From Delftia acidovorans NBRC 14950 (GTDB taxonomy: Bacteria; Pseudomonadota; Gammaproteobacteria; Burkholderiales; Burkholderiaceae_C), in NCBI RefSeq assembly GCF_001598795.1, contig NZ_BCZP01000012.1, positions 1-32,000 of the forward strand: a DNA stretch of 32,000 nucleotides. Reading direction: 5' to 3'. Positions 1 through 32,000 of the stretch are shown here, piece by piece (the stretch's first letter is position 1; the number at the start of each line of letters is the position of its first letter). Below the pieces are notes generated by a model. That model saw only the letters and a program-made list of their open reading frames with translations. It made no database searches and was not told the DNA's origin. The translations under genes were made by a program, and so were the position numbers.

Positions 1-204
1 AAGTCTGGCCTGGGCACGATCAAGGCAGACGCTGAGGTATCCATCGTCCGCGCGAGCATCCGCATCCGGCGCCGCGCTGGCGTGGACGCCGGCATGCGTG
101 TGCTGTTCGACGGCCAGATCTACGAGCTCAAGGCCGTGCTGCCTGGGCCAACCCGCGAGTACATCGACCTGGTGTGCGAGCTTGTGAAAGGACCGACCCA
201 ATGA
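1..204 (+). CDS. Phage head-tail adaptor / head closure protein, C-terminal fragment (gene starts upstream of window)
   Basis: Frame 1 is open from the window edge to TGA 202-204. The peptide ...RIRRRAGVDAGMRVLFDGQIYELKAVLPGPTREYIDLVCELVKGPTQ resembles, from memory, the C-terminus of SPP1-gp16/HK97-gp9-type head-tail joining proteins. It sits directly upstream of a gp10-like gene and its stop overlaps the next ATG. Confidence 0.5.
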   Translation, partial: KSGLGTIKADAEVSIVRASIRIRRRAGVDAGMRVLFDGQIYELKAVLPGPTREYIDLVCELVKGPTQ

Positions 205-449
205 CCAAACCACGGACACCGCGCGCACCGCGGGCGCCGCGCGCTGCCCCGGCCGACGACGGCGGGCCGCGCACGGTGCTGACGACCAGGCCCGGCACCA
301 TCGGCCCCTACGGCTACATCGCCGGCCTGCTGATTGACGACGTGCCGGCCGATGTGGCTGCGGCAAACGCGGGCTGGATGGACGCGGACCCCGGGCGCGT
401 GGCAGAGGCCCGCGCCGCGCGTGCCGACGCTGTGCCGTTCAAGGGCTGA
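201..449 (+). CDS. Hypothetical phage protein (82 aa) with a basic PRAPRAPRA N-terminus
   Basis: ATG 201 overlaps the upstream stop (ATGA). High third-position GC in this frame. The stop lies 5 nt before the next gene start. No recognisable family. Confidence 0.4.
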   Translation: MTKPRTPRAPRAPRAAPADDGGPRTVLTTRPGTIGPYGYIAGLLIDDVPADVAAANAGWMDADPGRVAEARAARADAVPFKG

Positions 450-454
450 CGGCC

Positions 455-1051
455 ATGGCCAGCCAGCGTGATTTGCGCAAGCAGGCCCTGCAGGGGAACA
501 AGACTTTCGGCATGGCGGTGGACCTGGGCGCGCTGGACAGCCTGCTGGCGGACCTGGGCGAGGATGTGCATGAGGCTATTCGGCCAGTTGCCCAGGCGGG
601 CGCTCAGGTGCTGTACGAGCGGGTCAAGATCAACGTGCGTGCGTTGGGGCGCTCCACGGGCAATCTGGACCGCTCGATCTACCAGGCCTTCAGCCCCGAG
701 AAGTCGGCCGATGGCCAGCGCGCTGAGTACCACGTCAGCTGGAACCACCGCACTGCGCCCCATGGCCACCTGGTGGAATGGGGCTACCTGCAGCGCTACC
801 GCTACTACCGGGGCAACGACGGACAGGTGCGGCCCATGGTCCGGCCTGGCATGGATGGCAAGAAGCCACCAGGCCGGCGCGCCAGCCAGGCGCAGAAGGA
901 TGCGTACTACGTGACCCTGCCGACGCCCGTTCAGGTTCCCGGCAAGGCCTTCGTGCGCAGCGCAGAGAGCTCTGTGCCTGAAGCGCAGAAGGCCGCCGAG
1001 GCCGAGCTGTGGCGCAGGCTGTTCGAGAAGGGTGCATACCATGGCGCTTGA
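455..1051 (+). CDS. HK97 gp10-family neck / tail-completion protein
   Basis: 198-aa ORF. The motif ...GRSTGNLDRSIY... and overall layout match my recollection of the HK97-gp10-like family. Position is between the adaptor and the tail terminator-like gene. Confidence 0.7.
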   Translation: MASQRDLRKQALQGNKTFGMAVDLGALDSLLADLGEDVHEAIRPVAQAGAQVLYERVKINVRALGRSTGNLDRSIYQAFSPEKSADGQRAEYHVSWNHRTAPHGHLVEWGYLQRYRYYRGNDGQVRPMVRPGMDGKKPPGRRASQAQKDAYYVTLPTPVQVPGKAFVRSAESSVPEAQKAAEAELWRRLFEKGAYHGA

Positions 1052-1394
1052 GACCGACCTGATGGCCGAGCTGCTGGCCGAGTGCCCGCGCGTCGTAGTG
1101 GGCACCGCTCCCTACGGCACGGCCATGCCTTACGTGACCTGGCAGCACATCGGCGGCGACGTGCTGCGCTACACGGACAACGCGCCGGCCAACAAGCGCA
1201 AGCCGCTCATCCAGATCAACACCTGGGCCGCCGCGCCGCAGCAGGCCTTTGCGCTGATCCAGCGCATCGAGGAACGGCTCTGCGCAGCCGCCACCTTCAC
1301 CGCCCGCCCTCACGGCGACCCGATTGGGGCCTATGACGATGCAGGAGTTGTCTCCGGCTACCTGCAGACCTTTTCCATTCTGGGCGCCAGATAG
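1041..1394 (+). CDS. Tail terminator/completion-like protein (DUF3168-like)
   Basis: 117 aa from ATG 1041 (the ORF track opens at GTG 1032). Size, position immediately before the major tail gene region, and the N-terminal pattern L..LL......V..G.AP.....PYV.W are typical of DUF3168-type proteins. Confidence 0.5.
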   Translation: MALETDLMAELLAECPRVVVGTAPYGTAMPYVTWQHIGGDVLRYTDNAPANKRKPLIQINTWAAAPQQAFALIQRIEERLCAAATFTARPHGDPIGAYDDAGVVSGYLQTFSILGAR

Positions 1395-1421
1395 CCCGGC
1401 TGCGACCGTACAGGAGTGTCC

Positions 1422-1649
1422 ATGGACAACAAGACAGTTGAATCGAACAAGCGCCTGGCTGAGAACCTGCGCACCCTGGCTGACAGGGTGGAGGCCCAGG
1501 ACCAGCTCGTCTATTACTCGGCCAGCGCGGCGGTTCCAGATGCCGCTGCAGTGTTGCCGGGCGGGGAGCTCGTCTTTCAGCGCCCTCTCCCCTTGAATCT
1601 CGTCATCGTGATGGGAGACAAGGATTTCGTCTCCAGGGAAACCCAATGA
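1422..1649 (+). CDS. Hypothetical small phage protein (75 aa)
   Basis: ATG 1422 preceded by AGGAG at 1412-1416. Coding-like GC3. No family recognised. Confidence 0.4.
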   Translation: MDNKTVESNKRLAENLRTLADRVEAQDQLVYYSASAAVPDAAAVLPGGELVFQRPLPLNLVIVMGDKDFVSRETQ

Positions 1650-1747
1650 GCACAGCAACTACGGAACTGCACCGCACGCTGATACGCCTCGCCAAGGGCG
1701 CCATCACAGCCTGGGAGAAGTGGCTCGAAAGCCGCGCCTCTCACTGA
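1646..1747 (+). CDS. Possible 33-aa micro-ORF (MSTATTELHRTLIRLAKGAITAWEKWLESRASH)
   Basis: ATG 1646 overlaps the stop of the preceding ORF as ATGA. Below the ORF-track size cut-off. Amphipathic helix-like sequence. Confidence 0.25.
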   Translation: MSTATTELHRTLIRLAKGAITAWEKWLESRASH

Positions 1748-1814
1748 ACGTTTTCTCCAACCTGCCTCGCAGGCCTGCCACTCCCGATAGGGACTCGCAG
1801 CCATGACGCCTCGC

Positions 1815-1845
1815 AGAAACCGGCCCCTCTGGGGCCTTTTTCTTT
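1815..1845 (+). terminator. Rho-independent terminator-like hairpin just upstream of the major tail gene
   Basis: GGCCCC (1822-1827), loop TCT, GGGGCC (1831-1836), followed by TTTTTCTTT. The preceding AGAAA could extend the stem. Confidence 0.5.
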
Positions 1846-1859
1846 GAAAGGGCCACAAC

Positions 1860-2516
1860 ATGGCATCTCTCCCTACCGGCTCGCGCATCGCCGTGGCCAC
1901 TTCCATCGGCGCCAAGGTGCCTATCACCGCGATCACCAACGCGACCGAGGCCGTCTGCACGGCAGCGGGCCATGGCCTGGCCGTCGGCAACATCGTGATC
2001 GTCCTGTCCGGCTGGGGGCGCCTGAACGGCCTGGTGTTCCGCGTGAAAGCCATCCCGACCCCGGACACGTTCACCCTGGAGGGCCGCAAGGCCAACACCA
2101 GCAACACCAACCTGTTCACCCCTGGCGGCGGCGCTGGCTCGTTCCAGAAGGCCCTGACATGGGTGGACGTGGTGCAGATCCTGTCCAACAACACCAGCGG
2201 CGGCGATCCCAAGAAGGTCACGTATCGCTACCTGGAGAGCGAGAACGAGCAGGAAATCAACGACGGTTTCAGTCCGGTCTCGCGTTCGCTGGAAATCGAC
2301 GCCGACGCCATCGAGACCCCGGGCTACACGGCTCTGGAAGACCTGTCCGCCAGCGGCGCCGACACGATCCAGCGCCTGACGATGAAGAACGGCGCGACCA
2401 GCTACCTGGCCTGCACCGTGGCGCTCAACGACGAGGTGCTGATGCAGGACGGCCAGGTCAACCGCGTGAAGGCCGATTTCAGCGGCAAGGGCCGCTCCAC
2501 CCGCTACGCCAGCTAA
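1860..2516 (+). CDS. Major tail (tube) protein
   Basis: 218-aa ORF in the canonical slot between the neck genes and the tail assembly chaperones. Acidic, beta-rich composition typical of siphovirus tube proteins. Family assigned by position, not by a recognised motif. Confidence 0.65.
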   Translation: MASLPTGSRIAVATSIGAKVPITAITNATEAVCTAAGHGLAVGNIVIVLSGWGRLNGLVFRVKAIPTPDTFTLEGRKANTSNTNLFTPGGGAGSFQKALTWVDVVQILSNNTSGGDPKKVTYRYLESENEQEINDGFSPVSRSLEIDADAIETPGYTALEDLSASGADTIQRLTMKNGATSYLACTVALNDEVLMQDGQVNRVKADFSGKGRSTRYAS

Positions 2517-2619
2517 GGCGTCAACCCCATGCACCGGCCCGGCTGTTTCGTCTCTTTCAGCGGAGGCGGGCAGTCGGGCACGGGCTTTTTATTTCTCCAT
2601 CCGCTGAAAGGATCTCTCC

Positions 2620-3063
2620 ATGCCCGCTCAATCGAAGACCGCTGTTTCCAACGCCGCAGACCAAGCCGGCAAGCAGAAGCCTCCCGCATTCATCTTCGGT
2701 GCCCGTCCGGACACCATCACTGCCGACGTTTCTTTCGTGCGCGTGACCGGCGAAGTCCATGAGATGGTCTGCCAGTTCAAGTACCGCACGCGCCGTGAAT
2801 TCGGCGAGCTGTGGGACAAGGTGTCCGACGCCAAGATCCCGCAACCCGCAAACGGCGAGAAATTCAGCTTCGCTGGCCTGGCCGACAGCGGCCTGGAATT
2901 CAGCGTCGAGCGCACCCTCCAGTACCTGGCTGGCTGGGATCTGGACATCGAACTCGACAAGGCCTCTCTGCTGCAGTTGTTCGATGAAGAGCCCAACGCC
3001 GCCGCCGCGTTCTGGGAAGCCTACCGTGGCGCCCTGGTGGACGGCCGCGTAAAAAACTCTTGA
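2620..3063 (+). CDS. Tail assembly chaperone (lambda gpG analogue)
   Basis: 147-aa acidic ORF between the major tail and tape measure genes, with an AAAGGA RBS at 2607-2612. It ends 2 codons after an in-frame slippery heptamer. Confidence 0.75.
   Translation: MPAQSKTAVSNAADQAGKQKPPAFIFGARPDTITADVSFVRVTGEVHEMVCQFKYRTRREFGELWDKVSDAKIPQPANGEKFSFAGLADSGLEFSVERTLQYLAGWDLDIELDKASLLQLFDEEPNAAAAFWEAYRGALVDGRVKNS
3051..3057 (+). promoter_or_regulatory. Programmed -1 ribosomal frameshift slippery site A_AAA_AAC
   Basis: Zero-frame codons are gtA AAA AAC (3049-3057), an X_XXY_YYZ heptamer. The zero frame stops at 3061-3063. The -1 frame is open from 3057 to 3371 and is the same frame as the 3060..3371 ORF. 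Confidence 0.7.
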
Positions 3064-3371
3064 GCGCCACCGTCGCCTATTTCACCCCCGACCCTGAGGT
3101 CGCAGAAGGCTGCGAGCCAGAAGACTACTGGGAAGACCCAGTGGAGGCCTGGCCCGAGAACGCCGAGCCGCTGGCGCTGTTCGTCGGCCTGCAGACGCAA
3201 TGGGCTTGGGTGGTTGGAATGGGCGGCGGCGGGCGCATCGGCCTGCGATACGAAGCGGTCTATCCGCTGCTTGACCGCGTTGCGCAGGGCGACCAGGAGC
3301 TGTGGGACGAACTGTTCGCAGACGTGCGGCGGATGGAGATGGCCGTTGTCAACATCCCGCAGAAAAGGTGA
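3057..3371 (+). CDS. -1 frame extension of the tail assembly chaperone (gpGT analogue; fusion of 2620..3057 with 3057..3371), DUF1799-like
   Basis: No convincing independent start (the track uses TTG 3060). The sequence ...WPENAEPLALFVGLQTQWAWV...GLRYEAVYPLL...LFADVRRMEMAVV matches my recollection of the DUF1799 tail-chaperone T-domain. Confidence 0.65.
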   Translation, partial: LLSATVAYFTPDPEVAEGCEPEDYWEDPVEAWPENAEPLALFVGLQTQWAWVVGMGGGGRIGLRYEAVYPLLDRVAQGDQELWDELFADVRRMEMAVVNIPQKR

Positions 3372-3409
3372 TGCGGTAGCATGCCCTTCATTTTTTAAGC
3401 GGGGCTTGT

Positions 3410-3724
3410 ATGAAAAAACTATTCTTAGTTGGGTCGCTTATTCCAGCGGCTTTCTACCTGTACGGCAGTTACCTTGTCCATCAGCATCGCAAGCCAGTTC
3501 TCGCGGAGTTGAAAGACCCAGATTCTGCGCAGTTTCGAAAGGAGCGCTTGGTCAGGAAGGGCGGATTCACTTTGGAGGGGACCATCCTCTGCGGAGAGGT
3601 GAACGCAAAAAATGAAATGGGTGGATTCGCGGGCTATAAGCCATTCGCATCTGCAGCCAACGGCAGGGCGGAAATAGGATCGGATGCCGTTGATAGAAAG
3701 TTCGTTGAACTCTACTGTGAGTAG
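3410..3724 (+). CDS. Moron: small exported or membrane-anchored protein (104 aa) with CGEVNAKNxMGGFxGY motif
   Basis: N-terminal hydrophobic segment MKKLFLVGSLIPAAFYLYGSYLV. Hand counts on two 60-nt lines give 48% and 52% GC, against about 65% for the flanks. It interrupts the normally contiguous GT-to-tape-measure junction and is followed by a terminator. Confidence 0.7.
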   Translation: MKKLFLVGSLIPAAFYLYGSYLVHQHRKPVLAELKDPDSAQFRKERLVRKGGFTLEGTILCGEVNAKNEMGGFAGYKPFASAANGRAEIGSDAVDRKFVELYCE

Positions 3725-3762
3725 GTTCGATATTCATTACTAGACCGGCATTGTTCGGTAGG

Positions 3763-3795
3763 AAAAGGGCTCGCTTTGGCGGGCCTTTTTGTTTG
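3763..3795 (+). terminator. Rho-independent terminator after the moron
   Basis: GGCTCGC (3768-3774), loop TTTG, GCGGGCC (3779-3785, one G-U pair), then TTTTTGTTT. Preceded by AAAA. Ends 9 nt before the tape measure ATG. Confidence 0.7.
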
Positions 3796-3803
3796 GGGGT
3801 CAC

Positions 3804-6800
3804 ATGGAAGAACAAAACCGCAAGATTGGCTTCGTGGTTTCTGCGGAAGACGACACCAAGACCACCTTTCAGAACATCAAGACCGGCGCGGCCGACATGG
3901 CTGCGTCTGTTGCCAAGTCCGGCGAGCAGGCGGCCAAGGGCGTGAAGGGGATCGGCGATGGCGCCGATGAAGCCGCCCAGAAGATGGGGCGCGCCGAGAG
4001 CGCCATGGCTCAGGCGCTGACCCGCGCCACTGAAAAAGCCCAGATTGCCGCCCAGGCCGGCGAAAGCCTGTCGCGTGCTTTCGAGCAGAAGATCGAGATG
4101 CGCGGTCTCGATGTGACCAAGTTGAACCCGCTGGTCGCCAAGCTGCGCGAGGCCGAGGAAGCGCTCGCCTCGTTCAAGGCCCAGCAGGCCAAGGACGCTG
4201 GTCAGAGCTCGTTCCTGGAGTCCCTGCGTTCGCAGACCCAGGCGCTTGGCAAAACCAAGGCCGAGCTGCTGGAGCTGCAAGCCGCGCAGCTGGGCGTTGC
4301 CAGCCAGGCGGCCCCGTACATCGCCAAGCTGCGCGAGACCGAGGCCGGCATGGGTCGAGTCGGAAACACGGCGGCCCAGACGGCACAAGCTATGCGCATG
4401 GTTCCGGCGCAGTTCACTGACATCGTTGTGTCGCTGCAAGCCGGTCAGGCGCCGCTGACGGTCCTCTTGCAACAGGGCGGCCAGTTGAAGGATATGTTCG
4501 GCGGTGCTGGCGCTGCTGCGCGCGGCATGGCTGGCTACGTGGTCGGCTTGGTGAATCCCTTCACCGTGGCTGCTGCTGCCGCCGCAACGCTCGGCGTCGC
4601 GTATTACCAAGGCAGCAAGGAGTCGGACAACTTCCGCCGCTCCCTTGTGCTGAGCGGCAACCAGGCCGGCACCACCGTCGATGAGCTGAATGCCATGGCT
4701 CGCGCCATCGCCAGCACATCGGGCACTCAGGGTGCTGCCGCTGCAGGCCTTGCCGATATGGCTCGCTACAGCAAGGTCGCATCCGACCAACTGAAGGACT
4801 TCACTGCCATCGCTCTGCAATGGGAGAAGACCACAGGCCAGGCCGTCAGCGAGACGGCCAAGCAGTTCGCGGACCTGGCCAAAGATCCGCTGCAGGCATC
4901 GCTCGCACTGAACGAGCAAATGAACTACCTGACGGCGAGCATCTACGACCAGATCAAGGCTCTGGAGAAGCAGGGCAAGACCGCCGAAGCTGCGGCCGTG
5001 GCTCAGAAGGCCTACGCAGACGCGATGAAGACCGGAGCAGACGAGCTGACCCAGAACCTGGGCTACATCGAGCGCGCGGTCCAGATAGTGACGGGCGGCG
5101 CGAAGAAGATGTGGGACGCCATCCTCGGCGTGGGGCGCCAGACCTCGCCCACGGACCAGGCGGCGAAGCACCTTGAAGCGCTGCAACAGGAGTTGAATAC
5201 AAAGCTCGCGCAGGGGCCAAAGAACGAGCAGTCGCGTACGAGCTGGGACAAGGGAGTCGAAAACCTGAAGCGGCAGATCCAGCAGGCCACCGATTTTTTG
5301 GCGTTCGCTGGCGCTGCTGGCAAGTCCATTGCCGAGACTCAGGCCGCCAACAAGGAGTACGTCGATGCAATGGAGGACTTCGACAAGCTTGCAGGCCAGT
5401 TTGCGACCAAGGATGTCAAGCGCAAGCAAGAGTTGACCATCGCTCAGAACACCTACAACAAGTCGGTTGAAGAAACGAAGCGAGCCTATGCCAACACGCC
5501 GGAGCTGGCGTCGAAGCTTGCTGATCTGGAGACGCGCTACAAGAACGCCGTCGAGGGGATCAACAAGCGGTACACCGAGAAGGGCTCGGGCGGCATCAGC
5601 ATCTCGGACAACCAGCTCGCGAACCTGGAAGGCCAGCTCGCCGCCGCCAAGCAGTACCGCGAACAGCTGCTCACGCTGGGCGTGGCCGCCGCTGACTTGA
5701 ACGTCGGTGAGCGCGAGTCGCTCAAGCTGTCGGCCCAGATCGAGAAAGCGACCAACGCGAAGACCCGGGCCAAGCTGGAAGAAGCCAAGGCCCTGGCCGA
5801 TGCCCTGGGCGTGCAGCTGCGCAGCAATGACGGCTTGGAGAAGTCGATGAAGGTCCAAGAAGCCCTCATTGCTGGCAACTTCAAGGCCGCTGATTCGATC
5901 ACCGACCGTGCGCGCGAGCAGGAGGCTGCCAACGCCGTGTTTGGCAAGGGCCGCACCGAGATCGAGCGCATGACGCTGGCCACGCTGCAGCAGCAGATGG
6001 CAGAGGCCCAGGGCAGCGACAGCTTCGACCCGAAGTACATCGCAAGCCTGGAGGCCAAGATCGCCGCCCAGAAACGCTATACGGCGGCGCTCCAGCAGGC
6101 CGACTACAAGCAGATGGACGACCGTCTCACCAAGTCGCTTCAGACCTCGAAGGATGAGCTGGCGATCCAGAAGGAGGGTCTGTCGCTGCTGGGTGCCGAT
6201 GAGGTGCAGCGCAAGAAGATCATCGCGCAGCGCCGCATCGAGTTGGAGCTCGCCAAGGAGCTTGCGGAGATCGACCGCACGATCTACAGCGACGACAAGG
6301 ACGAGAACGACAAGAAGCGCGAGACGCTGCGCCAGAAGGCCCGCGAGAAGGCCGAGACCAATACTCAGACCTCGCTGCTGCGCATCCAGGAGGAGTACGT
6401 CAACAAGCAGGTTGAGCAGTACGACGAGATCTTCCGCAAGGGCTTCGCAGACATGCTCAACAACGGGCGCGACGGCTGGGATAGCTTCACGAAGAGCCTG
6501 ACCACCACGTTCAAGACGACCGTGGCGGACCAAATCTACAAGATGTTCCTGCGCCCGTTCGTTGTGCAGGTGGTTGCCTCGCTGCTCGGCGTGCAGGGTG
6601 GTGGCGGCGCCGGGGCAAGTGGCCTTTCTGGTGTTGGTGGCGGTGGGTCCGGTGGATTTTCGATACCGGGCCTGCCCAGCATGGGCGGCAGCTATTTCAA
6701 TGCAGGCATGGCTGGAGGCTGGGCCGGTTTTGAGGGCGGCATTTCAATGATGCAGGCCGGAGAGTGGGCTGCGGGCGGCATGCAAGCCCTGGGCGCCGCC

Positions 6801-9098
6801 GCGCCCTACATCGGCGCACTGCTTCAGATTGGGCAAGGCAAATACGGCTCGGGCGTCGGCATGGCCGCTGGCGCTTACATCGGCTCGATTGTTCCTGTGA
6901 TCGGGACGGCGATTGGCGCACTCATCGGCGGCATTGTGGGTGGTCTGTTTGACGGCGGGGCGCGTGGCCCGAACCACTCCGGCGGCGTGGCGTCCACTGG
7001 GACGACCGACCGGGACCTGGCTGTCAAACAGGTGCTGGGTACTGATGCGTGGGGAAACACCCTCACCGACTTCACGGATCGTGGCAACAAGGACCTCGAC
7101 AAGCAGCTCGACAAGACCGTCAAAGGGATGCTCGATCTGTACAAGTCGCTCGCAAAGATCGGCGGCGTCAAGGCGCGCGATATCGACATAGCGGCTGGCT
7201 TTTCGGTCAATCCGAAATACGGCGACGAAGGGGCCATGGGCTTCTTTCAGCTCCTGGACAAGCAGACCGGGGAGGTGCTCAAGAAGTACAAAAATCGTGA
7301 TCTCGACAAAGACCCGCAGAAAGCGTGGGCGCAGTTTGTTGCAGACATGGGTGGCGAACTCGTCAACGAGATCAAGAAGGGCGACATACCCGGCTGGATG
7401 AAAGAGGAGCTGGATGCAATTGGCGAAAACGTCACCCTGGAAGGGCTCAATGCCGCGATTCAGAAGATCGCGATCATCGACGTGGCATTCAAGGGATGGG
7501 CTGATAGCGTCACTGGCTTTGCCAATCTGACTGCAAAAGCGCAAACAGAACTGCTCAAGTTCGCGGGCGGCATTGAAGCCTTGGCGAGCGGCGTGAATGC
7601 CTTCTACGCCGGCTTTTATTCGGAGCAAGAGCGGGCGCTGATCCTGCAGCGCCAGGTGCGAGACCAGCTCAAAAAGCTGGGCATCGACATCGATCCTGCT
7701 GGGGGCGAGGCAGCGAAGAAGGCTTTCAGGAAGCTCATCGAAGACGCTCTCGCATCCGGCAACAACGAGCTGGCGGCAAAGCTGCTGGCCCTGGCGCAGC
7801 TGTTCGGCGTGGCGGCCGATGCCGCGCAGAAGTCAGCGGACACGGCGGCCGAGGCGGCGAAGACTGCGGGAGATGAGGCAGCCAAGGCTGTCGAGGATGC
7901 GCGCAAGAAGGCCAAGGATGCCGCATACGCGAACTTCGAGGCAGCGATCCAGCGTGAGCAGAAGTACTGGCAGGACGTGGCCAGCGCATCGCAGGAGGCC
8001 ATAAGCAGCCTGTCGAGCGCGCTGAGCACGCTGCGCAGCAATGCGCGCGACCTGTACGGCTCGCTGGATGCCACGCAGCAGATGCTGGCCGCCCAGGGGA
8101 TGGTCTACATCGAGGACGCACTGTCGGGCGTGCGCGGCGGGCGAAAGCTCACCGACTACGCGGGCCTGACCGATGCTATCGGCGCGGCCCGTGGTGGCAT
8201 CAACTCGGGGCGCTACGCGACCCAGTTTGAACGCGACCGCGATGCGTTGGTCCTAGCTGGCCAGCTCAGCGAATTGGCAGACAAGGGCGATGCGCAGCTG
8301 AGTGCAGAGGAGCGGCAGCTCAAGGCCTCGCAGGAGCAGCTTGAGCGCCTGGACAAGACGCTCACGTACTGGCGCGACCAGCTGGCCGACAACAAGGCGC
8401 AGATCGATGCGACGCTGAGCGTCGAGGATGCCGTCAAGGCCCTGCATGCGCTGATACCAGGCTCCAACATCAACGGCGGTGGAACGGGTCAAAAGCCCGG
8501 CTCCAGCGGCGGCGCTGTGTGGGGGCCAGGGGGAGGCGGAAGCACGGCCGCAGATCCGAAGTACGTGCGGCCACGCGCGGACGGCTCTGGCGGCACCTGG
8601 TACGAGGGCATCACGGACCCGGGCCGCGTTGCCGAGCTGGACAAGCTCGCGGGCGGCTATCACAAGTTCGACGGCACAGGTGACGCTGCCGGGCTCAACG
8701 CCTGGATTCGGGAGAACAACCTGAAGCCGCAGGACCTGGCGGACCTCTCCGGCCTCTATGCACGCGACTGGGACAACTGGTTCAAGGCCAACGGTATCCC
8801 CGCCTTCGCGGGTGGCGGCCTGTTTGGCGGAGGCCTGCGTCTGGTCGGCGAGCGCGGTCCAGAGCTGGAAGTGACGGGCCCGGCGCGCTACTGGTCCTCT
8901 GCACAGACGCAGGCGCTGCTCAGTGGCGCGGGCGGCAATTCGCGCCTGGAGTCGTTGGTCGAGCAACTGGTCGCCGAGAACCGGCTGATGCGCGGGCAGA
9001 TCGCGGCGCTGGAGCGCAACACGGCTGGCATGCCGCAAATGGCCGAGCAGTTCGACACCGTGGCGGAGTCGGGCGTCCTGAGAGTGGGAACGGTATGA
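3804..9098 (+). CDS. Tail tape measure protein (1764 aa, lambda-family type)
   Basis: ATG 3804 with a GGGGG RBS (the track start TTG 3789 lies inside the terminator T-run). Long coiled-coil-type Ala/Gln/Lys-rich sequence. Contains the FTDIVVSLQAGQAPLTVLLQQGGQLKDMFGG motif typical of lambda-type TMPs, a Gly-rich hydrophobic block (GGGGAGASGLSGVGGGGSGG...), and a C-terminal VGERGPELEV motif. Confidence 0.9.
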   Translation: MEEQNRKIGFVVSAEDDTKTTFQNIKTGAADMAASVAKSGEQAAKGVKGIGDGADEAAQKMGRAESAMAQALTRATEKAQIAAQAGESLSRAFEQKIEMRGLDVTKLNPLVAKLREAEEALASFKAQQAKDAGQSSFLESLRSQTQALGKTKAELLELQAAQLGVASQAAPYIAKLRETEAGMGRVGNTAAQTAQAMRMVPAQFTDIVVSLQAGQAPLTVLLQQGGQLKDMFGGAGAAARGMAGYVVGLVNPFTVAAAAAATLGVAYYQGSKESDNFRRSLVLSGNQAGTTVDELNAMARAIASTSGTQGAAAAGLADMARYSKVASDQLKDFTAIALQWEKTTGQAVSETAKQFADLAKDPLQASLALNEQMNYLTASIYDQIKALEKQGKTAEAAAVAQKAYADAMKTGADELTQNLGYIERAVQIVTGGAKKMWDAILGVGRQTSPTDQAAKHLEALQQELNTKLAQGPKNEQSRTSWDKGVENLKRQIQQATDFLAFAGAAGKSIAETQAANKEYVDAMEDFDKLAGQFATKDVKRKQELTIAQNTYNKSVEETKRAYANTPELASKLADLETRYKNAVEGINKRYTEKGSGGISISDNQLANLEGQLAAAKQYREQLLTLGVAAADLNVGERESLKLSAQIEKATNAKTRAKLEEAKALADALGVQLRSNDGLEKSMKVQEALIAGNFKAADSITDRAREQEAANAVFGKGRTEIERMTLATLQQQMAEAQGSDSFDPKYIASLEAKIAAQKRYTAALQQADYKQMDDRLTKSLQTSKDELAIQKEGLSLLGADEVQRKKIIAQRRIELELAKELAEIDRTIYSDDKDENDKKRETLRQKAREKAETNTQTSLLRIQEEYVNKQVEQYDEIFRKGFADMLNNGRDGWDSFTKSLTTTFKTTVADQIYKMFLRPFVVQVVASLLGVQGGGGAGASGLSGVGGGGSGGFSIPGLPSMGGSYFNAGMAGGWAGFEGGISMMQAGEWAAGGMQALGAAAPYIGALLQIGQGKYGSGVGMAAGAYIGSIVPVIGTAIGALIGGIVGGLFDGGARGPNHSGGVASTGTTDRDLAVKQVLGTDAWGNTLTDFTDRGNKDLDKQLDKTVKGMLDLYKSLAKIGGVKARDIDIAAGFSVNPKYGDEGAMGFFQLLDKQTGEVLKKYKNRDLDKDPQKAWAQFVADMGGELVNEIKKGDIPGWMKEELDAIGENVTLEGLNAAIQKIAIIDVAFKGWADSVTGFANLTAKAQTELLKFAGGIEALASGVNAFYAGFYSEQERALILQRQVRDQLKKLGIDIDPAGGEAAKKAFRKLIEDALASGNNELAAKLLALAQLFGVAADAAQKSADTAAEAAKTAGDEAAKAVEDARKKAKDAAYANFEAAIQREQKYWQDVASASQEAISSLSSALSTLRSNARDLYGSLDATQQMLAAQGMVYIEDALSGVRGGRKLTDYAGLTDAIGAARGGINSGRYATQFERDRDALVLAGQLSELADKGDAQLSAEERQLKASQEQLERLDKTLTYWRDQLADNKAQIDATLSVEDAVKALHALIPGSNINGGGTGQKPGSSGGAVWGPGGGGSTAADPKYVRPRADGSGGTWYEGITDPGRVAELDKLAGGYHKFDGTGDAAGLNAWIRENNLKPQDLADLSGLYARDWDNWFKANGIPAFAGGGLFGGGLRLVGERGPELEVTGPARYWSSAQTQALLSGAGGNSRLESLVEQLVAENRLMRGQIAALERNTAGMPQMAEQFDTVAESGVLRVGTV

Positions 9099-10027
9099 AC
9101 ATTCTTTTGCCGAAAGCGATCACGCCGGATTCGTTCGGCCCCGCCACGTCGATTCCCGAGCTGGATGCAGCCCGGGGCGAGGTGGCGTGGGTCGGCTCCG
9201 GCAACTACAAGGTGGGCGACCGCCGCGTGTATGAAAGGAAAATCTATCAATGCGTGAAAGATCACACGGGCACCGCGACAACGCCGGACAAGATGCCGGC
9301 CGAGTGGCTCTTCAAGGAGCCAACTAACCGCTGGTGCCCGTTCGATCAATACCTGTTCACGAAGGCCCGCGCTGTTCAGTCGCTGACGTACGAGCTCAAG
9401 GGCGTGTTTGCCGATGGCCTGGCTCTGTATGGGCTGGAGGGCGACTCGCTCAGCATCACCATCACGGCCGGTCCTGGCGGGGCAAACCTGATTCCGCCCA
9501 TCAACGCGGACCTCTGGCAACAGGCATACGGCGAATGGGAATACCTCTTCGGCGATCTGCAGCGCGGCGATCACTACGTGCTCCGGGGCATCCCGCTGCA
9601 CCCCGACCAGCGCATCAAGATCACCGTGCGCCGCACCGCGCCGACGGCCGAGGCTGCAGTCGGCTACATCAGCGTGGGCAACCACAAAACGCTATTGGCC
9701 CCCTCGGGCGGCTTCAGCGCGGTCGAGGATGGCGCCGAGGTCACGACAAAGGACTACGGCTACACCAAAGACAACGCGGACGGCACCTACGAAGACATCG
9801 AGGGCCGCAAGGCCAAGAACATCAGCCTGTCCGTCGTGGTCGCCGCTGACCAGGCACCGCTGATCGATTCGCTGTTGACGCAGATCGCCGGCAAGGTGGT
9901 GGCAGTCGAAGTCTCCAAGCTGGCCAAGTTCTCGCACCTCGCAACCGTGGGCAAGGTCACTGGCACCGTGCGCTCCTCGGGCGGCCCAACTGCCCGCGCA
10001 GAAATCCAAATCAAAGGCAACGTATGA
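9095..10027 (+). CDS. Tail tip / distal tail-like protein with an N-terminal carbohydrate-binding-like motif (310 aa)
   Basis: ATGA overlaps with both the TMP and the fibre gene. The N-terminal NYKVGDRRVYERKIYQCVKDH...PAEW resembles CBM5/12-type aromatic motifs seen in phage tail proteins. Function inferred mainly from position. Confidence 0.45.
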   Translation: MNILLPKAITPDSFGPATSIPELDAARGEVAWVGSGNYKVGDRRVYERKIYQCVKDHTGTATTPDKMPAEWLFKEPTNRWCPFDQYLFTKARAVQSLTYELKGVFADGLALYGLEGDSLSITITAGPGGANLIPPINADLWQQAYGEWEYLFGDLQRGDHYVLRGIPLHPDQRIKITVRRTAPTAEAAVGYISVGNHKTLLAPSGGFSAVEDGAEVTTKDYGYTKDNADGTYEDIEGRKAKNISLSVVVAADQAPLIDSLLTQIAGKVVAVEVSKLAKFSHLATVGKVTGTVRSSGGPTARAEIQIKGNV

Positions 10028-11250
10028 CCGATATCGTCACGATCCCGGACGTGCTGCCGATCTCGCCCTATCCGGCGCTCGGCAGCACCAATTTCAACAA
10101 CGAGGCCTATGCATACGCCACGTCGGTCCCGCCCGCTGTCGCGCGCATGCGCGAGATCGCCGTCGCGTGCCGGACGTGTGCAATTGCGGCGCAGGAGTTC
10201 GCGGTGGCGGCTCAAGGCCATGCCAGCAATGCACTCACCTATGCCAACAATGCAGCCGGCAGTGCCAGCGGAGCGGCCACATCCGCTGGGAGCGCGCTCA
10301 CATCTGCCAATAGTGCCGCGACCAGTGCCAGCGGCGCTGCAGCCAGCTATGCGGCAATGCAGAAGCTGTACCTGGGTGCCAAGACGGCAAACCCCACGAC
10401 GGACAACCAGGGCAATGCGCTGCAGGTTGGCGCGTGGTACACATATATCGGCACGGACCCCGCATACAAAGGCGTGTGGCTCTGGTGGGATGGCACAGCC
10501 TGGAACCCGGGTATTGGGCCAGTGGCGGCCACGCTCATGCCAAAGACTGGAGGCGTCTTCTCGGGCCATGTGTCCGGGCCAAGCGGAGCGACCGGGGCGC
10601 AGCACCCGCAGGCTCAGGAGGTGATGCTGAAGGCTCCAGAGGCCTGGGGAAAAGACAAGCTGATGGGTGATTTGGGCGTCGGCTACGCGCTGATGACCAC
10701 TTCGACGGGTCGAGGCGCGGATTGGCCTGTGGAGGGCTATGACGAGAACTTCCAAGCGTGGGATGTCACGACTACCGGCATCCCTTCCCGGATGGTTCAG
10801 GTTGCCACGCAGGTATTCACGACAAACGTGTATGCCCGCACTCAAGGAAGTACCTGGATGCGGTGCCGACATGACGCCACATGGGGGGCGTGGTCTCGCG
10901 TGATTACAGACACGACTGCGATGGGTAAGCAGATAACGGTCAATCAGCCTGCTGGGACGCCGACTTACACCGTGGACCCCGGTTTGGGTGGTGTGCATGT
11001 CGTAACGATTAACGCGACATGCCAATTCATATTGCCTATCGGTCGACAATATGGCGATGAGGTCACGCTGCACGTTATCAGCGCAGGCGCAATACGCGCA
11101 ATTACGTTTTCCGCCAACGTTAGACTGCCAATTGACGGGACTGGTGCACTTTTGCCGTTTCCTCAGTATCCGGCGGGCGGGATGGTAAGCCTCATTTTTA
11201 CCTGCAATCTCGTCAATCGCTGGGAATGCTTTTATGCGGGGGTGCATTGA
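10024..11250 (+). CDS. Tail fibre protein (408 aa)
   Basis: Ala/Ser heptad-like segment (ASNALTYANNAAGSASGAATSAGSALTSANSAATSASGAAAS) followed by KLYLGAKTANPTTDNQGNALQVGAWY, a pattern typical of phage fibres. The C-terminal third drops to about 50% GC. Confidence 0.75.
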   Translation: MTDIVTIPDVLPISPYPALGSTNFNNEAYAYATSVPPAVARMREIAVACRTCAIAAQEFAVAAQGHASNALTYANNAAGSASGAATSAGSALTSANSAATSASGAAASYAAMQKLYLGAKTANPTTDNQGNALQVGAWYTYIGTDPAYKGVWLWWDGTAWNPGIGPVAATLMPKTGGVFSGHVSGPSGATGAQHPQAQEVMLKAPEAWGKDKLMGDLGVGYALMTTSTGRGADWPVEGYDENFQAWDVTTTGIPSRMVQVATQVFTTNVYARTQGSTWMRCRHDATWGAWSRVITDTTAMGKQITVNQPAGTPTYTVDPGLGGVHVVTINATCQFILPIGRQYGDEVTLHVISAGAIRAITFSANVRLPIDGTGALLPFPQYPAGGMVSLIFTCNLVNRWECFYAGVH

Positions 11251-11957
11251 TGTTTGCACGAAGTATGTTGATGGCTAGCGGGCAGCGGCAGATAAACGTC
11301 ATTATCTCGGCCAATGTCCGCAGCCCAAACATTTCCGCACTTGCTACCGCGCAGGGGTGGCGCGGCACTGAAAACATCACTCTTGTGATCAATGCCGGGG
11401 TGGATGTGGCCACGCTGCAGATATCGGGCATTCCAGACGACCGGCTGCACATCATAAACAACGGTCGTATCGGCGGGGTGCTGAATAGCGGCACTGGCTT
11501 GTACACCCGCATCCGAATCCTCGTCACAAATAACGGCACGATATTCGGCGGCGGGGGCGCGGGTGGTCGAGGCAGCTCCGCAGGCTATTCATACCCTGGG
11601 GGAACAAGCGATACAGCCCAGGGCGGAGTAGGTGGTAATGGCGCAGGATTTACTGCATCTGCAGCGGTATCAATGGTCGCCAGAGACACAAGCCCCGCCC
11701 CCACAAGCGGATCGTATGTCAGCTACTCCGGCGCGATTTTCCCTGGCGACACTCGCCCCTGGGCTCAGGGCGGCTTCGGCGGATCCGGTGGCGCTATTGG
11801 GGTTGCAGGAGCGAATGGCGAAAACGCATCCAGCGGAGGAACTGGTGCGACAGGCTCTGTCCCTGGGAGTCCGCCCGCTGCAGCTGGCTACTACCTCGAC
11901 GGAAACGCATACGTCACATGGCTTGCAACCGGCACGCGCCTCGGCCGCGTTATTTGA
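11250..11957 (+). CDS. Glycine-rich tail-fibre-associated protein (235 aa), putative adhesin
   Basis: ATG 11250 overlaps the fibre stop (TGATG). The N-terminal beta-strand-like repeats (ITLVINAG, LHIINNG, ILVTNNG) are followed by several Gly-rich blocks (GGGGAGGRG, GGVGGNGAG, GGFGGSGGAIGVAGANG). Confidence 0.55.
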   Translation: MFARSMLMASGQRQINVIISANVRSPNISALATAQGWRGTENITLVINAGVDVATLQISGIPDDRLHIINNGRIGGVLNSGTGLYTRIRILVTNNGTIFGGGGAGGRGSSAGYSYPGGTSDTAQGGVGGNGAGFTASAAVSMVARDTSPAPTSGSYVSYSGAIFPGDTRPWAQGGFGGSGGAIGVAGANGENASSGGTGATGSVPGSPPAAAGYYLDGNAYVTWLATGTRLGRVI

Positions 11958-11965
11958 GGATCAAC

Positions 11966-12478
11966 ATGTACATCAACACCGAAACCGGGCAATACCCGCT
12001 GAGCGTTGCTCAGATCCAGGAGCTGCACCCCATGACGATGATGGCCCAGCATCTGGAATGCTATGCCCCAGTGGAGCCCACCGACACGCCCGCATATGAC
12101 GCGGACACGCAAAAGCCGATTGAGGTCGAGCCTGTGGAAATCGACGGCGTTTGGCGGCAGCAGTGGTCCGTCGTGCCGCTCACCGAAGATGAGCTGGCCG
12201 AGCTGCAGCGCCTACGCGATGAGGCTGCGGCCGCGCTGATCCCGAAGTCCTGCACGCGGCGCCAGGGGCAGCTTGCGCTCCTCGCTCATGGCGTGCTGGA
12301 CGATGCAGAGGCGGCCATTGCAGCGATCACTGACCCCGTGCAAAAGCGCGAAGCCCAGATCGAGTACGAGGCGGACACATGGGAGCGTGCAAACCTGTTC
12401 CTGCAGCAACTGTGGGCGCAGCTTGGCGGCACGCCGCAGTCGCTCGATGAGGCCTTCGCACTCGCTGTGACTCTCTGA
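11966..12478 (+). CDS. Tail fibre assembly / chaperone-like protein (DUF4376-like C-terminus)
   Basis: ATG 11966 with a GAGGA RBS (the longer track start at 11918 overlaps the upstream gene). MYINTETGQYPLS... N-terminus and a C-terminal CTRRQGQLALLAHGVLDDAEAAIAAI...EYEADTWERAN pattern recalled from DUF4376 proteins next to fibres. Confidence 0.55.
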   Translation: MYINTETGQYPLSVAQIQELHPMTMMAQHLECYAPVEPTDTPAYDADTQKPIEVEPVEIDGVWRQQWSVVPLTEDELAELQRLRDEAAAALIPKSCTRRQGQLALLAHGVLDDAEAAIAAITDPVQKREAQIEYEADTWERANLFLQQLWAQLGGTPQSLDEAFALAVTL

Positions 12479-12496
12479 TCAGCCCCACTCCACAAC

Positions 12497-12518
12497 AGCC
12501 GCCTTCGGGCGGTTTTTT
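12497..12518 (+). terminator. Rho-independent terminator closing the tail module
   Basis: CCGCC (12499-12503), loop TTCG, GGCGG (12508-12512), then TTTTTT (12513-12518). Lies 19 nt after the stop of the preceding gene. Confidence 0.8.
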
Positions 12519-12537
12519 CATGCCCGGAGGAGGGCCG

Positions 12538-12936
12538 ATGAATCAACTTGAACCAACAGCTGCAGCTGTGGCAATCGCGTCCGTGCTCTTCGGGCCTGCG
12601 ATGGCGGGCTACATCGGGCCGTATGCGGTGATCCTCATTGCATCGACCGTGGGAGCCGCGTGGGCACTGGGCCGGCGCGATCCCAGCTCGCGGCTCGGCG
12701 CCGTGGGCTACTTCGCCCGGCTCAACGCCACGGCCTTGCTCATCACTGCCGGCCTGGCCACGCTTGCCGGGCGCTGGATGGGTATGGATGAGACCAACTG
12801 GATGTTGGCGCCCATTGCGCTCGTCGTGGGTGGCGTGGGCGACGACTGGCCGCGTTTGGGCCGTTGGGTCTTCGAGCGCGCCGGGCGCGTGCTGGAGCGC
12901 AAAGCGGGCGGTGGCGGGGAAGGGGGCACTCCATGA
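12538..12936 (+). CDS. Putative holin (multi-TMD membrane protein, 132 aa)
   Basis: ATG 12538 preceded by GGAGGA (12527-12532). Three or four hydrophobic helices and a charged C-terminal tail. It is the first gene of a cluster ending in endolysin and spanins. Confidence 0.55.
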   Translation: MNQLEPTAAAVAIASVLFGPAMAGYIGPYAVILIASTVGAAWALGRRDPSSRLGAVGYFARLNATALLITAGLATLAGRWMGMDETNWMLAPIALVVGGVGDDWPRLGRWVFERAGRVLERKAGGGGEGGTP

Positions 12937-13232
12937 CATGGCAATCCCATCAACTGCTTGCGATGCTCAACCTCGCGATTTGCACAGGCATCGGCTGGGC
13001 ATGCATCTGCCGGCTCAACTCCCATGTGGCTCGGGCGCACAAGCTGGCCCGCGCCAGGTATGCACTGCTCCTGGCCGGCGCGCTGGCCTCGGGCATGCAG
13101 CCGGCCCTGTGGGGCACATGGACCACTGTGGGCGACACCATCTTCAGCGCCTGCGTGCTCGCGGGCCTGCTCATCAACGTGGCGCGCTGGCACGGCGCTG
13201 GCCACCCCATGCGACGGAGTGACGACCAATGA
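12933..13232 (+). CDS. Second holin-like / antiholin-like 3-TMD membrane protein (99 aa)
   Basis: ATG 12933 overlaps the upstream stop (ATGA). Three predicted TMDs (LLAMLNLAICTGIGWACICRL, YALLLAGALASGMQPALW, IFSACVLAGLLINV) and a basic C-terminus. Its stop overlaps the endolysin ATG. Confidence 0.5.
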   Translation: MTWQSHQLLAMLNLAICTGIGWACICRLNSHVARAHKLARARYALLLAGALASGMQPALWGTWTTVGDTIFSACVLAGLLINVARWHGAGHPMRRSDDQ

Positions 13233-13705
13233 CCTACTTCGATGACTGCTTCGAGAAGCTGATCGGCCACGAGGGCGGCTACGTCAGCAATCCCAAGGAT
13301 CCGGGCGGCGAGACCAAGTTCGGGATCAGCAAGCGCGCATATCCAGGCCTGGACATCAAGGCGCTGACGCTGGCCGAGGCCAAGGCCATCTACCGGCGCG
13401 ACTACTGGGATCGGGCGCGATGCGATGAACTGCCCCATGGCGTGGCCTTCGATGTGTTCGACGGTGCGGTGAACTCTGGCATTGGTCAGGCCATTCGCTG
13501 GCTGCAGCGCGCGGCCGGCGTAGCGGATGACGGCATCGTGGGGCCGCTGACCCTCGCGGCTGTGCGTCGCGCCGACCCGGAGGCTATCCAGGCGCGCTAC
13601 AGCGGCCACCGGCTGGAATTCATGGCGCGCCTTTCGACATGGGACACGTTTGGGCGAGGCTGGGCACGACGCGTCGCAAGCAATTTGCAGGGGGTTGGAT
13701 CATGA
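13229..13705 (+). CDS. Endolysin, glycoside hydrolase family 108 lysozyme with C-terminal PG_binding_3-type domain
   Basis: N-terminal FEKLIGHEGGYVSNPKDPGGETKFGIS is the hallmark GH108 motif. The C-terminal ...AGVADDGIVGPLTLAAV... matches the peptidoglycan-binding module usually fused to it. Confidence 0.9.
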   Translation: MTYFDDCFEKLIGHEGGYVSNPKDPGGETKFGISKRAYPGLDIKALTLAEAKAIYRRDYWDRARCDELPHGVAFDVFDGAVNSGIGQAIRWLQRAAGVADDGIVGPLTLAAVRRADPEAIQARYSGHRLEFMARLSTWDTFGRGWARRVASNLQGVGS

Positions 13706-13809
13706 AATCGACGCTGATGAAGTGGGCCACGACGGCCCTTTTTGTTGCCTGGGAGGCTGGCTTGCGCGCCCGTGGCTGGGCTCGCAGGAAAGGCTGGTGG
13801 CCGCGATGA
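13702..13809 (+). CDS. 35-aa micro-ORF (MKSTLMKWATTALFVAWEAGLRARGWARRKGWWPR), putative membrane-active lysis accessory peptide
   Basis: It exactly fills the gap between the endolysin stop and the i-spanin start, with ATGA overlaps at both ends (13702-13705 and 13806-13809). Hydrophobic N-half and Arg/Trp-rich C-half. Confidence 0.35.
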   Translation: MKSTLMKWATTALFVAWEAGLRARGWARRKGWWPR

Positions 13810-14174
13810 TGAGCCCCACACAGATCATCCTGGCTGCGCTGGCGGCCGGCAACTTGCTTCTGGGCTGGGCCTGGCTGTCCGCCCGCGATGACGTGGCCAC
13901 GGCTACCGCTGAACTGGTGAGCATGACGGGGCAGCGCGACGGCGCGCTCAAGGGCGCGCAGGCCTGCAGCGATGCCACCGAGGCCCTGGGCGCGACCGCC
14001 GCGCAGCGTGCTGCCGAAGCGGGGCCTGCCCGCGCCGTTGCCGCTGGCCAGGCTGCCGCGCTCAATGCCCGCGCCGACTACACCCTGGCCACGGCTCCTG
14101 CCGCCCCCGGCGATAGCTGCGCGAGCCTGCAGACCCTGGGCAGCGACTGGCTCAAGGGGAGGGCCAAGCCATGA
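13806..14174 (+). CDS. i-spanin (Rz-like), 122 aa
   Basis: N-terminal TMD (IILAALAAGNLLLGWAWL) followed by an Ala/Gln-rich helical periplasmic domain with Cys residues. Follows the endolysin, and its stop overlaps the o-spanin ATG. The upstream part of track ORF 13650.. has no TMD and overlaps the endolysin. Confidence 0.7.
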   Translation: MMSPTQIILAALAAGNLLLGWAWLSARDDVATATAELVSMTGQRDGALKGAQACSDATEALGATAAQRAAEAGPARAVAAGQAAALNARADYTLATAPAAPGDSCASLQTLGSDWLKGRAKP

Positions 14175-14428
14175 TGCGCGCCATCCTGCTGCTGGGCGCG
14201 CTGGTCCTGGCCGGCTGCGGCTCCGTGCCAAGGGTCGAAGTCCAGACAGTCAAGGTGCCCGTGCCCGTGGAGTGCCGCGAACCGATCCCCGACCGGCCCA
14301 GCATGCCCACGGAAGCCCTGGCAGACGACGCCGACCCCTTCGAGTTGCTGCGCGCTGCGCTGGCCGAGATCGACCGCCGCGAGGGCTACGAGGTGCGGCT
14401 GCTGGCCGCGCTTATAGCCTGCATGTGA
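14171..14428 (+). CDS. o-spanin (Rz1-like outer-membrane lipoprotein), 85 aa
   Basis: Signal peptide with lipobox VLAGC (Cys16) and a Pro-rich mature part (VKVPVPVECREPIPDRPSMP). Separated (non-embedded) spanin architecture. Confidence 0.8.
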   Translation: MMRAILLLGALVLAGCGSVPRVEVQTVKVPVPVECREPIPDRPSMPTEALADDADPFELLRAALAEIDRREGYEVRLLAALIACM

Positions 14429-14520
14429 CCCCTGATGACGCGTGTAGTTTCAAAGCAGAAGTCAGACCAGTAAATGAACTGACGACTTCAGAGAATCTGA
14501 CTTGCAACGGCTCTCTTAAT

Positions 14521-15630
14521 TTATTTGGCTTTGCGTCGGAGTAACAGCGACAAAAAGGCGATTATCGAAGATAAGGCGAATAGTCCAAGTTCACCAATAG
14601 TTGGTACTGCAGTGATTGTTGGTTTAGGAGGAGCTATGTTTGTAAGGGATACATTGCCAGTCGCTGTTCCGCCTCGGCCATCAGAAATTTCATACTGAAA
14701 TGAGATAGGATCTGTGGCATTGCCAGAGGGGGAGAAGGTGATTTCTCCTACTGCCGAGACTCCGATGCTTCCGCCTGTTATCAAAATGTTTGATGGAGTA
14801 CCGCGAGTAATTGGATTTCCATTAATACTGATGATCTGCAAAGTATCCGAATCTGCGTCAGTATCGTTCGCCAAAATATTTAGTATGGTGGGCGAGTTAG
14901 GTATAGAGTATTTGTCCGGATTGGCGATCGGCGGATTGTTCTGGATTTTTGGATTGGTGTAAGTCTGGAAATTATAGAAACCGACAACTTCACCCACTGA
15001 ATCAAGGCCCATCCAACGAATCTCTTTTATGAAGAGACCAGCCGCAATATCAGAAGGAGACAAAGTCACTCCGAATTTCTGAGGTGGGGCATCAAACACG
15101 TTCGTGGAGTCAGAAACTATTGTGCTCGTGCCGTCACTCGCAAAAATTTGGAGATTCGATCTCTCAAATACGTCGTTCCAATCGACAAAATCGAAGCTGA
15201 AAGCAGCAATCGCTGAGTTGGCTAGCTTGAAGGAGATGCCGTTATCTGAATTCACGGCGGCATATATTCCGGGAACTGCTGGTGCTCCGGAGTTCCAAAA
15301 TAGACATTCTTCGGAAAAATTCGATGCACCCGACCCTGAGTTTAAGGTTTGGCAATATTTCGAAGGAGACCAAGGAGTGCCTGTATTGGGTCCGTAAGCC
15401 TCTACGGTAAAACCATTCCATTTATCCGGATTTCCCGCACTTCCTATCGGCTTCAGGTTGACAGAGGAACTGAAATCTTCATGAGTGGCAATTGTTCCAG
15501 AACCAATCGCAGACAAAAATCCGGGTTGATCGTCGATGAAGGTTGAAAACGTGGCCGCATGGCTACCCGCGATCCAAGAAAACATCACAAAGACGGCCGT
15601 GTTCCGTAGTGAAGATATTTCAAAACGCAT
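14521..15630 (-). CDS. Secreted cadherin-like-repeat protein with an IPTL-CTERM-type C-terminal sorting signal (369 aa)
   Basis: Signal peptide (MRFEISSLRNTAVFVMFSWIAGSHA/ATF). NILANDTDADSDTLQIISING is a cadherin-like/VCBS-type motif. The C-terminus VPTIGELGLFALSSIIAFLSLLLRRKAK has an IPTL-like motif, a TM helix and a basic cluster, matching my recollection of the IPTL-CTERM domain. Confidence 0.75.
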   Translation of the reverse strand: MRFEISSLRNTAVFVMFSWIAGSHAATFSTFIDDQPGFLSAIGSGTIATHEDFSSSVNLKPIGSAGNPDKWNGFTVEAYGPNTGTPWSPSKYCQTLNSGSGASNFSEECLFWNSGAPAVPGIYAAVNSDNGISFKLANSAIAAFSFDFVDWNDVFERSNLQIFASDGTSTIVSDSTNVFDAPPQKFGVTLSPSDIAAGLFIKEIRWMGLDSVGEVVGFYNFQTYTNPKIQNNPPIANPDKYSIPNSPTILNILANDTDADSDTLQIISINGNPITRGTPSNILITGGSIGVSAVGEITFSPSGNATDPISFQYEISDGRGGTATGNVSLTNIAPPKPTITAVPTIGELGLFALSSIIAFLSLLLRRKAK

Positions 15631-16058
15631 ATCAATCTTTCATAGATGGAATTTATGGAGGGACGGAGCTTGCCGGAAAATTATCTTCTTCTCAATAAGG
15701 GTAATTGTTAAATTTTGTTAAGCAGATTTCGGAGTGGCCTATCCCTTTTTCACTACTAGTTATCGATAAGTGAGAGGCCATAAGCAGGCTCGAACAATTC
15801 AGGAACGGTCAGTGAAAAAGCGTCGTGGTACGTGATATTAAGGGTTAATACCTATATTCAAATTCCTTGTAATTGTTGTGGTAAATAGATGCAACATGGA
15901 TTTTTGTGTTAAATGCAGGTGAATGTGAGGTGACAGCTCTTGCAGTGCCGAAGTCGGATCTGCAACGCAGGATGACTTTTTAAAAAAATGTTAATTCTTG
16001 GCATGAAGTGTTACTTGTCGATAGCCGTAGGGCATGATGAGAATGACCTATCGATAAC

Positions 16059-16088
16059 GCAAAATTGAGCATTTTGCTTAAGCAAAAC
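16059..16088. repeat. Three-arm inverted-repeat element GCAAAAT-TGAGC-ATTTTGC-TTAA-GCAAAAC upstream of the SRAP-like gene
   Basis: Arms at 16059-16065, 16071-16077 and 16082-16088. The last two form the perfect 16-nt palindrome TTTTGCTTAAGCAAAA (16072-16087). Lies about 95-120 nt upstream of ATG 16182. Confidence 0.6.
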
Positions 16089-16181
16089 AGGATGGGTTTG
16101 GTTCGAAGCGGATGCTTGTTTAGTAAGCTTGCGAATTCCGCTCTGTGAAAATCCTGAATAGCGATTCAAGAGGCTCTCGGC

Positions 16182-16880
16182 ATGGGTAATAGATATAGCT
16201 CTCCCGATATTTCTGATATTGACGAAATCTATCCGCTGCAAGGACCTGCTCCTAAAAAGGGGTGGGGTGTATATATAGTGCCATTGGCATGCGGTCCATA
16301 TATTAAAGCATGTGAATGCTTAGAAGTTGGGCAATGGGGGTTGATTCCAACGACGTCGCTAAGCAGGCGTCCTTTAAATTTGGATGGTTCCCCTATGTCA
16401 ACGGAAAAAGCGTTCAGAGAAACGTTGAGCAATGATTACGTCTTTGGCCCGTCTTGGCATGCAGGCCGAAGGTGTCTTATCCCAGTGAGCAGCTGGATCG
16501 AGAATTACTCTGGTTTATCTGGTCGCAGTATTAATTGGATGTTCCGGCGTTCCGATGGAAAGCCTGCAATGTTGGCAGGGCTGTATAGTGAATGGATCGA
16601 TCCGGTGAGCGGAGAGAAGGTGCCGAACTACACGGTGATCACACAAGATGCCGGAGCGCATCCAGTTCTCTCTCTCATGCACAGGCCTGGCAGAGAAAAG
16701 AGGTGTGTGGTAGTCCTGGAGCGCCAAGACTGGGATGCTTGGCTGCATTGCGCTCCGTCCCAAGCAGATTCATTGATTAAGTTGCCCATGATGGGGACGT
16801 TGAAGAGCGGGGCAGAAAACCCAGACGAAGAAGCTCTGTTGCCTCTTGAGCAGTTGCGCGCATTAAAGGCAGGTGGTTAA
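16182..16880 (+). CDS. SRAP (SOS-response-associated peptidase, YedK/HMCES) fold protein lacking the catalytic Cys2 (232 aa)
   Basis: Block-by-block similarity to E. coli YedK as I recall it: MCGRF/MGNRY; FWGYAPGW/QWGLIPTT; RAICFADGWFEW/RRCLIPVSSWIEN; PFFIYRADGQPIFMAAI/NWMFRRSDGKPAMLAGL; LIVTAAA...IHDRRPLVL/TVITQDA...MHRPGREKRCVVVL. AAGAGG RBS. An in-frame TGA 27 nt upstream excludes a longer N-terminus. Confidence 0.75.
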   Translation: MGNRYSSPDISDIDEIYPLQGPAPKKGWGVYIVPLACGPYIKACECLEVGQWGLIPTTSLSRRPLNLDGSPMSTEKAFRETLSNDYVFGPSWHAGRRCLIPVSSWIENYSGLSGRSINWMFRRSDGKPAMLAGLYSEWIDPVSGEKVPNYTVITQDAGAHPVLSLMHRPGREKRCVVVLERQDWDAWLHCAPSQADSLIKLPMMGTLKSGAENPDEEALLPLEQLRALKAGG

Positions 16881-16984
16881 TTTGGTGCTTGCTATCCAAT
16901 CGCGTGGCAATTTATCAAGTTTTTTTCTCGTGCAGAAATCAGCTATAAATTGGGCTTGGTAATCTTGTTAAAAACGGTGAGAGC

Positions 16985-17173
16985 ATGGAATTAAATATTT
17001 ATGAGATTCTGCTATTCATTGCATTGCAATTAATTTGCTTCTCGTTTTTTATGATAATATTTTGGACGTATTGTATTGTTGTGAAATCAAAAATAAGAGA
17101 ATCTTTTAATATCTTGGCTTTTATTTTTGGAGTTTTGGTATCTTTCGTCGCTGCAGATTTTCTCACGCCGTAG
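16985..17173 (+). CDS. Possible 62-aa two-TMD hydrophobic protein
   Basis: ATG 16985 with GGTGAGAG upstream. Two hydrophobic stretches (ILLFIALQLICFSFFMIIFWTYCIVV and ILAFIFGVLVSFVAADFL) separated by KSKIRESF. Extremely AT-rich, so a chance ORF is less likely but not excluded. Confidence 0.35.
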   Translation: MELNIYEILLFIALQLICFSFFMIIFWTYCIVVKSKIRESFNILAFIFGVLVSFVAADFLTP

Positions 17174-17287
17174 CAGATTTTTATTGGAATTGCCGTACCG
17201 CATCTTGTCAAGATTTGCTGCGCATATTTTTTGTTAAAAGACTGAGTGGGAAGATAAAGATCACTCCGCGTCCGGTATCAGGAGCTT

Positions 17288-17578
17288 ATGCAAGGCCGTC
17301 AAGCCATAATCTACACGCTGCACATAGATATGCAGGTTTCTGGTTGCTATACGGACCGGATCTTGCATGGGAATGTCGAGCTCTTCGAGTTCCAGGCGGC
17401 CACGCTCTCCGGTGCAATCCGAGATGGTTGTTCCGTTGGCAACTTGCTGCGACTAGAGGGATTCCACATCTGGTACGGCCATGTGTCCATCGGCACCACG
17501 TCGCTCTATGCCATGCGCCACGACGCCGAGACGCTGGCGCAGCGGCTAGTGAGCCTGCATTCGCAGTTCGGCGGGTAG
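17288..17578 (+). CDS. Hypothetical protein (96 aa)
   Basis: ATG 17288 preceded by AGGAG (17278-17282). The alternative frames and strand give Arg-rich junk. No family recognised. GC is intermediate, and it lies between the island and the tRNA. Confidence 0.4.
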   Translation: MQGRQAIIYTLHIDMQVSGCYTDRILHGNVELFEFQAATLSGAIRDGCSVGNLLRLEGFHIWYGHVSIGTTSLYAMRHDAETLAQRLVSLHSQFGG

Positions 17579-17763
17579 GGGGAGCGCAGCCCGAACTGTC
17601 TTGGTCGGATCTGAAATCCGAGCAAGTTGAAGGCACTTGGTGTGCTGGTGAGGGTACGGAGAGGCCTGAGGAAGAAGCGCCGCTGCGGGCGAGCCAGCTG
17701 CAAGCGCCATCGGCTGAACAGGGGGCTTGAGCTGCCGAGGCTCAGGTATGCTTTGGCAGCTGC

Positions 17764-17790
17764 AAAACAAAAAGGGAAATTGAGTTTCCC
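17764..17790 (-). terminator. Rho-independent terminator downstream of tRNA-Thr
   Basis: The minus strand reads GGGAAA-CTCAA-TTTCCC followed by TTTTTGTTTT. It lies about 50 nt 3' of the tRNA. Confidence 0.7.
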
Positions 17791-17838
17791 CAATTTCCCC
17801 CCAGAATCCTTGCGGAACCCGCATGGATGCTATGTTTT

Positions 17839-17914
17839 TGGTGCCGGAGAAAGGAATCGAACCCTCGACCTTCTCATTACGAATGAGCTGCTCTACCAAC
17901 TGAGCTACACCGGC
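17839..17914 (-). tRNA. tRNA-Thr (anticodon CGU), 76 nt with encoded CCA
   Basis: Minus strand: GCCGGTG TA GCTC AGTTGGTA GAGC A GCTCA TTCGTAA TGAGA AGGTC GAGGG TTCGATT CCTTT CTCCGGC ACCA. It folds by hand into a cloverleaf with anticodon CGT. One U6-U67 acceptor mismatch and two G-U pairs in the T stem. Confidence 0.9.
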
Positions 17915-17940
17915 GACAGACAAAAATTATAACGGCAAAT

Positions 17941-18948
17941 TCATGCCTCGGAATGGTACTGCGTCACTTTTTCGACTTCGTTCTTGGAGCCGAGGATGAC
18001 GCTCACACGTTCGTGCAGTTGGGTGGGCTGGATGTCGAGGATGCGTTGCTTGCCGTTGGTGGCGGCGCCGCCGGCCTGCTCTATGAGCCAGGACATGGGG
18101 TTGGCTTCGTACATCAGGCGCAGCTTGCCGGGCTTGTTGGGCTCGCGGCGGTCCCAGGGGTACATGAAGATGCCGCCGCGGGTCATGATGCGGTGCACGT
18201 CGGCCACCATGGAGGCGATCCAGCGCATGTTGAAGTCCTTGCCGCGCGGGCCTTCCACGCCGGCCAGGCATTCGTCCACGTAGCGCTTGACGGGGGTGTC
18301 CCAGTGGCGCATGTTGGACATGTTGATGGCGAATTCCTTGGTGTCTTCGGGGATGCGGATGTTTTCCTGCACCAGCACGAAGGAGCCTTGCTCGCGGTCC
18401 AGCGTGAACATGGATACGCCGTCGCCCACGGTCAGCACGAGGGTGGTCTGCGGGCCGTAGATGCAGTAGCCGGCCGCGACCTGCTGGGTGCCGGGCTGCA
18501 TGAAGTCCTGCTCGGTCACGCCGGGGTGGCCTTCGGGCTTCTTGAGCACGCTGAAGATGGTGCCGATGGAGACGTTGACGTCGATGTTGGACGAGCCGTC
18601 CAGCGGATCGAACATCAGCAGGTATTCGCCGTGCGGGTAGCGGTTGGGCACCAGGTAGATGCCTTCCATTTCCTCGGAGGCCATGGCTGCCAGGTGGCCG
18701 CCCCATTCGTTGGCCTCGATCAGCACCTCGTTGGCGATGATGTCCAGCTTCTTCTGGACTTCGCCCTGCACGTTCTCGCTGCCGGCCGTGCCCAGCACGT
18801 CGCCGATGGCACCCTTGTTGACGGATTGGCTGATGCGCTTGCAGGCGCGTGCCACGACTTCCAGCAGCAGGCGCAGCTGGCCGGGGATGAGGCCGTCCAC
18901 GCGTTGCTGCTCGACCAGGTAGCGGGTCAGGCTGACGTTTTTCTTCAT
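17941..18948 (-). CDS. fbp: Fructose-1,6-bisphosphatase class 1
   Basis: 335 aa from ATG 18948 (AGGAG 8 nt upstream); the track ORF has a 22-aa upstream extension. Sequence [16 protein letters not shown]...[21 protein letters not shown]...[19 protein letters not shown] is classic class I FBPase. Confidence 0.95.
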
Positions 18949-19146
18949 GGGTTCAACTCCTAAAAATCCGGGAGCAGATGCGGTGTGGAGTATGCATCTG
19001 CTGATGAACAGCATTTCAGTGATTCCTGGCTCGCAGCATGAAACCGGCGTTGTTCAGGCCAGGGACACCGAGGAAGAGCCGCCTCGCACCGAGGGTGTCG
19101 TCCCCCTGCAAGGGGGAAGGCGCGAAGCGACTCAGGGGGTGGCTCG

Positions 19147-21873
19147 TCAATCCGCCAGGGCGCGGGTGACTACCTCACGCACGTCGTTGCTGAGCTCAGC
19201 GCGGGCCGCCACGCGGGCGACGGCCTCGCGTGCGGCCGTGCGGTAGGGCTCGGCCAGCTTGCTCCAGCGGTCCAGGGCGCGCGCCAGGCGGGCGGCGACC
19301 TGGGGGTTGATGGCGTCCAGCTCGATGACGCGCTCGCTCCAGAACACATAGCCCGCCGCGTCGGCGCGGTGGAAGGCGCCTGGGTTGGCGCTGCAGTAGC
19401 TGAAGATCAGGCTGCGCGCGCGGTTGGGGTTCTTGATCTGGAAGTCGGGGTGCTTCATCAGCTGCTTGACGGCCGGCAGCACGTTGCCGCCACGGTCGCA
19501 GGCGCCGCCCTGCAGCGCGAACCACTTGTCCAGGACCAGTGCATCGTGCTGGAACAGCTTGTGAAAGCGTGCCAGCGCCTGGGCGGCCAGCGGGTGGCCG
19601 CTTTGCACCAGTGCCGTCAGGGCGCTCATGCGGTCGGTCATGTTGCCAGCGTCCTTGAAGCGCTGCAGCGCCTTGCCGGGCCAGACGCTGTCGCCCGAGG
19701 CGCGTGCGGCCAGGCACAGCATGGACAGGGCCAGGCCTGCCAGCGCACGGCGGCCGGAGCTGACGGGGGCGGGGCGGTAGGCGCCGGTGTCGCTGTGCTC
19801 TTGCCATGCCTGCTGCCAGTCGGCCTGCAGCTCGGTGGCCAGTTGCTGGCGCATGGCTTCACGCACGGCGTGCACGCGCTGCGGATCGACCACGGCCAGT
19901 TGCTCGGCGATGTAGCTTTCGCCGGGCAGGGCCAGCATCAGCTCCTTGAAGGCCGCATCCAGCTGGGGATGGCGCAGCACGCCGCGCATGGCCTCGACGA
20001 AGGAGGCCGGCAGCAGGGCGGCCGTGATCTGGCCGCTGGCGTCTGCCGTGATGGAGGTGTCGCCAATGGCCTGCAGCGCGATGCGCAGGCCCAGGCGCTG
20101 GCCAGCTTCCCAGCGGTTGAAGGCATCGCTGTCATGGGCCAGCAGGGTCAGCAAGGCGGCATCGCTGTCGCTGTGCTGCAGCACCACGGGGGCGCTGAAG
20201 CCGCGCAGCAGCGAGGGCACGGGCTCCTGGTCCACGTCGGTGAAGACGAAGCTGTGGCTGGGCTCGGACAGCACGAGCAGGCGGCTGTCGCCCGCTGCCG
20301 CCTGATCCTCGCCCTGCAGGCGCAGGGTCAGCGCGCGGCCGTCCTGGCCCAGCAGGCCCATCTGCACGGGGATGACGAAGGGCAGCTTCTCGGCCTGGCC
20401 CGGCGTGGGCGCGCAGCTTTGGCTCAGCGTCAGCGTGTAGGTGCGTGCGGCAGCGTCATAGCTGCCTTCGGCGTGCAGCTGGGGCGTGCCGGCCTGGCTG
20501 TACCAGCGCTTGAACTGGTCCAGGCGCTGGGCCAGCTCGCTGCCAGGGTTGGCGTCGGCCATGGCCTGGGCGAAGTCGTCGCAGGTGACGGCGTGGCCGT
20601 CATGGCGCTCGAAATACAGCTTCATGCCCTTGGCAAAGCCTTCGCGGCCCACCAGGTTGTGCTGCATGCGCACGACCTCGGCACCCTTTTCGTAGATGGT
20701 GACGGTGTAGAAGTTGTTGATCTCGATGTAGCTGTCGGGCCGCACCGGGTGGGCCATGGGGCCCGCATCTTCGGGGAACTGGGCGGTGCGCAGCACGCGC
20801 ACGTCCTCGATGCGCTTGACGGCGCGCGCCGAGGGGCTGCCCGCCATGTCCATGCTGAATTCCTGGTCGCGGAAGACGGTCAGGCCTTCCTTGAGCGACA
20901 GCTGGAACCAGTCGCGGCAGGTGACGCGGTTGCCGGTCCAGTTGTGGAAGTACTCGTGGCCGACGACGGACTCGATGTTGGCGTAGTCGATGTCGGTGGC
21001 CGTGGACTGGCTGGCCAGAACGTACTTGGTATTGAAGACGTTCAGGCCCTTGTTCTCCATGGCGCCCATGTTGAAGTCGCTGGTGGCGACGATCATGAAG
21101 CGGTCCAGGTCCAGGGACAGGCCGAAGCGGGCCTCGTCCCAGGCCACGCTGGCCATGAGGGAGTTCATGGCGTGCTCGGTCTTCTCCAGGTCGCCGGGGC
21201 GCACGAAGACCTGCAGCAGGTGGTCGCGGCCTGCGCGGCTCTTGATCTTTTGCTCGCGCGCAACCAGATTGCCGGCCACCAGGGCGAACAGGTAGCTGGG
21301 CTTTCTGTGCGGATCGGTCCACTTGGCGAAGTGGCGGCCGTCTTCCAGCGCGCCTTGCTCGACCAGGTTGCCGTTGGACAGCAGCACCGGGTACGCGGTC
21401 TTGTCGGCGCGCAGCGTCACGGTGTACATGGCCATCACATCGGGACGGTCCAGGAAATAGGTGATGCGGCGGAAACCCTCGGCCTCGCACTGGGTGAAGA
21501 ACGTGCCCTGGCTCACATACAGGCCCATGAGCTTGGTGTTCTTGGCGGGCGCGCAGGTGGTGAAGATTTCCAGATCGACGGGGTCGCCGCCCTCGGGCAG
21601 GTTCTCCAGCACGAGCTGGTCGCCGTCCATCTTGAACGAGGTGCCGCCGCCGTTGACCAGCACGCGCGCAAGGTTCAGTTCATCGCCGTCCAGGCGCAGC
21701 GGCTGCGCCGGCACCTCGGTGTTGCGGCGCACGCGCATCTTGTTGAGCACGCGGGTCTTGGCCGGATCGAGATCGAAGGTCAGGTCCACGGTGTCGATCC
21801 ACCAGGCAGGAGCCTGGTAGTCGGCGCGGTGGATGGCGGTGGCAGGGGCCTGCCCGTCACGCAGTTGCAGCAT
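19147..21873 (-). CDS. pepN: Aminopeptidase N (M1 family)
   Basis: 908 aa. Carries the GAMEN exopeptidase motif (NMGAMENKGLNVF) and the zinc motif HEYFHNWTGNRVTCRDWFQLSLKEG (HExxH-18-E). Confidence 0.95.
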   Translation of the reverse strand: MLQLRDGQAPATAIHRADYQAPAWWIDTVDLTFDLDPAKTRVLNKMRVRRNTEVPAQPLRLDGDELNLARVLVNGGGTSFKMDGDQLVLENLPEGGDPVDLEIFTTCAPAKNTKLMGLYVSQGTFFTQCEAEGFRRITYFLDRPDVMAMYTVTLRADKTAYPVLLSNGNLVEQGALEDGRHFAKWTDPHRKPSYLFALVAGNLVAREQKIKSRAGRDHLLQVFVRPGDLEKTEHAMNSLMASVAWDEARFGLSLDLDRFMIVATSDFNMGAMENKGLNVFNTKYVLASQSTATDIDYANIESVVGHEYFHNWTGNRVTCRDWFQLSLKEGLTVFRDQEFSMDMAGSPSARAVKRIEDVRVLRTAQFPEDAGPMAHPVRPDSYIEINNFYTVTIYEKGAEVVRMQHNLVGREGFAKGMKLYFERHDGHAVTCDDFAQAMADANPGSELAQRLDQFKRWYSQAGTPQLHAEGSYDAAARTYTLTLSQSCAPTPGQAEKLPFVIPVQMGLLGQDGRALTLRLQGEDQAAAGDSRLLVLSEPSHSFVFTDVDQEPVPSLLRGFSAPVVLQHSDSDAALLTLLAHDSDAFNRWEAGQRLGLRIALQAIGDTSITADASGQITAALLPASFVEAMRGVLRHPQLDAAFKELMLALPGESYIAEQLAVVDPQRVHAVREAMRQQLATELQADWQQAWQEHSDTGAYRPAPVSSGRRALAGLALSMLCLAARASGDSVWPGKALQRFKDAGNMTDRMSALTALVQSGHPLAAQALARFHKLFQHDALVLDKWFALQGGACDRGGNVLPAVKQLMKHPDFQIKNPNRARSLIFSYCSANPGAFHRADAAGYVFWSERVIELDAINPQVAARLARALDRWSKLAEPYRTAAREAVARVAARAELSNDVREVVTRALAD

Positions 21874-21909
21874 ACAGATTCCTTCCTATGCCAATATCAG
21901 GGGACAGAG

Positions 21910-21949
21910 TTCAAGCCCCTGTGCGGCCGGTGCCGCCCAGGGGCTTGAA
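21910..21949. repeat. Perfect 12-bp inverted repeat (stem-loop) between the prfB stop and the pepN start
   Basis: TTCAAGCCCCTG (21910-21921) pairs with CAGGGGCTTGAA (21938-21949). The 16-nt spacer contains a further GCGGC/GCCGC pair. No T-run on the transcribed (minus) strand. Confidence 0.6.
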
Positions 21950-21950
21950 A

Positions 21951-23055
21951 TCAGAGGCCTTGCTTGAGCGAGGCTTCGATGAAAGCGTCGAGGTCGCCGT
22001 CCAGTACCTTCTGGGTGGCCGAGATTTCGACGTTGGTGCGCAAATCCTTGATGCGGCTGTTGTCCAGCACGTACGAGCGGATCTGGTGGCCCCAGCCCAC
22101 ATCGGTCTTGGTGTCCTCCAGCTTTTGCTGCTCCACCATGCGCTTTTGCATCTCGTGCTCATAGAGCTTGGAGCGCAGGCGCTGCCAGGCCACGTCGCGG
22201 TTGCTGTGCTGGCTGCGGCCGTCCTGGCATTGCACGACGATGCCGGTGGGCATGTGCGTCAGGCGCACGGCCGAGTCGGTCTTGTTGATGTGCTGGCCGC
22301 CCGCGCCCGAAGCGCGGTAGGTGTCGGTGCGCACGTCCGAGGGGTTGATCTCGATCTGGATCGAGTCGTCGATCTCGGGGTAGACGAACAGCGAGGCAAA
22401 GCTGGTGTGGCGGCCGCCCGAGCTGTCGAAGGGCGACTTGCGCACCAGGCGGTGCACGCCGGTTTCGGTGCGCAGCAGGCCGTAGGCGTACTCGCCTTCG
22501 ATGTGGATGGTCGCGCTCTTGATGCCGGCGATGTCGCCCGGCGTCTCTTCCTCGACCGTGGCCTTGAAGCCCTTGCGCTCGGCGTACTTCAGGTACTGGC
22601 GCAGCAGCATGCCGGCCCAGTCGCAGGCTTCGGTGCCGCCGGCGCCGGCCTGGATGTCCACGAAGCAGTTCAGCGGATCGGCTTCCTTGCCGAACATGCG
22701 GCGGAACTCCAGCTCCTCGATCAGCGGCTGCAGCTTGGCGGTCTCGCCCTCGATGGTGAGCAGGCCGGTCTCATCGCCTTCTTCCTTGCTCATCTCGAAC
22801 AGCTCGGCGTTGTCGGCCAGCTCGGTGGTGAGCTTTTGCAGCGTCAGCACGACGCCGTCGAGCAGCTTCTTTTCCTTGCCCAGTTCCTGGGCCTTCTTGG
22901 GGTCGTTCCAGACGCTGGGATCTTCCAGCGAGGCATTTACCGTGCGCAGTCGTTCGTACTTTGCATCGTAGTCAAAGATACCTCCGTAGATCTGCCGCAC
23001 GCTGCGACAGATCTTCGAGGGTGTTGCCGATGAGGTTGATGCGTTCTGCTTCCAT
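21951..23055 (-). CDS. prfB: Peptide chain release factor 2, expressed via programmed +1 frameshift (frame 0: 23055..22975; +1 frame: 22973..21951)
   Basis: ATG 23055 gives [27 protein letters not shown], then in-frame TGA. The +1 frame continues [22 protein letters not shown]... with SPF (RKSPFDS) and GGQ ([11 protein letters not shown]) motifs. The 431-aa track ORF is the +1 frame with a spurious N-terminal extension. Confidence 0.95.
22971..22985 (-). promoter_or_regulatory. RF2 autoregulatory +1 frameshift site GGAGG TAT CTT TGA C
   Basis: The minus strand reads GGAGGTATCTTTGAC. This is an internal Shine-Dalgarno-like GGAGG, 3 nt, then CTT-TGA-C, in the same arrangement as the E. coli prfB site. 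Confidence 0.9.
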
Positions 23056-23292
23056 GATGTGTTCCGTTCTTCTGATGAATGTGTTCTTGGCCGAATCGCC
23101 GATTTTCTCATGCTGGGGCATCGTGCCGGGGCAAGCGCCCGCCGCGCGGGTCCGGAGGCGCGCTGCCGTGTGACGATGGCTTTCAAAACAAGGGCTTGCA
23201 GCGGCCGATCATGGCAGATTTGAAGGGCTTGGCCATGGCAATGCACAGGTTGCAGCGTGGACCCTGGCGTGATCTGGCTGCAGACCTCCCGG

Positions 23293-23326
23293 AAAAAAGG
23301 CCCGGCCAGCAGGAGCTGGTCGGGCC
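23293..23326 (-). terminator. Rho-independent terminator of the MCP gene
   Basis: The minus strand reads GGCCCGACCAGC-TCCT-GCTGGCCGGGCC followed by TTTTTT (plus-strand A-run 23293-23298). Lies about 45 nt after the stop. Confidence 0.8.
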
Positions 23327-23370
23327 TTGGCAGGCATGTCCGCCCCCGGCGGGGCGGGCGAAAACCTGGT

Positions 23371-25230
23371 TCAGAAGGTTTCCCAATCGTCGTCGGAAGC
23401 CGTGCTGGCCGCTTTGGCCTTGGCTTTGGCCGATGCCGTCACGGCAGGCCGGGCCGGCTGTGCTGGCTGGGCCGGGCGCGCGGCGCCTGCCGGAGCAGGG
23501 GGTGCACCGGCCGCACCGGTCGCACCGGTTGCAGAAGGCAGGGCGGCCGAAGCACGTGCGGGCACCGCGCGTTTGGGAGCGGAAGGTGCCAGATGCGGAC
23601 GGGGCGCCGTCGGCGCGTGGCGGGGCGCTGCCACGGCGGCAGCGTGGTTGACGCCACGGCTGTTGCCCAGCATGCCGGTGGACGGCGAGAGCTTGAACAC
23701 GCTGACCACTTCGGCCAGCGCCTTGGCCTGGGCCTGCAGTGCGCCGGTGGCCGCCGCCGATTCCTCCACCAGTGCGGCGTTCTGCTGGGTCATCTGGTCC
23801 ATCTGCGTGACGGCCTGGTTGACCTGCTCGATACCGGCCGTCTGCTCATGGCTGGCGGCCGAGATCTCGCCCATGATGTCGGTCACGCGGCGCACGCTGG
23901 CCACGATCTCTTCCATGGTCTTGCCGGCCGAGTCGACCTGGGCGCTGCCTTCCTCGACCTTGCCCACCGAGTCGTCGATGAGCTGCTTGATCTCCTTGGC
24001 GGCGGCGGCCGAGCGCTGGGCCAGGGTGCGCACTTCCGAGGCGACGACGGCAAAGCCGCGTCCCTGGTCACCGGCGCGGGCCGCTTCCACGGCCGCATTC
24101 AGCGCCAGGATGTTGGTCTGGAAGGCGATGGAGTCGATGACGCCGATGATGTCCACGATCTTGCGCGAGGCATCGTTGATGGCGGACATGGTCTGCACCA
24201 CCTGGGCCACGGCCGAGCCGCCGCGCACGGCGACCTGGGAGGCGGCGGCGGCCAGCTGGTTGGCCTGCTGGGCGTTGGCGCCGTTTTGCTTGACGGTGGA
24301 GGTCAGCTCCTCCATGGAGGCGGCGGTCTGCTCCAGCGAGCTGGCCTGTTCCTCGGTGCGGGCCGACAGGTCCTGGTTGCCCGATGCGATCTGGCCGCTG
24401 GCCGTGGCGATGGAGTCCGTGCCCTGGCGCACCTGGCCGACGATGCGCTGCAGGCTCTCGTTCATGTGCTGCAGGGCCTGCAGCAGCTGGCCGGTCTCGT
24501 CCTTGCCATGCACCTCGATGCGGCTGCCCAGGTCGCCGGCGGCCACGGCCTGTGCCAGGCTCACGGCCTGCTGCAGGGGGCGTGCCACGCTGCGGGCGAT
24601 CAGCAGCGCCATGCCCAGGCCGAAGAGGACGGCCCCCGCCAGCAGGGCGATCACCCACCAGCGCGCGGCGGTGAAGATGTCGTCGCCTGCCTGGTTGGCA
24701 TCCTCGATGCCCTGGGCGTTGATCTTGAGCAGTTCGTCCAGCTTGGCGTTGATGGCACGGCTGGTCTTGACCGAATCGCCGCGCAGCACCTCGGACGCCT
24801 CGTCGGTGCGCAGGGCGTGGGACAGGTCCACGATCTTTGCCGTGTGCTGCGCGTACTGGCCCAGGTCGTCCTTGATGCCGGCCATCAGCTCGCGCTCACG
24901 CGCGGTGTTGGCATAGCGCTCGAAGGCCTGCTGGTTCTTGAGCAGCTCGGACCACAGCGCCGGCATGCTCTTGTCGTAGATGGCCATTTCATCCATCGAG
25001 GTGGCCAGCACATGCTGCATGGTCTGCGAGCGGTAGCGCTGCAGCTGGTAGCGCATCTCCATGATCACGCGCTCGGCGGGCATCCAGTGGTGCGCCAGAT
25101 CGGTGGCCGTGCGGTTGACACGGTCCAGCTGGACCACGGAGAACAGGCCCAGGCCGGCGGTCAGCAGCAGCAGGGCGATGAAAGAGGCCAGCAGCTTGTG
25201 GGCCAGCTTCAGATTGCGGAAAAACATCAT
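23371..25230 (-). CDS. Methyl-accepting chemotaxis protein (4-helix-bundle sensor, HAMP, signalling domain, C-terminal DWETF pentapeptide)
   Basis: 619 aa from ATGATG at 25230. N-terminal [33 protein letters not shown] and a second TMD before HAMP. Invariant signalling hairpin [41 protein letters not shown]. The C-terminus ends ...SDDDWETF. Confidence 0.9.
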
Positions 25231-25352
25231 GGTGGGGAGTGCCGTACGGCGAGAAGCGAAAGCGGGTGAGCGGCGGTGGCTGCGAATCGAGGGGATGCGG
25301 TGGCGATCGGTGGCGATCAGCGGGGCCGACACTCGGCCCCGCCATGCCGCAG

Positions 25353-25380
25353 TTATCGGTCACTTGCCGGCGAGGCTTAG
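25353..25380 (-). promoter_or_regulatory. Sigma-28 (FliA)-like promoter upstream of the MCP gene
   Basis: The minus strand reads CTAAG-N15-ACCGATAA, against the remembered consensus TAAA-N15-GCCGATAA. Lies about 120 nt upstream of the chosen ATG. Confidence 0.45.
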
Positions 25381-25460
25381 GGAAAAATAGGTCCAGTCCG
25401 AATATTTATTGCGGATTGTTACTTTTGCCGGCCAAGGTCTCCGCGCACATGGCCTGGTCC

Positions 25461-25508
25461 GTTCACATGCCAGTTCACACGTCCGCTCACACGTCCGTCG
25501 CCACGCCG
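25461..25508. repeat. Tandem 12-nt repeat, 3 good copies plus 1 degenerate, straddling the stop of the GGDEF-EAL gene
   Basis: GTTCACATGCCA / GTTCACACGTCC / GCTCACACGTCC / GTCGCCACGCCG. On the coding (minus) strand this gives three in-frame TGA codons spaced 4 codons apart. Confidence 0.7.
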
Positions 25509-28075
25509 GCTTGCAGGCTCGATGCCTGCAGCCACCGCTCCAGATCCGCTGCCGGCAGCGGGCGCGAGAACAGATAGCCCTGCGCGACCGGATAGCCCTG
25601 TTCGCGCAGGATGGTGTTCTGCGCAGCCGTCTCCACTCCCTCGGCCACCACGGTCAGGTGCAGGCTGCGGCCTATGCCCAGGATGGCGTTGCTCAGGGCC
25701 TGGGCGGCTTCGTCGTTTTCCAGGTCGGCCACGAAGCTGCGGTCCAGCTTGAGCTCGCTGACGGGCAGGCGGCGCAGGTAGCTGAGGCTGGAGTAGCCCG
25801 TGCCGAAGTCGTCCATGGACACGCGCACGCCCTGGGAATGCACGGCCTGCAGCGTGCGCATGGTGCCCGGGTTGGTGTCCAGCAGCAGGCTTTCGGTGAT
25901 CTCCAGCGTGAGGTCCTGCGGCTTGAGCGCGTTGTGCTCCAGCGTGTCGGCAATCATGCGCGGCAGGTCCAGGTTGTGAAAGCTGGTGGGCGAGAGGTTG
26001 ACCGACATGGCCGGCACGTCAATGCCCCGGCTGCGCCACTCGCCCAGCTGGCGGCAGGCCTCGCGCAGTGCCCAGGTGCCCAGCTCGCCGATCAGGCCGC
26101 ATTCCTCGGCCAGCGGAATGAAGCGTGCGGGCGAGATCTCGCCGAATTCCGCATGGCTCCAGCGCGCCAGGGCCTCCACGCCGTAGAGGCGCCCGTCCTT
26201 CAGGTCGAGCTGGGGCTGGTAGTGCAGTCGCAGGCCGCCGCTGCGCAGGGCGTCGCGCAGCGCCGTCTCCAGCACCAGCCGCTCCTGCGCCAGGCGGTTC
26301 ATCTCGGGGCTGAAGAAGCTGTAGAGCCCGCGCCCGCCCGATTTGGCCTGGTACATGGCCATGTCGGCGCGGTGCAGCAGGGTCTCCATGTCGCGCCCGT
26401 CGGCGGGAAACACGGCAATGCCGCAACTGGCCGTGCTGGCCAGGGACACGTCGTCGATCATGCAGGGCTCGCCAAGTGCCGACTGCAGCCGCTCGATCAC
26501 CTCGGCCGCCTGCGCACCGCCGCAGTGTGGCAGCACGATGACGAATTCATCGCCCGACAGGCGCCCGGCAATGTCGCCCGTGCGCAGCTCCGCCTGGATG
26601 CGCTGGGCCACGCTGCACAGCAGCCTGTCGCCGGCCGGGTGGCCCAGCGAGTCGTTGACCTGCTTGAAACGGTCCAGGTCGATGAAGACCACGGCCAGCT
26701 CGTGGCCCTCGTGCGAAGCCACGGACAGCGCCTGCTCGGCCTGGGCCAGCAGCAGGCTGCGGTTGGGCAGGGTGGTCAGCCCGTCGTAGAAGGCCAGCTG
26801 CCGGATGCGGCGGCGTGCCTGCTCGCGCTCCAGCGCCAGCGCGCACAGGTCGGTGCAGGCCTCCACCAGCCGCTGGTGGAAGGGATCGGGGCCGGGCCGG
26901 TCGAAATGGCGGTAGTAGAAGGCAAAGGTGCCGGCCACGCCGCCCTGCAGCCCGCAGATGGGCGTGGACCAGCAGGCCGTATACCCCAGCGGCAGGATGA
27001 GCTGCTTGAATTCAGCCCACAGCGGGTCGGTGGCGATGTCACGCACCAGCACGGGCCGGTTGTGGAAGGCGGCCGTGCCGCAGGAGCCGATATTGGGGCC
27101 GATGGGCACGCCGTCCAGCGCCGCCGAATAGGAGGCCGGCAGGCTGGGCGCGGCCAGCGGGCGCAGGCGGTTCTGGTCATCGACTTCCAGCACCGAGACC
27201 GCAATGTCGGGCGCAATGCGCTCGACCTCGCGGCACACCAGGTCCAGCACCTCGGTCAGCGGCTGGTCGCGGGCCATGGCCTCCAGGGCGCGCCGCTGCA
27301 GCACCTCGTGCATCTTGGCCTCGGTGATGTCGGTGATCACGGTCACCGTGGTGTGGAGGCGGCCATCGGGGCCCATGACGGGATTGGCCTGGGCGCTGAC
27401 CCAATACCGCTCGCCGTCCTTGCCGACGAGGATCTCCTCGCGGTACACCGGCTTGCCTGCGTCCAGTTCGGCGCGGTAGGCGGCCGTGAATTCGGGCGAG
27501 GCATGGGGCACCAGCAGGGCGATGGGCGCACGGCCCACGACCTCTTCGCTGCTCCAGCCGAACATGCGGGTGAAGCCTGCGTTGACATAGGAGATGGTCC
27601 AGTTGCCGTCGGCGATCACCACGGCCGCGTCGGTGGCATCGGCCACCAGGGACAGGCGCCGCAAATGCTCCTGCCGTCTGCGGTCGGCCTGCACCCGGGC
27701 CGTGATGTCGGTGGCAATGCACAGCACATGGCTGAGCGCGCCCTGGGTATCCAGCACGGGGGCATAGGTGGCCTCCAGCCAGCAGGTGCTGCCGTCGCGG
27801 CGCCGGTGTTCGCCCACGCGCGAAATCGTCTCGCCCCCGCCCCAGCGCTGGCGCCACCGGCCGTAGGCGTCGGGATCGGCATGTGCCTGGGTGCACAGGT
27901 CACTGTGCAGCAGGCCCTCGGCGCCCGAGGTGGAGTAGCCAAGAATGGCTTCGTAATTGGCGTTGGCGCGCATCAGCCGGCCTTCGGGCGTGAACTCCGC
28001 CAGCGCCATGGCCTTGTCCAGCGTGCTCCACAGCGCCTGCTGCCCTGCCGTGCCTGCTACCCGCGTTTCGAACAT
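25487..28075 (-). CDS. PAS-PAS-GAF-GGDEF-EAL signalling protein (c-di-GMP cyclase/phosphodiesterase)
   Basis: 862 aa from ATG 28075 (AGGAGA 7 nt upstream). Two PAS-like segments and a GAF-like segment. The GGDEF domain has the variant SGDEF and an RTGD I-site; the EAL domain carries GVEALARW, DDFGTGYSSLSYL, ELKLDRSF and VAEGVET. Confidence 0.9.
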   Translation of the reverse strand: MFETRVAGTAGQQALWSTLDKAMALAEFTPEGRLMRANANYEAILGYSTSGAEGLLHSDLCTQAHADPDAYGRWRQRWGGGETISRVGEHRRRDGSTCWLEATYAPVLDTQGALSHVLCIATDITARVQADRRRQEHLRRLSLVADATDAAVVIADGNWTISYVNAGFTRMFGWSSEEVVGRAPIALLVPHASPEFTAAYRAELDAGKPVYREEILVGKDGERYWVSAQANPVMGPDGRLHTTVTVITDITEAKMHEVLQRRALEAMARDQPLTEVLDLVCREVERIAPDIAVSVLEVDDQNRLRPLAAPSLPASYSAALDGVPIGPNIGSCGTAAFHNRPVLVRDIATDPLWAEFKQLILPLGYTACWSTPICGLQGGVAGTFAFYYRHFDRPGPDPFHQRLVEACTDLCALALEREQARRRIRQLAFYDGLTTLPNRSLLLAQAEQALSVASHEGHELAVVFIDLDRFKQVNDSLGHPAGDRLLCSVAQRIQAELRTGDIAGRLSGDEFVIVLPHCGGAQAAEVIERLQSALGEPCMIDDVSLASTASCGIAVFPADGRDMETLLHRADMAMYQAKSGGRGLYSFFSPEMNRLAQERLVLETALRDALRSGGLRLHYQPQLDLKDGRLYGVEALARWSHAEFGEISPARFIPLAEECGLIGELGTWALREACRQLGEWRSRGIDVPAMSVNLSPTSFHNLDLPRMIADTLEHNALKPQDLTLEITESLLLDTNPGTMRTLQAVHSQGVRVSMDDFGTGYSSLSYLRRLPVSELKLDRSFVADLENDEAAQALSNAILGIGRSLHLTVVAEGVETAAQNTILREQGYPVAQGYLFSRPLPAADLERWLQASSLQAGVATDV

Positions 28076-28238
28076 GGTTCGCTCTCCTGATGGATGCTGA
28101 GCTGATGATTGATTGTTTCTAAATGATACCGATCCGGCGCAGCAGCTGGATGTCAGCCACACCTGATCGCACTTGCTTCCACTGTTCGCCCTTGGATGGT
28201 CCGCCTGATGGCACTCTTAGGCAAGTGCTTCCGCTGGT

Positions 28239-28266
28239 TACAATGATTTGAGAATGATTCTTGTTT
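28239..28266 (+). promoter_or_regulatory. Putative Fur box upstream of the ECF sigma factor gene
   Basis: TTACAATGATTTGAGAATGATTCTTGTT contains two AATGAT(T) hexamers. GAGAATGATTCTTGTT matches the remembered GATAATGATAATCATT at 11 of 16 positions. The context is an iron-uptake FecIRA-type cluster. Confidence 0.45.
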
Positions 28267-28267
28267 G

Positions 28268-28834
28268 ATGGTGCATCCCGCCTTCAAGCCATCGGGTCCT
28301 ACCATGCCATCCGCCCCAGCCTCCAGCGCCGCCTCCAGCCCCTTGCACCGCGAAATCTCCGCCCTCTATGCCGGCCACCATGGCTGGCTGCAGGGCTGGC
28401 TGCGCCGCCGGCTTGGCAATGCCTGCGACGCGGCCGACCTGGCGCAGGACACCTTCATCCGCCTGCTCACCGCGCCTGCAGGCGACTTGCCCGCCCTGCG
28501 CGAGCCACGCGCCTACCTGGCCACGGTGGCGCGGCGCCTGCTGATCAACCACCTGCGCCGCCAGTCGCTGGAGCAGGCCTGGCTGCAGGCCCTGGCCGCG
28601 CTGCCAGCACCGCAGGCGCCGTCGCCCGAGCAGCAATTGCTCATCCTGCAGGCGCTGCAGGAGGTCGATGCCATGCTCGACGGCCTGCCGCCCAAGGTGC
28701 GCGCGGTCTTCATCCTTTCCCAGGTCGAGGGGCTGACCTATGCGGCCATTGCCGAGCAACTGGGCATGGGCCTGCGGTCGGTCAAGCGCTACATGGCCCA
28801 GGCCATGGCCGAGTGCATCCTGCTGTCGGCATGA
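28268..28834 (+). CDS. ECF sigma-70 factor, FecI family
   Basis: Region 2 (DAADLAQDTFIRLL) and region 4 HTH (LTYAAIAEQLGMGLRSVKRYMAQAM). Followed by fecR-like and receptor genes. Start is uncertain (ATG 28268 or ATG 28304). Confidence 0.85.
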   Translation: MVHPAFKPSGPTMPSAPASSAASSPLHREISALYAGHHGWLQGWLRRRLGNACDAADLAQDTFIRLLTAPAGDLPALREPRAYLATVARRLLINHLRRQSLEQAWLQALAALPAPQAPSPEQQLLILQALQEVDAMLDGLPPKVRAVFILSQVEGLTYAAIAEQLGMGLRSVKRYMAQAMAECILLSA

Positions 28835-29841
28835 ACGCCGGGGACTCCCAGGCCGCAGCGCCGCTGTCGCGCGAAATCGCCTTGCAGGCCGCCGAATGGT
28901 TTGTGCTGCTGCACTCGGGCGAGGCCAGCGAGGCCGACCACCGCGCCTTCGAGGCCTGGCGCACCCGTGCCGCTGTCCATGAGCAGGCCTGGCTGCGCGC
29001 CCTGGCCGTGAGCCAGCGTGCGGGCAGCCTGCCGCCCGCACTGGGGGCACCGGCCCTGGGCCGCAAGCAGCGCCGCCTGGGCGCCATGGGCCGCCGCGAC
29101 ACAGTGCGCGCGCTGGCCCTGCTGATCACGGCGGCCCCCGTGGGCTGGCTGGCCTGGCGCGCCGCGCCCTGGATGCAGTGGACCTCCACCCATGCGACGG
29201 CCACGGGCGAGCGCCGCGAATGGACGCTGGCCGATGGCAGCCGCATCGTGCTCGATACGGCCAGTGCCATGGATGTGCGGTTTGACGATCAGCTGCGCCG
29301 CGTCCATCTGAACGAGGGCGCCGTCTTCATCGAAACCGCGCCCGACCCGCAGACCCCACCCCGGCCCTTCGTGGTCACCACCGGGCAGGGCAGGGTGCGC
29401 GCTCTGGGCACGCGCTTCGTGGTGCGCAGTGCCGGGGAGCGCAGCGAGGTGGCCGTGCTGCAGGGTGCCGTGCAGATCACCACCCGTGGCGGCGCCGCGC
29501 AGCAGCTGCAGGCAGGCCAGCAACTGTGGTTTGACGCCATGGGCATAGGCCGTGCCGAGCCTGCGGACGCCAGCGCCGCCCAATGGGCGCGCGGCCTGCT
29601 GGCCGCAGACAACATGCGGTTGGCCGACTTTGTGGCCGAGCTGTCGCGCTACCGCTCCGGCTGGCTGCACTGCGATCCGTCTGTGGCGGATTTGCGTGTC
29701 ACCGGCGCCTTTCAGCTGGGCGATGCCGATACCGGCACGGACGCCGTGCTCGCCAACCTCGTGCACCTGCTGCCCGTGCAGGTCCACTACCGCACGCGCT
29801 ACTGGGTGACGGTGGCGGCGCGCGGTACACCACCGGCTTGA
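28831..29841 (+). CDS. FecR-family transmembrane anti-sigma / sensor protein
   Basis: ATG 28831 overlaps the sigma gene stop (ATGA). N-terminal AAEWFVLLHSGEASEADHRAFEAWR, a central TMD (ALALLITAAPVGWLAW) and a FecR-type periplasmic domain. The 526-aa track ORF is the same frame extended over the sigma gene. Confidence 0.85.
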   Translation: MNAGDSQAAAPLSREIALQAAEWFVLLHSGEASEADHRAFEAWRTRAAVHEQAWLRALAVSQRAGSLPPALGAPALGRKQRRLGAMGRRDTVRALALLITAAPVGWLAWRAAPWMQWTSTHATATGERREWTLADGSRIVLDTASAMDVRFDDQLRRVHLNEGAVFIETAPDPQTPPRPFVVTTGQGRVRALGTRFVVRSAGERSEVAVLQGAVQITTRGGAAQQLQAGQQLWFDAMGIGRAEPADASAAQWARGLLAADNMRLADFVAELSRYRSGWLHCDPSVADLRVTGAFQLGDADTGTDAVLANLVHLLPVQVHYRTRYWVTVAARGTPPA

Positions 29842-29936
29842 AATTTCTTTCGGAATCTGGCCCCTTTCTGCGGCAGGCCGTGTCCTGTTCGATGGCAACC
29901 GATTTCATCGAACGACTTCCGAAGGAAAAACAGACC

Positions 29937-32000
29937 ATGGCTCTCCGGCCCGGCATGCGCAGCGTGGCGCGCACTCCCTCCCCCTTGCTCTTTCCACTGT
30001 CCCGAACAGGCCTCGCCGTGCTCATGGCAGCGGGTCTGGCGGCAGGCGCCGCCTTGCCACGCGCCGCGCTGGCCCAGGCCGGTGCGGCGGCCACCAGCGC
30101 GGTGCAGCGTCCGTTCCAGGTGCCGGCAGGCCCGCTGGCCGCCGCGCTCACGGCGTTTGCCGCTGACGCAGGCGTGAGCATCAGTGCGCCGCCCGCCCTG
30201 GTGCAGGGTCGGCGCACCCAGGGCGTGCAGGGCCGCCTCACGGTGCGCGAGGCGCTGGACCGGCTGCTGGCCGGCACCGACCTGCAGGCGCAGGCGGCGG
30301 GGGAGGGCGGTTTTGTGCTGCGTGCGGTGCCCGAGGCCACCCAGGCATCGACCGTGCTGGGCGAGGTCAGGGTGACCGCCGCGGCCCCGGCAGAAAGCCC
30401 CTGGGGCAGCACCAGCGGGTATGTGGCGCGCCGGGCCAGCACGGCCACCAAGACCGATGCGTCGATTCTGGAGGTGGCGCAATCGGTGTCCGTCATCACG
30501 CGCGACCGCATGGACGACCAGGGCGTGCGCACGCTCAACGACGCCGTGCAGTACACGGCCGGCGTGCGCACCAACACGGGTGGGGCAAATCCTGCGGACG
30601 ACAGCCTGTCGGTGCGCGGTTTCAGCCAGTTCTCGGGCAATTTCTACCTGGACGGGCTGCGCCTCATGCCGCTGGGCACGCTGGGCTTTTTCGGCATGGA
30701 GCCTTACGGGGCCGAGCGCATGGAGGTCCTCAAGGGGCCGGCCTCGGTGCTGTATGGCCAGAACTCGCCGGGCGGCATCGTGAACTTCGTGTCCAAGCGG
30801 CCTTCGGCCGATGCGGTGCGCGGCATGGAGTTGTCCGTGGGCAGCCATGCTCGCCGGCAGGCGGCCTTCGACCTCGGAGGGCCGGTGGGTGACGATGGCA
30901 CGGTGAGCTACCGCCTGGTGGGGCTGGCCAGGGCGGCCGACCAGCAGATCGACTTCATGCGTGATGACCGCGTCTACCTGGCGCCCAGCCTGACCTGGGC
31001 GCCGGACGCACGCACCAGCGTCACGCTGCGCGGCTTCTACCAGAAGAACCACGCCATGATGTCCACCAACGTGCAGTGGGATGCGCTCAACGGGCGCAAC
31101 CCCAATGGCCGGCTGCCCCTGAACCGCTTCCTGGGAGAACCGGGCTTCGACCGCGAAGAGACCGAGGTCGCATCGCTGGGCTACGACGCACGCCATCAAT
31201 TCGACAGCGGCTGGACGCTGCGGCAGAACTTCCGCTACCTGCACGCACGCAACCACGAGCAGTACATGTTCCGCTACGGGCCGCTGATCGACGGCTCCGT
31301 CACCAACCGGGAGATCGATTCGCGCGATGGCAAGGGCGGCGTCTATACCGTGGACACCAGCCTGTCGGGCCAATTCGCGGCGGCCGGCCTGCAGCATGAA
31401 TTCATCGTGGGGCTGGACTACAACCGCAGCCGCTCCAGTTTCGACTCCTATATTGCCGACGGGCCGCAGCTGGACATCTACCGTCCCGTCTATGGCAGCT
31501 TCATCGACACCTCGCTGCTGCAGCCCGATGCGCTGCGCGATGAGCGCGCCCAGCAGGTAGGCCTCTACGTGCAGGACCGCATCCGCAAGGACCGCTGGGT
31601 GCTGGCCCTGGGCGGACGCCACGACTGGAGCCGCCTGGAGCAGTCCAGCCGCCTGGCCGACCCCGTGTCCACCACCGTGCGCAAGCCCAAATCCTTCACG
31701 GGCCGCGTGGGCCTGACCTATCTTGCAGACAACGGCGTGGCGCCCTATGTCAGCTACAGCGAGTCGTTTGTCCCTTTGATGGGCGCTGACCGCAACGACC
31801 GGCCCTTTGATCCGGAAACCGGCAAACAGGTCGAGGTCGGCGTCAAGTACTCGCCCGACGAACGCAGCAGCTTCACGCTGGCCGCCTTCGAGCTGCGCCG
31901 GCAGAACGTGCTCACCACCGACCCCGAGAACGTCCGCTATTCCATACAGCAGGGCGAAGTGCGTTCTCGCGGCATCGAGTTCGAGGCGGCAGTCCAGCCC
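29937..32000 (+). CDS. TonB-dependent siderophore receptor with N-terminal signalling (STN) extension; 3' end outside window
   Basis: ATG 29937 (GAAGGA RBS). Signal peptide ...ALPRAALAQA. STN-like FQVPAGPLAAALTAFAADAGVSISAPP...LTVREALDRLLAGTDL. Plug motif SVSVITRDRMDDQGVRTLNDAVQYTAGV. The frame is open to the window edge, so it is not listed in the ORF track. Confidence 0.9.
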   Translation, partial: MALRPGMRSVARTPSPLLFPLSRTGLAVLMAAGLAAGAALPRAALAQAGAAATSAVQRPFQVPAGPLAAALTAFAADAGVSISAPPALVQGRRTQGVQGRLTVREALDRLLAGTDLQAQAAGEGGFVLRAVPEATQASTVLGEVRVTAAAPAESPWGSTSGYVARRASTATKTDASILEVAQSVSVITRDRMDDQGVRTLNDAVQYTAGVRTNTGGANPADDSLSVRGFSQFSGNFYLDGLRLMPLGTLGFFGMEPYGAERMEVLKGPASVLYGQNSPGGIVNFVSKRPSADAVRGMELSVGSHARRQAAFDLGGPVGDDGTVSYRLVGLARAADQQIDFMRDDRVYLAPSLTWAPDARTSVTLRGFYQKNHAMMSTNVQWDALNGRNPNGRLPLNRFLGEPGFDREETEVASLGYDARHQFDSGWTLRQNFRYLHARNHEQYMFRYGPLIDGSVTNREIDSRDGKGGVYTVDTSLSGQFAAAGLQHEFIVGLDYNRSRSSFDSYIADGPQLDIYRPVYGSFIDTSLLQPDALRDERAQQVGLYVQDRIRKDRWVLALGGRHDWSRLEQSSRLADPVSTTVRKPKSFTGRVGLTYLADNGVAPYVSYSESFVPLMGADRNDRPFDPETGKQVEVGVKYSPDERSSFTLAAFELRRQNVLTTDPENVRYSIQQGEVRSRGIEFEAAVQP

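Follow-up and report, generated by a model that had tools for sequence, protein, structure and literature searches.

What is the 2.86-kb stretch of low-GC DNA that separates the lysis genes of a prophage from a tRNA-Thr gene in Delftia acidovorans NBRC 14950, and does it serve a function? The window analyzed here, i.e., the whole stretch of 32,000 nucleotides (NZ_BCZP01000012.1:1-32000; 99.995 % identity to GCA_000741825.1), contains the right arm of a HK97-type tailed prophage residing in the 3' end of tRNA-Thr(CGT). A variable slot of this prophage, bordered by the o-spanin gene on the left and on the right by the conserved terminal 89/96-aa gene, after which come a short arm and attR, holds a three-gene cassette of 2.86 kb (Table 1), an arrangement in which we place high confidence. 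Calls for the putative holins and the i-spanin were transferred from the near-identical locus L101 (L101 coordinate = 28949 minus window coordinate). The i-spanin has i-spanin homologues in Acidovorax (locus L109) and in IMG/VR prophages, and a Pfam search with the two putative holins (132 and 99 aa) yielded no match.

Table 1 Features at the right end of the prophage (positions counted from the first nucleotide of the window)
Feature	Position	Strand	Evidence and remarks
Putative holins, two small genes 5' of endolysin (132 and 99 aa)	12538..13232	+	L101 gene calls; role from position alone
Endolysin, GH108 and peptidoglycan-binding domain	13229..13705	+	PF05838 1.2e-27, PF09374 2.7e-10
i-Spanin, 122 aa, N-terminal TM segment	13806..14174	+	L101 gene call
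o-Spanin, 85 aa, lipobox LAGC; last lysis gene, left edge of slot	14171..14428	+	phrog_3580 3e-15, Rz-like spanin PHROGs
Low-GC cargo, ~2.86 kb, between o-spanin gene and terminal phage gene	14429..17287		GC 0.44 vs 0.64-0.68
Adhesin-like surface protein, 369 aa, predicted secreted	14521..15630	-	Big_9, Cadherin_5, Cadherin_4 (Pfam)
Divergent AT-rich intergenic region, 551 bp, conserved blocks 5' of SRAP gene	15631..16181
SRAP-fold protein, 232 aa, without the nucleophile Cys2	16182..16880	+	PF02586 7e-20
Two-TM peptide, 62 aa, most AT-rich part of island	16985..17173	+	GC 0.30
96-aa protein, member of 89-aa family, conserved terminal gene of prophage lineage	17288..17578	+	GC 0.58; 33 homologue clusters
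Phage arm, 260 bp, terminal gene to tRNA	17579..17838		absent from empty sites L092, L094, L098
att core overlapping 3' end of tRNA gene	17837..17861		second 20-21-nt copy at far side of element
tRNA-Thr, anticodon CGT, integration target	17839..17914	-	ARAGORN; Rfam RF00005, 64.8 bits

The GC content falls immediately 3' of the o-spanin stop codon (14428) and recovers at about 17215–17290, with 0.444 across 14429–17214 compared to 0.638 in the phage part (1–14428) and 0.675 in the host part (17915–32000). Among 300-nt windows the mean is 0.657 outside the island (sd 0.048, minimum 0.51) and 0.447 inside, the lowest 100-nt value being 0.23 at 17030. The compositional drop noticed in a preliminary description of this DNA is thereby borne out, and the four ORFs reported from it are all real.

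Membership of the island in the prophage can be judged from other strains. Three empty sites (L092, L094, L098) share homology with the window only from 17837 rightwards. The 260-bp arm, most of which persists in an IS-truncated remnant (L095; window 17598–17838), contains a predicted terminator-like hairpin (17771–17802) downstream of the tRNA gene. The distal att copy was located in L093, L095, L096, L097 and L099, and no further copy was found in the window or in L102. Homology of the window prophage to L010 stops at 14423.

According to the preliminary description, presence of the island at this tRNA in strains lacking the prophage would speak against carriage by the phage. Indeed, the island adjoins fbp and tRNA-Thr in L093, L096, L097, L099 and L100, all lacking lysis and structural genes, and L162 and L163 likewise show it at this tRNA without the prophage; these strains are, however, deletion remnants of the same prophage, so that phage carriage stands unrefuted. 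In the remnants, ~21 kb of prophage from terminase to spanins are deleted, 3' fragments of the spanin genes are contiguous with the island (three deletion end points: 14351, 14108 and 14398), and a left-arm piece (window −9037 to −6662) is retained together with the distal 20-nt att copy. The four ORFs are all undisrupted in the five remnant strains examined, and likewise in a total of seven strains or contigs with this deletion. An independent genomic island, having arrived at tRNA-Thr earlier or separately and forming a tandem neighbour outside the prophage, would agree with the five strains first named, with the cassette in non-phage contexts (L006, L111) and with tandem integration known at this tRNA (in L163, 3.2 kb separate two copies of the tRNA 3' end). 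It is nevertheless very unlikely and largely refuted, considering that no att copy lies between lysis cassette and tRNA, that every such strain carries the spanin fragment fused to the island, the left-arm piece and the distal att, and that the o-spanin and 89-aa genes flanking the low-GC insert are neighbours in related prophages.

In IMG/VR relatives of the prophage (o-spanin 86–100 % identical to that of the window), the distance from the spanin match to the 89-aa gene is 288–299 bp, with phage-like GC. L167, L172, L173 and L174 have an empty slot (288–299 bp, GC 0.66–0.68), and L166, L168–L170 and L175 one filled with other cargo. Alternative cargo of relatives includes HicA, a protein with an H-NS C-terminal domain, a PADLOC 1TM-TIR match and a weak HEPN match, and many related prophages encode a small membrane protein 5' of the 89-aa gene. 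The slot comparison and the empty sites sustain the earlier view of the low-GC stretch as accessory cargo at the att-proximal prophage end. Two statements on the 96-aa gene had to be corrected: its product is no orphan but belongs to a family of 33 clusters with a typical length of 89 aa, and the gene is not island cargo but the terminal gene of the phage itself, located directly after the spanins in related prophages (e.g., Acidovorax L109) and at the extreme end of ~20 of 31 IMG/VR contigs. The gene has an omega of 0.19, and the AF2 model of the protein (pLDDT 92) displays a beta-beta-beta-alpha-beta-beta-alpha-alpha fold with no significant match in PDB and BFVD.

Morons of prophages and att-adjacent cassettes for lysogenic conversion are exemplified by gtrABC of P22 and bor/lom of lambda. 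Like these, the cassette is located inside the att-bounded prophage and beyond the lysis genes, deviates in composition, is dispensed with by related phages (whose slot is empty or occupied by other genes) and is retained as the prophage decays. It differs in its unrelated gene content and in its additional occurrence in ICE-like and chromosomal contexts. The cassette contains no recombinase, terminal repeats or target duplication, and was probably swapped in via recombination between the conserved flanks.

The co-occurrence of the island ORFs elsewhere, proposed earlier as a check, was indeed observed in three other Delftia contexts: the genes for surface protein, SRAP, TM peptide and 89/96-aa protein occur together in D. 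lacustris by an ICE-type giant protein (L006; 77 % identity over the 3.06-kb block 14519–17579), the four-gene order is repeated next to tamB in L111–L115, and the SRAP and TM genes are found together in an ICE region of the same genome (L003). L006 and L111 have the cassette outside any recognisable prophage, so that it is not cargo of phages alone. The SRAP, TM peptide and 96-aa genes follow each other with gaps of 104 and 114 nt. Common descent of the block, instead of a functional link, could account for this gene order. Upstream of the SRAP gene (~15978–16060), the blocks AAATGTTAAT, GGCATGATGAGAAT and CTATCGATAAC are kept across cassette copies that are otherwise 64–83 % identical. A consensus scan for promoter-like sites returned 2 versus 4.4 expected, with none above chance, and an Rfam search of the intergenic region 15631–16181 gave no match. 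The intergenic palindromes mentioned earlier are present but short, and an excess over chance was not demonstrated.

The surface protein consists of a signal peptide, a lectin/adhesin-type beta-sandwich (residues ~26–230), a Big_9/cadherin-like Ig domain (231–330) and a degenerate IPTL-CTERM anchor, in which VPTIGELG is followed by a hydrophobic helix and RRKAK. As to the initial IPTL-CTERM assignment, the motif is visible and homologues at 54–60 % identity match PF18203, but the window copy itself remains below threshold (TIGR04174, 13.6 bits vs cut-off 20.5; no PF18203 match). Foldseek aligned the AF2 model (pLDDT 86) with the adhesin ligand-binding domains of FrhA and MpIBP (E 6e-6), indicating the type of fold only, as whole-chain TM-scores are 0.2–0.3. 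In homologues, the N-domain is also fused to autotransporter or IPTL-CTERM anchors. The features shared with IPTL-CTERM/choice-of-anchor surface proteins and RTX-adhesin ligand-binding domains are the signal peptide, the ligand-binding-type beta-sandwich, Big_9 and a C-terminal (I/V)PT(L/I)-x-E-x-G motif with TM helix and basic tail, although the anchor of this copy scores below the NCBIfam and Pfam cut-offs. Its omega is 0.125 (range 0.07–0.25 outside the signal peptide). Export probably proceeds via Sec, with anchoring through the IPTL-CTERM-like tail, and the protein may alter adhesion or receptor access in the sense of lysogenic conversion.

The second cassette protein matches PF02586 well above cut-off (71.9 vs 27.1 bits, from profile position 54), and among PDB entries a phage-related SRAP from Bordetella, 1zn6, is closest (1e-17). 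The N-terminus reads MGNRY instead of MCxRY, and an in-frame stop (16155–16157) rules out an upstream start. Profile match and Gly2 in the alignments agree with the initial description as a Cys2-less SRAP-fold protein. In comparison to YedK/HMCES (YedK numbering), Gly2, Lys75 and Phe77 replace Cys2, Asn75 and Arg77, whereas Glu105, Thr149, His160 and Arg162 are retained; E107 and H167 of the window protein form invariant columns aligned to YedK E105 and H160 (ring opening, linkage stabilisation). Gly2 is common to the window, P0001, P0002, P0003, P0005 and L093-type copies. Outside this cassette clade, Cys2 is present in 80 of 80 genome relatives and 44 of 44 scorable viral relatives (n = 124), with Asn75 and Arg77 invariant in the former. 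Lys75 is not universal in the cassette clade, since P0005 has Thr at this position, and copy L164 carries Asp2.

Cys2 was described as absolutely conserved in SRAP (PMC3765255). In YedK, C2A abolishes crosslinking, R77A abolishes and N75A weakens (17-fold) ssDNA binding, Asn75 and Arg77 representing AP-site and phosphate contacts (PMC6821365). Without the Cys2 thiol, SRAP acts as AP lyase via an N-terminal Schiff base (PMC9436759). Because Cys2 is missing, the thiazolidine crosslink to abasic sites is predicted to be absent in the window SRAP. The most likely mode of action would be engagement of abasic or single-stranded DNA without trapping; ring-opening Glu105 and His160 and phosphate-binding Thr149 and Arg162 are retained. 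The protein may be a non-covalent binder or, like YedK C2A, an AP lyase employing the N-terminal amine and, in concert with the TM peptide, would probably take part in conflicts with other phages or mobile DNA. This specific mechanism is proposed with low confidence; canonical binding of ssDNA may be lost entirely in the absence of Arg77, and Asp2 in L164 would block Met removal, which argues against an N-terminal-amine lyase.

Judged from substitution patterns, the Gly2 clade is under purifying selection: omega of the SRAP gene is 0.05–0.20 over copies whose synonymous divergence is saturated (dS up to >2), compared to 0.07–0.29 in Cys2 relatives. The latter likewise occupy the end of temperate phages, i.e., dozens of related prophages end with such a gene, and 39 of 45 IMG/VR matches lie ≤3 kb from the contig end; an SRAP gene at this position is therefore not the oddity that it had seemed. 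The window gene differs from these relatives by its low GC3 (0.49 vs 0.76–0.87) and by the two-TM peptide gene located 3' of it, which the relatives lack. The terminal position of the Cys2 relatives is in accord with an SRAP serving the phage, either as DNA-damage sensor/switch for induction or by protecting ssDNA of the phage or the host, with the Gly2 form as a variant; such roles were proposed for prophage SRAPs by Aravind et al. (PMC3765255). However, the chemistry of AP-site protection is gone, and the gene remained intact and constrained after loss of the structural and lysis genes, when nothing was left to induce, rendering a service to the phage distinctly unlikely.

The peptide encoded downstream possesses two hydrophobic segments (residues 8–26 and 43–61), as expected from the earlier call of two TM domains. 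Start, stop and length are kept in L003/L004, L006, L093, L096, L097, L099 and L100, and a 66-aa two-TM analogue occupies the matching position in L111. Among 1.84 billion representatives, the search for homologues retrieved the peptide's own cluster alone. Constraint is weak (omega 0.15–1.35); the peptide is missing from L161 and L165, the latter being a metagenomic copy whose SRAP gene is interrupted by a stop codon and whose TM ORF is lost.

Because the four ORFs stayed intact and constrained after deletion of ~21 kb of prophage, we infer that the low-GC cassette is probably cargo benefiting the lysogen, even though the weak constraint on the TM peptide speaks against this. That the cassette is instead foreign DNA in decay, devoid of current function and with SRAP as a dead pseudo-enzyme, could be argued from the loss of three strictly conserved SRAP residues, the premature stop and deleted TM ORF of L165, an omega of the TM peptide reaching about 1, and the low GC, which suggests recent import. 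Decay appears highly improbable in view of SRAP omega values equal to those of the active-looking Cys2 clade at such high dS and of intact ORFs in all remnant strains examined.

With respect to the kind of benefit, a search of PADLOC-DB v2 with all four proteins revealed no family at E ≤ 0.1, in line with the earlier statement that no known defence or conversion module matches. The cassette resembles the defence systems collected there in its setting, a prophage cargo slot that in relatives carries HicA, TIR-like and HEPN-like proteins, and is unlike them in that none of the four window proteins matches any model. One may envisage that SRAP and the TM peptide, possibly with the 96-aa protein, constitute an anti-phage abortive-infection or exclusion system unrelated to the surface protein, in which SRAP without Cys2 would recognise phage ssDNA or abasic lesions and then set free the small membrane peptide, the effector. 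The three genes share one strand, their order is repeated in three contexts, the slot of relatives carries toxin-antitoxin and defence-like genes, and small membrane proteins precede the 89-aa gene in many related prophages. Such a system is rather unlikely, however: besides the lack of a PADLOC match and of the TM peptide in L161 and L165, the literature gives no link of SRAP to phage defence, the 96-aa gene belongs to the backbone and is present without SRAP, and gaps of 104 and 114 nt are no proof of an operon. That the SRAP lineage turned from a covalent abasic-site shield to a non-trapping ssDNA/AP-site sensor or an AP lyase, and together with the two-TM peptide forms a prophage/ICE-borne system excluding or damaging incoming phage or conjugative DNA, is an unlikely though conceivable extension of the proposal. 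Taking anatomy, lysogen-benefiting cargo and the SRAP proposal together, the overall explanation is reasonably probable; promoter-like sites no more frequent than chance, the negative PADLOC search and the degraded copy L165 count against it.

The order of spanins, cargo, 89-aa terminal gene and att defines a cargo slot in prophages of Comamonadaceae, in which further accessory and defence genes can be sought. SRAP proteins such as YedK and HMCES are understood via one reaction, the trapping of abasic sites in ssDNA by Cys2. Carried by prophages and ICE-like elements, the Gly2 clade persists after decay of its carrier prophage, pointing to a contribution to the fitness of mobile elements or of the host. 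It would represent a natural counterpart of the C2A mutant made in the laboratory, which cleaves DNA instead of shielding it, and conservation of the Gly2/Lys75/Phe77 clade as strong as that of its catalytic relatives suggests that the SRAP fold has a second, selected use.

The element adjoining tRNA-Thr is a tailed prophage whose right arm is contained in the window. The 9.5 kb immediately to the left (L102) encode TerL, portal, a ClpP-type protease, HK97-type capsid and tail genes, and a near-identical locus (L101) shares 99.995 % identity with the window across 21 kb. Window positions 1-18000 had no BLAST match among GenBank phages, nor had the low-GC island among plasmids. The sharp compositional break after the o-spanin stop, as recognized in the preliminary description, is clearly delimited: GC content amounts to 0.638 in the phage part (1-14428), drops to 0.444 immediately 3' of the lipoprotein stop (14429-17214) and reaches 0.675 in the host part (17915-32000). 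No 300-nt window falls below 0.51 outside the island, the mean inside being 0.447, and the lowest 100-nt window has a GC content of 0.23 (at 17030). All four ORFs named for this region are indeed present, and an Rfam scan of 14000-18200 at E <= 1 matched the tRNA alone. Located between the tail-chaperone and tape-measure genes, and without a gene call in L102, a 104-aa ORF may represent a second small accessory gene.

Coordinates of features in the window and in compared loci
Feature	Locus	Position	Strand	Remark
104-aa ORF	window	3410-3724	+	hydrophobic N-terminus; local GC dip 0.56-0.57
GH108 endolysin	window	13229-13705	+	5' of spanins
i-spanin	window	13806-14174	+	gene call
o-spanin (85-aa lipoprotein)	window	14171-14428	+	matches Rz-like o-spanin PHROGs
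Surface protein	window	14521-15630	-	
Conserved non-coding blocks	window	15978-16060		5' of SRAP gene
SRAP	window	16182-16880	+	
62-aa two-TM peptide	window	16985-17173	+	
96-aa protein	window	17288-17578	+	
Terminator-like hairpin	window	17771-17802	-	3' of tRNA-Thr
tRNA-Thr(CGT)	window	17839-17914	-	integration target
Left-arm piece	L102	509-2884		window -9037 to -6662
Gly2-SRAP	L003	10001-10699		
SRAP	L164	7617-8303		
SRAP	L165	316-1011		
SRAP relative and surface protein	L018	6233-7678		Rhodoferax MAG
Tandem element	L163	11703-14917		about 3.2 kb
Small membrane protein	L175	5732-6010		5' of 89-aa gene
Small membrane protein	L168/L170	5732-6010		5' of 89-aa gene
Small membrane protein	L104	5726-6004		5' of 89-aa gene
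Small membrane protein	L189	4477-4767		5' of 89-aa gene

Ten genomic contexts of the identical tRNA-flanking FBPase protein were compared and their breakpoints mapped. Three of them (L092, L094, L098) display homology to the window only from 17837 rightwards and are empty sites, cut at the tRNA 3' end, while prophage and island occur together in one strain (L101). The island without structural or lysis genes is found in five strains (L093, L096, L097, L099, L100) and two metagenomic contigs (L162, L163). These island-only copies are remnants that arose from the same prophage by deletion of about 21 kb (terminase to spanins): their homology to the window starts within the spanin genes (position 14351 in L093, L097, L099, L100 and L163, 14108 in L096, 14398 in L162), and they retain 2.4 kb of the prophage left arm. 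On the far side, the tRNA 3' end is present a second time (20-21 nt) in L093, L096, L097 and L099 (four of the five strains) and also in L095. In L100, no second tRNA 3'-end copy was detected; L095 retains just a 240-bp arm beside the tRNA (window position 17598 onwards), next to which lies an IS. At first sight, the island thus occurs at this tRNA without the prophage (seven copies), an outcome named beforehand as refuting; as deletion remnants, these copies do not refute phage carriage. No copy of the tRNA 3' end was found inside the window or L102, placing the left att site and the integrase beyond 9.5 kb to the left; as no att copy lies between lysis genes and tRNA, the island resides within the att-bounded element.

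The left-arm piece is kept fully or partly in L093, L095, L096, L097, L099 and L100; it contains ORFs of 107, 122 and 74/79 aa without Pfam matches and may be a second segment retained by selection. In L163, a further small element is present in tandem between two tRNA-Thr 3'-end copies, confirming this tRNA as an integration hotspot. The terminator-like hairpin belongs to the phage-derived arm, i.e., the tRNA 3' flank of lysogens is supplied by the prophage.

The 96-aa ORF, previously regarded as orphan cargo, proved to belong to the phage. It has 33 homologue clusters (Delftia, Acidovorax, Paracidovorax) with a typical length of 89 aa; in the Acidovorax locus L109, a gene of this family follows window-homologous spanins (62 % amino-acid identity to the window o-spanin) after a gap of just 167 bp, and in about 20 of the 31 IMG/VR viral contigs encoding the family it is positioned at the extreme contig end. 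The 96-aa gene (GC 0.58) is a conserved terminal phage gene that bounds a variable cargo slot on the right, which accounts for the GC recovery, and the imported DNA is a three-gene cassette extending from 14429 to about 17287. In prophages with an o-spanin 86-100 % identical to that of the window, the distance from the spanin match to the 89-aa gene is 288-299 bp (L167, L172, L173, L174; GC 0.66-0.68), 561 bp (L171), 1143 bp (L166; GC 0.47), about 2.1-2.2 kb (L168-L170) and 2521 bp (L175; GC 0.48), that of the window being 2860 bp (GC 0.44). An SRAP or cadherin-like gene was found in the slot of none of the compared prophages other than the window. Other slot cargo in IMG/VR loci, including the more distant L189, comprises HicA (2.7e-23), an H-NS C-terminal domain protein (5.6e-12), a PADLOC 1TM-TIR match (2e-10), a weak HEPN match and unknowns.

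The AF2 model of the 96-aa protein (pLDDT 92) has a beta-beta-beta-alpha-beta-beta-alpha-alpha arrangement; neither PDB nor BFVD contained a match at E < 0.01, the model showing only an RNase-H-like or uS11-like topology, and profiles of the 89-aa family retrieved nothing from PDB sequences or PHROGs. In the IMG/VR loci examined, the 89-aa gene usually comes after a gene for a 92-aa small membrane protein; in many related prophages, such a protein (92-96 aa; weak PnuC-like match) is encoded directly 5' of the 89-aa gene and often overlaps it. In the window, this position is occupied by the unrelated 62-aa two-TM peptide, suggesting a pairing of a membrane protein with the 89-aa protein.

Linkage of the cassette genes in other genomes, as anticipated in the preliminary description, was corroborated at several loci. 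Window positions 14519-17579 share 77 % identity with a block of D. lacustris (L006), which ranges exactly from the surface-protein stop to the 96-aa-gene stop and is flanked by an IS and a 2889-aa ICE-type protein. Copies adjacent to tamB (L111-L115) contain surface protein (-), SRAP (+), a 66-aa two-TM ORF (+) and the 89-aa gene (+) in the same order as the window. Another locus of the genome to which the window belongs (L003; GCA_000741825.1, KN046795.1 3309860-3330558) encodes a further Gly2-SRAP and 62-aa TM pair (79 % aa identity) in an ICE-like setting (TraI_2 relaxase, LPD38 fragment, nSTAND/AAA_22 protein), a surface-protein homologue being located 6.5 kb from the pair. L161 represents a further variant, and in L164 the surface-protein gene is located on the downstream instead of the upstream side of the SRAP gene. 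Terminal repeats, target duplications or a recombinase were not seen at the cassette borders. Supposed phage remnants beside the cassette in L006 and L111 were rejected, since tblastx returned noise alone. The GC3 of SRAP is near 0.5 in all cassette copies (window, L006, L111, L003) as compared to near 0.8 for the host; its persistence despite saturated synonymous divergence between copies suggests that they were acquired repeatedly from a lower-GC pool instead of having resided in Delftia for long.

The SRAP gene product matches PF02586, with the phage-related SRAP 1zn6 as best solved relative. Absence of Cys2 was confirmed, since an in-frame stop (16155-16157) fixes the start at 16182 and hence the N-terminus Met-Gly-Asn-Arg-Tyr. 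In YedK numbering, the changed residues are Gly2, Lys75 and Phe77, and Glu105, Thr149, His160 and Arg162 are retained. Cys2 has been described as absolutely conserved (PMC3765255); Cys2, Asn75 and Arg77 are present in 80 of 80 relatives from species-representative genomes, and Cys2 in all 44 scorable IMG/VR relatives. The closest Cys2 relatives (about 60 % identity, GC3 0.76-0.87) are the products of the final gene in related prophages (of 45 viral matches, 39 lie within 3 kb of a contig end) and lack the downstream TM ORF. P0004, the copy of L111, has kept Cys2 and Asn75, carries Cys at position 77, and looks like an intermediate.

In YedK, crosslinking is abolished by C2A, and ssDNA binding is abolished by R77A and 17-fold weaker in N75A (PMC6821365). 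Judged from its residues, we infer that the island SRAP would be unable to form the thiazolidine crosslink; it may act as a non-covalent binder of abasic or single-stranded DNA, or as an AP lyase. An SRAP enzyme devoid of the Cys2 thiol cleaves AP-DNA through a Schiff base at its N-terminus, ring opening being catalysed by Glu105 and His160 (PMC9436759). However, the loss of Arg77 and the Asp at residue 2 of the L164 copy (MDNRY) speak against a lyase, the latter weakening specifically an N-terminal-Gly lyase; Lys75 as new Schiff-base nucleophile is weakened by Thr at that position in the copy P0005. In L018, a Cys2 SRAP relative (46 % identity) is encoded beside a convergent 218-aa PEP-CTERM surface protein, echoing the window's SRAP and sorted surface protein, which may be coincidence.

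When the 62-aa peptide was searched exhaustively with HMMER, its own cluster was the sole match. The short blocks AAATGTTAAT, GGCATGATGAGAAT and CTATCGATAAC are kept across cassette copies otherwise 64-83 % identical and may constitute a promoter or operator, with no fit to any consensus promoter or Rfam family. A sigma-54 promoter in the conserved block (GG/GC elements) and a conserved leader hairpin (GCAAAATTGAGCATTTTGC) were both dismissed, since neither is kept in L006.

The surface protein consists of a signal peptide, an N-domain of roughly 200 aa, which in homologues is borne on IPTL-CTERM or autotransporter anchors, and a Big_9 Ig domain. Its tail (VPTIGELG, a hydrophobic helix, then RRKAK) is IPTL-CTERM-like yet under the model cut-off, so that the IPTL-CTERM call of the initial assignment is sub-threshold for this copy. 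The AF2 model (pLDDT 86) gave matches to the ligand-binding domains of adhesins (FrhA, MpIBP) as well as to carbohydrate-binding modules (E 6e-6 and weaker), from which an adhesin-type role or cell-surface masking would be a natural inference.

Omega values between cassette copies (Nei-Gojobori) are 0.125 for the whole surface protein (N-domain 0.07-0.10, signal peptide about 0.8), 0.05-0.20 for SRAP (dS up to >2) and 0.19 for the 96-aa protein. For the 62-aa peptide, start, stop and length are conserved, and omega (0.15-1.35) is noisy due to its shortness. Since omega of the Gly2 clade equals that of the Cys2 clade, the SRAP protein is maintained and not decaying. All four ORFs are intact in five of five remnant strains; a counter-example is L165, whose SRAP gene is interrupted by an internal stop and whose TM ORF is deleted.

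Scans of the four proteins with PADLOC, NCBIfam and PHROGs revealed nothing informative beyond SRAP/phrog_1599 and Big_9; the PADLOC check agrees with the earlier view that they match no known defence system. No literature linking SRAP to phage defence was found. For the cassette, both its location in the slot and its fate in the remnants speak in favour of a benefit to the lysogen. As a prophage cargo slot holding a foreign three-gene cassette, the locus is of a common type; what sets it apart is an SRAP lineage that is conserved but devoid of its nucleophile, together with a very small membrane peptide.

Follow-up and report, generated by a model that had tools for sequence, protein, structure and literature searches.

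Within the window analyzed here, a 32,000-nt stretch of Delftia acidovorans NBRC 14950 DNA, a prophage carries at position 16182-16880 (+) a SRAP gene of the YedK/HMCES type that lacks the catalytic cysteine. The gene is evolutionarily maintained, being under purifying selection after the loss of a catalytic residue, and is neither an error nor a dying gene. Its product is a SRAP-fold protein for which a function as a reversible, non-crosslinking binder of ssDNA lesions or abasic sites seems, tentatively, the most likely one. The natural Cys-less lineage to which it belongs is a variant of a known family, and literature searches returned no prior published report of natural Cys-less SRAPs.

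A SRAP gene without Cys2

The ORF encodes 232 aa plus a stop codon from an ATG start (ORF list), and its product begins with MGNRYSSPD. Direct reading of the sequence places an in-frame TGA at 16155-16157 (+), 27 nt 5' of the ATG, and none of the eight codons in between (ATA GCG ATT CAA GAG GCT CTC GGC) specifies Cys. A Shine-Dalgarno-like AAGAGG is located at 16168-16173 (+), 8 nt 5' of the ATG, with a purine-rich counterpart at the equivalent place in five homologous loci. Taken together, these features rule out an alternative or upstream start supplying a Cys, as a first-pass annotation of this DNA had already argued from the TGA. Sequencing error is excluded as the source of Gly2 as well, since GGT at codon 2 recurs in five divergent, independently assembled loci and in many strains; the identical protein is on record in five contigs.

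The protein matches the Pfam SRAP profile (PF02586) at profile positions 54-192 of 214 (E-value = 7.1e-20, 71.9 bits against a cut-off of 27.1 bits) and PHROG 1599 (E-value = 1.6e-23). Its best solved relative by sequence is 1zn6 (E-value = 1e-17), a "phage-related" protein of Bordetella bronchiseptica, and the family profile matched the structures 2f20 (4.5e-45), 1zn6 (5.6e-39) and YedK (1.6e-11). The AF2 model (pLDDT 89.2, pTM 0.88) was searched against the PDB with Foldseek, where the top 20 matches were all SRAP structures, YedK-DNA and HMCES-DNA complexes among them (E-values from 1e-20 to 3e-9), and the next match had an E-value of 0.33. The best structural match was again 1zn6 (TM 0.81/0.88); YedK and HMCES structures gave 0.62-0.71, including 0.65-0.68 for 8D2M. 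Homology and the predicted fold both confirm membership in the SRAP superfamily, which the first-pass annotation had proposed from the sequence.

Lost and retained residues

Residues were mapped by aligning the family profile to YedK chains, and the family alignments agreed: G2, K76, F78, E107, T154, H167 and R174 correspond to Cys2, Asn75, Arg77, Glu105, Thr149, His160 and Arg162 of YedK, respectively. Codon 2 (16185-16187, +) is GGT, placing Gly at the catalytic Cys2 site of YedK/HMCES, while the sister lineage P0004 has TGT. Cys occupies this column in 91 of the 123 full-length relatives and in essentially every one of the 62 relatives from viral contigs. Codons 76-78 (AAA GCG TTC; 16407-16415, +) encode Lys-Ala-Phe against N75-A76-R77 of YedK, in columns occupied by Asn in 104 (column 76) and by Arg in 108 (column 78) of the 123 relatives. 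The loss of the catalytic Cys at the MGNRY start and the altered Asn position (TEKAFRET), both proposed in the earlier annotation, are borne out by these alignments, and F78 in place of Arg77 is a further loss absent from its list. Its reading of the Glu (WIEN) and His (LMHRP) as retained also stands: E107 (GAG; 16500-16502, +) and H167 (CAC; 16680-16682, +) are placed on Glu105 and His160 by the profile alignment. Additionally, T154 (ACA; 16641-16643, +) and R174 (AGG; 16701-16703, +), the latter again by profile alignment, are kept as the counterparts of the phosphate anchors Thr149 and Arg162. E107, T154, H167 and R174 are invariant in alignment A1 and in all 26 alleles described below, with synonymous variation within the clade at codons 107 (GAG/GAA), 154 (ACA/ACT/ACG) and 167 (CAC/CAT). 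Concerning the phosphate-anchor trio, T154 and R174 are invariant in the clade and the Arg77 equivalent varies (F/S/C), the adjacent R79 being present in 25 of the 26 alleles.

Apart from the fold, the protein thus shares with YedK and HMCES the equivalents of R4, Glu105, Thr149, His160 and Arg162. In contrast to YedK, it has the three substitutions above, lacks the W67/W68 pair, which is absent from its whole phage subfamily, and bears an extra conserved acidic C-terminal tail of 30 residues. Thiazolidine formation requires a 1,2-aminothiol; with no thiol at residue 2, neither a thiazolidine ring nor a stable DNA-protein crosslink would be formed, and the link that defines YedK/HMCES activity is by chemistry out of reach.

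The cysteine of SRAP proteins has been described as "absolutely conserved, always the second amino acid," and YedK Asn75 hydrogen-bonds the Cys2 backbone (PMC3765255). Arg77, Thr149 and Arg162 of YedK are each needed for ssDNA binding, which is abolished in T149A and R77A and about 16-fold weaker in R4A, while E105A and H160A do not weaken it, E105A binding about 18-fold more strongly (PMC6821365). YedK C2A and C2S give no crosslink (PMC9436759, PMC6821365); their N-terminal amine instead forms a Schiff base that borohydride can trap, and they cut AP-DNA as AP lyases, with rate constants of 0.05 for C2A, 0.002 for C2A/E105Q and 0.02 for C2A/H160Q (structure 8D2M; PMC9436759). These mutants, with no thiol at residue 2 and with Glu and His intact, are the closest experimental analogue of the window protein (PMC9436759), but they keep Asn75 and Arg77, which it has replaced, and are laboratory constructs rather than a naturally maintained lineage.

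Several residue-level proposals were tried and set aside. A catalytic role for Gly2 on the grounds of conservation was dropped, as cluster members carry G, S, V or D at this position. Lys76 is unsupported as a new nucleophile or as a fixed replacement of Arg77, position 76 being K, T or N (R in the decayed copy discussed below), and Cys37 or Cys43/45 as a stand-in nucleophile was ruled out by the variability of these positions. Net charge and pI were uninformative as proxies for DNA binding.

Diversity and selection in the Cys-less clade

The analysis found 26 distinct full-length (232 aa) Cys-less alleles in Delftia strains, without indels. The 90% cluster of the window protein comprises 51 sequences; they come from many Delftia strains, and each one reads MG, STEKAFRE, WIENY and LMHRP. 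Five divergent Cys-less sequences align free of gaps across the 232 aa. The Cys-less sequences group as a single clade (90% bootstrap) whose sister, P0004, has Cys2 and Asn76. Just four positions that P0004 and the canonical relatives retain have been lost from all Cys-less sequences, namely C2, N76, E12D/G and A91S; the last two are conservative changes, leaving C2 and N76 as the only non-conservative clade-specific losses. Among the 26 alleles, residue 2 is Gly in 22, Ser in two, Val in one and Asp in one, and residue 76 is Lys in 23, Asn in two and Thr in one. The variation at residue 2 was not known to the first-pass annotation. In one tip lineage G2S and K76N changed together, restoring a site like that of YedK C2S. 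R4, Y5, T74, E107, T154, H167, R168 and R174 are invariant in all 26, several of them through synonymous codon changes, as part of 105 invariant sites out of 232 in the clade.

Pairwise NG86 dN/dS within the clade is 0.04-0.18, with dS from 0.4 to >3. Uncorrected pN/pS against relatives is 0.16-0.28, the bootstrap 95% upper limits do not exceed 0.35 and synonymous sites are almost saturated; the N-terminal third of the Cys-less proteins is likewise constrained. In the core (aa 72-200) pN/pS is 0.16-0.25 for the Cys-less proteins vs 0.08-0.09 for the canonical relatives, so that constraint appears two- to threefold weaker.

The Cys-bearing sister lineage P0004 (Delftia; MCSRY, TTENACRET) is 73% identical to the window protein. 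Cys2 (TGT) and Asn76 (AAT) are kept in 11/11 of its full-length members checked, whereas a single base sets the window clade apart at each of codons 2 (GGT) and 76 (AAA/AAG). The Arg77 equivalent is already gone in P0004 (Cys78), where residue 75 is Glu; like the window gene, P0004 is low in GC (55%), and it belongs to the same three-gene cassette (cadherin-like gene, SRAP, 89-aa ORF). More distant are the SRAPs of Comamonadaceae/Burkholderiales prophages (P0007-P0010; 1zn6 is their solved relative), which align without gaps along all 232 aa at 55-60% identity and have the same C-terminal tail. They occupy the same place as the window gene, among the last cargo genes from the lysis cassette to the integrase/att site. 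However, they read MC...TNNARRET, with Cys2, Asn and Arg all present, and have a host-like GC of 66% (GC3 about 80%), while the window gene has 50% GC and is part of a low-GC cassette that includes a cadherin-like gene.

Six other full-length SRAPs have a residue other than Cys at position 2, namely P0029 (MGIRY), P0066 (MSNVY), P0095 (MSIHY), P0133 (MHPHY; Roseateles puraquae), P0158 and P0072 (E-values from 2.5e-26 to 8.7e-13 against the window protein), and several of them have multiple database members. They are independent, distant lineages (29-38% identity) with differing residue patterns: P0029, P0133 and P0072 also lack the Glu and/or the His, while P0066 combines Ser2 with retained Asn, Arg, Glu and His. 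A scan of the genome collection with the single window protein as query gave no match, and an alignment-based scan of species-representative genomes found only canonical Cys-bearing relatives. The collections of sequenced phages and plasmids contained only distant relatives (≤43% identity).

The gene as prophage cargo

The window contains a prophage late region at 2620-14544 (+) with a tail assembly chaperone, a tape measure, a tail-fibre-like protein and a GH108 endolysin, as judged by Pfam matches (Phage_TAC_4, TMP_2, Glyco_hydro_108) and, for the tail fibre, PHROG matches. The endolysin (13229-13705) is followed by a 3.06-kb cargo cassette at 14519-17579, with 44-50% GC in a 62-72% GC background (composition profile), and then by a tRNA-Thr(CGT) at 17839-17914 (-), detected by ARAGORN and Rfam, which is the likely integration site. 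Beyond the tRNA lie the chromosomal genes FBPase and PepN (Pfam). The cassette aligns by blastn with positions 6342-9392 of a Delftia lacustris locus (L004) in one 3073-nt alignment of 77% identity and partially with L008, L013, L014 and L001; elsewhere it is also found beside ICE genes.

At one end of the cassette, a divergently oriented gene (14521-15630, -) encodes a secreted cadherin-like/Big_9 protein (Pfam: Big_9, 9.6e-17; Cadherin_5, 1.3e-9) with an IPTL-CTERM-like tail; its homologue in L008 carries PF18203 (IPTL-CTERM). This gene adjoins the SRAP gene in L003-L006, L008-L010, L013, L020 and L095. On the 3' side of the SRAP gene, the ORF list gives a 62-aa hydrophobic ORF (16985-17173, +). 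L001 and L003 have a homologue, in L002 it is annotated as a 62-aa gene, and a family search gave no match. Next comes a 96-aa hypothetical protein (17288-17578, +) of a family that occurs at Comamonadaceae prophage ends, with no Pfam domain in its 33 homologous clusters and no Pfam, NCBIfam or PDB match. In L027-L031 this family occurs after the lysis genes without any SRAP, which rules it out as a dedicated SRAP partner.

By its position and divergent composition, the SRAP gene is prophage cargo (a "moron"), in contrast to the chromosomal repair genes of the YedK/HMCES type. The earlier guess of a phage or mobile-element setting was therefore well founded, given the att-proximal position and the recurrence of the cassette beside ICE genes. 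Canonical relatives occupy the equivalent place in other prophages, between the lysis genes and the att end. A consensus scan 5' of the SRAP gene found no sigma-70-like site on the + strand, and 3' of it no convincing terminator was seen. SOS regulation was discarded, as there is no LexA-box-like site near the gene, and so was a known defense system, as PADLOC gave no match for the SRAP protein, the cadherin-like protein or the 62-aa ORF. The cassette was also rejected as a separate integrative element, the tRNA 3' end having no direct repeat within 13500-18000.

Possible functions of a Cys-less SRAP

Under the reading we tentatively prefer, the groove for ssDNA and abasic sites would have been kept and the covalent trap given up. 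The protein might then, for instance, shield lesions temporarily or compete with the crosslinking SRAP of the host, on behalf of the carrying prophage or ICE; we infer DNA binding, its reversibility and this role. Retention of R4, T154 and R174, the equivalents of YedK ssDNA-binding residues (PMC6821365), suggests a binder. Asn76 has been released along with residue 2, an argument that selection no longer acts on the exact positioning of the N-terminus. Against a binder speaks the replacement of the Arg77 equivalent, but the Cys-bearing P0004 also lacks it and R79 is nearly always kept. The missing Trp pair, the weaker core constraint and a copy with a premature stop in one strain also count against it. 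Pure binding gives no obvious reason for the invariance of E107 and H167, although with 105 of 232 sites invariant this appears to be weak evidence either way. Among the functional options offered by the first-pass annotation (binder, decoy, regulator), an AP lyase did not figure. Methionine aminopeptidase removes Met1 when residue 2 is Gly, Ser or Val, thus exposing the alpha-amine, and AP lyases acting through a free N-terminal amine beside a general acid/base are exemplified by Fpg/Nei (Pro2) and T4 endonuclease V (Thr2). With the amine exposed in the G, S and V alleles, some Schiff-base/AP-lyase side chemistry is likely by analogy with the YedK mutants; as the selected function it is less likely. 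A natural AP lyase, in which the Gly2 alpha-amine would attack the ring-opened abasic site after Met1 removal, Glu107 and His167 would catalyse ring opening and imine formation, and beta-elimination would cut the ssDNA with no thiol to trap the imine, is conceivable but rather unlikely. A shield would have become a cutter, which the element could use against incoming ssDNA or for processing its own DNA. Such a lyase is consistent with the Schiff base and AP-DNA cleavage of YedK C2A/C2S (PMC9436759), with the invariance in 26/26 alleles of the Glu and His that drive this chemistry and with the superposition of the AF2 model on 8D2M. The joint G2S and K76N change hints, moreover, that the pocket is still under some selection, and 25 of the 26 alleles have a residue 2 that permits Met removal. 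However, the counterpart of the Asn that positions the N-terminus in YedK is variably K, T or N, the Arg77 equivalent is lost, and Asp2 in one allele should block Met removal, yet the pN/pS of this allele against P0002 is 0.15. Furthermore, the lyase activity of mutant YedK is slow and a by-product, and an ssDNA lyase at replication forks would harm the host, with no immunity or control gene evident in the cassette.

Use of the scaffold for a role unrelated to abasic sites, through a protein partner bound by the acidic tail or another ligand in the former active-site pocket, is improbable. It would fit the replacement and variability of all three positions that surround the abasic site in YedK (C2, N75, R77), the somewhat relaxed core and the conservation of the 30-residue extension (SGAENP.EE.LLP..QL..L), but the extension is common to Cys-less and canonical phage relatives alike and so is no mark of a new function. 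In addition, a non-DNA role would not require invariant T154, R174 and R4, and no conserved partner gene was found, the 96-aa neighbor also occurring without SRAP. The idea of a relic, whose function went with the Cys and which drifts toward a pseudogene while hitch-hiking in a mobile cassette, is very improbable. One D. acidovorans copy (L095) does stop early, at codon 54, and is changed at 10 of 93 positions that are otherwise invariant; P0002 has 11 and P0005 8 private changes at conserved sites vs 0-4 in canonical relatives, and residue 2 varies freely. Nevertheless, the low pN/pS, the 26 distinct intact alleles and the synonymous-only variation at key codons are at odds with drift, whose appearance is displayed by the L095 copy and not by the copy in the window. 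A reversible, non-crosslinking binder remains our preferred reading.

The wider proposal that Delftia mobile elements turned a shield into a SRAP-derived ssDNA AP lyase, or into a reversible imine-forming enzyme working with the N-terminal amine, Glu107 and His167, strikes us as unlikely. If true, the protein would serve in conflicts between elements, for example by cutting or marking abasic ssDNA that phages or conjugating plasmids bring in or, alternatively, by preventing the host SRAP from forming crosslinks with the DNA of its own element, and the allele series C2/N76, G2/K76, S2/N76 would record the steps.

To our knowledge, everything established about the biology of YedK and HMCES hinges on the thiazolidine crosslink, and the N-terminal cysteine defines the SRAP family. 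Database labels such as "SOS response-associated peptidase" and "Abasic site processing protein" imply an activity that is impossible for Cys-less SRAPs. The clade and its relatives constitute a natural experiment, in which residue 2 (Cys, Gly, Ser, Val or Asp) and residue 76 (Asn, Lys or Thr) vary among proteins of 70-90% identity, so that whether thiol-less SRAPs act as binders or lyases is directly testable in a natural sequence background. A lineage without the Cys and its partner Asn, held under purifying selection and spread on prophages and ICEs, points to a second, non-crosslinking use of the SRAP fold.

Gene Start, Fold and Catalytic Residues

The ORF list gave a 232 aa ORF at 16182-16880 (+) with an ATG start and the N-terminus MGNRYSSPD. 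An in-frame TGA was read upstream at 16155-16157, and none of the eight codons that separate it from the ATG (ATA GCG ATT CAA GAG GCT CTC GGC) encodes Cys, in line with the first-pass annotation, which had ruled out a longer N-terminus supplying that residue. The element AAGAGG at 16168-16173, 8 nt 5' of the ATG, has purine-rich equivalents in five homologous loci, which establishes 16182 as the start, and the ORF is a real gene. Its product is, as had been proposed, a SRAP (YedK/HMCES) protein by both homology and fold. It matches Pfam SRAP PF02586 with 71.9 bits (E = 7e-20, cut-off 27.1) and the solved SRAP protein 1zn6 with E = 1e-17. For the confident AlphaFold model (input of 15 sequences, pLDDT 89.2, pTM 0.88) all 20 best PDB matches are SRAP proteins, the next match having E = 0.33; they include 1zn6 (TM 0.81/0.88), HMCES-DNA complexes, the YedK-DNA complexes suggested earlier for comparison, and the YedK C2A Schiff-base complex 8D2M.

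Residues were mapped by aligning the family profile to YedK chains, and two multiple alignments were concordant. R4, E107, T154, H167 and R174 (YedK Arg4, Glu105, Thr149, His160 and Arg162) are retained, while G2, K76 and F78 stand for the lost Cys2, Asn75 and Arg77. All residue claims of the first-pass annotation (Cys2 and Asn lost, Glu and His kept) proved correct, and the missing Arg77 equivalent is added to them. Two SRAP-defining residues, Cys2 and Asn75 (YedK numbering), are thus absent. In YedK, Asn holds the Cys2 backbone (PMC3765255); ssDNA binding is abolished by each of R77A, T149A and R162A, is 17-fold weaker in N75A and ~18-fold stronger in E105A (PMC6821365).

Beyond the SRAP domain, 16806-16877 (residues 209-232) encodes an acidic, helical C-terminal extension (SGAENP.EE.LLP..QL..L), conserved and common to Cys-less and canonical phage relatives. 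It may serve in protein interaction; the bacterial clamp-binding consensus QL[SD]LF is not matched.

The Cys-Less Clade and Its Relatives

The first homologue search yielded a compact group, mostly from Delftia. Four 232 aa cluster representatives (P0001, P0002, P0003 and P0005; 69-90% identical to the window protein) start with MGNRY and carry TEKA or TETA. The Cys-bearing Delftia protein P0004 (73% identity) reads MCSRY and TTENAC, and prophage relatives from Comamonadaceae/Burkholderiales (P0007-P0010, 55-60%) have the canonical MCNRY and STNNARRET; the alignment of all these proteins with the window protein is gap-free. The window protein's own 90% cluster comprises 51 sequences from many strains of Delftia, and MG, STEKAFRE, WIENY and LMHRP occur in all 13 full-length members listed. 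In total, 26 distinct full-length Cys-less sequences were collected. The Cys-less sequences form one clade (90% bootstrap) with the P0004 lineage as its sister, and the tree keeps this topology when built from 22 sequences and when columns 2 and 76 are omitted. The five Cys-less loci with available DNA share GGT at codon 2, where P0004 reads TGT; at codon 76, four of them encode Lys (AAA or AAG) and P0005 Thr (ACA), against Asn (AAT) in P0004, whose cluster keeps Cys2 and Asn76 in 11 of 11 full-length members. Only four positions are altered in every Cys-less sequence yet kept in P0004 and the canonical relatives, namely C2, N76 and the conservative changes E12D/G and A91S, so that the clade-specific non-conservative losses are exactly the nucleophile and its backbone-holding Asn. 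Loss of the Arg77 equivalent and the Asn75-to-Glu75 change are earlier events, which took place in the ancestor shared with P0004.

Among the 26 alleles, residue 2 (G in 22, S in two, V and D in one each) falls within the 28 most variable of the 232 sites, its S, V and D variants being tip changes within the P0003 and P0002 clusters. Residue 76 is K in 23, N in two and T in one, and F, C and S occur at residue 78. R4, Y5, T74, E75, A77, E107, T154, H167, R168 and R174 are invariant in 26/26, with synonymous codon differences inside the clade at R4, T74, E107, T154, H167 and R168. One tip lineage (P0243 and P0247) combines G2S with K76N, regaining the canonical Asn beside a hydroxyl residue; this single event is suggestive of a second case of residues 2 and 76 changing jointly. 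Gly170 of the HRPG motif, otherwise invariant, became Asp independently in two Cys-less proteins of different subclades (P0240 and P0241).

A survey for further Cys-less SRAPs, as proposed earlier, revealed several independent lineages among 123 full-length relatives, with variation in the other catalytic columns. Residue 2 is G in P0029, S in P0066 and P0095, A in P0072, T in P0115 and P0157, H in P0133 and R in P0158. With Asn, Arg, Glu and His all intact beside Ser2, P0066 is a natural C2S, while P0029, P0133 and P0072 lack Glu and/or His besides Cys2. For P0133 (Roseateles puraquae) the database lists 12 members, and some other Cys-less lineages are also multi-member. Cys2 loss is thus not unique to the Delftia clade.

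Cys is kept in all 62 related viral loci of IMG/VR; two apparent exceptions stem from mapping offsets, since L080 reads MC in its sequence context and the alignment of L052 begins no earlier than query residue 49. All 62 are at most 61% identical to the window protein, and ~46 are located no more than 3 kb from an end of their contig. Sequenced phage and plasmid collections contained distant relatives only. In a subset of canonical phage SRAPs (L022, L023, L024, L039, L043-L047, L050 and L051) an Ile rather than a Met codon precedes the catalytic Cys, in contexts EVIICNRY and EAAICNRY, and the frame is open upstream, which suggests either initiation at an unusual ATH codon or a longer precursor whose cleavage exposes Cys. 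The second possibility would agree with the autopeptidase activity proposed for SRAP (PMC3765255).

Selection and Decay

Nei-Gojobori dN/dS among the Cys-less sequences is 0.04-0.18 (dS 0.4 to >3) and uncorrected pN/pS 0.16-0.28 (bootstrap 95% upper limits ≤0.35); the N-terminal 71 residues are also constrained (pN/pS 0.16-0.36). Over the core (aa 72-200) the clade has a pN/pS of 0.16-0.25, against 0.08-0.09 in canonical relatives, and private changes at positions invariant in other sequences number 11 in P0002 and eight in P0005, compared with 0-4 in canonical proteins. The ICE-like region L095 of D. acidovorans (GCA_040394515.1) has two Cys-less SRAP copies (815-1513 and 5788-6483) 4 kb apart, separated by an IS3-family element and a cadherin-like gene. 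Copy 1 carries Asp2 and G170D and has a pN/pS of 0.15 versus P0002. Copy 2, annotated from Met72 as a 161 aa protein, is cut short by a stop at codon 54 and differs at 10 of 93 positions that are otherwise invariant, which marks it as a true pseudogene. The overall purifying signal, the weaker core constraint and this decayed copy together indicate a gene maintained overall, yet losable, and the sequences argue that it is neither a sequencing error nor a dying gene.

Prophage and Cassette Context

Pfam/PHROG-type domain content identified a prophage late region at 2620-14544, integrated beside tRNA-Thr, with a tail assembly chaperone (2620-3063), a 1769 aa tape measure protein (3789-9098), a tail-fibre-like protein (10024-11250) and a GH108 endolysin (13229-13705); the integrase end is outside the window. 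GC falls to 44-50% from ~14500 to 17800, against a background of 62-72%. The tRNA-Thr(CGT) at 17839-17914 (-) is followed by chromosomal FBPase and PepN. Directly downstream of it, a 14-bp stem with a T run at 17771-17802 (-), probably the tRNA-Thr terminator, marks where the inserted DNA ends on the right. No tRNA 3'-end repeat was found within 13500-18000. In other prophages the corresponding position, with lysis genes on one side and the integrase or att site on the other, is taken by the canonical relatives, which have 66% GC (GC3 ~80%) compared with 50% for the window gene.

The stretch 14519-17579 aligns to D. lacustris L004 as a single 3073-nt block (77% identity), where the neighbours are an IS element and the gene for a giant polyvalent protein of ICE type. 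This cassette comprises a divergent cadherin-like/Big_9 gene, the SRAP gene and two small ORFs. The cadherin-like gene (14521-15630, (-)), at ~45% GC very AT-rich for this genome, encodes a secreted 369 aa protein whose C-terminus VPTIGELGLFAL...RRKAK resembles an IPTL-CTERM sorting signal. It lies beside SRAP in L003-L006, L008-L010 (Cys-bearing P0004), L013, L020 and L095, and the pair co-travels in prophage, ICE and chromosomal contexts; a TraI_2 relaxase adjoins an SRAP copy in L001 and L095. Just 3' of the SRAP gene, a strongly hydrophobic 62 aa ORF (16985-17173, (+)) without any family match shows two predicted membrane-spanning stretches, judged by eye, and is kept in the P0002 loci L001, L002 and L003. 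The last ORF (17288-17578, (+), 96 aa) belongs to a hypothetical family of 89-96 aa with the pattern MIYTLHIDMQVSG...HIWYGHV.IGTTSLYAMRHDAE and no match in Pfam, NCBIfam or PDB; a member in L013 is apparently frameshifted. Members of this family repeatedly close Comamonadaceae prophages, whether an SRAP is present or, as in L027-L031, absent, and the ORF was therefore ruled out as a specific SRAP partner. No LexA box was found near the window gene, a consensus scan around it gave no convincing promoter or terminator, and PADLOC matched no defence system.

Predicted Mode of Action

A thiazolidine requires a 1,2-aminothiol, which the window protein lacks, and the crosslink is thus excluded on chemical grounds. 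YedK C2A and C2S form none (PMC6821365, PMC9436759). We tentatively rank reversible binding first: with the phosphate-anchoring residues invariant, DNA is predicted to be held reversibly, without a covalent trap, the nucleophile position and the N-terminus-positioning Asn both being freed from constraint. Asp2, present in one allele, should block Met removal; together with the invariant anchors and the release of residues 2 and 76, this suggests that selection does not act to keep the N-terminal amine in one exact position, which puts reversible binding ahead. The same release and the Asp2 allele weigh against an AP lyase acting through that amine, which we rank second and consider rather unlikely, even with the precedent of YedK C2A, whose N-terminal amine forms a Schiff base and which cleaves AP-DNA in dependence on Glu105 and His160 (PMC9436759). 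Equivalents of both residues are kept, residue 2 permits Met excision in 25 of 26 alleles, and the Glu/His invariance would suit chemistry better than binding, which in YedK needs neither Glu105 nor His160; this is weak evidence, because 45% of all clade sites are invariant anyway. A non-DNA role comes next and seems improbable, and a relic, ranked last, is very improbable.

For the prophage or ICE, the protein could act as a shield that leaves no adduct to block replication, compete with host SRAP or sense damage. The SRAP Cys was called absolutely conserved in the founding paper (PMC3765255), and literature searches turned up no account of natural Cys-less SRAPs. Databases name the Cys-less proteins 'SOS response-associated peptidase' or 'Abasic site processing protein'; despite these names, the window protein cannot, from its sequence, be filed as an abasic-site crosslinker. 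The weight of the finding is limited, since the clade is narrow, catalytic residues are commonly lost across enzyme families and the function is a prediction. What the comparison of sequences confirms is a maintained, mobile-element-borne SRAP predicted to be unable to make the family's signature crosslink, a clade that contradicts a residue held invariant at textbook level and places at hand a natural allele series for testing binder versus lyase.
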